A stretch of DNA of 64,000 nucleotides from the human T2T-CHM13v2.0 reference genome, Homo sapiens. A program made the translations under genes and the position numbers. Position 1 is the stretch's first letter. Each line of letters begins with the position of its first letter. The DNA lies in assembly GCF_009914755.1 (NCBI RefSeq), contig NC_060937.1, one strand, 5' to 3'. Positions 1-64,000 of the stretch are shown here, in pieces. The notes below the pieces were generated by a model, which worked only from the letters and a program-made list of their open reading frames with translations, had not been told where the DNA came from and searched no databases.

Positions 1-156
1 TTGCATAATCTGATGTAAAATTGTACTTTTATGATTAAATCACTTTAAAAGCATAAATATATTACTATATCACAAAATTTCCTACATAATAGATAGTCTA
101 ACATATTATTTGCTGATATTATTGAAATAAAAGACAAAGTTCTCAAATGTTATAGG

Positions 157-704
157 TTTCAGAGGCAGGTAAACCAGAGCAACTCCATCTTGAGTAGGGG
201 CTGTGTAAAATGAGGCTGAGACCTTCTGTGCTGCTTTCCCATGAGGTTAAGGCATTCTTCGTCACAGGATAAGATAGGAGGTCAGCACAAGACACATGTC
301 ATAAAGACCTTGCTGATTAAACAGGTCACAGTAAAGAAGATGGCTAAAACCCACCAAAACCAAGATGGAGACGAGAGTGACCTCCAGTTGTTCTCACTGC
401 TACACTCCCACCAGTGCCATGACAGTTTACAAATACCATGGCAAAGTCAAGAAGTTACCCTATATGGTCTAAAAAGGGAAGGCATGAATAATCTGCCCCT
501 TGTTTAGCATATAATCATGAAAAAAATACATAAAAATGTGCTACCAGCAGTCCTCAAGGCTGCTATGTCTGTGGAGTAGCCATTCTTTATCCCTTTATTT
601 TCCTAATAAATTTGCTTTCACTTTACTGTATCACCCTGAATTATTTTTGCGTGAGATCCGAGAACCTCTCCTGGGGTGTGGATCTGGACCACTGTCCAGT
701 AACA
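157..704 (+). mobile_element. MER41A solo LTR (ERV1)
   Basis: Starts TTTCAGAGGC...AACCAGAGCAACTCCATCTTG and ends CCAGTAACA. AATAAA at ~605. Near-matching 4-bp TSD tagg/taag. Lacks the GAS-containing segment of MER41B. Confidence 0.9.
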
Positions 705-2149
705 TAAGCCTATCACTATTATAACTTCTGAATTCATTTTAACATTGAAACCTCGTAACAACCATGTGATGATAGGTATTCTGAAGTGAGAATAATTTCT
801 TTATTGACATTGTAACTGTTAAGGAAATCTTGATCTTGCTTTCTTGAGTGTTCTTCTTATTACATGTTGTGAATGCACAATATTCTGTAATGGAAAATTA
901 TAGATTTTCATGCTCAATAAATAATAAAGAACTTTTAGATTATTCAGAGGACACAATTTAAGATTATTGACATTCTCTCACAGTTACTTACTGATACATC
1001 AGGTCTTGTGGATTTCACCCAGCCTACCAAGTATATTTCTTCCTATCATTTTAATTCCTAAATACCACTTCATATTTTATTTGAAAACCCCTTTTCTTCC
1101 GTTACAATAAGTAGGAAAAATTAATGGAAATATCCTGTTTTTTCAGATCTTCTGATTCCTATGAAAACCAGACTAAAATTTTGTATTATAAAGAATACTG
1201 AGATATAAATCTTCAGTCTCTTCACCTGAAAACTAAAGGTTTGAACTCAGTCATCTTAACCATTCCATTCTGCCATGAAATTCTATGGGGCTGTGAGTAT
1301 ATGGTTTCTTCCTTTACACCAGATGAATTTCATGGGAGTCATCACTTTCTTGTCTTCTGAAGTTGAATCATTCCTTCACAGAGCTTTCCCAAAGCATTGC
1401 CCAGTTTCATGTAAGAAATCAAGAAATGTTCCAGTCATGATCCCTTGTCAATATATTGTTACAAACTGAAACTGCACACCCACTTATTTTCTTTGCCCCC
1501 TATTGTGTGTTAAAAATATACTTAGTTTTTTTATGGTTATAAATAAGCAATTATCCCTAGTCACTACTCATTATATTAGTCATTACTCCTTTCCCTAGTC
1601 ACCATACCTGTTAGTCATCGATACAACTCGCCCGTCTTTGTAACTCTCTCATTTTGAAACCCATTTGCACAATGTAAGAAATTAAAAGGAAGAAAAACCT
1701 ATTTCTCTGTGAGAAATCACCAAGTATAATCACTGGGCAGGATTCTAGTGAAGGATAGTATTATTTTATGTCATTATGATTAGCACACATAATCCCCTTT
1801 CTAAATTTAACATCCAAATCTAATGTAAGAACCTTTGCAGTCAAAATGGGACCTACAAATTAGCAGTGTCCCTGATTATTATGTGACTGTTAATTATTTG
1901 GAAAACTTCACTATAATAAGTGGAATTTAATCATAGAATTGATCTTAAATTGTTGTGAAGCTCCCGTGAGTTAAATGACAGTCTAGAAAGAATTTTTAAC
2001 CAGAAACTTCAGTTATATTTTCTATTGAGCTGTTATATAATATTTAAAAATGTAAGAGATCTTGTCCTTTCTTTCTTTTAGATACTCTTTTGCTCTTTTG
2101 TTTAACATGTGATAAAATCAAAACACTTTATCATGTATTAATTTCGTAA

Positions 2150-2620
2150 GCGGGATGGACCACTCTGCTTCTCCAATCTGATGTTATGTCGCTCTGTGCT
2201 TAACTCAATGTGCTTCAGTGACAGTGGCCTTAATGCTCTTCATATGTGAAACATTTGTTCCAACCTCAGACTCTATTTGCTTACTTTTCATTCACTTTTC
2301 CTGGATTGTTCTTCTTATGACAGGGTCCTATTTTTTTATTCTCAGCTCAGCTCTTATATTACCTCCTCCTTGACAACCCTTTATAATGCTGTGCCCAACA
2401 CTCTTTACCACTGCAATCATTTTCTTGTTATACTGCTGTCTCTTATTTTCTTCAGTGCATTTGTAAGTACCTGAACTATTAATGTAATTGCCCTTATTTG
2501 GTTTTGCTTTGGTTATTTGATCTCTGTCCACTGAAATTTAAGCCTGTCCTGAATATCTGTGTATTTTAAGTCCATAGAACAGAGTTGCTATATAGGAGAT
2601 ATTTAATAAAATGTTTTTAA
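2150..2620 (+). mobile_element. L2 LINE 3' fragment (old)
   Basis: Degenerate L2 3' motifs (ctcagctc...atattacctcctc; ...tttaataaaatgttt). Confidence 0.55.
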
Positions 2621-2853
2621 TTCTTAAGTAAATGTTTTGATGTTAGAAATGAAATTTTAAAGAAACCACTTACTTACATGTCAAATTAACACATTAAAAT
2701 AATCCAAAATCATTTCCCATTTATACTTCATAAAAGCGCATTACAATATGTAAAGTATTTAAAATTTATTATGGAGAGTGGATTAGTTTAAAGGCTACTT
2801 TAGGCAGTGATCAAGACTTCTATAGGTCTGTTAAAGCAATAAGAATTTGAATG

Positions 2854-5124
2854 TCATGAGCTTAGTTTCACTAGATACAAAATTCTTGGCTTATAGTTAT
2901 TGTTTGTTTGTTTAAGCAGGCTGAAGATAGGACCCCAATCCCTTCTAGCTTGTAAGGTTTCTGCTGATAAAACTGTTGTTAATCTGATAGCTTTTCTATT
3001 GTAGGTTACCTGGAGCTTTTTCCTCACAGCTCTTAAGATTCTTTCCTTTGTCTTAACTTTAAATAACCTGATGACTATGTGCCTAGGTGATGATCTTTTT
3101 GCAATAAATTTCTCAGGTGTTTTTTGAGCTTCTTGTATTTAGATGTCTAGATCTCTTGCAAGGCTGGGAAAGTTTTCTTTGATTAATCAGTCCCTCAAAT
3201 ATGTTTTCCAAACTTTTAAATTTCTCTTCTTCCTCAGGAACACCAATTATTCTCAGGTTTGGTCAGTTAACATAATCCCAAGCTTCTTGAAGGCTTTGCT
3301 AATTTTTTTTTTGATACTTTTTTCTTTCTCTTTGGTGGACTGGGTTATTTAAAAAAACTTACCTTTGAGCTCTGAAGTTCTTTCTTCTGCTTGTTTGATT
3401 CTATTGCTGAGAATTTCCAGAGCATTTTGCATTTCTCTAAGTTCATCCTTTATATTCAAAAGTTGTGATTGTTTCTTATTTATGCTATTTCATTGAAGAC
3501 TTTTTCTTTCATATCTTGTATCTTTTTTTGATTTCATGAAGTTAGACTTCACCTTTCTTTGATGCCCCCTTGATTTGCTTAATAATTGACCTCCTGAATT
3601 CTTTTTCTGGTAATTTGTGATTTCTCCTTCATTTGGATCCATTGCTAGTGAGCTAATGTTGTCTTTTGGGGGTGTTAAAACATCTTGTTTTTTCATATTA
3701 TCAGAATTGTTTCTCTAGTTCCTTCTCATTCTGGTAGACTATGTCAGAAGGAAGATCTGGGGCTCAAGGGCTGCTGTTCTGTTCAGATTCTTTTGTCCCA
3801 TGGGGTACTCCTTTGATGTAGTGCTCTCCCCCTTTTTTGTGGCTTCCTGATAGCTGAACTGTAGTGATTGTTATTTCTCTTCTGGATCTAGCCACCTGGC
3901 AGAGCTACTGGGCTCAGGCTGCTACTGGAGGAGTGTCTGCACAGAGTCCTGTGATTTGAACCATCTTCAGGTCTCTCAGCTGTGGATACTAGCACTTGCT
4001 CTGGTGAAGGTGGCATGGGAGTTAAATGGACTCTATGAGGGTCCTTAGTTGTAGTTTTGTTTATTGCACTAGTTTTGTGCTGGTTGGCCTCCTGCCAGGA
4101 GCTACCACTTTCAAGAAAGCATCAGCTGTGATAGTATAAAGAGGATCAGGTGGTGAGTGGGGCCCTAGAGCTCCCAAGAGAATATATCCTTTGTCTTTGG
4201 CTACCAGGGAAGAGATAGTACAGAAAAACTTTCAGGTGGGGGCATGGTTAGGCATGTCTTAGCTGTTGAGGGTGAAGGTGTGGTTCTCAAGTTAATGGAA
4301 TTATGTTCCTATGTGGATTATGGCTGCCTCTGCTGTGTCATGTAGGTGGCCAGGGAAGTGAGGCAAGGCCAGCAGTTACAGGCTTCACCCAGCTTCCACT
4401 CAGCCCAAAAGGCCAGTGTCACTCCCACCATGCCTGCCACAACAGCCAGGAGTTTTTCTCCCAGCAGTGGGTGATCAGGGCTGAGAACTTGCCCCAGGCT
4501 ACCAGCCTCCTAACTGTGAAGGCACACAGGGCTTTCAGGTTTCCTGCTTCCCTGCCTGCTGCAGCTTATGTGCTGTGTCTGCACTCCAGATTCACTGCCT
4601 CCTCTGAGTTCTGCCCAGGAAACTTCACCTTGGTTCGATATTGTTACAAAGTTCAAGTGGAAGTTTCCTTCCCCCTGTGGTCTCTTCCCGGTTCCTTTGG
4701 CAGCCCTCCCCAAGGACCTATGCAAGACAACGTCAGAAATTGCTTCCCTGGGGACTGGGAGAGCTTACTGTGCTCTTCCACTGCTTCTTTACACCTGCAT
4801 TTTGCTCAGCTCTCTAAATGGTCTCAGCTCCAGGTAAGGTCAAATCCTTCTCTCATAATCTGGACTTTCAGGTTCCCCAGTGAAGGTGTTTATTTGGGAG
4901 CAGACAATCCTCTTTTCACACCTTCACATTTTGAGCACTCTCAGTTTGGGGGCTGTCTGCTGGGGCCTGCAGGAGCAATCCACTTCCTTCAAAGGGTCTG
5001 TGCATTCTCTCGGCTTTCCTGGTATGTTCCTGCAGTCGTTCTTGGAGCAAAAGTTCACGATATGTTTCCAAATGCTGCTCTGTCTGTCCAAGTGGGAGCT
5101 GCAATTTGGTCCTGCCTCCTATCC
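2854..5124 (-). mobile_element. L1PB (L1PBa-type) 5'UTR and most of ORF1; 5' half of a split element
   Basis: The minus strand begins GGATAGGAGGCAGGACCAAATTGCAGCTCCCAC, then a GC-rich 5'UTR, then ORF1 remnants (3490-3696 ORF). It ends abruptly at ...GAAACTAAGCTCATGA. Confidence 0.88.
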
Positions 5125-5268
5125 CTATAAATGAAAGACAATTATTTCTCACTGTTCTGGGGGTTGGGAGCCCAGAATCAGATTAACAGCATGGTTGGGT
5201 TCTGCTGAGGGCCCTCTTCAGGTTTCAGACTGTCAGCTTCCCATTGTAACCTCACATGGCAGAAAGAG
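5125..5268 (-). mobile_element. MLT1A-like MaLR LTR, 3' fragment
   Basis: The minus strand reads CTGCCATGTGAGG...GGGCCCTCAGCAGAACC...CCAGAACAGTGAGAAATAA. Confidence 0.75.
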
Positions 5269-6105
5269 TGTCATTAATGTTTTGATAGAAGTTTCATTAG
5301 ATCTGTAGATTGTTTTGGGTGATATAGTCAATTAAAAATATTAATTTCTGATTTGTAAGCATGGGATGTCTCCATTTGCTGGTATCCTCTTCGGTTTCTT
5401 TCATTAGTGTTCTGCAGTTTTCCCTGTAGAGGTCTTTTACCTCCTTGGCTAAATTATTCCTAGATTTTTATTTTATTTTTGTAGTTATTGTAAGTGGGGT
5501 TTCTTTCTTGATTTTAATTTTGGCTAGTTCATTATTGCTGTATAGAAACACTAATAATTTTTGTATGTTGATTTTATTTCCTGCAACTGTACTGTATTTG
5601 TTTACCAGTTCTAATAGTTTTTTAGTACAGCCTTTAGTTTTTTCTATATATAAGATTGTGTCATCTGCAAAGCAGAACAATTTGACTTCTTTTCCAGTTT
5701 GGCTATCCTTTATTTCTTTCTCTTTTTAATTGTTGTGGCTAGAATACCAAGTACTATGTTGAATAGGGGTTGTGGAAGTGGGCATCCTTGTCTAGTTCCA
5801 GTTTTTAAAGTACAGGCTTTGAATTTTTTTCCATTCAGTATGATGTTAACTATGGGTTTGTCATATATACCGTTTACTATTTTGAGGCATATTTGTTCTA
5901 TACCCAGATTTTTGAGAGTTTTCATCATAAAAGGATGGTTTTTGTTCTTGGTTTTGTTAATGTGATGGATCATGTTTATTGATTTACATATGATGAACCA
6001 TCGTTGCACTTTTGGGATGAATCCCACTTAATTATGGTGAATGATCATTTTAATATGTTGTTGAATTCTGTTTGCTAGTATTTTGTGGAAGACTTTTGCA
6101 TCTTT
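5269..6105 (-). mobile_element. L1M(A) ORF2 reverse-transcriptase fragment
   Basis: ORFs 5468-5680 (FADD motif, KLLELVNKYSTVAG) and 5710-6027 (TGTRQGCPL). Confidence 0.9.
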
Positions 6106-6123
6106 GAACTTGTTTTCTATCAT

Positions 6124-6495
6124 TGTGGTGTATTGAATTTGCATTCTCCTTATGAAGAACTAAGGGCTGCCACAGGCTGGGTTTTATCTAGGACATCAGG
6201 ACGAACATGAGGTCAGGCTCTCAGCATCAGAGTACTGGTCAAGCAGGCATAAAATGGACACAGGTCGGACAAGAGTTACAAGGGTATCTGCCAGTATAAA
6301 CAAGTTTCCCATGTGAGGGACCCCTTGGTACACAGATCAGAGAACTGGGCATCAGGTTATCTGCCAGGTGAAATAAATATCTGTGATAGACACACTGTAA
6401 AAACCCACATTCAGCTCCCCTTTACTTTCTGTTATGGCAGGGTTGCTAGCCAATCTGGTACTTGAAATTCATTTTAGCTAGAGGCTCTCAAAACA
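6124..6495. mobile_element. ERV1-like solo LTR, family not identified
   Basis: TG...CA ends (TGTGGTG...CTCTCAAAACA), higher GC than flanks, flanks tcat/tcaa resemble a 4-bp TSD. Confidence 0.55.
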
Positions 6496-9098
6496 TCAAT
6501 AGCAAGAATTATAAAAGCCCCATGGGTGGTAGTAGGTGTAAAGTAATTACTACAAACACTGTTTCTGGGGTAAGATAAATAAATCTGGATATTTTATTAG
6601 TTCTTTTTGTGCCCTTTTTGAGACCATGATAGGTTTTGTGCCCATAACCCCGAACCTCTCCAGTTAATTGAAAATTTCAGTAAACCCATCTGATACTGTC
6701 CATGCTATCGCTTGTAAAAGTATCAGAACCATATCATATTGCTAACAATTTTTTAAAACTTAGGTTTGTAATTTGCATCGAATTCTGGATAGAATAATTT
6801 TGTTCTTGGAGACAAATTTGAATTATTAGATTTTAATGCATTTTTTTAAAATGTGATATGGTTAGTAGCCCACAACTTGTGATTTCATAGGAAAATCGTG
6901 TGGGAGAAAAACTTATCTCTTAGAAGATGGGTTTCTTGCAAATGCAAGAACTAATACTTTTAATTGAGCATTTCAAAATGAAGCTTTCTTTTCTTGGTGC
7001 TATCTTTCGTGTTTTAAATATAAGAAAACTTTGTGAATTTATGTTTTCACAGAAGAAATTTAAGAAAAGTGTGCTCATATGAGTGGTAAAAGTACAGAAT
7101 AATTGCCAGATATCAGTATTAACTGGAGAAAATAAACAAACAAATATCATAGAGAGAAAGATGCTAGTCCTGTGTCTCCACAAAATACTCAGTATTTATT
7201 CATGCAGCATAGCAAATAGTCCTTAAGTATATTTTCTGGTCACTGGAGACAGATCTGAAGGCAAGAGCAAAATTATAACCTAATTAAACTTAGAAGATAA
7301 AATGTCACTAATAAGAACAAGGGTAATTATTTCATATTCTTTGAAATATACTCAGCATAAAAATTTGATACCATGAGGTTATTAAAGATAAACAATAGTG
7401 AAAGAAATAGTCATCTTCAAGTTTAATTCATGTTTACCTTATAGTTTTTAATCTATAGGAGACATATATGATTGCAAATTGGAATTTGGTAAATTTTTAT
7501 GTTAAATGATGCAAAAAAGCTTATATATAAATAATAAAAGACTTTAGGTAAATAAATCGTCTAAATAAAGTTTTAAATAACATTTTGCTAGAGATATATT
7601 TTTATGTGATGGCGAATACATGTTTAAAAGCTGTGGTCTGTAATGTAGCCTGAGTATCATTATAAGATTAAATAGAAATGCAGTTCTCAAAATATGCTAG
7701 ATTTAAATAAATATTATAATTTTATTAATAAACAAATATAGTACAATTAATTTCTGTTTTAATGGAATTTTTTTTCTGTGTCTAATCCTTTATTCAACGG
7801 TTCACTGTGAAGAAGTAATCACTGACTCCAGTCTCTTGTGTTTAGTCCTCTATTTAATTGTTCAATATCTAATATTAAGAAATAATCACCAATTCTAGTC
7901 TCCAGGTTTCCCTTGCAGTTTCAGTCACACGAAGCAACTTGCTAATGCTAATACTGTGCACCTAATTACAGACAGTGCACCTAATCCGAGTCAGCATGGA
8001 AAAGGCATGGTTTTATGCATCTGCAGGTTAACTTCTCTAAATACTAATTAGCATGTGGAATCCTTTACTACCAGTTCTAATTCAAAGTAGATGATCCATA
8101 AACACTAAGTTATTGATTGGTATGTCTGTCTGATCTGAAATTTTATTTGTAGGGAATGATATCAAAGGTCACTTTTTTTTTTAAAGTTTGTATGCACATA
8201 ATTAAACATCTCAAGTTTAATTACTAATCCTTCAATATTACAAGAGTTGCCATACCACAGCTATGATTGATGGTTGAAAAACAGCAAGTATTTACTATTT
8301 TAGTAATGCTATATAGCCAGCATTATCAACCAAATCTAAACTTGAATATAAAATATGGAGTAAAACTAAAAAATCAGTTAATTTAAAAAGATGCATTTGC
8401 TGTACATATTATATGGCAAATAAACTAGGTAACATTTCTCTGAAACCTAACTTTAATTTTTAAAAAAATTATCTTGAAATGTCTATAATGTCTAAAATAT
8501 ATTTTTGAAATTTTAAAAGTCTGAACTTACTATTTGTTAGATAAGAATTATTTTAGAAATGAAAACAAAAATCAAAATCAAATATGCTCATAAATCTTGA
8601 CAATTAATGTAAAAAAGGGCCAATCACAATGGAATTTTTTACTTGGTCCACTCCACCAGAATATCCTAAGAACATTTTTCTTGGTAAAATTAGTTTTTAA
8701 AGTTAGCAATATGAGTGTTCTTTATTTTTTCTGAGTAAAATAAAGAATAATAAATTGTGACTATTATTTCTAAAAAACAGTACACATCTCTAAACATATA
8801 AGGGAAGGATACATGTAATATACTGCAACATTCTTATTGGAATTATTTTAATCAAAGAGCTACCCTTCTTTATACTTTAATCTTTTAATTAGGCAGTGGA
8901 ATTGCCTATACTTCAATGACTGATAAGTTAAGGACATTGTGAGGGAACATATCATCATGGCTCAGTATTTCTGCCCCGATTAAAGTTAAAAAAAAAAAAA
9001 GAGGCAGAAAACATCCATCTTTGGAAACAAAGAGTATGGCTAATGGTGAGAAACTCACGTTTCACCACTACTCATACCCTTTAAAATAAATTTACCTC

Positions 9099-9431
9099 GG
9101 CCGGGCACGGTGGCTCACGCCTGTAATCCCAGCTCTTTGGGAGGCCGAGGCGGGCAGATCACGAGGTCAGGAGATAAGAGACCATTCTGGCTAACATGAT
9201 GAAACCCCGTCTCTACTAAAAATACAAAAAATTAGCCAGGCGTGGTGGCGGGCGCCTGTAGTCCCAGCTACTCGGGAGGCTGAGGCAGGAGAATGGCGTG
9301 AACCCAGGAGGCGGAGCTGCAGTGAGCCGAGATGGCGGCCACTGCACTCCAGCCTGGGTGACAGAGCGAGACTCCGTCTGAAAAAAAAAAGAAAAAGAAA
9401 AAAAGAAAAATACATACATAAATATATAAAT
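9099..9431 (+). mobile_element. AluY
   Basis: Full dimer with GAATGGCGTGAACCC diagnostic. Tail has become A/TACA/TAAA repeats. Perfect 15-bp TSD AAATAAATTTACCTC at 9084-9098 and 9432-9446. Confidence 0.95.
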
Positions 9432-11694
9432 AAATAAATTTACCTCAGCAACAGCAAAATGGATGAGGACTGAGTATTGTTGTTGTTGAATGCTCATGGA
9501 TTGAAATCCATGCAAAGAATAGGGCATTCTTTGAGTGAACTTTGTCACTTTTTATCATAAAATTTCCGTGAGCTATGTTCTACATAAGCTAGAAAAGAAA
9601 GTCATTCCTCTTTTGGCAAGGTCCTAAAGCTCCCAAAATAAGTCTACTTTTTATTTATTTACTTATTTTTATCCAAACATATTTTGCAAAATGTTTTGAA
9701 GAGGCTTGCAAATAATTTATTCTAAGTCTATAACTTTTCAGAGAAATGCCTGAGGCTCTTATTTAGGGGACTGTTAATGTAAAGTGAGCTGTTATTCATA
9801 AAGTCAAGACTAAAATCCAATATCTATGTTTCTTATTTTTTCTTTGTAATTAGATCATTTTGTATCTGTATGTATCTTTGCTATTTAAATATTTTTATAC
9901 ATGCCGTTGGCTCTACTATGATACTCACTACATCCTGTTACATAAGAAAAACATCTTATATATCTACTAAGTCAATAAAGAAACTAAATCTCAGAATGGT
10001 ACATTGTATCTGTTACTCTGAAGAATTTAAGGTTCATTTTCAGACATCTCTAAATACAGTTAATACTTTATAAAGTTTCTCTAATTGTCCAATTCGCCTA
10101 GACAAAACAACTCAGCCTCTAACTTCTGAGAAAATCTTAAGTTTTTATTTATAAAAAGCTTTAACCTTGCCAATAACAGTACAAGAAATATCATTTTTCA
10201 TCTGGCTACAGCCAGTTTCTTACGAATCTCCACAGAACTGCCCCAATTCTCTTTGTCATGAAATTGAGAAAATTGAAGCTATTTATCAGTCCCAAAGAGT
10301 AGCACGCTAGGGTGTGAGACTTTCAATGACTTTGTTTTGACCTTGTTTCCTTCGGTGATTCAACATAGGTAAAATAGGCCTGATTGGTAAAGGCTTCAAG
10401 GTCACTCTTGGTTAAGAAAAAACAAAAAATGTAAACTTATATTGATAGATCAGCTCTAGTTGAATTTGAGAAATTCTAAACTTTAAGATAAGTTAATGTT
10501 CTGTAGTTGCACAAGCTATTGGAAAAAACATTTGAAGAATAATTATAATGTTTGTTGATTTAGCTATTTCTAATTACTAATACTGATCCCTTTATGCTTC
10601 TGTTTAGTTAATTATAATGTTTTATTCTGCCATATGAATTTGACTAAAATTTGTGTGAATTCATTAAAACAAGTAGAAATTAACCTACTGAAAATGGGTG
10701 ACTGAAGTAATTTCTGTTTATGGAATCAACTTGCATCTCAGAACTCAACTAACATCATCATTCAGCATAGAGATTTTTTGACACCTTAAATTCTGAGAAA
10801 GTTGGAACCAATCCTCCTATGACCTGATAGAGTATGTTTACATGATAACACATAATTTTTGTCAACCAGTATTAAGGCAGTATAATTATCAAAATTGATG
10901 AGCAAAATTAATCAGTAATTTAAAAAATTATATTTGTTTTATTGAAATTTTTATCTGTCAATGAGATATTATTTTCTTTTGTTGAAAGAACACTAACCAA
11001 ACATTTAAAAGCTTATAGCAAATAAGTTTCCTAAGACTCTCTCACCTCCCATAAATATTTTTTAACCTTGGAATAACTTTCTTAGTGCAAAATGATAAAA
11101 GTGTTTAATAGCTGATTAATGTCACCTATCCACTTTCTTTAAAGTGTTTTTCTATTGTTTCTTTCTGTTTGTACCTTACAAAATAAATATATTCACTGTA
11201 CATAATACAAAAAACACTCAGCATTTTAAAGTGTTAGGGTTATACATTGTTGAATATTCAGGGTCATATTTCTGTCTTACGTAAATTTTAATATGCAGAA
11301 CATAACCCCTAGTTACTACAGAGCTAAGACAATAGAAAATGCTTCTTTTCCAGGGTAGAAATTGTAAGGCACTTTTCACGAATAATAACCACTGATAATA
11401 CATTTAGAAAGCTGAATTTTTAGTCTTATATGTTCTGAATAGGACTTGCTTTATTCTCAAAGGTAAAATAAATGCATTAAATATACGGTAGCTGGATAGA
11501 CGGTTGTATGAAGAAATGGAAAGAGATAGGTTGATGGATAGATTAGATAAATAAAATTTCTTATACTCTGATTTGAGTAGCTCCTTATGTTCTTTCTAAT
11601 CTATATAAGACTCTAAGGGAAAATAACAACCATCATGTTAATTAGGTTTTATTTGAATTAATAGAGGTAATTTAAAAATAGTTTTTGGTGTGGT

Positions 11695-11815
11695 CTCCTC
11701 TCTTGGCTTTGGAGCCCCCCTCCCTCTGTCTCTGTACAGAGGAGCTTCTTCCTTTTGTCTTGCCTATTGAACTCTCTGCCCCTTAAAACCAAAAATAAAA
11801 ATAAAAATAAAAAAA
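11695..11815 (+). pseudogene. Polyadenylated ERV1 LTR fragment (LTR9/MER61-like); probable retrocopy
   Basis: LTR R-region-like sequence CTTGCCTATTGAACTCTCTGCCCCTTAAAACC is followed directly by an (A5T)n tail. Degenerate flanking direct repeat. Confidence 0.6.
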
Positions 11816-12700
11816 TAATTTGTATGGTGATATAAAATTATTAATTTTAAATTACACTATTTTTAAGAGTTTACACAGGATTTTTACAACTGTCTTCAGT
11901 AATACCAAATCATTTATTACAAATCAAAATTTCCTACTTATTACAGCTAACAAGTAACATATTGAACTAGATTTTTTAGTTCTTCTGGAGTGAAACATAT
12001 TGAAAGTGTAAGTACAAAAAATTAACAACTCAAGTAAAACGTTCAGTAACATGTAGGAAACCTTTCCCTGCTGAATGTTATCATCCCTGTATTCAAGGAG
12101 TTTCTCTGAAACACAAATCTTTGCTTTGAATTTCAGTGACTCAAATTAATAAGCTTCATGAATTTGCCAGCACATATTTTGAATATTTTCCTTTAAGCTG
12201 GCACATTCCAAGAGTTTAAAAATTTGAGCCGTAAACTCTGACTGTGAATCAGAAGTTGTAATTTTTGAGGCTTGCAATAATAACCAGTAAATGAGAGTAA
12301 CCTTATGTATGTTTTTTATCTGGCAAACAGGTGTGATATAAAAATAAATGTGCCCAAATAGCAGTGTTATTTTTATCTCAATGTAATCACCTCAATATAT
12401 TATTCACAAAACTTCAGGTTTTATTTAGTTAACACATACTCTTTGCCTTGCTTATTAGTATATGAGAAAAAAAAAGGATCTTGGGAAGCACTTGCAAATA
12501 TACATCTACATATGATCAAGGTAAAGTCATTGAATCTACAAACTGACACATTTGCAAAAATAGAAAACACCTAGATGATAGAGACAAGAACTTTTAAAAA
12601 GTTAAAATTAGTAAACACACAAATAATTTGAACAGGATTCGTTTCTACAAATCCCTTCTAAAATAAATAAAATGAATGTTCAAGTTGTTAAGAACTCTAA

Positions 12701-12855
12701 TGCAGAGGATCCCTAACCTATGATGTTTCAACTTACAATTTTTCAACTTTACAAATAGTTTATTGGGATATTAAATGCATTTTCAACTTATGATATTTTG
12801 ACTTATGATGGATTTATCAGACTGTGGCCCCATTGTAAGTTGAGAAGCATCTGTA
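12701..12855 (-). mobile_element. MER47-family Tigger MITE
   Basis: The minus strand begins TA CAGATGCTTCTCAACTTACAATGGGG...AAAATGCATTTAATA. Confidence 0.75.
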
Positions 12856-12877
12856 CAGTCTTACAACTCAACCAATT

Positions 12878-13446
12878 ACAGAAGTAGCCTCTTGTTTGTA
12901 GGGGATACATCCAAAGATTCCCCAGTGGATGACTGAAACCACAAAGCATTTGGGATTTTGGATTTTCAGATTAGAGATGCTCAGCCAGTATCCATAATGC
13001 AAATATATTTTTTAAAATTTTGAATTCCAAAACACTTCTGGTCTTAAGCATTTTGACTAAGGGATATTGAACTTGTACTATTTTTTTCTATACATATGTA
13101 CCTAAGATAATGTTTAATTTATAAATTAGTTATAATAAGAGATTAATAGCAATAATTAATAGTAAATTAATTATAACAATATACTGTAATAAAGTCATGT
13201 GAATATAGTCTGTCTATATCTTTCTCAATATATCTTATTGTACTGTACTCATCCTGCTTCTTGTGATAAAGAGAGGACAGAGTGAATGATGTGAGATTTC
13301 ATCATGCTATTCAGAAGAGTGTGCAATTTAAAATCCATCAATTCCTTATTTCTGGAATTTTTCATGTAATATTTTTGGACCACAGTTGACAGCATGTAAC
13401 TAAAATCTCAGAAAGTGAAACCACACATAAGGCAGAGACTACTGTA
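12878..13446 (+). mobile_element. MER44 (Tigger7) containing a nested MER46/Tigger4 fragment (~12944-13077)
   Basis: MER44 motifs CCCCAGTGGATGACTGAAACC ... GACTACTGTA. The inner fragment ends AAGGGATATTGAACTTGTA. Confidence 0.75.
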
Positions 13447-14434
13447 CCAAATTTACAGGTCTATAAAATGTGGTATTTTACCATCTAGAACAAATGCAGT
13501 ATTTTCTTACCTCAGGTTTAAACATCATTATTCTACTTCTGTGGCCCCTTTACATCTTTTTAATTCTTATACCTTGAAGAAAATAAAGGCTCAACTCCAA
13601 TTAAGAATGGCAGGAAAGCACAGAATCTCAATGAGAAAATGCAGGAAGTGGCAGAATAGTTAAGGTGAATTCAGTTTGAAAGAGGACTTCTTTTCTGCAC
13701 TTCTGTTTTCTAATGTTCCCCAATGTGTTTGCTGTACAAAAGTTGTCTGTTTAAAGTAAATTGGCTCCTAAATGAGAGTGCTAACCTTAAGTCCTTTCAG
13801 AACCGGGGAAGGATTTTACGGGAGGCAATGGAGTATAAACGGGAACAATAGCAAGAATGAGATCTGAAGCCTTGAAAGTCCTTGGCTTGTTTGGGGGAGC
13901 AGTGTGTGATTCTAGCACAATTAAACTACACAGTGTATTTATAGCGGGTGGGCCACACTGTGAAAGGTAGTGAATTTCAGGCTGAGGAGTGGTTTTTATT
14001 TTGTTGACACTGAGAAAGGAGATAAAGAAGATTTTAGAGCAAAAGGATGCCAAAGAACCATCTGAGTTGTAAAAGAAGGTGATGACAGAATGGTGGATAG
14101 TGTATTAGTGGATGAGAAACTGAGTCAGGGAGAAGAATGAAGAGAATACTGAAGTAGTTCAGAGACAAAATTTAAAGGATTCTCTAAGGAAGTGTCACAG
14201 GAGCTCAAGAAAATGGAGAGAGGTCACAATGGGATATAAAGAGTTGAGTGAAGATTGTGGGAAATTCAAATTACCAAAATGTATCGTTTGTTATAATACC
14301 CAATCCAAATGATATGCATTGATCCAACAACTTTATTATTCTATAATCACATTTTTACTTCTTTTAGCATAAGAGTAGAAAAATAGTAAGTCTAAAAATT
14401 GGTCTAAATTTATACGTGTTGTTTAAGTGTTATA

Positions 14435-14756
14435 CAGTCATGCATCACAGTAACAGAGGTATAATTTGAGAAATGCATCATTAGGCAATTTGTCATTATG
14501 CAAATCTCATTGACTGGACTTACACAAACCTAGATACAACAGCATACTATACACTTAGCTTGTATGGCATAGCCTATTGCCCTTAGGCTACCAACATGTA
14601 TAGCACACTACTATACTGAATAATGCTGAGAATTGTAACACAGTGGTATTTGTTTAAGCACAGAAAAGTTACAGTAAAAATACTTTATAAAATCTTATAG
14701 GACCACTGTTGTATATGTGGTCATTGAACAAAACATCATTGTGCAGTGCATAACTG
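14435..14756 (-). mobile_element. Tigger3a (MER7A)
   Basis: CAGTCATGCATC...GTGCATAACTG termini; ACACAAACCTAGAT internal motif. Confidence 0.85.
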
Positions 14757-14972
14757 CTCATAAAAATTTGTTTCATATATATAATTGATGGACATATATA
14801 ATTTTGTATACATATATGCACACACACACTATATAGATATATAAACTACAGGCGTACACTATTGGTAGAGTGTTATTAACACTGTAGGAACTTAAGAAAA
14901 TGGAGTCATCAATTTGTTTTAATTTTAAAAAATATTTAACTGTCTGAATTAGAAAATAAAACATTTGCACAA

Positions 14973-14973
<1 letters not shown>

Positions 14974-15017
<44 letters not shown>
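14974..15017. repeat. (TA)n microsatellite
   Basis: About 21 perfect TA units. Confidence 0.95.
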
Positions 15018-15018
<1 letters not shown>

Positions 15019-15730
15019 CTCTCTTTGTTCTTCTTTGGGTGATGCTACCAGGCTTAGGTAGAAATACTAAAAAAAGAATGTATGAAATAAAAATGTGAAA
15101 TAAGGATGTTTACATAAAGAGATGTAATGGGAAGTAACAAAAACATAACTGAAGAAATATAATTAAATATGTATATTATGTACAGAATTATAAAAGCTGT
15201 CTCTTTATTTAAAATTTAATATTAAGAAAAACTGAAACCTTAGAAATACAAACGTGAAAGTAGATGCGGCTGAGTGATTACTGGTTGTTTTTATCCTGTA
15301 TCACTATAATAGCAAGGAATTATATAATTGAATAAATCATGAGCATTTGTATTTTTCTATGATTCTTCTTAGAGCATTAGAGGGAAGAATGTTTGCTAAA
15401 GGTTCACTTTCAATTTGCTCAAGGAGTAATAAGCAAGAGTAAATTGGAATATTACATATATTACTTAATATTATATTATTATTAATAATATTATGTTAAA
15501 TATGTATATGCATATTTAGTTTTCAATAAGTGGTAAGTATTATACTGACTACAAAGTATAAAACATTTCATCCTGTCAATGATCTTGTATTGTAGTTAGT
15601 AAGATCTTTCTATACATGTAGCTTCAATACAATATGTAATAGTATGGCCATTGATAAGATACTAAAATGTTTCCACAGCATTTTTGGTCAACAGACACTT
15701 GCTTAAGTACCTTAAATAACTCATCAATAC

Positions 15731-15805
15731 CTTCCTGTTTCCGTCCACCTTCGGGGAACGGGAATACTAGTTTGGTCTGCGCGAGAATGATGTGCAACAT
15801 GGCTC
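15731..15805. promoter_or_regulatory. Candidate compact promoter-like motif cluster (ETS, ZNF143-like, BANP-like, YY1-like)
   Basis: Five CpGs in ~45 bp of apparently non-repetitive sequence. Motifs: CTTCCTG/TTCCG, GGGAATACTAGTTT, GCGCGAGA, AACATGGC. Confidence 0.35.
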
Positions 15806-16040
15806 CAGTTCAGGTGTCCATTTTCTCCATATCTTTAAAGACTTGGACTCCATCACCTGATCTTAGATTTATAGTTTATCTAAATCCAATCTGGATTTTG
15901 AATTTGTTTTCATCAAGATTAGCATTAGGCTTATTTGAGCTGACTTTGAAGAGCACATTTTTACTTCATCTCTTCTGCTACGTTACTGTAGCATTTGATA
16001 TAGCTGATAGCACTTTTTTCCTCCTTAAAAAAGATACCCT

Positions 16041-16344
16041 GTCCAGGCGCGGTGGCTTATGCCTGTAATCCCTGCACTTTGGGAGGCCGAGGCGGATGGA
16101 TCACGAGGTCAGGAGATAGAGACCATCCTGGCTAACACGGTGAAACCCCATTTCTACTAAAAATACAAAAAATTAGCCAGACATGGTGGCGGGCGCCTGT
16201 AGTCCCAGCTACTTGGGAGGCTGAGGCAGGAGAATGGCGTCAACCTGGGAGGCGGAGCTTGCAATGAGCCGAGATCGCGGTCACTGCACTCCAGCCTGGG
16301 GGACCCAGCGTGACTCCGTCTCAAAAAAAAAAAAAAAAAAAAAA
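16041..16344 (+). mobile_element. AluY
   Basis: Full dimer with poly(A). TSD AAAAAAGATACCCT/AAAAAAGATGCTCT. Confidence 0.93.
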
Positions 16345-16774
16345 GATGCTCTTAGTTTGAAAGTTAATTTATTGGTATTTTTTTCTTCTTTCCATGTGAC
16401 CGCTTTTTTAGTTTCTTTTGCATAATCTATCCATTCAATATTGATAGCCCCTACAGTTCTGGTTTAGACTTTATTTTCTTGTTTTCAGATATAATAACCA
16501 ATATTGTAAACTATGCCAGACAACATTCTAAAGTTATTGGATATAATCTCTTTTTTAATTTTCACGACAAACCTACGAAGCTTTATTATTTTTATTTTGT
16601 ATTTTTTAAAAACTAAAATTCAGAAACGTGAAAGGTTGTGAAAATATTAAGTGACAAAGGTTAGTTTTAATGCAGGTTTTGTACCTGAAAAGCAAATGTG
16701 CTTTTCTCTAATTTATCCTGCGTAACATTCACCTCTTGCAAAGCTAGCATTTTATTCATTACCATTACGACAAG

Positions 16775-17012
16775 CCAACACTCATATAGTGCTTACTATA
16801 TGCCAGACTTTTTCTAAACTCCTTTGTATATGTTCACTTATTTAATCCTCACAACTGTGAAGTAGGTACTATTATTATTCTTGTTTTATATATAAAGACA
16901 ATGAGTCACTTAAATAATATGCCCAAGGTAACATTGCTAAAAAGTTGTAGAATTAATATCAAAGCCAACTGTGCAGTTCCAGAATCTTACCTTTAGTAAT
17001 TACCCTATACTG
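16775..17012 (-). mobile_element. MIR SINE
   Basis: GTGCTTACTATATGCCAG...TTTAATCCTCACAAC...GTAGGTACTATTATT...GCCCAAGGTAAC. Confidence 0.8.
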
Positions 17013-18141
17013 CTTTATAGAAGTTATAGCCTATATTCAATAGACATTTCAAACTCAGTATTGTAAAACTATATTTATTTTTGGCTTCTGTCTCTTACTC
17101 ACATGTTGCCATAAAAAGGATCCCTCCCAGTGTTTTTTGTCTCATTAATGAGAAAACTATCTACCCAAACCTCAAACCTGGAGTCCATTGTTAATTATCC
17201 TTAACTCTCCAATCAATGTTAACATTAGGCAAAACTTCTTATTTATATTTTAAAAATGTCAACACTAATCCTTGTGTTTTTGTATTTTTTTCCCATATAT
17301 GACAAAGATGATTCTTCATTCTTCTCTATTACTGAAAAAATCTTTTTCATTTAGTGGCCACTACAATTTAATTTTCATCTATCAAAAGGAAAAAATATTG
17401 AAAACAAATGTACAAGGATGGAACAAAAAGAGTTCTTGTTCCTTTGTATGTAGCATTGTAGTTACTTCACTTTTTTTTTTTATTGAGTTGGAGCTCAGAG
17501 AGAGAGAGAGAGATAATTATTTAAAAGGTCAGAGAAAGCTTTCCAAGAGATTATAGAACAGTCAGAGGTTTGGATTTAGGGATGCCTGGTAGCCTCTGTT
17601 ACTGTTCAGAAGAGCCAGAAAATCAAGCTAAGCCTTTTCTGAACTCTCCATAAAAAAACAAGCAAACAAATAAAACTAATAGTCTTCATCTTTGTCTTCC
17701 AGTATATTTTGTTTTTATTTCTATATCAATACTTTTTATGGTGGTTTATGCAATCCCTGCAACCACAGTAGCTGAGTTACAATGACTTCAGTAATTGTTT
17801 ATTAAATAAACAAGGCAACCATGAAACCTAAGCATGGTTACCTGTGTTAAAAGCTTCACTCTCACACTCATTTTATATCTCATCCTGTATTTCCAATTCT
17901 TCAGCAAATAATTCCAAGAGATGTTGCAAAACTTATTGAATGTTCATAAATTGAACTTGGTCACATTCAAAAGTCAAGTTAGTTCAATATTCCTGTCATG
18001 AGTGAGACAAATTTACTGAAGCCAGTTGAATACAACTGAAAGATTACATTGGATGTAATGCCATTTTAAGATAATACTTCTCAGAGGAATTAACTTTGAA
18101 GTAAATAATGAAGACTTTAATATTTTAGAAGATTATTATGA

Positions 18142-18417
18142 TTATTTTTAGAGATGGAGTCCCCCTTTGTCACCCAGGCTGAAGTGCAGTAGCACAGTCA
18201 CAGCTCACTGCAGCTTCTACCTCCAGGGTTCAAATGATCCTCACACCTCAGCCTCTCTAGTAGCTGGCACTACAGGCACACTCTACCACAATCAGCTAAT
18301 TTTTAAATTTTTGGTAGAGATGGGGCCTTGCTATGTTGCCCAGCCTGGTTTCAAGTGATCCTCCTGCCTAGGCCTCCCAAGTTATGGGATTACAGGTCTG
18401 AGCTACCATGTGCAGCC
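18142..18417 (-). mobile_element. AluJ with a small internal deletion
   Basis: CACAGCTCACTGCAGC and TTGCTATGTTGCCCAG AluJ diagnostics. Confidence 0.88.
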
Positions 18418-18640
18418 AAGAATACTTACTTCTAATAGCAATATTCATTAGACTATTATGGGCATGCATTTACTGTTGCTACTGTTATTGTTTTAGTTGG
18501 TTTTTGTTTTTGGACTCCAGCTCAAATTACACTGATTTTATGAGCATGAATGAAGAAAAGACACGATATTTTTCAGAAAAAAAAAAAGTGCTGAGAGAGT
18601 TTGCCACTATCAAGCCAGCACTACAAAAACTGCTAAAAAG

Positions 18641-19724
18641 TTTTGGGGGGAACCAGCCCCCAATATTTCAACATAGGTTCTTTTCTATTTTCCCTAAGTG
18701 TTGGCCAGTCTGAGAAATAAAGATAAGGAGTACAAAGAGAGAAATTTTACAGCTGGGCCTCTGGGGGTGATATCACGTGTTGGCAGTTTTCGTGATGCCC
18801 ACCTGAGCCGCAAAACCAGCAAGTTTTTATTACGGATTTCAAAAGGGGAGGGGGGTACGAATAGGGAGTGGGTCACAGAGATCACATGCTTCAAATGGCA
18901 ATAAAATATCACAAGGGCAGAAAGGCAGAGCAAGGTCACAAGGCCAAGGCTAAATTAGAATTACTAATGAAGTTCCATGTCCCACTGTGCACGCATTGTC
19001 ATTGATAAACATCTTAACAGGAAACAGGGTTCAAGAGCAGAGAACTGGTCTGACTAAAATTTGCCAGGCTGGCATTTCCTAATCCTAGCAAGCCTGAGGG
19101 CACTGCAGGAGACCAGGGCGTATTTCATCCCTTATTTTCAATGGCATAAGGCAGACGCCTCCAGAGCAGACATCCATAGGCCTCCCCTGGGAATGCATTC
19201 CCTTCCTAGGGTTATTCCTTACTGGGAAAAGAATTCAGTGGTATTTCCCCTACTTATTTTCTGCAGTAAGAAAAATATGACTCTGTTCTGCCCAGCCCCA
19301 CAGGCAGTCAGACCTTATGGTTATCTCCCTTGTTCCCTGAACATCACTGTTATCCTGTTCTTTCTCAGGGTGCCCAGATTTCATATTGTTCAAACACACA
19401 TGTTTTACAAACCATTTGTGGAGCTAACGCAATCATCACAAGGTCTTGAGGCGACATACATCCTCAGCTTAGGAAGATGACGGGATTAAGAGATTAAAGT
19501 GAAGACAGGCATAGGAAATTAAAAGAGTATTGATTGGGGAAGTGATAAATGTCCATGACATCTTCACATTTTATGTTCAGAGATTGCAGTAAAGGCAGGC
19601 GTAAGAAATTATAAAAGTATTAATTTGGGGAACTAATAAATGTCCATGAAATCTTCACAATTTATATTCTTCTGCCGCAGCTTCAGCAGGTTCCTCCATT
19701 CAGGGTTCCTGACTTCCCGCAACA
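18641..19724 (-). mobile_element. MER11 solo LTR (HERV-K11/HML-8)
   Basis: The minus strand starts TGTTGCGGGAAGTCAGGAACCC. Length ~1.08 kb with an internal tandem repeat (~19500-19665). 6-bp TSD aaaaag/gaaaag. Confidence 0.92.
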
Positions 19725-21617
19725 GAAAAGAGCTCTAAATCTTGAAACAAATCCACAAAATACACCAAATAGAACTTCCTTAAAGCATAAATTTCACAGG
19801 ACCTATAAAACAAAAACACTATATATAAATAAATAAATAAATAAAACACAAAGTATTCAGGCAACAAATAGCATGATAAATAGAATAGTACCTTACATCT
19901 CAATACTGACATTGAATGTAAAAGCCTAAATGCTCCACTTCAAAGATACAAAAAGTCAGAATAGATAATAATTCTCCAACCAAGTAACTGCTGTCTTCAA
20001 GAGACTCACCTAACACATGAGGACTCACATAAACTTAAGGTAAAGAAATGGAAAAAGCTGTTCCATGTAAATAGACACCAAAAGCTAGGAGGAATAGCTA
20101 TTTTTATTTCAGACAAAACAAACTTTAAAGTAAGAGCAATTAAAAAAGGACAAAGAGAGACATTATATAATGATAAAGTGACTTGTCTAACAGAAAAAAA
20201 CTACAAATTCTAAATATACATGCACCTAACACTGGAGCTCCTAAATTTGTTAAACAATTACTAATAGACCTAAGAAATGAGATAGCAGCACAATAATAGT
20301 GGGGGACTTTAATACTACACTGACAGCACTAGAAAGGTCATGAAGAGAGAAAGTCAACAACAACTATACCCTAGAACAATGGACTCAACAGATATTTACA
20401 GAACATTTTACCCAACAAATGCAGAATTTACATTCTATTAATCAGCACATGGGATATCCTCAAAGATAGACCATATTATCGGTTGCCAAATAAGTCTCAA
20501 TAAATTTATGAAAATTGAAATAATATCAAGTACTCTCTCAGACCACAGTGGAATAAAATTGGAAATCCACTCCAAAAGAAACCCTCAAAACCATGCAACT
20601 GCATGAAAATTAAAAAACCTGCTCCTGAACGATAGTTGGGTCAACAATGAAATCAAGATGGAAATTTAAAAATTCATCAAACTGAACGATAATAGCGACA
20701 CAACCTTTCAAAACCTATGGGATACAGTGAATGCAGTTCTAAGAGGAAAGTTCATAGCCTTAAATGGCTACATCAAAAAGTCTGAAAGAGCACAAATAGA
20801 CAATATAAGCTCACACCTCAAAGAACTACAGAAACGAGAACAAACCAAACCCAAACCCAGCAGAAGAAAAGAGATAATGAAAATCCGAGCAGAACTAAAT
20901 GAAATTGAAACAAAAAAATAAAAATAAAATGAAATTGAAACAAACAAAAGATAAAAGGAACAAAAAGTTGGTTCTTTGAAAAGATAAATAAAATTGATAG
21001 ACCACTAGCGAGATTAACCAAGAAAAGAAGGGAGAAGATCCAAATAAGCTCAATTAGAAAGTAAACGGGAGATATCACAACCAATACCACAGAAATACAA
21101 AAAGTCATTTAAGGCTACTATGAACAATTTTGTGCACATAAACAGGAAAACCTAGAAGAGATGGATAAATTAATGGAAATATACAACCCACCTAGATTAA
21201 ACCAGGAAGAAATAGAACCTCTTAACAGATCAATAACAAGCATTAAGATTGAAGTGGTAATTTAAAAATTGCCAACGCACAAAAAAATTGCAGTATGCAA
21301 ATCAAAACCACAAAACGATACCACCTTACTCTTGCAGGAAAGGCCATAATAAAAAAATAAAAAAAAATAGATGTTGGCAGATATGTGGTGAAAAAGAAAC
21401 ACTTTTACGCTGCTGTTGGGAATGTAAACTAGCACAACCACTATGAAAAACAATGTGGAGATTCCTTAAAGAACTAAAAGTAGGGTATCTACCCAAAGGA
21501 AAAGAAGTCATTATACGATAAAGACACTTGCACATGCATGTTTATAGCAGCACAGTTCACAAAATATATGGAACCAGCCCAAATGCCCATCAATCAGGCA
21601 GTGGATAAGAAATTGTT

Positions 21618-21758
21618 TTATACATTTTATATATATATGTGTATATAGATAGATAGATATGGAATACTACTAGAATATATTTCAGTTTATATATATATAT
21701 ATGGAATACTAGAATATATATATACACACACACACACACACATACACACACACACACA
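21618..21758. repeat. Compound (TA)n/(CA)n microsatellite inside L1PB
   Basis: TA and CA runs with duplicated ATGGAATACTA units. Confidence 0.85.
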
Positions 21759-22178
21759 CCATGGAATATGACTCAGCCATCAAAAGGAATGAAATAATGA
21801 CATTTACAACGACCTGGATGTAATTGGAGATCATAATTCTAAGTAAAGTAACTCAGGAATGGAAAACCAAATATCATAGTATGTTCTCACTCATAAGTGG
21901 GGGCTAAACTATGTGGGTGCAAAGGCATACGAATGATTCAATGGACTTTGGGGACTCAAGGAAAAGGGTGGGAGGGGGGTGAGGGATAAAAGACTACAAA
22001 TTGAGTACAGTGTATACTGCTTAGTGACAGTTGCACCAAGATCTCAGATGTCACAACTAAAGAACTTTTCCATGTAACCAAACACCAGCTGTTCCCCAAA
22101 ATCTATGGAAATAAAAAATTAAAATTAAAATAAATAAATAAAGTTACTCCTGAGAAATGAATGAATCAATCAATACAT

Positions 22179-22841
22179 AATACCTATGACATTCTTCAAG
22201 AAATAGGAAAAAAACCAATTCCGAAATTCAAATTAAACCACAGAAGAGCCTGAATAAACAAAGCAGTCCTAAGCAAAAAGAACAAAGCTGGAGATACCAC
22301 ACTACCTAACTTCAAAATATACCCTGAAGTTATAGTAACCAAAATAACATGGTATTAGTATAAAAAGCAGATGTATAGATCATGGAAATCAAGTAGAAAA
22401 CCCAGAAATACGTGTACACATTTATATACATCTGATGTTTGACACGGGTATCAAGAATAAGCCTTGAGGAAAGAATAGCCTTTTCAATAAATTGTGCTGT
22501 GAAAACTAGATATGCATAGGAAGAATGAAGCTAGAGCCCTATCTCTCACCATATAAAAATATACTTAAAAGTACTTAATATTTAAATATAAGACATCAAA
22601 CTATAAAACTTCTAGAAGAAGACATAGGGGAAACTCTTTAGGACATTAGTCTAGGCAGATTTTATGGCTGAGACTTTAAAAGCACAGGCAACTAAAACAA
22701 AAATAGACACATGCGACTACATTAAACTAAAAATCTCCTGAATAGCCAAGGAGACAATCAACAGAGTAAAGAGAATGGAAGAAAACATTTGCAAACTATT
22801 CATCCAACAGAAAACTAATATTCAAACTATACAAGGAACTC
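22179..22841 (+). mobile_element. L1M(A) ORF2 fragment continuing the 5269-6105 element
   Basis: AATACCTATGACATTCTTC...AGCAAAAAGAACAAAGCTGGAG...CAAGGAACTCA. Confidence 0.85.
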
Positions 22842-25227
22842 ATTTGCAGGCAAATGCCTGAATGGTTCATTTAAAGAAAGATCTGAAAAGAAGAGAGACC
22901 ACTCAGCTAGGTAGGAAAGATGCTTCTAAGTTATTTGGTCACTGGCTCAGGCCATTTGTGTGGTTGTTCTATCTTTAATGCCAGGCAGCAACATTTACTG
23001 TGTCATTTATGTTACAATTGAACTAGTTAAATAAAAGATGGCAAAGATTGGTCCATAAAGTGGTCTTGCAGGCAGATAAATAAAACCGCAGGTTTCATTT
23101 CAATATTTCTCATCATTTCTACAAAAATCTTGTTACTCCTGTCACTGCCACCAGAGACCTTCATGTTTATGTAGCAATTTGGCATGTCTTTTTCTATGTG
23201 TGTATGTTGAGAGGGGCAGATAGGAGTGAGGGATGTCTTTTTCTTGTCTTAAAACTAGTTTATGTTGCAACTATAGCCTTTTTTTTGATAGGTATTTGTG
23301 ATTAAGTAATCACTTTCTTATGTAATCGATATCTGAACTGTACCAGGAAACTCCCTCCACCTCCTACTCTGCATGCAATAAAAGTAATGCATGCCTTCTT
23401 TTTTTCCCAGATACTAAATTCCTTTTTTTTTTTTTTGACAATATGTGCACATGAGGGCATTTGTCATGTGTTAGAAAGAGGACCCATGTGAATGACAAAT
23501 ACTAATGTGCTTAGGAGAGGAGGTACCATAAAACCACGACTGTTTCCCCATCTGTATAACACCTGTCCTCTGTGCCAACAAGGAAAACTACAGAGATGCA
23601 ATACAATTTTAAGATGAAAGACACCCAAAGCTGTTAGACAAGAGGTCTGTGTCCACATCATTTACACAATTAAAACTTGTTTCTAAAATTTCATATTTTA
23701 ATTATCTTACTGGTAGAATTTCCTGTGTATGTTTTCAAGTAAATTGTTTAATAGATGATCTAATTGGAAACACAACTCACTAAAATTACAAAATTTGTTT
23801 TCAGAGTGCTTCTACGTCAACATTTGCATCTTTTGAGATAAATTAGTATTTCACTTCTTGATGGCTTGGATTTATGAAATACATTGAAGAAAATAACAGA
23901 GTCATTTTCAGACCTATACTTTACAAAAATTTTAAGAATTGTGAATTGAAAATGGTTTTACTATATTAAAGAAATAATATGTGCATGAACTTATTAATTT
24001 AACTTGAACATTCATATAAAATATAGAAAAATATAACCTAAAATATCTAAAATCAAGGTAGATTCAAGTGTAAAGCCAGATTGATGAAGCAAGGAAAGTA
24101 CAGAGTAGTTTGGAAGTAACATTACGACAATCAGGCTCAAACTTTTTATTTTAGAATTAATGATCCTGGGGTCCAAAGAAGTAAAATAGCTTGTCTTAAA
24201 TAACACAGCTGATTATTTGAATAACCAGTAATAGAACCAGTATTCTGAAGTATTTCTAAAATTATTTCTATTAAAAACGTACGTTCTATACTGCAACTTC
24301 CAAGAAAATGAGAAATGGAGAATTATATCTATCTTTAACAACTGGCGTCAAATCAATATAACTGATTTGTGGTCAGGACATGTCTCCACAGTTTTTTGTG
24401 TTGCTTTAGTTTGAGGCAGGACTTGGCATGAGGAAGTAACCCAGATAAAAGACTATGTGGCAGATTTTCAATGCCTTACAAATACATCGTTGCTGGAGTA
24501 CTTAATTCATACCATGGAATAGGACCAGAAATTGCATCACTTCATTTTCACCAGAAGCTTCCAAACTTAAATCATTTAGATACTTTTTTCACCTCCTTGG
24601 GTAACTATTTCTAAAGAAGATATCTCATAATATATGTAAGCAGGAAAGGAGGATTCAAATTACCAAAAGATGATTTAGAAAAGATTGAGAAAAAATTATC
24701 AAAAATTAGGAAATGGTGGGTATAAAATGATGCTGAAGGGAAACCCCAAATCACTGTCATCAGAGGATGCAGAGGCAATCAGTACATGTATCCTTTGGTG
24801 ACACAAATTCTTACCTTCTTCTATCACTTGCTCCTTTTCCATATCAAAATACAACTGTTTATTGTGAATGCTCACCTTCCATTCCTTCCTCATCACTGTT
24901 ATTTTTGTATTTAATTTTTAATATCCTAGGCTTTCAAGCACCTGCTTCTGCTTTTTAAAAAGAAGAGTGACAAGGCAAAAATTAAAAAAAAATAGCAAAC
25001 ATTCTGCCATTACTACTCATCTCTAATCTTCGGTTTCAGCTGTTTTCACACTCCAAATGCTAGCAAAATGAGTGCAAGCATAGGGAAATGGACAGGAAAA
25101 TATAATCATCCATGGAGATATTTAGCAAGTAAAGAAGACTATTGAAGTAGAGAAAGAGTCAACTCTTACACTCTCTATTTTCCTAACCCCTCTTCCTACA
25201 CACTACAGACTTAAAATGTAATACTAA

Positions 25228-25686
<459 letters not shown>

Positions 25687-25879
25687 AGGAATGGTCACTT
25701 GTAATTATAGGTTTCTTCTTTTGACACGTGTCCTACAAAATTTATGTAAAACTATGGCGATTTTTGAGAGTTTTTGGAGAAAGGGTGAGGTGTTCTAGTA
25801 GGATTAGAGGGGCCCACATTCAATTCTATTTTAGTTAGAAATTGATACCAAAGACATGAGGTAATCTAAAATATATAAA

Positions 25880-26780
25880 AATCTATTTATTCTTTCTTAT
25901 TGGATGGTCATTTAATCTCCATTTTTTTCTATAAGAAGCAATGCTGAAATAAGATATGTTTTCATGTACAAACATGGCAAAATTTTTAAGATACATACTT
26001 GAAAAAATTTTTAGATTATGGGACATAAGCATCTATGAATATTCTATAAACTATCATGCTGTCTTTATAACTGCTGTATCAATTTGTATAATCTATGAAC
26101 AGTGCAAGAGAATTCTTATTTCTCCAATATTTACCAAAATTTTTAATATCCCACTTTTGCCATTCTGAGGGATAGGGAAGAGTGTCCTGTAGGTTTAACT
26201 TATATTTCCATAATTAATAATAGGACTTATCATCTCCTACAAGTTTATTTTCTTGTGACTTGCATATTAATTTTCTTTGAACTTTTTTCTACATTATTTT
26301 TTATTTTGGACATACATTTTGGTGTTAAATGCACAACAAAAATGATTTTCCTGTCTTTAGTTTGCATTTTCATCTTGTTCATGAAGGCTTTTGACAGATG
26401 GAATAATTTTACATTTAATATTGTTAAATACATCAATGTTTCCTTGAAGTTTTGTGTTTGTGTGTGTGTTTGTGTGTGTGTATGAATGTTCACTTAAGAA
26501 TATCTTCTCTTCCTGAAAATTATATAAATATTACCATTTATTTTATTCTATTTAGGATGTGCTTTCAATTTTTTAGTAGACTTGGAATTTATGCTGTGCA
26601 TGGCAGTATATGCTCATTTAACTTACTATTTTGTCATGTAAACAATTATCTCAGTAACATTCTTTAATGGTCCACCATTTTCTAATCTAACCAACTATTA
26701 ACAAAATCAAGTATGTCTTGCATTAGCTTTGGAATAATTTTTGCTCCTTTGCATTTTGTCTGCAAATATGTCGCCTTTTC
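25880..26780 (-). mobile_element. Old L1M(E) 3' fragment
   Basis: Degenerate L1 3' sequence (ttggatggtcattt..., caatgctg..., gaaggcttttgacag...). Confidence 0.55.
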
Positions 26781-26829
26781 TTTGTTCATACCACTAGATG
26801 TTCTTCAGGTAAAAATTATAGATGAGGTG

Positions 26830-28605
26830 GTTTTGACTTACTGAAATATGAAAAAAGTAACTCTCTAATTTGATTTAAAATATTAGAGAGCCTTCAAGAC
26901 AGTAAGGAATTGCTGGCCCAAGATCCTAGAAGGGAGGAAAATGATGAAAGTATGATTCATCAGTGTGCATCATTTCCACTTGAAATAATAGTCATTGCCT
27001 AAAGCAGTGTTTGAGAATCGGAGAATCTGAAAAGCATTTTCAAAGAATTGCAGATTAGGAGGCTATATTTTACGTAAATTTCCAACAAAAAGAAAGATCT
27101 GTGATAAAGGCCCTAGCATAAATTGGGTTCCTAAGTGTCTATATCTAAAAAATAAAAGCAAACAAGAAATATATCTCATAAGGACTGAAGCTTAGGTTTA
27201 AATCAACTCTATAATTGATTAATTATATGAGGACTGATAAGTATCTAAGCACAAGTGGCCACAAAATGTGTGAAAATATAACTTCTCTGAAGAAAAGTAA
27301 TATCATTCAGAGTTTTAAAATATCTTTGTAATATTTAATGGCCAAACATATAAAGAGGCATTTGCCTAAAATAAAATAAACCATTGAAATACACATAAGG
27401 ATAAGCTAGACAATGTTGTCATCAGGCACATCTTTTAAAAAGAGTATAAAATGATGATAAAAAGATTTATAAAATGGTGATTTAGGGAAGAAAATTTGAA
27501 AGTATATTAAAATGATAGAACTGAGTACTGCAATAAATGAAATTAAAAACTCAAAAATTGGATGTAGGAGCATAATGCCTAAGCTGAAAATAATTCAATG
27601 GGAATTGGAACACAGGTCAAAAGAATATATTCAGACTGAAGCAGAGAAAAAGCAGCAAGAAAATAAAGACAAAAATAAGAGACAAAGGCAAATGGTGAGA
27701 AATATCACACATATATTTCTGCAGTTTCAGAAAGAGAAAAAAATTGGCACAGTAATACTGAAAGAGATAATGGCTTAGAATTTTCAAGATCTTTTAAAAT
27801 TATCAATGTTATAAATACAAAGAAAACTGCTAGACATACACATCTGAGAAAATCTGAAACAAAGTAACAACTTTAACAAGAGCCAAAGACATATTATTTT
27901 CAACTGTCTCCTAATAAAAAATAGAAGCCAGAAAATAATGGAAGGATATGTTGAAAGTGCTACAAAATAAATAACTTGCAATCAACAATTCTTTACCTTA
28001 AGCCTAAGAAAACATATCAAAGATAAAATTCATATTTTTAAGGAAATAAACAAAAACGACAAAGAAAAAAAGCCTAAAAATATTTGTCCATACCAGCACA
28101 GACTAAAGGAAATAATAAAAAGGGTTTTCTCTATAGGCAAAAAATAATATCAGATGGAAGGTTGATAGGCAGGAAAAAATGAAAAGCCAAAGGAAGTGTA
28201 AATATCTGGATTGAATGAACACTAAATGAAACTAACTTTATAAAATAATAAAACGGTATTGGAGAAGTCTAAAGTGCACATCACACTAAAATAAGCAACA
28301 ACGACATATAGATTGACAGATGATAAAAGATCTTAAGTAGTTTGCATTTCCAGTAAGTGGTAAAGAATTAATATTAAATCAAATGTCAAGATTTATGTTG
28401 CAATCTCTAGGTAACAAGTAATAGAAAGTGAAGTATGTATAACAAACATTCCAACTGAAGAAGAAAAAAAATGCTTATTCAATTCTTAAAACCAACAATA
28501 CTGAGAAACAAAAGTGGTGAAATAAATAGTAGAAGCATGATAGATTAAATCATAAGTATTTAAATTATAACAGTATGTGAGCTAAATAATTCACTTGAAG
28601 AAAAA
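26830..28605 (+). mobile_element. Old L1M 5' region and ORF1
   Basis: ORF 27512-27778 has L1 ORF1 coiled-coil character (INEIKNS...ELEHRSKEYIQTE). A-rich strand bias. Confidence 0.6.
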
Positions 28606-28614
28606 GAGCTCAGC

Positions 28615-31600
28615 TTTAAAGATGGCCAACCAGATGCAGCCAAGAGGAAGATCTGCCACTGAGAGACGGAAACATCCGGAAGACTGGGGCACACGGAGCA
28701 GATCTTCAGAGAAAAGGCCTTTAGAGTGGATGGAGGGAGGATGCAGACGCTGGGCTGAAGGAGGAGGAAATTGGAAAACCTGCAAGGGGTTTCCAAGAAC
28801 TAGGGCTTATTTCTGGCCCCCTGCAACTCCTCAGAAAGGGGTAAGTTGAACAGACAAGGAGTGACCAGCTCCTGTCACGGACCTCCAGAAACTGGGCAGG
28901 AGAAAAGCTCGTGACCCTCACGGACACTTAAGCTGGCAGGGAGGGTGACTTAGAGAGGTGGTAGGAGCAGGACTCCAGCCCATGAGGAGCCCAGTGAGTT
29001 TGATGCGGGAACATCTGTAGTGGAGGACGGCCAGGGACACTCATCTCTCAAGGCTCACCCTGCTTCTCTACAAGACTTTGCCATAGAGTTACTGTCCGAC
29101 TTGGGTGAAACAGGGCAGTCTTGCCCGTAAGGCAGTGCCAGTCTGATCCGAGCTCCCGCCTGTCTGCTGTCCTCTCCCAGGGCCCCAGCCTGGACATGAC
29201 CATTGACAGCACAGAATCGGACACCCAACCAGGGTGATTTCTGAGGGCTCTCATCATAGCTCCTTGATATGGTTTGTCTATGTCGCCACCCAAATCTCAT
29301 CTTGACTTGTAGCTCCGATAATTCCCAAGTGTTGTGGGAGGGACTCAGTGGGAGATAATTGAATCATGAGGCGGTTTCCCGCATACTGTTTTCGTGGTAG
29401 TGAATAAGTCTCAAGAGATCTGATAGTTTTATAAGGGGAAACCCCCTTCACTTGGCTCTCATTCTCTCTCTTGCCTGCTGCGATGTAAGCTGTGCATTTC
29501 GTCTTCCGCCATAATTGTGGGGACTCCCCAGCCACGTGAAACTGTGAGTCCATTAAACCTCTTTTTCTTTATAAATTACCCAGTCTTGGGCATGTCTTTA
29601 TCAGCAGCATGAAAACGGACTAATACACTCCTTCAATGGCAGGCCATGCCTGACCATTGAAGAGCTCCAAAAGAGTGGCTCTTGCCAATGTGCCGCAGTC
29701 TGCCTGCACCCTCCTGGCCGCACAGCTTTCCCGTTGCTGGCACAAACTCACCTGTGGCCACCCCCTTACCGCTTTACAGGAGCAGGCATGTAGAGGCAGA
29801 CCTCATTTTCGCTCTGCCATTGCACATTTGCATGTACACCCCACTGCTGCTGCTGGTGTGAAGCAACATGCTGCCCCCCCACACCACTAATGTGTGGGCA
29901 CTCAGTCGCACTGTCATTGCTGGTATAAACACATGCATAGACGCTGGTGACTCTGCCACCCTCTGCACACCACAATTGCCACTGTTGTGAACGAGCTCAC
30001 AGACGCCAGTGGCCCTATCCCCACAGCTGATGGTGTGAATATGAGCACAGATGCCGGTAACCCTGTCCTCTGTGCTGGTGCAAGTACATGTAGAAATGCT
30101 ATAGCCCCACTTCTGACAGTACCTCACCCAGCTGATGTGTACTCTCCACCATGCTACCATGGCTGCTGGCACACAGGAACAAGAATGCATCCCACTGCTG
30201 CCACCCTGATGAAGTGCTTTGGTGGGCACCATCTATGGCAGTGTTGTGTTCAGCAGATTGGGAACACCTCAGCCACTCCACTGCAGCTGGCTCCTGTCCT
30301 CAAGGGGCCAGAGAACAAAGCCAGGGGCCCTGTACCAGCCCTGCAGAGTTAGACCACACAAAACAGGAGTGCTGAGCTGAGAATTGGCCCCTAAAAATCT
30401 TTCATAAATAAACCCAATTAATTGAACCCACCTTATACCACAATCAAACCCCATAAAAGAAAATAAAAGCAAAATAAATAAATAAAACCAAAAGACAGCA
30501 ACTTCAAAGATTAAAGGGACAACGGCCCACACAGATGAGAAAGAACTAGTTAAAAAGTTTGGCAACTCTAAAAGCCAAAGTGTCTTCTTACCTCCAAACA
30601 GCCTCACTAGTTCCCAAGTAATGGTTCTTAACCAAGCTGAAATGGCTGAAATGACAGAAATTGAATTCAGAATATACATAGAAATGAAGATCGTCAACAT
30701 CCACCAGAAAGTCGGAACCCAATCCAAGGAATCCACGGAATACAATAAAGTGATACAGGAGATTAAAGACTAAATGGCCATATTAAGAAAGAACAAAACT
30801 GGTCTGATACAGCTGAAAAGCTATGAGAATTTCATGATACAGTTGTAACTATTAACAGCAGAATTGACCAAGCCGAGGGAAGACTCTCAGAGCTCAAAGA
30901 TGGGTTCTTCAAAATAACTCAGTCAGACAAAATAAAGACAAACAACAAAGAAGAATGAACAAAACCTTTGAGAAATATGGAATTATGTAAAACTACCAAA
31001 TCTCCATCTCATTGCCACCCTTGAAAGGGAAGGTGAGACAACAAGCAACTTAAAAATTATACGTGGGGAATCATCTATAAAAATTTTTCCAGTCTCACTG
31101 GGGAGGCCAACATTCAAATTCAGGAAATGCAGGGAACCCGTATGAGATACTATACACAAAGACTATCCCCAAGACATATAATCATCAGATTCTCCAAGGT
31201 TGAAATGAAAGAAAAAAATGTTAAAGGCAGCTAGAGAAGGGACAGGTCACCTAAAAAGGGAACCCCATCAGGCTAACAATAGACCTTTCAACAGAAACCA
31301 CAGGAGCCAGAAAAGACTGGGGCCTGTATTCAGCTTTCATAAAGAAAAGAAATTCCAATCCAGAATTCCACATCCAGTCAAACTAAATTTCACAGGCAAA
31401 GGAGAAATAAGACCCTTTATAGACAAGCAAATACAAAGAGAATTTATAACCACCAGACCCACATTACAGGAGGTCCTTAACAGGTGCTAAATATGGAAAA
31501 GGAAGACCATTACCAGCCACCAGAAAAACACGTGTACGTACCTACATACATTATAAAGCACTAGAAAGCCACAATGCAATTACATTTGCATAATAATAAG

Positions 31601-31667
31601 CTAATGACATGATGACAAGATCAAATCTGCACATACCAATATTAACCTTGAATACAAATGGGCTAAA
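28615..31667 (+). mobile_element. Old L1P (L1PA13-16/L1PREC2-like) 5'UTR and ORF1, truncated at the ORF2 start
   Basis: AAGATGGCC start, GC-rich 5'UTR with diverged tandem repeats (~29770-30230), ORF1 remnant MLKAARE...REFITTRPTLQEVL. Ends at AATGGGCTAAA. Confidence 0.85.
29265..29627 (+). mobile_element. THE1B solo LTR (MaLR)
   Basis: TGATATGGTTTG...GGACTAATACA with a perfect 5-bp TSD CTCCT. Confidence 0.95.
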
Positions 31668-33360
31668 ATAAAATTAATAAATCTATATGTTCATTTTTAT
31701 AAAGGTCAATTATATACATATACCACAGCCAAGACAAATCAAGAAAAGTGGGAGTAGGTGCAAACAAATTAGAAAAGGATGCTATATAAAATGTTTTGCC
31801 AAAAATATATGAGAAAATTTAGATGAAATGGACAAAATTCAAGAAAAAACAACTTTTCCAAACAAAATCTGTGTATTCCTGTATTTATTAAAATATTAAA
31901 TTCAAAATTACAAATATTCCTCTGAAAACATCATTAATCAAAGATAACTTCCCTGCTGAAATCTACCTTTAAGAAAGTAATTATGTAAACTCTACAGAAA
32001 CTCTTCCAGAGAAGAGAAAGTGAACACTAATATATTCAATTCTTATTTGAGTTCAGTATAAACTTGATACCATTAATATAGCCCAATATTTCTTTTACCC
32101 ATATATACAAAATTATTGATAAAATATTAGCAAATGAAATCCCCATCATTGATACAATGTTGAATAGAAATGTGAATACAAGTATCCTTTTCTCATTTCC
32201 AATTTCAAGGTAACTTTTTCATTATTTCATTTTTAACAATGACAATTGCTGTAGAATTTCTGTAGATTTATTAGATGAATACATTTATTTTAGATCTCTA
32301 CATTTCCAAAATCTTTTATAATGAGTGGTTTTTGGGTTTATTAATGCATTTTCAAATTTATTGAAATAATCATCTTTTTGTTAACTGTATTAAGGAAAAA
32401 AAGCAAAAACAATTAAAAGAAAAGATGAAAACTATTATTCAAACATGACATGATTTTCTGAATTGAACATCAGATGAATCCACGTATAAACAATAAAAAT
32501 TAATAAGGGTATCCATATGCAAAGCCAATATATAAAATATGGTGAGTTTTGGTACTAAATCATTAGCATGAAAACATCATTTAAGATAACAACAAAACAT
32601 TGAGGAAATTAAACTATGAAAAGATGAAAAGAATTCTATTTAGAACACTATAAAATATTGAGAATAAGTGAAAAATATGTAAGAAGATATACGTTTATAA
32701 ATAGAATAATTAATATAATGGATAAGTTATTTCTTCCCAAATTTATCTATAGATTCAACACAGTCACAGACCTAACCACAGAATTTTTTGGAAAGCAACA
32801 AGGTAATTCTAAATTTATATAGAATAAAAAGAGTAAAATTAGAAAGACTTATTTAAACAAATATTAAGGGTTATTATAAAGCTACAATAAATATTGGCAG
32901 GAGGATAGACAAATCGACCAATGAAATATAATACAGTACAGAAATTCTTCCACATAGGAAAGTTCAATGGATTTGTGGCAAGTTTTATAAAGTTACATAG
33001 AATAAATGGATGGTCTTCTCAAACATTGGTGCATACATATGGATGTCCATAGAGTAAAATTTGCATCTTAACCACTAACTCACACCATACATTAAAATTA
33101 TTTCCTATAGGCAAATTATGTTTCAAATATAAAAGGTAGGCATTTAGCTTTCACATTTCACATTTCATAAAACTCCTAGAAGGTAAACTAGGTTAATATC
33201 TTTATGACCTCAAGTAAGAATGTTTTCTTAACCCAAGCACAGTAAAAGCATTAACCAGATTGGAAAATAATAATGAATTAGACAATACAAGAAGAACTCA
33301 CAAAAATCCATACAGCATGTACATCTAAGGGTTTTCATTAGAAGTCAAAAAATAAGCTAT
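31668..33360 (+). mobile_element. Old L1M ORF2 fragments, with an opposite-strand L1 piece at ~32150-32390
   Basis: TTAGATGAAATGGACAAA, CAGAAACTCTTCCAG, ATCTATAGATTCAA and TATTATAAAGCTACA motifs. Confidence 0.6.
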
Positions 33361-35216
33361 AGCAAGAAAGTGGGTATAGGCAAGCATCTGAGGCTTTAGA
33401 AGCATCTAGGTGCAAGTGTACTAGGGCCCTTATTCATACAAGGACACACTTCTCCAGTTTGAATCAACAAAATCTGTGCTTCAGGAAAGCTCAAGGCAGA
33501 TGTTCCCAGTGGAGTCATTAATGCCTTTCTGGTCAAGCCAGACTGTCTAACAGATTATGCTGGGTGAAGACTGTCAGTAAACAAACTGGCCCTAGAGTTG
33601 CTAGGGAAGTTACAGACTAAACAGCATGCTGTAAACCCCACTGCCCTTATCTTAGCGAACAGTCTAAGCCAGAAATTTTTAAATCCCCAAAGAAAAGGAT
33701 AGAGCATTCCCAGTCCAGCTGCTAAATAACCCCATTTTACACAACTCAAATATTTTAGACAGGAATTTATTTATCTAGCTCAGTGCTTAGAATACACTTT
33801 CTTATCTGAGAAGTTATATCTGTATTCTTCTTAAACTTACACTTTATATAACTTGTTTTTAATAGTCAGTAGATGAAAGTATGACAAAAAAGTGTATATT
33901 CTATACATACTCAGTTAAATAAAAGCTTAGATGGTTAGGTGGGCAGATATATCACCCCTTTTTGTTACTTTTGTCCCATATGTTGTCTTCATCTCTAAAA
34001 CTTCATGGCTTATTTTTTAGACCTTTTCATTCTATCCGAAAAGTCTCAACTCTGTATTACACTTTCAAATTACTTCAGTTATCAGTGTTTCAACTTCTAA
34101 TGTTCTTTCTCCTCTGTTCAATATGCTGTTGAGCCCTTACTTTTAATTATTGCATTATTATTTTTGTAATTTCCATTTCTGTGGTTAAATTCTTTATAGT
34201 TTTTTTTTAACTTCTCAGGTATGTGAGACAGCTGGAAACTCTGTTTTGCTTTATAGAAATTATTCTCCTTAATTTCTTAGACTCTTACTTTGGGTAGTTT
34301 GAGAATCTGAAAATTCTTAAAGGAAACAAACAATAGACATCTCCTTCCAGGTGGATTTTTGAGTAAGAAAGATAAAATTAAGCTTCCCCACTTAAACAAA
34401 TCACAAAGCAGACTTACATACAAGGAAATGGTTTTCATATATTGACCAATGTGCAGTTCAGGAGAGTAATCCCCAAAGAAGAAAATAAATGAAGTGAGCC
34501 CCTCAACTGTCCTAGCTTCCTGCTTGCACATTTGTCAAGCTCCTAAACTACCTGAGTTGAGGAGACAAAGTCTGGGGAGACGAAGTTTAAAATGACAATT
34601 GCCTGGGAAAATGAAGGGGAGTAGAATTGTTAAGGCAGAGTACCCAGGAGGGAGAAAGCTGCACAGAGACAATATCGCAGATATTTGCAAAGGGTTCTTT
34701 TCAAACCTTCAGCTGAGTACTAATCAGCACATCTGTATGAAGAAACTATTGAGGCTAGGAAAATAACTCCATGAAAGGAAGAAAGGGAGCAATCTCCACA
34801 GGGCCTGGGTACAGCTCAGTTAAGCTTACCTGATGGCCAGTGTGCCTTTGAGTACAAAAGGGGGAGTGCCAAATCTTTCAGGTAGCGAATAGGAAGTTGA
34901 GGGTAGACAAAACAACAACAACAACAACAACACCTGGTTAAGTAAAATCTTAGAGCTGAAGAGCTGAAAGGATGATTTTAGAACGATAGAAGGAGGAGTG
35001 AGGAAGGTTTAGGTAAACATTCTAGGTAGAGAGCAAGGATCTGGGATGTTTTCAGAGAATTTTCAGTGTTCAGTATGGCTGCATCACGGGGTCACAATAA
35101 GAATAAGGCAGAAAAGAAACGTTGAGAGTCAAGTTTTAGACATTAGAAGGCTTTGAATACCTGTTTAAGAAAAATAGCTTCATAGCCTGTAGATTACACG
35201 GTGGAGAACCAAAGTA

Positions 35217-35478
35217 CAGGTTTTCTTCCATTTACAGTGGGGTTACATCCTAATAAACTCAGTGTAAATTGAAAATGTTTTTAATCCTCCTAACCTACCC
35301 AACATCATAGCTTAGCCTAGCCTACCTTATATGTGTTCGGAACACTTACATTAGCCTACAGTTGGGAAAAAAATCAAAATTCAAAAATGGAAATATTCTT
35401 TCTACTGAATGTGTATTGTTTTCACAATATCATAAGTCTAAAAACCATAAGTTGAACCATTGTGTCAGGGACTGTCAT
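35217..35478 (+). mobile_element. MER47A (Tigger)
   Basis: GGGGTTACATCCTAATAAAC...CATCATAGCTTAGCCTAGCCTACC. Confidence 0.85.
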
Positions 35479-35594
35479 TTATATAGAAAAAAACTTATAG
35501 ATATATTGCAGAAAGGCCATTCATGATTTTATAAATAATGAAATTGAATCAAAATCTTTAGTAATAAGTTAGAAATCTATTATAAATTCAGTAG

Positions 35595-36412
35595 AGGTGA
35601 ATAATATTTCACTGCAGATATATACCATATTTTCTTTGCCCATTCATCCGTTACAGAAATGTAAGTTGTTTCTACATCTTGCCTAGTATGAATAGTGCTG
35701 CAGTGAACATTGGAATGCTGATAGTTCTTCAAGATTCTGACTGTAGTTCTTTCAGAAAAATACCCAGAAGTGGCATAGCTTCATATGGTAGTTCTATTTT
35801 TAATTTTTGAGGAATCTCTACACTGTTTTAGCAACTGCACCATTTTGCATTCCCACCAACCCTGTACAAGAGTTCCAAATTTTCCACATCCTCACCAACA
35901 CTTGTTGTCTTTTGTTTTGTTTGTGTTTGTGTTGTTTCTGATAATAGCCATGCTGATAGACTTGAGGTGATATCTCATTGTGATTTTGATTGGTATTTTC
36001 TGATGATTAGTGACATATAAAATAATTTTATTCAGCCTTAAACAAGAAGGAAGTCCTGAAATAAGTGACAACATGGATGAACCTTAAGGACATTATGTTA
36101 AGTGAAATAAGCAAGTTATAGAAGACAAATACTGCATAATTGAAATTATGCATATCTAAAATAGTCAAACTCATAGAATCAGAGAGTAGAATTGTAGTTG
36201 CTAGTGGCTGGGAGGAGGGAGAAATGGAGAGTTGCTAATCAACTAATCAATAGGAATAAAGTCTCAATTATGCAATATGAATAAGTTCAAGGGATCTGCT
36301 AGAACTTATGCTATAGTTAACAATATTGTATTGTACACTTAAACATTTGTTAGGAGGATAGATCTCATGTTAAATATTCTTACTACAATAAAATAAAATT
36401 TAAGAAAAAAGA
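35595..36412 (+). mobile_element. 5'-inverted L1MA/MB 3' end
   Basis: 35595-36013 is minus-strand L1 (ORF 35892-36074 ends ...RYHL...DNKCW). 36014-36412 is plus-strand 3' end with an A-rich tail. Confidence 0.8.
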
Positions 36413-36869
36413 ATACACAAATTAAAACAGTAGTGAAGCTTTTCAGAAGAATGTTAATTTGAACAGTAAATAAAAATAAAACCAACAAGTCCCTGAAAAA
36501 AATGCATGAAAAAGACAACGGAGTCTGGAATTAAGAAAGTGGGACTCAGTAAGAGATAAGTGACAGTGGTAGTAATAAGGGAATGGGATCACTGTTAAAT
36601 ATAATATGTGGACAAAGGGGCTTTTATTTGAGTGAATGAAGGAAGATTGTTTACTTCATCATAATAGTGCTATTAAATGAGAAACAGATTGGGGTGGGAA
36701 ATTAAGGGATTTTAAAAAATATATTGAGTTTGAATTGTGGGATGTCCAGATAAAAATGCCAAGTAAACAGCTGGATTTAAATGCCTGGAAACCACAACTG
36801 AGGTCTACACTAATAATATTCTTTCTTCAAATACATAATTATGTTTGATCAATAAAACTGTGTGAAATA

Positions 36870-37428
<559 letters not shown>

Positions 37429-37989
37429 ATTAATAACCATAATTTCAAGGAAACTATGTGGGATAATAGTTAATATGTCATGTATTATAAAAAACTAAGA
37501 GTACATAAATAAATATAGGACTTTAACCCAATCATTAATAGAAAACATTAATGTTACTTAACCCTAAATAATAAAATTACAGTTGATATATTTTTAAATA
37601 TTTTATTAAATTGCATTTACTGAGCCAGTCTTTAATAATGCATATGAATATGTGACTATAATAAGAAAATAAAATGTTCACATAGTATAAAAATAACTCA
37701 ATTTACTTAATGTTCACAATTAAGCAAATAAATTCAAATGTATATACACATTTCAGAGGCTTTAAGGGAATACTTCACATATTGACATTAAGTATATCTG
37801 GTTATGAGGAGTTAGGGAATATTTCTGTTTTGATTTCTACAGGTACAAAATACAGTTCTCTCTTTTCCACTATGAAGGAAATTACCTTCTAGAAACATCA
37901 GAAATTTTAGACATTTTGTTGTTTCTTTCCTATGGATAAAACTGTTATATGGTCTCTGAAAACTGGGAATGCATTTTTCTTTTTTTAAA

Positions 37990-38156
37990 CTTCCTTCCTT
38001 CTCTCCTTCCTTCCTTCCTTCTTTCTTTCCTTCCTTCTTCCTTCCTTCCTTCCTTCTTTTCCTCTTCCTTCCTTTTTTCTCGTCTTCCCCCCTTTCCTTC
38101 CTTCTTTCCCTCCTTCCTCTGTTTGTTCCTTCTCTCTCTTTCTCTCTCTCTCCCTC
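37990..38156. repeat. CT-rich (TTCC)n simple repeat
   Basis: Near-pure polypyrimidine tract. Confidence 0.92.
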
Positions 38157-38702
38157 GTTAAAACAAATTGGAAGTCTCAGGTTTGTGAGGATGGAAAGGC
38201 CAAACTATTTCTTCTCTGTGCTTTATAATACACAATGTTATATATTATTACCTCTTTGTGCTTTCTGCCTGTGGGTGGGTTTCTCCAACTGCATAAACAG
38301 TCTGATGGTGTTGCAGTTATTATAGTGTACACCATTGTCGCAGCAAATACAACAGGGTTTTATCAGGTTAAAGAGTCAAACATTATTAGGTAACCATTCT
38401 AAAAGGGAAGACATGTGCTACAAAACTGTATTACCTCAAAGACGGAGGTTGTCATTCAATAAAATACATGATTTTGTTTTATATGAAATGTTGATGGACA
38501 CATTTTTACCCAATATATGCAGAGAACTATTTAACAAAAGAGCAGCAGTGACAGTGTCTAAAGTGGTGTTTGTGCAGTTAATACAGTGTGTTATTTAATG
38601 CAGACATGCAGCCTATCACTCAAAAGGGCATGCTTGTGACAGTTCAGTCTTTAACTGTGTATGTTACATAGCTATAAAAACTGCTTATAAATTCTTGCTT
38701 TG

Positions 38703-39307
38703 TGTATTAATCCGAATTCTCAAGAGATTCAGGAAAAGTAGGATATCTCTATATTTATTTATTATGAAAGAGAGAAAGACAGAAGGAGATAGATTTACTG
38801 TAAGAAACTGGCTCACACAATCGTGGAAACTGAGAAATTCAAGATATGCAGTTGGCAAACTGGAGACCCAGGAAAACCAATGTTATAGTTCCAGCCCTAT
38901 TCCAAAGTCTTCAGAACTAGGAGAGCTGATGGAGTAAGTTCTAATCTGAGTCTGAAGGCTTGAAAGTGAGAGCGTACCGGGTGTAGATTCCTTGTCTAAG
39001 TCCAAGTCAGAGGGCAAGAAGCCAGGCTTGTTGGTATATGCCTGTAGTCCCAGCTACTCAGGAGGCTGAGATTGGAAGATTGCTTGAGCCCATTTCGAGA
39101 CCAGTCTGGGCAACATAATTAGACCCTGTCACTACAAATTAAAAATTAAAAAATAAATTAGCTGTGTATGGTGGCATGAACCTGTACTCCCAGCTACTTG
39201 AGAGGCTGTGGGAAGATCACTTGAACCCAGGAGGTCCAGGCTCCAGTGAGCCATGATCTCATGACTGCACTCCTCCCTGGACAATATAGCAAGACCCTGT
39301 CTCAAAA

Positions 39308-39339
<32 letters not shown>

Positions 39340-39643
39340 AAAAAAACCTGGATTTGCAGCACCTTAAGAGACTAGGCGAAAGAAAAATGAAGGCAACAGA
39401 AGATTTGTGTCTCAGCTCAAAGACAGTCAGGCAGACAGAAAGGATTCTTTCTTACTCAGCCTTATATTCTCTTGAGGCTTCAACAAATTAGATGAGACCC
39501 ATATGTAGAGGGAAGTTTGGTTTATTCAGTCTACTGATTAAAATGTTAATCTCATCCAGAAATACCCTCACAGACACACCCCAGAATAATGTTTTGCCAA
39601 GTAGGGAACATATTCAAGTTAACACATAAAATCAACCATTACA
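38703..39643 (-). mobile_element. Older MLT2 (B/C/D-type) solo LTR inserted in a MIR and interrupted by AluJ
   Basis: TGTATTAATCC...CTGGAGACCCAGG...CCCTCACAGACACACCC...AACCATTACA. Flanks ctttg/ttctg. Confidence 0.8.
39020..39346 (+). mobile_element. AluJ
   Basis: Dimer with GAGCCATGATC and GCAAGACCCTGTCTC; long A tail. Confidence 0.88.
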
Positions 39644-39780
39644 TTCTGCCACTTAGTAGCTCTGTGACTTTGGGAAAACTCTGTCTCAGGTTTTTCATCT
39701 TGAAAACGGGAGTCATATAATAGTTTTACTATTTTATAGGGTGGATATTAGGTTTAAATGAAGTAATCCATGTATAAGAC
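39644..39780 (+). mobile_element. MIR, cut off at the MLT2A LTR
   Basis: CTGCCACTTAGTAGCTCTGTGACTTTGGG...CTCAGGTTTTTCATCT...AAATGAAGTAATCCATGTA. Confidence 0.8.
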
Positions 39781-40255
39781 TGTGACGGTTAATACTGAGT
39801 GTCAACTTGATTGGGTTGAAGGACACAAAGTATTAATCTTGGGTGGGTCTATGAGGGTGTTGCCAGAGAAGATCAGTGGGCTAGGAATGGCAGACCCACC
39901 CTTAATCTGGGTGGGCAGAATCTAATCAGCTGCCAGCACGGCTAGAATATAAGCAGGCAAAAAAATGTGAAAAGAGAGACTGGCCTAGGCTCCCAGCCTA
40001 CATCTTTCTCCCATGCTGGATTCTTCCTGCGCTTGAACATCAGACTCCGATTTCTTCAGTTTTGGGCCTCAGATTGGCTCTCCTTGCTCCTCAGTCTACA
40101 GATGGCCTGTTGTGGGACCTTGTGATCATGTGAGTTAATATTTAATAAACTCCTCTTTATCAGAATCTAGAAACTCAGTGTACCCATATACATATGTATA
40201 TTATATATATTTTTATATATTTATTTATATATATATTTATATTTTATATATATTT

Positions 40256-40302
<47 letters not shown>

Positions 40303-40432
40303 CATTGGTTCTGTCCTACTAGAGAACCTTGACTAATACAGATTTTGATACCAGGAGTGGTTCTAGAGGAGCAGAATATGAAGGTTGGAGTTCTTTTGTT
40401 GGTTTTGTGGTTCCTGGAGTTGGCTTCTTAAT

Positions 40433-42440
<2,008 letters not shown>

Positions 42441-45400
42441 AAGGACCCCACTAAATTACTGACAATTTATGCTGTTAATCCTTCTCCCATCATTCCCCAA
42501 GGAGACCTCTGGCCTTTTACCAGGGTAACTGCATTGGTGAAAGGGAAATGATCAGATATTTCAGGGACTACTGGACACTGGCTCTGAGCTGACAATCATT
42601 CCAGGGGCCCCAAAAATCATAGGGGTCCTCCAGTTAGGGGCTTATGGAGGTCAGGTAATTGGTGGAGTTTTAGCTCACGTTTGACTTACAGTAGGTCCAG
42701 TGGGTCCCCAGACTCATCCTGTGGTCATTTCCCCAGTGCCAGAATGCATAATTGGCATAGACGTACTTAGCAGCTGGCAGAACTTCCACATTGTCTCCCT
42801 GACTGGTAGAGTGAGGGCACTTATGGTGAGAAAGGCCAAATGGAAGCCATCAGAGCTGCCTCTACCTAGAGAAATAGTAAATCGAAAAGAATATCACACC
42901 CCTGGAGGGATTATGAAGATTAGTGCCACCATCAAAGACTTGAAAGATGCAGGGGTGGTGATTCCCACCACATCCCCATTCAACTTTCCCATTTGGCCTG
43001 TGCAGAAGACAGATAGATCTTGGAGAATGACAGTGGATTATTGTAAGCTTAACTAAGGGGTAACTCCAATTAGAGCTGCTATACCAGATTTGTTTCATTG
43101 CTTGAGGAAATTAACACATCTCCTGGTGCCTGGTATGTAATCATTAACTTGGCAAATGCTTTTTCCTCCATTCCTGTTCACAAGTCCCACCAGAAGCAAT
43201 TTGCCTTCAGCTAGCAAGGCCAGAAATATACCTTTACTGTCCTACCTCAGAGGTATATCAACTCTCTGGATTTGTGTCATAATATTATTCAGAGAGACCT
43301 CGATCACTTTTTGCTTCTGCAAGATATCATACTGGTCCATTACATTGATAACATTATGCTGTTTGGATGCAGTGAGCCAGAAGTAGCAAAGACACTAGAC
43401 TTATTGGTGAGATATTTGTGTGCCAGAGGATGGGAACTAAATCCAACTAGAATTCAAGGACCTTCTACCTTAGTTAAATTTCTAGGGGTCCAGTAATGTT
43501 GGGCCTGTTGAGATATTCCTTCTAAAGTGAAGCATAAGTTGCTGCATTTGGCCCCTCCTATAACCAAGAAAGAGGTACAATGCCTAGTGGGACTATTTGG
43601 ATTTTAGAGGGAACACATTTCTCATTTGAGTGTGTTACTCCGGCCCATTTATTGAGTGAGATGAAAGGCTGCCAAGCTTGTGTGTGGTCCAGAACAGGAA
43701 AAGGCTGTGCAACAGGTCTAGGCTGCTGTGCAAGCTGCTCTGCCACTTGGGCCATATTATCTAGAGATCCGATTATGCTTGAGGTGTCAGTGGCAGATAG
43801 GGATGCTGCTTGGAGTTTTTGTCAGGCCCCCATAGGTGAATCACAGCGGAAGCCTCTAGGATTTTGGAGAAAGGCCCTGCCATCTTCTGCAAATAACTGA
43901 TCTCCTTTTGAGAGACAGCTCTTGGCCTGTTACTGAGCTTTGGTGGAAATGGAACATTTAACTATAGGCCATCAAGCCACCATGTAACCTGAACCGCCTA
44001 TCATGAACTGGGTGCTTTCTGACCCATCTAGCCATAAACTGGGCCGTGCACAGCAGCATTCCATTATCAAATGTAAGTAGTATATACGTGATCGGGCCTG
44101 AGCAGGTCCGAAAGGCACAAGTAAGTTACATGAGGAAGTGACTCCAATGCCCATGGTCTCCACTCCTGCCACTTGCCTTCTCTCTCCCATCCTGCACCGG
44201 TGGCCTCATGGGGAGTTCCCTATGATGAATTGACAGAGGAAGAGAAGACTAGGACCTGGTTCACAGATGGTTCTGCATGATATGCAGGTGCCACCAAAAA
44301 GCGGACAGCTGCAGTATTGCAGCCCCTTTCTAGGATATCCTTGAAGGACAGTGGTGAAGGGAAATCTTCCCAGTTTACAGCACTTCAATAAGTGCACGTG
44401 GTTATGCACTTACATGGAAGGAAAAACGGCCAGATGTGCAATTATATATTAAATCATGGGCTGTAGCCAATTGTTTGGCTGGATGGTTGGGGACTTGGAA
44501 GAATCATGAGTGGAAAATTGGTGTCAAATAAATTTATGGAAGAGATATGTGGATGAACCTCTCTGAGAGGTCAAAAACTGTGAAGATATTTGTATCCCAT
44601 GTGAGTGCTAACCAACTGGTGATCTCAGCAGAGGAGGATTTTAATGATCAAGTGGATAGGATGACCCGTTCTGTGGATACCACTCAGCCCCTTTTCCCAG
44701 CCACCCAATGGGCCCAAGAACAAAGAGGTCATGGTGGCAGGTATGGGGGTTATGCATTGGCTCAGCAACATGAACTTTCAGTCACCAAGGCTGGCCTGGC
44801 TATGGCCACTGCTGAGTGCCCAACTTGCCAACAGCAGATATCAACAGTGAGCTCTCATATGGTACAATTCCTTGGGATGATCAGCCAGCTACCTGGAGGC
44901 AGGTTGATTATATTAGACCTCTTCCATCATGGAAAAGGCAGAGGTTTGTTCTCACTGGAATAGAGACTTACTCTGGATATGGGTTTGCCTATCCTTAACA
45001 CAATTCTTCTGCCCAGACTACCATCTGTAGACTTATGGAATGCCTTATCCATGGTTATGGTATTCTACAAAACATGCCTCTGAAAAAGGCACTCACTTTA
45101 TGGCTAAAGAAGTGCACCAGTGGGCTCATGCTCATGGAATTTGCTGGTCTTATGATGTTTCCCATCATCATGAAACAGCTGGATTGACAGCATGATGTAA
45201 TGGCCTTTTGAAGTCACAATTACAATGCCAACTAGTTGGCAATACTTTGCAGGGCTGGAGTAAAGTTCTCCAGAAGACCGTGTATTCTCTGAACCAGAGT
45301 CAAATATATGGTACAGTTTCTCCCATAGCCAGGATTCACAGGTCCAGGAAGCAAGGGGTGGAAGTGGAAGTGGCACCATTCACCATCACCCTTAGTGATC
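42441..45400 (+). pseudogene. HERV-L pro-pol remnant (PR, RT, RNase H, IN)
   Basis: LDTG at 42571-42582; [18 protein letters not shown]; YIDN at 43341-43352 (decayed YIDD); WFTDGSA near 44257; CPTC; QVDYI. Many stops. Confidence 0.92.
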
Positions 45401-45843
45401 CACTGGCAAAATTATTGCTTCCTGCTCCCACAACATTACATTCTGCTGGCTTAGATGTTTTACTTCCAGAGGGAGGAACGCTGCCACCAGGAGACACAAC
45501 CATGATTCTATTAAACTGGAAGTTAAGATTGCCACCTGGACACTTTGTGCTCCTCCTACCTTTAAGTCAACAGGCTAAGAAGGGAGTTACAGTGTTGGCT
45601 GGGGTGATTGACCTGGACTATCAAGGTGAAATCAGTCTACTACTCCACAAAGGAGGTGAAGAAGAGTATGCATGGAATACAGGAGTTCCATTAAGGTGTC
45701 TCTTTGTATTACCATGTCCCATTATTAAGGTCGATAGGAAACTACTAAAGCCCAATCCAGGCGGGACTACAAATGGCCCAGGCCCTTTAGGAATGAAGAT
45801 TTGGGTCACTCCACCAGGAAAAAAACCACAACCTGTGAGGTGA
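45401..45843 (+). pseudogene. HERV-L dUTPase remnant
   Basis: SAGLD...LPPGHF...GVIDLDYQGEI dUTPase motifs, located downstream of IN as typical of ERV-L. Confidence 0.88.
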
Positions 45844-46165
45844 TTGCTGAAGGCAAAGGGAATACAGAATGCTTAGTAGAATAAGGTAGTCATCAGTATT
45901 TGCTTTGACCATGTGACCAGCTGCAGAAATAAGGACTGTAATTGTCATGAGTATTTCCTGCTTCTTTTGTTAAAAAACATGTTTGTGCATGTATACACTT
46001 GTACTAAGAAAATATCTTAATTTTATTTCCTTTTTCCTTTATCATGTTTCATAGGATTTATTGACTTCATATCAGCATTTAAGTATGGTTAACTTTAAGT
46101 AATAGTAGTTTGGTTGGGGATTGATGTGTTTCCAGTTGTGGGAAGGATAGTTGTGTTATGTTACG

Positions 46166-46255
46166 CATAATTATGACCTTATTATTGTCTTTATTTGAAG
46201 GTTATATATGATCTTATAACCTTCAAATACAGACAATAATAAGGTCATAATTATG
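46166..46255. repeat. Near-perfect inverted repeat (41-bp arms, 8-nt loop)
   Basis: Arms 46166-46206 and 46215-46255 are 40/41 complementary. Confidence 0.95.
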
Positions 46256-46677
46256 GGTATGGGTTCAAGTTGACAAGGGGTGGACTTGTGATGGTTAACA
46301 TTCAGTGTCAACTTGATTGGATTGAAGAATGCAATGTATTCATTCTGGGTGTGTCTGTGAGGGTGTTGCCAAAGAAATTTAGCATTTGAGTCAGTGGGCT
46401 GGGAAAGGCAGACCCTTAATCTGGGTGGGCACCAGCTATCTAATCAGCTGCCAGCATAGCTAGAATATAAAGCAGGCAGAAAAATGTGAAATAACTAGAC
46501 TGGCCTAGCCTCCCAGTGTACATGTTTTCTCCCGTGTTGGATGCTTTCTGCCTTGAACATCAGATTCCAAGTTCTTCAGTTTTGGGCCTCAGACTGGCTC
46601 TCCTTGCTCCTAAGCTTGCAGATGGCCTATTATGTGACCTTGTAATCATGTGAGTTAATACTTAACAAACTCCCCTT

Positions 46678-46717
<40 letters not shown>

Positions 46718-46766
46718 TATTTGTATTCCGTTAGTTCGGTTCCTCTACAGAACCCTGACAAATATA

Positions 46767-47206
46767 GAGGTCATTCAGGTTGTTAGTACAACTCGCTTTC
46801 TTGCAGTAGTAGGAATGAGGGAGCTATTTCCTTGATGACTATTCTCCAAGGTTTAGTCTCAACTCCTAGAGGGCACTCCCCTATCCTTGCACTTGGTTGT
46901 CTCCATCTTGAAAGCCAGTAGTGGTACATGGAGCCTTTCCCTTGCTTTGCATTTCTCTGATATACCCTAGGTGACCAGCTGGGAAAACTCTCCTAAAAAG
47001 GCTCACATGATTATATTAGGCCCAAATGCATAATTTCTCATTTAATTAACTCAAAATCAACTAACTTGTAACCTTAACAGCAGGTGCAAAATTCCTGTTG
47101 CCAAATAACCTAATATAATCATAGGTGTGGTAGTTCATCTATTTCACAGTCCTAGAGATAAAAGTAGGAAACTGTGGAGGGTAATTTTAAAATTTTGCAC
47201 AACACA
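46767..47206 (-). mobile_element. MLT1E-like LTR, 5' half
   Basis: The minus strand begins TGTGTTGTGCAAAATTTTAAAATTACCC and ends AACAACCTGAATGACCTC. Confidence 0.8.
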
Positions 47207-47604
47207 TTAATATCTGGATACTTGTCCACTCTATTAATATAGCTTTGCTTATTTAAGCATTATATTATAATGGGGAATTTATTCTATATCCCAAATTTCA
47301 TTATTATTAATAAATGAGATTTAAAACTTTGTAAATATCTTAGAACTCCACTATTACTATTACTTGAAATAAATTGCTGAAAGGAAATTACTTCATCAAA
47401 AGGTACAAGCATTAAAAGACCACGATATGTATTACCAAATCACTCCTTCTTTACTACAGTGAAAAAAACCCCAACACTTTACTTTTTCCTGCTTAACTCT
47501 ATGTTCCACCCATTAGAATGCTTACCATTTATATAGGTGAAATGTAGTAAAATATTGTTAACTTTGATTAGTAGTGAAAGTAAATATATAGGAAGTGTTA
47601 CATA

Positions 47605-47815
47605 CACTAGTGAGAGGGAGGACTGATCGGAACGGAATACCAGCTCCTCCACAAATTAGTTGTGTACGCTTTTCCAAGTTCCTTTACTTCTCTGTACCTT
47701 CCTCAACTGTGCAAAGTAGATAATAATATTAACTACTTTATAGGGTAATTGAGGTAAGTAAATGTATTAAAGTTAATAAATACCTAGAACTGGGTCCAGT
47801 TAATATTTCATTACT
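47605..47815 (+). mobile_element. MIR
   Basis: CCAGCTCCTCCAC...CTTCTCTGTACCT...GATAATAATA...ATAGGGT. Confidence 0.65.
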
Positions 47816-47847
47816 TAGCCACGTGTTCTCTTAGAAATTTTCATCAA

Positions 47848-48160
<313 letters not shown>

Positions 48161-49049
48161 ATAATTTTTGTTAGTTTTTTTTTTTACATTTTTTAGATTG
48201 AGTGAATGGTTGATTTTTTTAATCCATTTTTATTTCTAAAATATTTATATGAATATAATCTCACTATTACCTATTTTTAAAATGTCAAATGTATTATTTT
48301 AAACTAAATACATAAATAAATATTTATTAATTTTTTACAGATGTTTTATTAAAGAATAATAACAATGAAAAGAAATAGTATGTATTTTAATTAGTTGATT
48401 CATTTGGGCTTGTTAATTATATAATTATATCAATTCCATAAAAGTGAATATGTTTGTGCCTTTCCAAACATTATTTGTAAGGGAAATTTACTTTTCTGCA
48501 GTATCTACCCTGCTATTTACTGCTTTTGTTGCTTAAAAATATTCTTGTTGTCTTCATGACTTCTTTTCTGGACTTAAAATCTATTCATGATTACTATATT
48601 CTACATTGCAAATTTAGTATCAATTTAAATCTTACTGGAGAGACATTTTAGATATTTTGAAATCCGTGTGGTATTTTTTCTAAAAACCTATTTTATAGAA
48701 TGACATTTTAGAGTAACTAAGTTTGGTTTATTTCTTTGTAGTACAATTTCTGTTAATGTCTGGTATTTTCTCTTAGTTTATCTTTGGACATTGATTCTGG
48801 ATGCATTTCAAAGGGGATACTTTGATTTCCGGTGAATTTATGTGAATAGTTTGTACATCCAGCAGCCCAGAGAGGATGAGGCTGGAAGCAATCCAAGCAC
48901 TGAGCACCACCTCAGAGAAGAAAAATCAGTGTGTTTGAGATGTAGGCGGGAAGTTTTTCAATTAGTGGCCCCAGTGATGGCTTTCTCAGAAAAACTGAAC
49001 CAAGTGTTAATTGAGATGAAATCTTCTAGGACAGGCTCTCCATATAGTA

Positions 49050-49235
49050 TGGGGTTTGTGGAGTATAAAATACAGAGCTTCCAGTTAAACTTGAGTTCAG
49101 ATAAGTAGGAAATGTTTTTAGTAAAGTATGTCCCAAATATTGTGTGGAATGTACATATACTGAAAACATTAATAGTTTTTTATCTAAAATTAATTGGGCA
49201 TCTTGTATTATTATCTGCTAAATCTGGCACTCCTA
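49050..49235. mobile_element. MER53 (hAT MITE, palindromic)
   Basis: TAAAATACAG...CCAGTTAAA...AAGTATGTCCCA...AATTGGGCATCTTGTATT...TCTGGCACTCCTA. Confidence 0.75.
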
Positions 49236-49639
49236 AATACTGTGAGATGAAAGGGCACTAACTGTGGCACCATCAGCTAGCCCATTTTAAGTCTGATGTT
49301 TATTTTTTCCCTTGTGCTAAGATAAGAGGTGTTATTGAGATTCTGTTCAAAGACATTGTCCTCTCATTACTTGCCTTGCTGCTGCTTTATAGACAGAAAT
49401 ATTGTCAAATCTTCCTTAGACATTGGCTTATACACACTTTTCTATCAGAAAATAATTATTTTATCATTGTTCCCAGTTTGTGAACATCATTCCTGCCTAC
49501 ATTGTAGTGGCAATGCAAGATACTTCTAATTTTATTAATTATTGGTAATTTCAATGGTTGTTTGTTGGTAAATTGGGGAAAACCAGTCTCTCATCCTTTA
49601 ATACTATTTTATAAAAATTTTATAAAAATTGTATGCTGC

Positions 49640-50812
49640 CTTGTCAAGGAGAAGCCACATATACAAGGGTAGTCCCTGAGATTATAATGAAGCTGGAAAC
49701 TTCCTATTGCTAAGTGACATCATAGCCATTGCAACATCATAGCACTGCACATTAGTCAAGTTTTTGCAGTAATGCTTGTGTGAACAAACCTACTGTGCTG
49801 CCATTCGTGTAAAAATCTAGTATATAAAACTATGTACACTGAATAATATTTAATAATGATAATAAAAAACTATGTAACTGGTTTATGTATGCACCATACT
49901 ATATTTTTTATTGTTAGAGTGTTCTTTTTCTAATTATTAAAAAAAAAACTATAAAACAGCCTCAGGCAGGTCCTTCAGGAGGTATCCAGAGGAAAGCATT
50001 GTTATAGGAGAGGACAGCTGCATGTGTGTTATTGCCTCTGAAGACATTCTAATGAGAAAAGATTTGGAGGTGAAATACAGTAATGCTGACGATCTTGATC
50101 CTGTGTAGGCCTAGGTTAATGTTTGTGCTTGTGTCTTAGTTTTTAATAAAAAAATTCAAAAAGGAAAAACAAAGCAGAACACTTTAAAAATAGAAAAAAT
50201 CTTATAAAATAAGGATATAAAGAAAAATATTTTTTACAGCTGTACAATATGTTTGTGTTTTAAGCTAAGTATTTTTTCAAGAGTCAAAAAGTTAAAAACT
50301 TTTAAAAATATCTAAAGTGAAAAAATTATGGTAAGTTCAGATTAATTTATTACCAAAAAATTTTTTTTTCACATATTTAGTGGTAGCCTAATTGCACAGT
50401 GTTTATAATGCCTACAGCAGTGTATGTCCTGGGCCTTCACATTCACTCAACACTCATTGACTCACCCTGAGTCAATTCCAGTCCTGCAAACTTCATTCAT
50501 GGTAAATGCCCTATTCATGGATACTATTTTTTAGTTTTTATACCATAGTTTTACTGTATCTTTTCTGTTTAGATGTGTTTAGATACACAAGTACTTACCA
50601 TTGTGTTATAATTACCTACGATGTTTAGTACAGTACTATGTTGTACAGTTGGGAGCCTAGGAGCAATAGTCTATACCATATAGCTGAGGTGTGTAGTCAG
50701 CTGCACCATCTAGGTTTGTGTAAGGACACTCTACGATGTTCACACAGTGACAAAATTGCTTGATGATGCATTTCTCAAATCATATCGCATTAAATTAAGC
50801 AACACATGACCA
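49640..50812 (+). mobile_element. Tigger3b
   Basis: AGATTATAATGAAGCTG...CAAACCTACTG...CAGGTCCTTCAGGAGGTAT...ATGCATTTCTC...ACACATGAC. Confidence 0.88.
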
Positions 50813-52947
50813 TATGTCTTTAAGGTTTCTCAAACTTGTCAATAATTCACCTTGACCACTTGCCAACTCCTGATAACCAGCAAATCAATTACTATTTCTA
50901 ATTGATTCTGAGATGTAATATTAAAATGTGCAATACAGAAAATTCTCCTGAATCATAGAATACATTTTCTTTAAAAATACATGATACCAAAGTACATTAC
51001 ATACTTTATCATGTGATAGGAATTCAGTTAAAAATCAAAAAGGACACATTAAAAATACATGTTTTCCCCAAAGCAGAAGTGGTTCATCCCAGAGGATTCA
51101 CAGTTGATGAAAAGTCTATAACAGCAAATGTAAACTAGTGTGCACCGTCTTTCTGTGGCACCAGGAGCGAGGAAGGTACAGAGCAGTTTGAGAGCAGCAG
51201 TAGGCAGGCAGTGTGCAGCAACACCGTAGCATTACAGCCCAGCTACCAAATGAAATTGAGGAACTCTTTCCCATGAAACTGGGGGCAAGAGGGTATGCTT
51301 TGCTTGGTGTGGCTGTTTCATTTCTGTATATATTTACTCATTTGTTTACATTTGTTCTATGCTGCAGCTAGAAGTTTGTGCCAGTAAATGAGAGGTGGGA
51401 CTAGATGCTCTCTAAGGTTGCTGCTACTTCTAAACTTTTCCCTTGGGGAATTTGTTATCCCAGCGTGGGTATCTGGAGTTAGTTAATAATGTCTTTGAAA
51501 TGGAAAATAAAAGTCACAACCCTGCTTCAATCCAGAAAAACAATCTTCTGTTCTGTGAGCAAATTATACAGGCTGTATAGAGACTTAGGAAACTGAGGAA
51601 ATACGTCATTTTTCAGAGAACTTAAAAGAGTCCCTTCCCATTGTTTATTCCTAGAAGCATAGAAATGGCTGACACCTTCCAGAGCTGTCAACTTCTGATC
51701 TTCAAATAGACTTATAAGGAACTTTAAAAAAATTCCTTTATATCATTATGAAGTTAATTTTTATATATTTTAATACTTTCTTAAAGGAACCTAAGATCTT
51801 GGTTATATAGAAATATAATTTACTTATTCTATTTTAATTTTCATTTGTTAAAGACAGGGTAGTGCAGTGTTTCCAAATTGTTGCCAGAAATGTAAGGTGT
51901 TAGATAGGGAACCCTGAGCAACACAGAACTTGGTTAAAAACCCACTCTACATCCCTCCTGTTTAGACTCTGGCATACATGCATGTGTGTGCATGCGTGCA
52001 CACACACGTGCGCACACACATTATCCACCTACACTCAACAAAACAAACAAAAACTTCATGACCCCTTGTTACTCAGTTGAAAAAGTAGGGGTGTATGGTA
52101 TATTAATTGCATGCATCTGTAAGTTATTAAAGTACATATATTGTACTATGGTATCTGATCTGTGTCATTTCCTCTTCTATTTCTTTTTATAATTTCTCTC
52201 TTGCTTTCACACTCTTTTTCGTGTACATTAACATGTAGAGATTTGCTAAGTAAAAGTATTTCTAATCTAAATTAACATATCTATACTCGAAAAATAACAA
52301 TCCCTTCCCCCAAAATAGGCATGAATTTCACTTATTACTAATGGCTCCATGAAAGGGAATTGAAAGTAAATCTGTTTTTGAGATGTTTGTTAAAACCATA
52401 TTTATTTCTGTAAATATTTTACTTTGATTTACTTTGATTCCAAGCAGTGTTAAAGAACCAGTTTTGCACAAATTGCCAACATATATACACCATTTCAAAA
52501 ACTTTCTAAACTATTTTTATTTGGACATGAGAGGGAAATATAAATTTTGAGATAAACTGTTATACATGGTTGAGGACACACAGTTGGCTAAATATAAAAA
52601 TACTTCCCAAGTAAAACTATAAATTTTACAATCAAATACAATCAAATTTACCACTGACTTTATTTGCAAAATATTTGAAAAATAATATCTTGTTTCAAGT
52701 CCTCTCCCAATGAGATTGATCAATGCCTACTTCAATATAACTGTGATTTTTTTTTCTCTCTGTTTAGCAGTAATTCATTAAAGATAAATTTTATGGGAGC
52801 ATCTTCTCACAGCCAGACACCATGCTGAGCGCTGAGAATTAGATGATGACAAAGGCCTGACTTTGGTGGGTCACATATCTGCTCTAAAGAACAGAAAATA
52901 AATGTAAAAATTAAAGTAGAAAAAACTACAAGTGCAATGTTAAGGGT

Positions 52948-52995
52948 ATATCATATATCTTATCGTATCGTATCATATCATATCATATCATACCA
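52948..52995. repeat. (ATATC)n pentanucleotide repeat
   Basis: Tandem TATCA/TATCG units. Confidence 0.8.
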
Positions 52996-54559
52996 TTTCC
53001 AGTTTTCTTCTGCTGTGAGTCAGTTTACAGTTCCTTGAGTGGGACACACAAATTCTGTGGACAGAGATTAGAGCATAGAAACATGAATATTACAATTTAA
53101 AATTGAATCTAAAATCATTGTTAATATTAAGAATCAAGAACATTAATATTAAAGCTTACATACCCTTTCCTGCCATATAAAATTAGCAGTAGGCAAGTGG
53201 AAGACAATAGAAGCAGCTATTCAGGTAATATAACATCAGTTTCTTTATTCCATAAAGAAACTAAGTGAGACAGTACATGATACAGAACACTTCTACTTTT
53301 TTAGCAATTCAAGTTACTCTATGCCTTCATAACTATTTAATACAATTCAACAAAAAAAAGCCACTGGGCAAGGGATCATGACCAAGTTTGTTTTTCTCAG
53401 AGGGTCATAGTTAGCAGTGAAAACTGGAGAATTCTATTTTTTATAAATTTTGAGTAATTTTTAGAAGAAAGCCAAGAGTATATAGAATTTCAAACAATAT
53501 TTTTTAATAAAAATATAACTTGGTCTCATTTATTAAAAATGATTTTGCTACATTAAATTTCTGTCTCCATTATGAATAATTTGTTTTAATTATTGCACAT
53601 AAAAATTAATATTCTGAGTGGACTTTGTAATCATACTACTCTTTAATTTCTTTTCATCATTGAAGAGGTTTTAGGAAAATGTGTATAAGTATAGTATAAT
53701 TTTTAAAGTTTTTCAAGTAGCTAAAATTCTCAACATTCAAAAATAGTAATACATGTAAGTATGATAAAGATTTGCAATAAAAGATTGATCAACTGTGAAA
53801 ACCCATTAACACTGTTTTTGGTTAGGTGTTAAAATAATTACATAGTGGTCACAAAGACTTAACACACAGAGAAACTAACAGTTGTCACTAAGTCAATAAA
53901 GTTATTCTTAATGCCTCAATTCAACATGTCTAATATATTTTTAATAAAATATTCATGCATTTATAAATGGTTTGAAACTAAAAACCTTTCAAAATTGCAT
54001 TGCTTCTATGGATAGTATACACATTGAATTTTAAAAACAACATGGTACAGATGGCATGCCACTTAAGCTTAAAGAGGACATTAGAGACTTTTCTTTGTTT
54101 AACAAAATTTAGAGCAATTTTATCATTGTAATTGGAATTTCTTTTTAGATTCTCATTCAAAAGTCCTTGCTTACTCCTTTTTGTCCCTGAAAATATTATG
54201 GTATTCTCAATGACTATCTCAAAATAAATATCACTGTATATGTCACCTAAAAGTGCCATCTATGTTGAAACAAATTTAAAATAATTTGGGTCTTGATTGT
54301 GTAATTACAAGATTCTGAATAGGTTTAACAGATAAACTTGTTTTGCCATCAAATGTGCACTGTCCGCCCCCTAGAAAATCCAAATTTCCTGTAATCATTC
54401 ATGAGCTCTTGTGAATTTTCACAGAACCATATATAGTAGTTAAAGGTACAAGTAAGAAGAAAAGGGAAAACTATGATAGCATCTTACTAACTGGGCTTTG
54501 AAACTTTAATCATTAGGTAAGAATCAATTCCAATCATCAGCAATATTAGCCAAAAAAAG

Positions 54560-54745
54560 CTCTGAGGTTAAAAAATCTGAATTTGAGTACCAAATCTACT
54601 AATTTTGTGACTAAAAGAAGGGCTCAATTATGTTATTTGTAAAATCTAGATTAAAATCTAGTTCACGGACTTCTTTTTAAGATAAATTAAGATAATATAT
54701 TTAAAGTAATTTCTACAATGTGATAAACTGTACAATCGCTCATTG
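54560..54745 (+). mobile_element. MIR (degenerate)
   Basis: GCTCTGAGGTTAAA...CTGAATTTGA...TTTGTAAAAT...ATTAAGATAATATATTTAAAG. Confidence 0.55.
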
Positions 54746-54801
54746 TTTCTATAAGGGCAGGTCGAGGGTAAGAATTCCCTCTGGTAATAAGATTATTTTA
54801 C

Positions 54802-55093
54802 AGCCAGGCGCAGTGGCTCATGCCTGTAATCCCAGCACTTTGGGAGGCAGAGGCGGGCAGATCACCTGAGGTCAGGAGTTCGAGACCAGCTTGACCAACA
54901 TGGAGAAACCCCATCTCTACTAAAAATACAAAAAATTAGCTGGGCATGTTGGCACATGCCTGTAATCCCAGCTACTCAGGAGGCTGAGGCAGGAGAATCG
55001 CTTGAACTGGGAGGCAGAGGTTGTGGTGAGCTGAGATGGGACCATTGCACTCTAGCCTGGGCAACAAGAGCAAAAATCTGTCTCAAGAAAAAA
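54802..55093 (+). mobile_element. AluSp
   Basis: GACCAACATGGAGAAACCCC diagnostic. TSD AAGATTATTTTAC/AAGATTATTTTAT. Confidence 0.93.
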
Positions 55094-55999
55094 AAGATTA
55101 TTTTATATAAATGCTTCTCTTTTTATTCTTAATATAAAGTCTAAATGTTATGTCTATCATAACTTGTATTATATTACATTCTGTTTTAAAACAAACTCTA
55201 TGTCTATCTTGTAATACATAAAAAAGTTTTACAAAGATAAACAAATGAAAGAATGTTTTTGAAAAAAACCTGAAGACAATATAGGATTAATGAAAGTCCT
55301 GGTGATTACTGAAGATAAACAAATGCAAAATGAATAGAATCCCCCAAAAAGTGAAAAAGGAAATCATATAAAAATAGCATTCAAGAAATGTGCTGACATT
55401 GTTTTTAAAGTATTATATGTAACTTTGTGGTGAAATTTTTATATTTATTTTTCACAGCGTTAAACTGGTTTCCCAAAACTGGTAGGTGTTTAACATTTTT
55501 GTCTCATCAACCTCATTTAATCAATTAAACATAAAGTCGCAAAGAAAACTTTACCCATGACCTCACTTCATACTTTCTGGAAATCATTTCTTCATTTTTT
55601 GTTAATACTTATGAAATATTTAATATAATTACTTGATTTCAACAAATACATATCTTGTACATTTACCTTCAGGTGATCTGAATACTTTTACAAAACTCGA
55701 AAACTGATTAAAACAAAATATTTCCCAATTACGCATATGCACCAGAACACTGAACCAAGCTGGAAAAAAAAAAACAAAACCTCAACCATTTCTTATGGTT
55801 CTGTTTTTAAATTCCTGTTCAATAGACTGAAGTTACCCAAAAGACCATCAAAATCATAAAATATTGTCCTGAAAAACTGAAGCAATAACCAAAAATAATT
55901 CCACCTGTTCAAACCACTGCATTCACCAACTTGTTTCTCTCTGTAGCTCCATACTCTGCCTTCCCTTAATGTAAACTGGTGAGCTGTACACATGCTTAT

Positions 56000-57000
56000 G
56001 TGAGATCAAAACCACCCCTTGTGCACTAGATTTCATCTTTTGTCTCCTACCCAAGGGTATCACTCTTCCAATTATCCACTTTCTCTTCTTTATCAACAAG
56101 ATTCATCTCTGTAGTTGATCATTACCTGCAGCAGAAATATGTATTGCATCATTAAAAGCCATCTCTTGACCCTGGGGAACCTTGCAGACATTGTCCCATT
56201 GCCCTGCTCCTCTTTATAGCAAAACTCCTTAACATATTTATCTATAGTTACTGTTTCCAATTCTCTTTCTCCTGTTTTTTCTTGAATGTATTTTTTACAG
56301 GATTTCTACCCCACCTCTATCTACATTAAAATAGCTCACTTCAAGGCTTCCTTTTGTTGATCCAGTGGTCAAAATTTAATTCTTCTCTTACCTAAACATT
56401 GAACAGTATTTTTTATTCAGTGATGGTTATAAAATTTAAGGACTTAAGATGATAAAATTTGACAAAGAAGATTAAAAAATGAGCATCCTGAAATCTAGGA
56501 GGAAAATCAGTAGTATGTGTTATTCTTGAAGCAAAAGGGCATTTCCAGATGGGAAAGAATAATGCTGCTGACCATTCACTAAGAGTACTGGCATGTGACC
56601 ATTAAGTTTAGTAATGTTGAGACCACCAACAGCTCAAGGGATGGTGAGAAGAAAAACTGAAGAAAATAAATAGAAAAAAATACTTTTGAAGATGAGTGAA
56701 AAATAGGGAAATGGAGCAGAAGTTGAAGAGGGTAGAGATGTCAAGAGACATTTTTGTTTGTTTATTTGCTCTTTAAAATTGTAGATACAGCAGTTTACTT
56801 TCATGCTCACGGATAGAAAAGGTAAAATTGATGGTATAAAAGAGATTTCAGAAAACTATTTGTATAATATCTTAAAGTGACATAGGTGATAACAAATGGA
56901 ATCTAGGACACATACAGAGGATTGTACTTATCTAGAAGCACAGAGTTATGCGTGTTCATAAAAAGGAAGTGAAAGTGCATGGGAACTGATGTTATTATGA
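56000..57000. mobile_element. L2 fragments (+ strand ~56000-56420, - strand ~56460-57000)
   Basis: CTCCTCTTTATAGCAAAACTCCTT, TCCAGTGGTCAA and AGGGAAATGGAGCAG motifs. Confidence 0.55.
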
Positions 57001-58479
57001 GTGAGAACAGGTATTGTAATTTGGCGTAAATTGAATAATTTAAAAAATAAAGAAAAAAGAATACAATGTGACCTCAAGCTGGATTAAAGTTTGTACTATT
57101 ACAGTAAAGTGTCATATGGAAATGGTTCATCATTTTAGAAATTTCTCTCTCCACCTCTGTGTGTGTGTTTTGTGTGTGTGTGTGTGTTTGTGTGTGTGTA
57201 TTCATTTAGTTTTACTCCTTTCCAGGCTCTCAACATCTTCTTAATATTGTTAATAGCATATTTGGATACTTAAAATATTATCCTGCAACAGGTAAATAAG
57301 TTTTTGTGGGATTAATTCTGGAAATGTCTGCTGTGACTCAAATATCTCCCCTCAGAGTTTGGAAAGCTCATGGAATTCCCCACAGAGTAGTCTCTTTTTT
57401 TTTTTAATAAATAAAGTTTATTGCTTACGTTTTAAAAAGGGGAAAGTTGTAAAATCAGACATGCCAGGTAAAGCCTAATTTATTTCACAGTAAGAACTAA
57501 GAATAAGAATGTGCTGATGCTAACATTATATCTTGAAGTCTGCACATACAGAGAAAGGAAACAATTGTACCGGGGGATATTGTCAGTACACTATTAGGGA
57601 AGAGAGAAGATAAGAAATATTGTCTTTATGTTGAACTTCACTTAACTGAAATCTACTGCATGATTGCTATCAATGACGTGGCATTTAAAATGTGAGCTTT
57701 TATAGGTTCCCAGTGATTTGTTTAGTCAGCATGATATCATACTATTACATGCTTTAAAGTAGAAATGCTTTTTTTTGTGTGTGTTTCAAAACCACTACCT
57801 TCCTCTCTCTAAGGTTTAAGACAAAATAATTCTAATCTTTTAAAATTCTCAGAATGTTACAAGAGACATGTATTACAAATTTTCATCCTTTCTAAGGATC
57901 ATTTCAGAATAATTCACCTTCCCTCCTGCATGATAATTACTAAGATTGCTAAGCATCACAATTATGTTCACTTCAGATGAGAGAATGAGTGGTAATTGAA
58001 ATCTAAGATGATAGAGAAAATCTATGTCTTGATTTTGATTTGTAGCTGATGAAGTGAATAAAGAAAAAGTGTCAAGCTGGATTTTAAGCAAGTTCCTATT
58101 TAGAACAGATTTACAAGTCAAACCTTATAAATTCCTGATAGAATAGCAAGTTCATCAGTAATGCAATTATCTTGCCTATCCCTTATCTTAAACATATTAT
58201 TTCTGAGATAAAGTAAATTGTTTCAGTTACAAGTAGTCTTTTTGGGGAAGAGATAAAAGTCAATGGTCTATAAGAAAGTCTAGGGTTAAGAATCTTTTGA
58301 AAAGTAGAGCTACGATTTTATCATTTTTGTTGGTGTTCACAGTCTTGCCCTACTTAGTCACTGATAACCATGTCAGCACCTCCAGGATGAATCTTCATTT
58401 CTATATCTGCTATTCTAGGAACACAGTGTGACCTGAAAATATAAGGCTGCTTATCTGCCTAGCAATATCAGAGGTCGAT

Positions 58480-59252
58480 TTAGTCTCCTTGCTTTCAGCG
58501 TGTTCTTCTGACCACAGCTTTTCTCTCAAACACTTAGCAAGTTTCCACTTTGTCTTACAGATTCCTGATATTTGATCAAATCCCCAGAGTTCCTTTCAAA
58601 CATTGGTGAGGTGGAGAACACTGTCACTCACTATATCCCTTCCTCTTCACTTCCCAAGATTCTGTTTTAATTTTATTATATGTCCATTTTTACAAAATCC
58701 TTCATGAATAGCTATCCAAAATTTCACTCGAAGCTCATATCCAGAAATTTTGATAAGGCTGTCCACATTGCCTTTTAAATGAGACCTCCAGGCTGGATTG
58801 GGCTTGCTCACCTCAGCAGTGATGGCACTGAGCTCACTAGTCCCCTGTTAATTCAGGATCAGACACTCATTTCTGACTTAGTTTTTTGTTTTTCCTTCTT
58901 TAATTTCACTTCCTTCTTCATCAGCTACATTTTATATACATATGTGTGTGTGTGTGTGTGTGTGCGTGTGTGTGTGTATGTATGTATTTTTCGGTATACA
59001 TAGATTCATAAATTAAGTAAGCTTTGGCTTTTCCTAGAAGTTTTAGTTTTAGTTGATCTCTTCACTGTGTGCCAGCAGTACTTTGTGAAGGTGATTACCC
59101 TGCTGCATTGTACTTCTCTGACTCCCCCACTAGATAGTCTGTGTTTATAGGGGAAAGGATTTTTGCTTTATTCATTTTTGTATCCATTGTGCCTTATGCT
59201 TGGCCTATAGAATATGCTCAGTAAAAGAGTCGAATGAATGAATGAATGAATG
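58480..59252 (+). mobile_element. L2 3' end, with an internal (TG)n
   Basis: Ends TGCTCAGTAAAAG...(GAAT)n, the typical L2 tail. Confidence 0.7.
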
Positions 59253-59419
59253 TTGTCATCCACATGTCCTCTTCTCTCAGTTTATAGATTGGAAAAATGA
59301 AAAATTTGGAGATAAGTGAACAAGTCAAAATATTGAATTCATATGCTAACTGGGATAAAACAAGATTTACTGATTCCTAGTTAAGACACCAGTCTGTTAT
59401 AATGTTCTATTATAAATAG

Positions 59420-59645
59420 ACCTGACTTTTCATTAGTCAATATTGTGAACATTATAGTGTTTTACTAAACATTCACATGCAACAAACAAGATTCTATTAC
59501 CCCATTTATCAGATGAAGACCCTAAGGCTTGGAGTTATTTACATGAAATTAAGTTGGAGTTATTTACATGAAATTGCTTCCTGGTTAGTGGAAAGCCTAT
59601 GATTTTAACATAGGCTTTCTGATTCAAAATCTATATTTTATTCAT
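59420..59645 (-). mobile_element. MIR with an internal 24-bp tandem duplication
   Basis: TATTACCCCATTTATCAGATGAAGAC MIR core. TTGGAGTTATTTACATGAAATT occurs twice. Confidence 0.7.
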
Positions 59646-62506
59646 GTTTTATATTTCCTCTCCAACAGTAAATGCATCTCTTTTAATGATCTTTTGTGTT
59701 ACTTTATATAAGGCTTGTCATACTCTGTTTTGCACCTGCCCACAAATAACATTGTCAGATAGCAAAGGTGGCTTAGAACACTTTTCTTAAAAAAGGGTTT
59801 ATTTTATCAATCACATGATTGTATTTGCACTTCCTTGGTGGATCATGATTTTTATATTCCTCCATTTGCTGAAAATGGAACTGAACCTTTCTTCTTTAAA
59901 AAATCTGTCAACTATGAAGATCAGTTTTATATCAATTGTATGGCAAGCCTGCACAAGCGAGAAAGCCTCATGCTTAGGCATTTCAGTGGATAAGTTACTA
60001 TTTATACTGTCGTTTTCAATGATATCAATAATTCTTAGTGCTAGTGAAGTAACACATAAGTAGATTTTAGATAATAATAGTATTTTCAGGCAATATTCCA
60101 ATATACATACTTCGAAATTGAGCACTAGCAGTACATTGTAACACATCACAATGTTCTCACTGCTTTGGTTCTATGAACTAGTGTGCATATCTCTTTCATT
60201 TATTTGCCCTTGCCTTGCTGCTACTGTTGCTCATGAGGAAAAGTTTCCAACTCAGTTCCTTTTCTATTTAAAAGCAACTTTGTTGTGGATTATAGTAAAT
60301 GATTTAGCTAGTTGGCTGTATGCTTGGTGGAGCATCCTCAGGCTTATTTTCACAGCTAAGCAAGATTTTGCTAGATGGTCTTTGAATTCAAAGGCTACTT
60401 TTGGCAACCCCAGGAAGAATAGTGCTGATTATTTAGAAAACTGTAGCTTTATAAACGGCCACTCTGCAGTAGCAGGAAATTAATGGCAGAAGATGAGTGG
60501 TAAATAGGTCCATTCCATTTTACTCACAACCTGCATGCATTCTGAAGAAATGGTTACAGGCTTGTAGAAGAAAACAAGGAAAAGTTTGTAAGATGATAAA
60601 AAAAATGTATTGGGAAAATTGAGAAAACAAAACTGTCCTGTTTAATTGGTTAGAAATTATTATAAGTAACCTAATTGTGGTGGCTACTTAGAGAAGCAGA
60701 ATTTGGGGGCAGTCTTAGGCAAGTCTCACTGGCTAGGTAGCATAAGCGCAAAATATATCCGTGCTGTTTTAAGACACTGAGGTTTGGAGTTTGTTACTTC
60801 AGCTATTGAGAAGGTTAACAAAATGACCTTGATATAAATGATAAAATTGGACTTTCTTTTTTCAACATTTCTGTTCCTAAAAATTGGGACAATTCCAAAC
60901 ATTATGTTAATCTTTCTGACTGAGCTCAATCCAGAATGAAGTAAGATTTAGGATAAAGTTATTTGTTGTTGTTGTATATGTTGTGTTTTGTTTTATCTAA
61001 GAGACCTTGAGAAATAACTTTTTTTCAGATTTGTTTAAGAATTTTACATTATCTATAGGCTTATATCTAAGCATTTTTGTTGTGATTGTTTTAACTAATT
61101 AATTTATAGCTATTTCAATTAAAAGCAGACGGAATCTGTGTTTTGTTAATATAGAATATAGACTGCCAACACTTGAAGTGGGTAGCCAAGAGTGTCCGTA
61201 AGTGTGATAATGATTTGACAGATAATTCATGCTATTATAGGGAACTCAATCACCGCAGTTGTCTAGATCTATAGCTTTGAATTTGTGCCAGAGTAAAAAT
61301 GATGTCCGTTATATTCTATGAATAAATCTTTCTTATAAAGGATTAGTGGTACACTCTGATGAATTGGGGCAATGCAATTAGTTATTAGGTCTATGAAAAG
61401 TTATTACCTTAAACCTTTGGGGTCTGAATCAATACACCTTTGCTCAATCATAACTGAAGTCAATGAAATGAATTCCCCAAGAAAGGCTACAGAATGGTGT
61501 GTGCACTAACAAGGTAATGTTTTAGCAAGAGAAGAATGATTTACCACAACCGCATGAAACATTCGTGAAACAGTTAGATGACATTGTACAGCCTCTGCTC
61601 CCTTGCTGGTGCATTGATTAGGTAAGATAATTTAAAGCTGTGGGTTGTCATGTTGGTGGTGCAGTCCAATATTATCTTAATCACACCTCATTATGACTGT
61701 TGCTAAGCTAAGGCTAGAATGTACCAGAGTTGTGAGGATGGTGTTAAATAATCTCATCACTATTATAATCAGGCAAAGGGTAAGTTCCAATAGAGAAGGT
61801 AAGAGAAAAGCTTGCTTTTAATGTTTAATTGGATGTAAAACAAAATGTTTTCTGAGTATACGTTATGCACTTTTATGTGTTCATTTAAAATATGAGTCTA
61901 GTTTTCTGAGTATTATGATACAGAGACATAGTTTATATACTAAGATTTTTGTGTGTTCTTTTACTATAGAAAACATCAGTTAACTTTAGGGTAAATATAC
62001 TACTGTTTTATAAAACAGAGCATTGATTCCACTTAATTCACTATCAACATAAATTTCACTGCAAGTATCTCTACTAAAAAAATTAATTCACTATATTTTA
62101 TTCAATTTTATTTAATTCAGCATTGAGTGGATATTCAGACATGACAGAGAGTGTGTTAGTGAAATTTCTCTGTCTCAAAAATATATCATTCAAAATGTAC
62201 ACTGCTTTGTCTGAGTCCTAAAACCTATGCTTATAGTAGAGATATTTTCTCTTTTACTAGGTAGCTCTAAAATTGTTTCCTAAATTAATTTCTATAGAAA
62301 TCAAGGTGCTGCACATCTATTTCCTAAGCCTTCTTTCACTGAAAAAAAAATAGATTAGATTATGTAGTTTATTTTTCTATATTATTCTTTGAGGTATGGG
62401 TCACTACTGCGAAACTTTATGAAACCTGATGAAGGATCTACTACAGAACAAATCCATATTTTTAAACAAAACCCCACTGCTTTTGAAATATATTATATTT
62501 ATCATA

Positions 62507-63360
<854 letters not shown>

Positions 63361-63474
63361 TAGATTTAATAAAATTAAACTTATCAGCTATTTATCCTTT
63401 TTCCCTCTTCCTCTCACTATATGTGTACGTGTATGTGTATATGTGTATATACACACACACAAGTATACACACAC

Positions 63475-63850
63475 AGCAGATACCAACATTTGAAGATACC
63501 CAAGTTTCTTAAATAAAATAATATATATATTATTTTATACTTTATAAATACTTTATACTTTATATTTATACTTTATATACTTTATATTTTATATACTTAT
63601 ATACTTTATATACTTTATATATATACTTTATAAATAAAGTAATATATATATATCTACACACATTGTCTTAAGACATCTATAAATAACTTATAATACCGAA
63701 TGCAATGTAAATGTTATGTAAAAAAGTTGTTATACTGTATTGCTTAGAGAAAAATGGCCAAAAACCATCTGTAACTGTTCTGAATATTTTTGACCCCACA
63801 GTTGGTTGCATCCATAGATCCAGAACCAACAGATAGAAAGGATTGACTGT
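63475..63850 (+). mobile_element. MER2 (Tigger MITE) with an internal (TATACTT)n-like expansion
   Basis: CTTATAATACCGAATGCAATGTAAATG...GTTGGTTGCATCC...GACTG. AT-rich repeat at ~63520-63655. Confidence 0.75.
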
Positions 63851-64000
63851 GTATGTTCATGTATTTTCCTTATTTAATATTACTCTCAAGTTCACCCACA
63901 TTTTCAAGAGTCTTCACTTGCTGCCAATCTCCAAATTAGCTGTATTACACCTGCCTTCAAATACGCATCAACATCTTTATTTTGAAAATAATAAATTAAA

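What the first reader, a model, noticed from the sequence alone, without database searches (positions are those of the whole stretch)
2854..18549. Fossil ~15.7-kb inversion splitting one L1PB, with 5-bp inverted microhomology at both breakpoints
Seen: the minus-strand L1PB 5' half ends ...GAAACTAAGCTCATGA at 2854. The plus-strand L1PB 3' half begins CATGAATGAAGAAAAGAC at 18545. Re-inverting 2859-18544 restores a continuous ORF1 sequence, GAAACTAAGCTCATGAATGAAG. The breakpoints share TCATG (2854-2858) and CATGA (18545-18549). Independent support comes from the older host L1M, which is split the same way: the minus piece 5269-6105 stops at ...ATCAAAACATTAATGACA and the plus piece resumes at AATACCTATGACATTCTTC (22179). 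Inference: a microhomology-mediated inversion younger than the L1PB insertion, possibly lineage-specific or polymorphic. The segment is too long, and holds too much unrelated DNA, for L1 twin priming.
Basis: partly seen in the sequence, partly recalled or inferred. Interest (0 to 1): 0.8.

Follow-up and report, generated by a model that had tools for sequence, protein, structure and literature searches.

The report
Old 15.7-kb inversion splitting an L1
A 15.7-kb stretch of human chromosome 13 was flipped at some time after a LINE-1 element had landed inside an older LINE-1, cutting the younger element in two; it is a clean, base-resolved example of an ordinary kind of evolutionary rearrangement.

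Summary
Against intact L1 copies fetched from the same genome, the minus-strand L1 piece (2854-5123) and the plus-strand piece (from 18545) meet at the same reference position, with a 5-bp overlap (CATGA). This held in all 16 reference loci examined. The older host L1 is split the same way: 5269-6105 minus and 22176-22842 plus abut, with a decayed target-site duplication. Both halves of each element are equally diverged. The two best genomic matches of the 3' half are elements that also rank near the top for the 5' half. No homology links the two breakpoints, so this is not recombination between inverted repeats. The topology rules out twin priming.

The best reading is a two-break, non-homologous inversion of 2854-18544 after the L1 insertion. 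Whether the shared CATGA is microhomology or a filled-in staggered break cannot be told without an uninverted outgroup. Age and polymorphism are untested. One T2T-coordinate catalogue of human inversion polymorphisms has no call here.

- The 3' half carries a 1.08-kb LTR-like insertion and a 1.93-kb internal deletion.
- A 145-bp fragment of another repeat sits between the L1 5' end and the host L1.

It is ordinary in kind and well resolved.

The parts
2854..18544 (.). Inverted segment (15,691 bp, counting the shared 5 bp at the left end).
   Evidence: L1 and host-L1 pieces inside it lie opposite in orientation to their partners outside it, and their reference coordinates abut.
2849..2863 (.). 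Junction 1: single-copy left flank ...GAATG joined to TCATGA GCTT, the reverse complement of the L1 ORF1 sequence.
   Evidence: The left flank 2300-2853 is single-copy in the genome.
18540..18554 (.). Junction 2: single-copy sequence ...ATGAG joined to CATGA ATGAA, where the L1 ORF1 sequence resumes.
   Evidence: Window 18411-18544 is single-copy in the genome.
2854..5123 (-). 5' part of the younger L1: from about 10 nt inside the canonical 5' end to the middle of the ORF1 C-terminal domain.
   Evidence: 76-83% identity over about 2.3 kb to intact copies. The 5' end matches the common start of five full-length copies. The last 94 codons hit Pfam Transposase_22 and Tnp_22_dsRBD, profile positions 1-33 of 65.
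5124..5268 (-). 145-bp internal fragment of a dispersed repeat of about 365 bp. It fills the gap between the L1 5' end and the host L1.
   Evidence: 644 first-look candidates; 39 non-self matches were scored, at 76-85% identity. The full element is about 360 bp in other loci.
5269..6105 (-). Upstream piece of the older host L1 (ORF2 region). Window 5269-5284 is one copy of the target-site duplication.
   Evidence: 66-71% identity to the reference copies, ending at L023 position 6311. Alignment.
18545..18640 (+). Continuation of the younger L1 ORF1 directly after the break.
   Evidence: Reference coordinates continue from the minus piece.
18641..19724 (-). LTR-like insertion of about 1.08 kb inside the L1. 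It is flanked by AAAAAG and GAAAAG and contains a 90-bp internal tandem duplication.
   Evidence: 87-91% identity to 39 scored copies, with sharp ends. Flanks. Duplication.
19725..21287 (+). Younger L1: end of ORF1 and the 5' part of ORF2.
   Evidence: Matches L021 3370-4852 and equivalents.
21288..22143 (+). Younger L1 3' part, after an internal deletion of about 1.93 kb, ending in an A-rich tail (about 22109-22143).
   Evidence: The reference coordinate jumps, L024 4849->6778 and L025 5043->3110. Sequence.
22176..22842 (+). Downstream piece of the older host L1. Window 22176-22191 is the second copy of the target-site duplication.
   Evidence: Starts at L023 6321 and L025 3920. 16-bp overlap, 11 of 16 identical, with the last 6 exact. 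Similarity score reached by 7 of 5000 random 48-mers.

Best explanation
The history has three steps.
1. A near-full-length L1 of the L1P type inserted, plus-oriented, into the ORF2 region of an older L1 and made a target-site duplication. It carried 145 bp of another repeat fused to its 5' end.
2. Later the chromosome broke at two places. One break was inside the L1's ORF1 C-terminal domain, at the palindromic hexamer TCATGA. The other was in single-copy DNA 15.7 kb upstream.
3. The intervening segment was rejoined in reverse orientation by non-homologous end joining.

This carried the L1 5' part, the fused repeat fragment and the upstream half of the host L1 to the far end, on the opposite strand.

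The five bases CATGA now stand at both junctions in inverted orientation. There are two equally good readings. The L1 break may have been staggered by 5 nt and both ends filled in. Or the other site may already have carried (T)CATG, and the palindromic tetranucleotide let both junctions anneal. The inversion itself is shown. The joining chemistry is inferred.
For: The L1 break:
- The pieces abut in reference-copy coordinates with a 5-bp overlap in 11 of 11 loci and 5 of 5 loci.
- The 5' piece stops in mid-domain: Tnp_22_dsRBD profile positions 1-33 of 65.

The host L1:
- Its pieces abut with a 16-bp overlap typical of an L1 target-site duplication.
- The repeat score of 29 is reached by 77 of 5000 shuffles and by 7 of 5000 random 48-mers from the window.

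Same element, same age:
- K2P distance to the same references is 0.17-0.20 for the 5' half and 0.15-0.19 for the 3' half.
- For the two host-L1 pieces it is 0.32-0.34 and 0.34-0.38.
- The two best non-self genomic matches of the 3' half are the elements that rank second and fourth among non-self matches for the 5' half.

The L1 5' end is joined to its natural upstream flank, so insertion was complete before the flip.

Within 2 kb either side of the two breakpoints there is no similarity beyond 12-bp exact words, and every E value is 0.78 or higher.
Against: No uninverted allele or outgroup was seen, so the ancestral state is reconstructed from repeat continuity alone. The breakpoint outside the L1 lies in single-copy DNA, so no third repeat could confirm it, and loss or gain of sequence there is unknown. 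The target-site duplication is decayed (5 mismatches in 16). Subfamily names are untested. A misorientation in the assembly cannot be excluded from the sequence alone.
Confidence: 0.92

Rival explanations
1. The inversion arose by a replicative template-switching mechanism (FoSTeS/MMBIR type) that used the CATG microhomology, rather than by two double-strand breaks and end joining.
For: The same short palindromic motif lies at both junctions. A palindrome is the one kind of microhomology that can serve both joins of an inversion.
Against: No duplicated or triplicated flanking segment is visible. By my recollection, not a call, such segments usually accompany replicative inversions. Self-comparison of the region shows only Alu copies and one weak L1 match. 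The L1 side is balanced apart from 5 bp.
Confidence: 0.08
2. The structure arose during L1 integration itself, through twin priming or an integration-associated rearrangement, and not afterwards.
For: The inverted piece is the upstream part of the L1 and its 3'-most base lies at the outer edge, as in twin priming.
Against: About 13.4 kb of non-L1 DNA separates the pieces. The L1 5' end is joined to the upstream half of the host L1, which carries the matching target-site duplication, and that half is inverted with it. In twin priming, by my recollection, the duplication flanks the internal break point and the two L1 parts are directly joined.
Confidence: 0.02
3. Two unrelated truncated L1 insertions happen to end at the same consensus position.
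For: None beyond the abundance of L1 fragments.
Against: Three coincidences would be needed at once: ends matching within 5 bp of about 6,500, the host L1 pieces also abutting with a duplication, and equal divergence of the halves. A minus-strand 5' piece with no 3' end and no tail is not a product of normal L1 integration (established knowledge, recalled).
Confidence: 0.01
4. Recombination between inverted repeats (NAHR, or retrotransposon recombination-mediated inversion) produced the flip.
For: The region holds several Alu copies.
Against: Sequences on either side of each junction are unrelated. Within 2 kb either side of the two breakpoints the best matches are 12-bp exact words, with E values of 0.78 or higher. 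One breakpoint lies in single-copy DNA.
Confidence: 0.01
5. The segment is misoriented in the assembly and the human chromosome is really collinear.
For: Only one assembly was available here.
Against: The 5-bp overlap and the clean single-copy joins are not what a mis-join at repeats looks like. The three supplementary files of the paper on inversions in the T2T assembly hold no number beginning 5461-5464.
Confidence: 0.02

Closest known systems
Human-chimpanzee inversions with a retrotransposon at only one breakpoint (Lee et al. 2008, PMC2603318; passages read)
   Same: One breakpoint lies inside an L1 and the other in DNA independent of repeats. That paper reports 41 L1-associated and 22 Alu-associated cases and suggests microhomology as a possible cause.
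   Different: Those cases were found by two-species comparison and are younger than the human-chimpanzee split. This one is inferred from a single genome by repeat continuity and is undated. It does not appear in that paper's two small supplementary files, which seem to cover only part of its loci.
Staggered-break model of inversion with inverted duplications at the breakpoints (Ranz et al. 2007, PMC1885836; abstract and passages read)
   Same: A stretch of the ancestral sequence is present at both ends of the inversion in inverted orientation, as expected if staggered breaks are filled in before end joining.
   Different: In Drosophila the duplications are genes or other long non-repetitive sequences. 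Here the duplication is 5 bp and could equally be pre-existing microhomology.
L1 twin priming (Ostertag and Kazazian 2001; recalled, not read here)
   Same: The upstream L1 part is inverted relative to the 3' part, and the break falls at one L1 coordinate with a few bases of overlap.
   Different: The pieces lie 15.7 kb apart. Host DNA, including half of the target L1 with its duplication, is inverted along with the 5' part.
Retrotransposon recombination-mediated inversion (RRMI; Lee et al. 2008, PMC2603318)
   Same: An L1 lies at an inversion breakpoint and little or no sequence is gained or lost.
   Different: RRMI needs two homologous elements in inverted orientation. None is present here.

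Membership tests
Two-break non-homologous chromosomal inversion | Two parts of a once-continuous sequence lie in opposite orientation, with abutting coordinates, at the two ends of the segment. | tested here: met
   L1 pieces: 11 of 11 loci and 5 of 5 loci; base-level alignment.
Two-break non-homologous chromosomal inversion | An independent marker inside the segment is inverted relative to its partner outside. | tested here: met
   Host L1 pieces abut with an overlapping duplication.
Two-break non-homologous chromosomal inversion | No extended homology between the two breakpoint regions. | tested here: met
   nothing better than 12-bp exact words, with E values of 0.78 or higher.
Two-break non-homologous chromosomal inversion | An uninverted ancestral allele is observed in an outgroup or in the population. 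| not testable with these tools
   Only this genome can be searched. Supplements of the ape, primate and macaque papers could not be read.
Microhomology-mediated joining | The same short sequence was present at both ancestral sites before the rearrangement. | not testable with these tools
   Only the derived junctions are seen. A filled-in staggered break gives the same picture.
L1 twin priming | The inverted and direct L1 parts are directly joined within one insertion flanked by a target-site duplication. | tested here: not met
   The pieces are 15.7 kb apart, and the duplication-bearing host flank adjoins the L1 5' end and is itself inverted.
NAHR / retrotransposon recombination-mediated inversion | Breakpoints lie within a pair of homologous inverted repeats. 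| tested here: not met
   No repeat library is available. What was shown is that both halves match the same full-length copies of about 6.5 kb at 76-86% identity and hit L1 ORF1 Pfam domains.

The most novel reading that the evidence does not exclude
The flip happened on the human lineage after the split from chimpanzee, or still segregates in people. It would then be an uncatalogued, base-resolved small inversion in a gene desert, about 11 kb from an annotated enhancer. The evidence does not exclude this. The event can fall anywhere in the time since the L1 inserted, and the catalogues I could read are either incomplete for events of this size or were searched with an approximate coordinate conversion.
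Probability: 0.06. Interest if true: 0.45.

Novelty: new member of a known kind. Interest (0 to 1): 0.25.

Why it matters
The finding matters modestly.
- It shows that nested-repeat continuity alone can recover an old balanced inversion to the base from a single genome, including its breakpoint signature.
- Such events make clean phylogenetic markers for primates.
- This breakpoint is a useful case for separating staggered-break fill-in from palindromic microhomology once an uninverted ortholog is read.
- No gene is affected, and the nearest annotated enhancer lies outside the segment.

Tried and rejected
Steps that failed or gave nothing:
- Self-comparison of the window gave no L1 reference.
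- I looked for a third split repeat at the non-L1 breakpoint, but both flanks are single-copy.

Catalogue searches:
- Porubsky 2023 (PMC10150506): Table S1 is in T2T coordinates. None of the three supplementary files holds a number beginning 5461-5464, and the table does list chr13 calls.
- Feuk 2005 (PMC1270012), supplementary file 2: no chr13 entry at 54.6-55.1 Mb. My conversion of T2T coordinates to that old build is a rough estimate from memory, so this is weak.
- Lee 2008: the supplements do not mention chr13.
- Supplements of the ape T2T paper, the primate structural-divergence preprint and the macaque Strand-seq paper could not be read.
- HGSVC 2025 supplement (PMC12350169): 24 numeric hits. 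This is inconclusive.

Pfam:
- The 40-aa stretch after the break gave no hit at E up to 1.

Considered and dropped:
- The L1's 1.93-kb deletion covers the part of ORF2 that the host L1 pieces represent. I considered that this might signal recombination between the two. I dropped the idea because the host pieces are about twice as diverged and lie outside the L1's tail.
Full report
**What is in the sequence.** At 2854-2859 the plus strand reads TCATGA, followed by GCTTAGTTTC. On the minus strand this is the end of an L1 ORF1 sequence. At 18545 the plus strand reads CATGAATGAAGAAAAG. The window is human T2T chromosome 13, and its own genome could be searched, so I used intact L1 copies from elsewhere in that genome as a coordinate system in place of a repeat library.

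**The L1 halves abut.**
- A search with the minus-strand piece (window 3650 down to 2854) gave 39 non-self matches at 81-84% identity, out of 4,795 first-look candidates. None extends beyond query position 793 of 797, which is window 2858.
- I compared the 11 loci kept from that search with the window. The minus piece aligns up to 2858-2861 in 11 of 11. The plus piece aligns from 18545 in 9 of 11, from 18549 in one and from 18582 in one.
- In every locus the two alignments meet at the same place, for example L012 2284 and 2286, or L016 1501 and 1499.
- Five 10-kb stretches holding full-length copies gave the same result: L021 3279|3283, L022 3284|3286, L023 3283|3285, L024 3281|3287, L025 6643|6642.
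- The base-level alignment shows the references reading AAGCTTCATAAATGAAGG. The minus piece ends AAGCT-CATGA and then turns into unrelated sequence. The plus piece starts from unrelated sequence with CATGAATGAAG.
- Both CATGA copies therefore correspond to the same five reference bases. The pieces abut with a 5-bp overlap.
- The last 94 stop-free codons of the minus piece hit Pfam Transposase_22 (E 7.6e-14) and Tnp_22_dsRBD at profile positions 1-33 of 65 (E 2.8e-11). The break lies in the middle of the ORF1 C-terminal domain. The 40-aa stretch after the break gave no hit.

**Same element, same age.**
- K2P distances to the five references are 0.17-0.20 for the 5' half and 0.15-0.19 for the 3' half.
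- An independent genome search with the 3' half found best matches of 83-84%. The top two non-self matches are the elements that rank second and fourth among non-self matches for the 5' half.
- The five references share a common start at about 981-1017 of their stretches and run for about 6.5 kb. The window's element reaches that start at about 5123, short of it by roughly 10 nt.

**The host L1 is split the same way.**
- Window 5280-6103 (minus) matches L023 6311 down to 5421. Window 22190-22842 (plus) matches L023 6321-6987. In L025 the figures are 3930 and 3920. Identity is 66-71% and K2P is 0.32-0.38 for both pieces, so this is a much older element.
- The alignment shows that the two pieces overlap by 16 bases, 5269-5284 on the minus strand and 22176-22191 on the plus strand. 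Eleven of the 16 are identical and the last six are exact.
- A gapped alignment extends the similarity to about 30 bases with score 29. That score is reached by 77 of 5000 shuffles and by 7 of 5000 random 48-mers of the window.
- This is what a decayed L1 target-site duplication looks like. The younger L1 had therefore inserted completely, with its 5' end joined to its natural upstream flank, before anything was inverted.

**Why it is an inversion and not something else.** Flipping 2854-18544 would at once place the L1 5' part directly before 18545 and the upstream host piece directly before the L1.
- Twin priming does not fit. About 13.4 kb of other DNA lies between the pieces, and the flank carrying the duplication adjoins the L1 5' end and is itself inverted.
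- Recombination between inverted repeats does not fit. Within 2 kb either side of the two breakpoints there is nothing better than 12-bp exact words, with E values of 0.78 or higher. The non-L1 sides of both junctions are single-copy in the genome.

**The breakpoint signature.** The pentamer TCATG occurs at about 0.0012 of positions in the window, so a 5-bp coincidence at a blunt join would be rare. Two readings remain.
1. The L1 was cut with a 5-nt stagger and both ends were filled in before joining. This is a miniature of the staggered-break model proposed for Drosophila inversions (PMC1885836, abstract and passages). It needs no matching sequence at the other site.
2. The other site already carried (T)CATG. 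Because CATG is its own reverse complement, four ends with that overhang could be joined in either orientation, which gives both junctions without loss.

The derived sequence cannot separate these. A replicative template-switch origin is possible but less likely, since I see no duplicated flanks.

**Age.** The inversion is younger than the L1 insertion. Pairwise K2P of 0.15-0.20 among copies implies roughly 35-45 million years, if copies diverged independently from a common source at about 2.2e-9 substitutions per site per year. That rate is recalled, so this is a rough inference. Nothing in the sequence gives a lower bound.

**Catalogues.**
- The T2T-coordinate table of inversion polymorphisms in 41 genomes (PMC10150506) holds no number beginning 5461-5464, though it lists other chr13 calls.
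- The 2005 human-chimpanzee list (PMC1270012) has no chr13 entry at 54.6-55.1 Mb of its build. My coordinate conversion is approximate, so this is weak evidence.
- The tables most likely to settle the matter could not be read. The HGSVC supplement was inconclusive.

**Comparison with what is known.** Lee et al. 2008 (PMC2603318, passages) describe 41 L1-associated and 22 Alu-associated human-chimpanzee inversions in which the retrotransposon spans only one breakpoint, and they suggest microhomology. The present case is of that kind but undated, and it was found without a second genome. I therefore rate it as a new member of a known kind, correct and well resolved but not surprising.

**Corrections and extras.**
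- The plus-strand L1 is not continuous. A 1.08-kb LTR-like element sits at 18641-19724, flanked by AAAAAG and GAAAAG.
- About 1.93 kb of ORF2 is missing at about 21287.
- Between the L1 5' end and the host L1 lies a 145-bp internal fragment of a dispersed repeat of about 365 bp. From memory it looks like a MaLR-type LTR.
- That fragment is joined to an L1 lacking about 10 nt of its canonical start. This suggests a template switch or a chimeric source transcript rather than a plain 5' transduction. I did not test this further.

Noticed in passing
window 5124-5268 (minus strand): A 145-bp internal fragment of a dispersed repeat of about 365 bp sits exactly between the L1 5' end and the target-site duplication. 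There were 644 first-look candidates; 39 non-self matches were scored, at 76-85% identity. The L1 lacks about 10 nt of its canonical start. This suggests a chimeric cDNA (template switch) or a source transcript that began in that repeat. None of the 39 scored non-self matches continues into L1 sequence.
   Followed up: partly
window 18641-19724: An LTR-like element of about 1.08 kb is inserted in L1 ORF1. It has TG...CA-type ends on the minus strand and is flanked by AAAAAG and GAAAAG. It contains a 90-bp internal tandem duplication (19486-19578 and 19576-19669). It is 87-91% identical to 39 scored copies out of 2,825 candidates, so it is younger than the L1. From memory it resembles HERV-K-type LTRs. 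I only observed it and built no consensus.
   Followed up: partly
window about 21287/21288: The younger L1 lacks about 1.93 kb of ORF2 (reference L024 4849 to 6778), which includes the reverse-transcriptase region. The join lies just after an A-run. Whether the deletion predates insertion is unknown.
   Followed up: partly
window 22144-22175: 32 bp rich in AATG/AATC units lie between the A-rich tail and the 16-bp duplication. They may be tail microsatellite, a short 3' transduction, or part of a longer gapped target-site duplication of about 30 bp.
   Followed up: partly
window 30860-31347: A weak (64%) inverted match to the L1 ORF1 region 2907-3402 indicates another old L1 ORF1-like fragment. 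It overlaps one of the two RefSeq 'enhancer' intervals given by the hub.
   Followed up: no
window 9076-9446, 16039-16354, 18115-18418, 25372-25694: Four Alu-like copies. The two inside the inverted segment at about 9.1 kb and 16.0 kb are in one orientation. The one ending 127 bp before junction 2 is in the other orientation and more diverged. None lies at a breakpoint.
   Followed up: no
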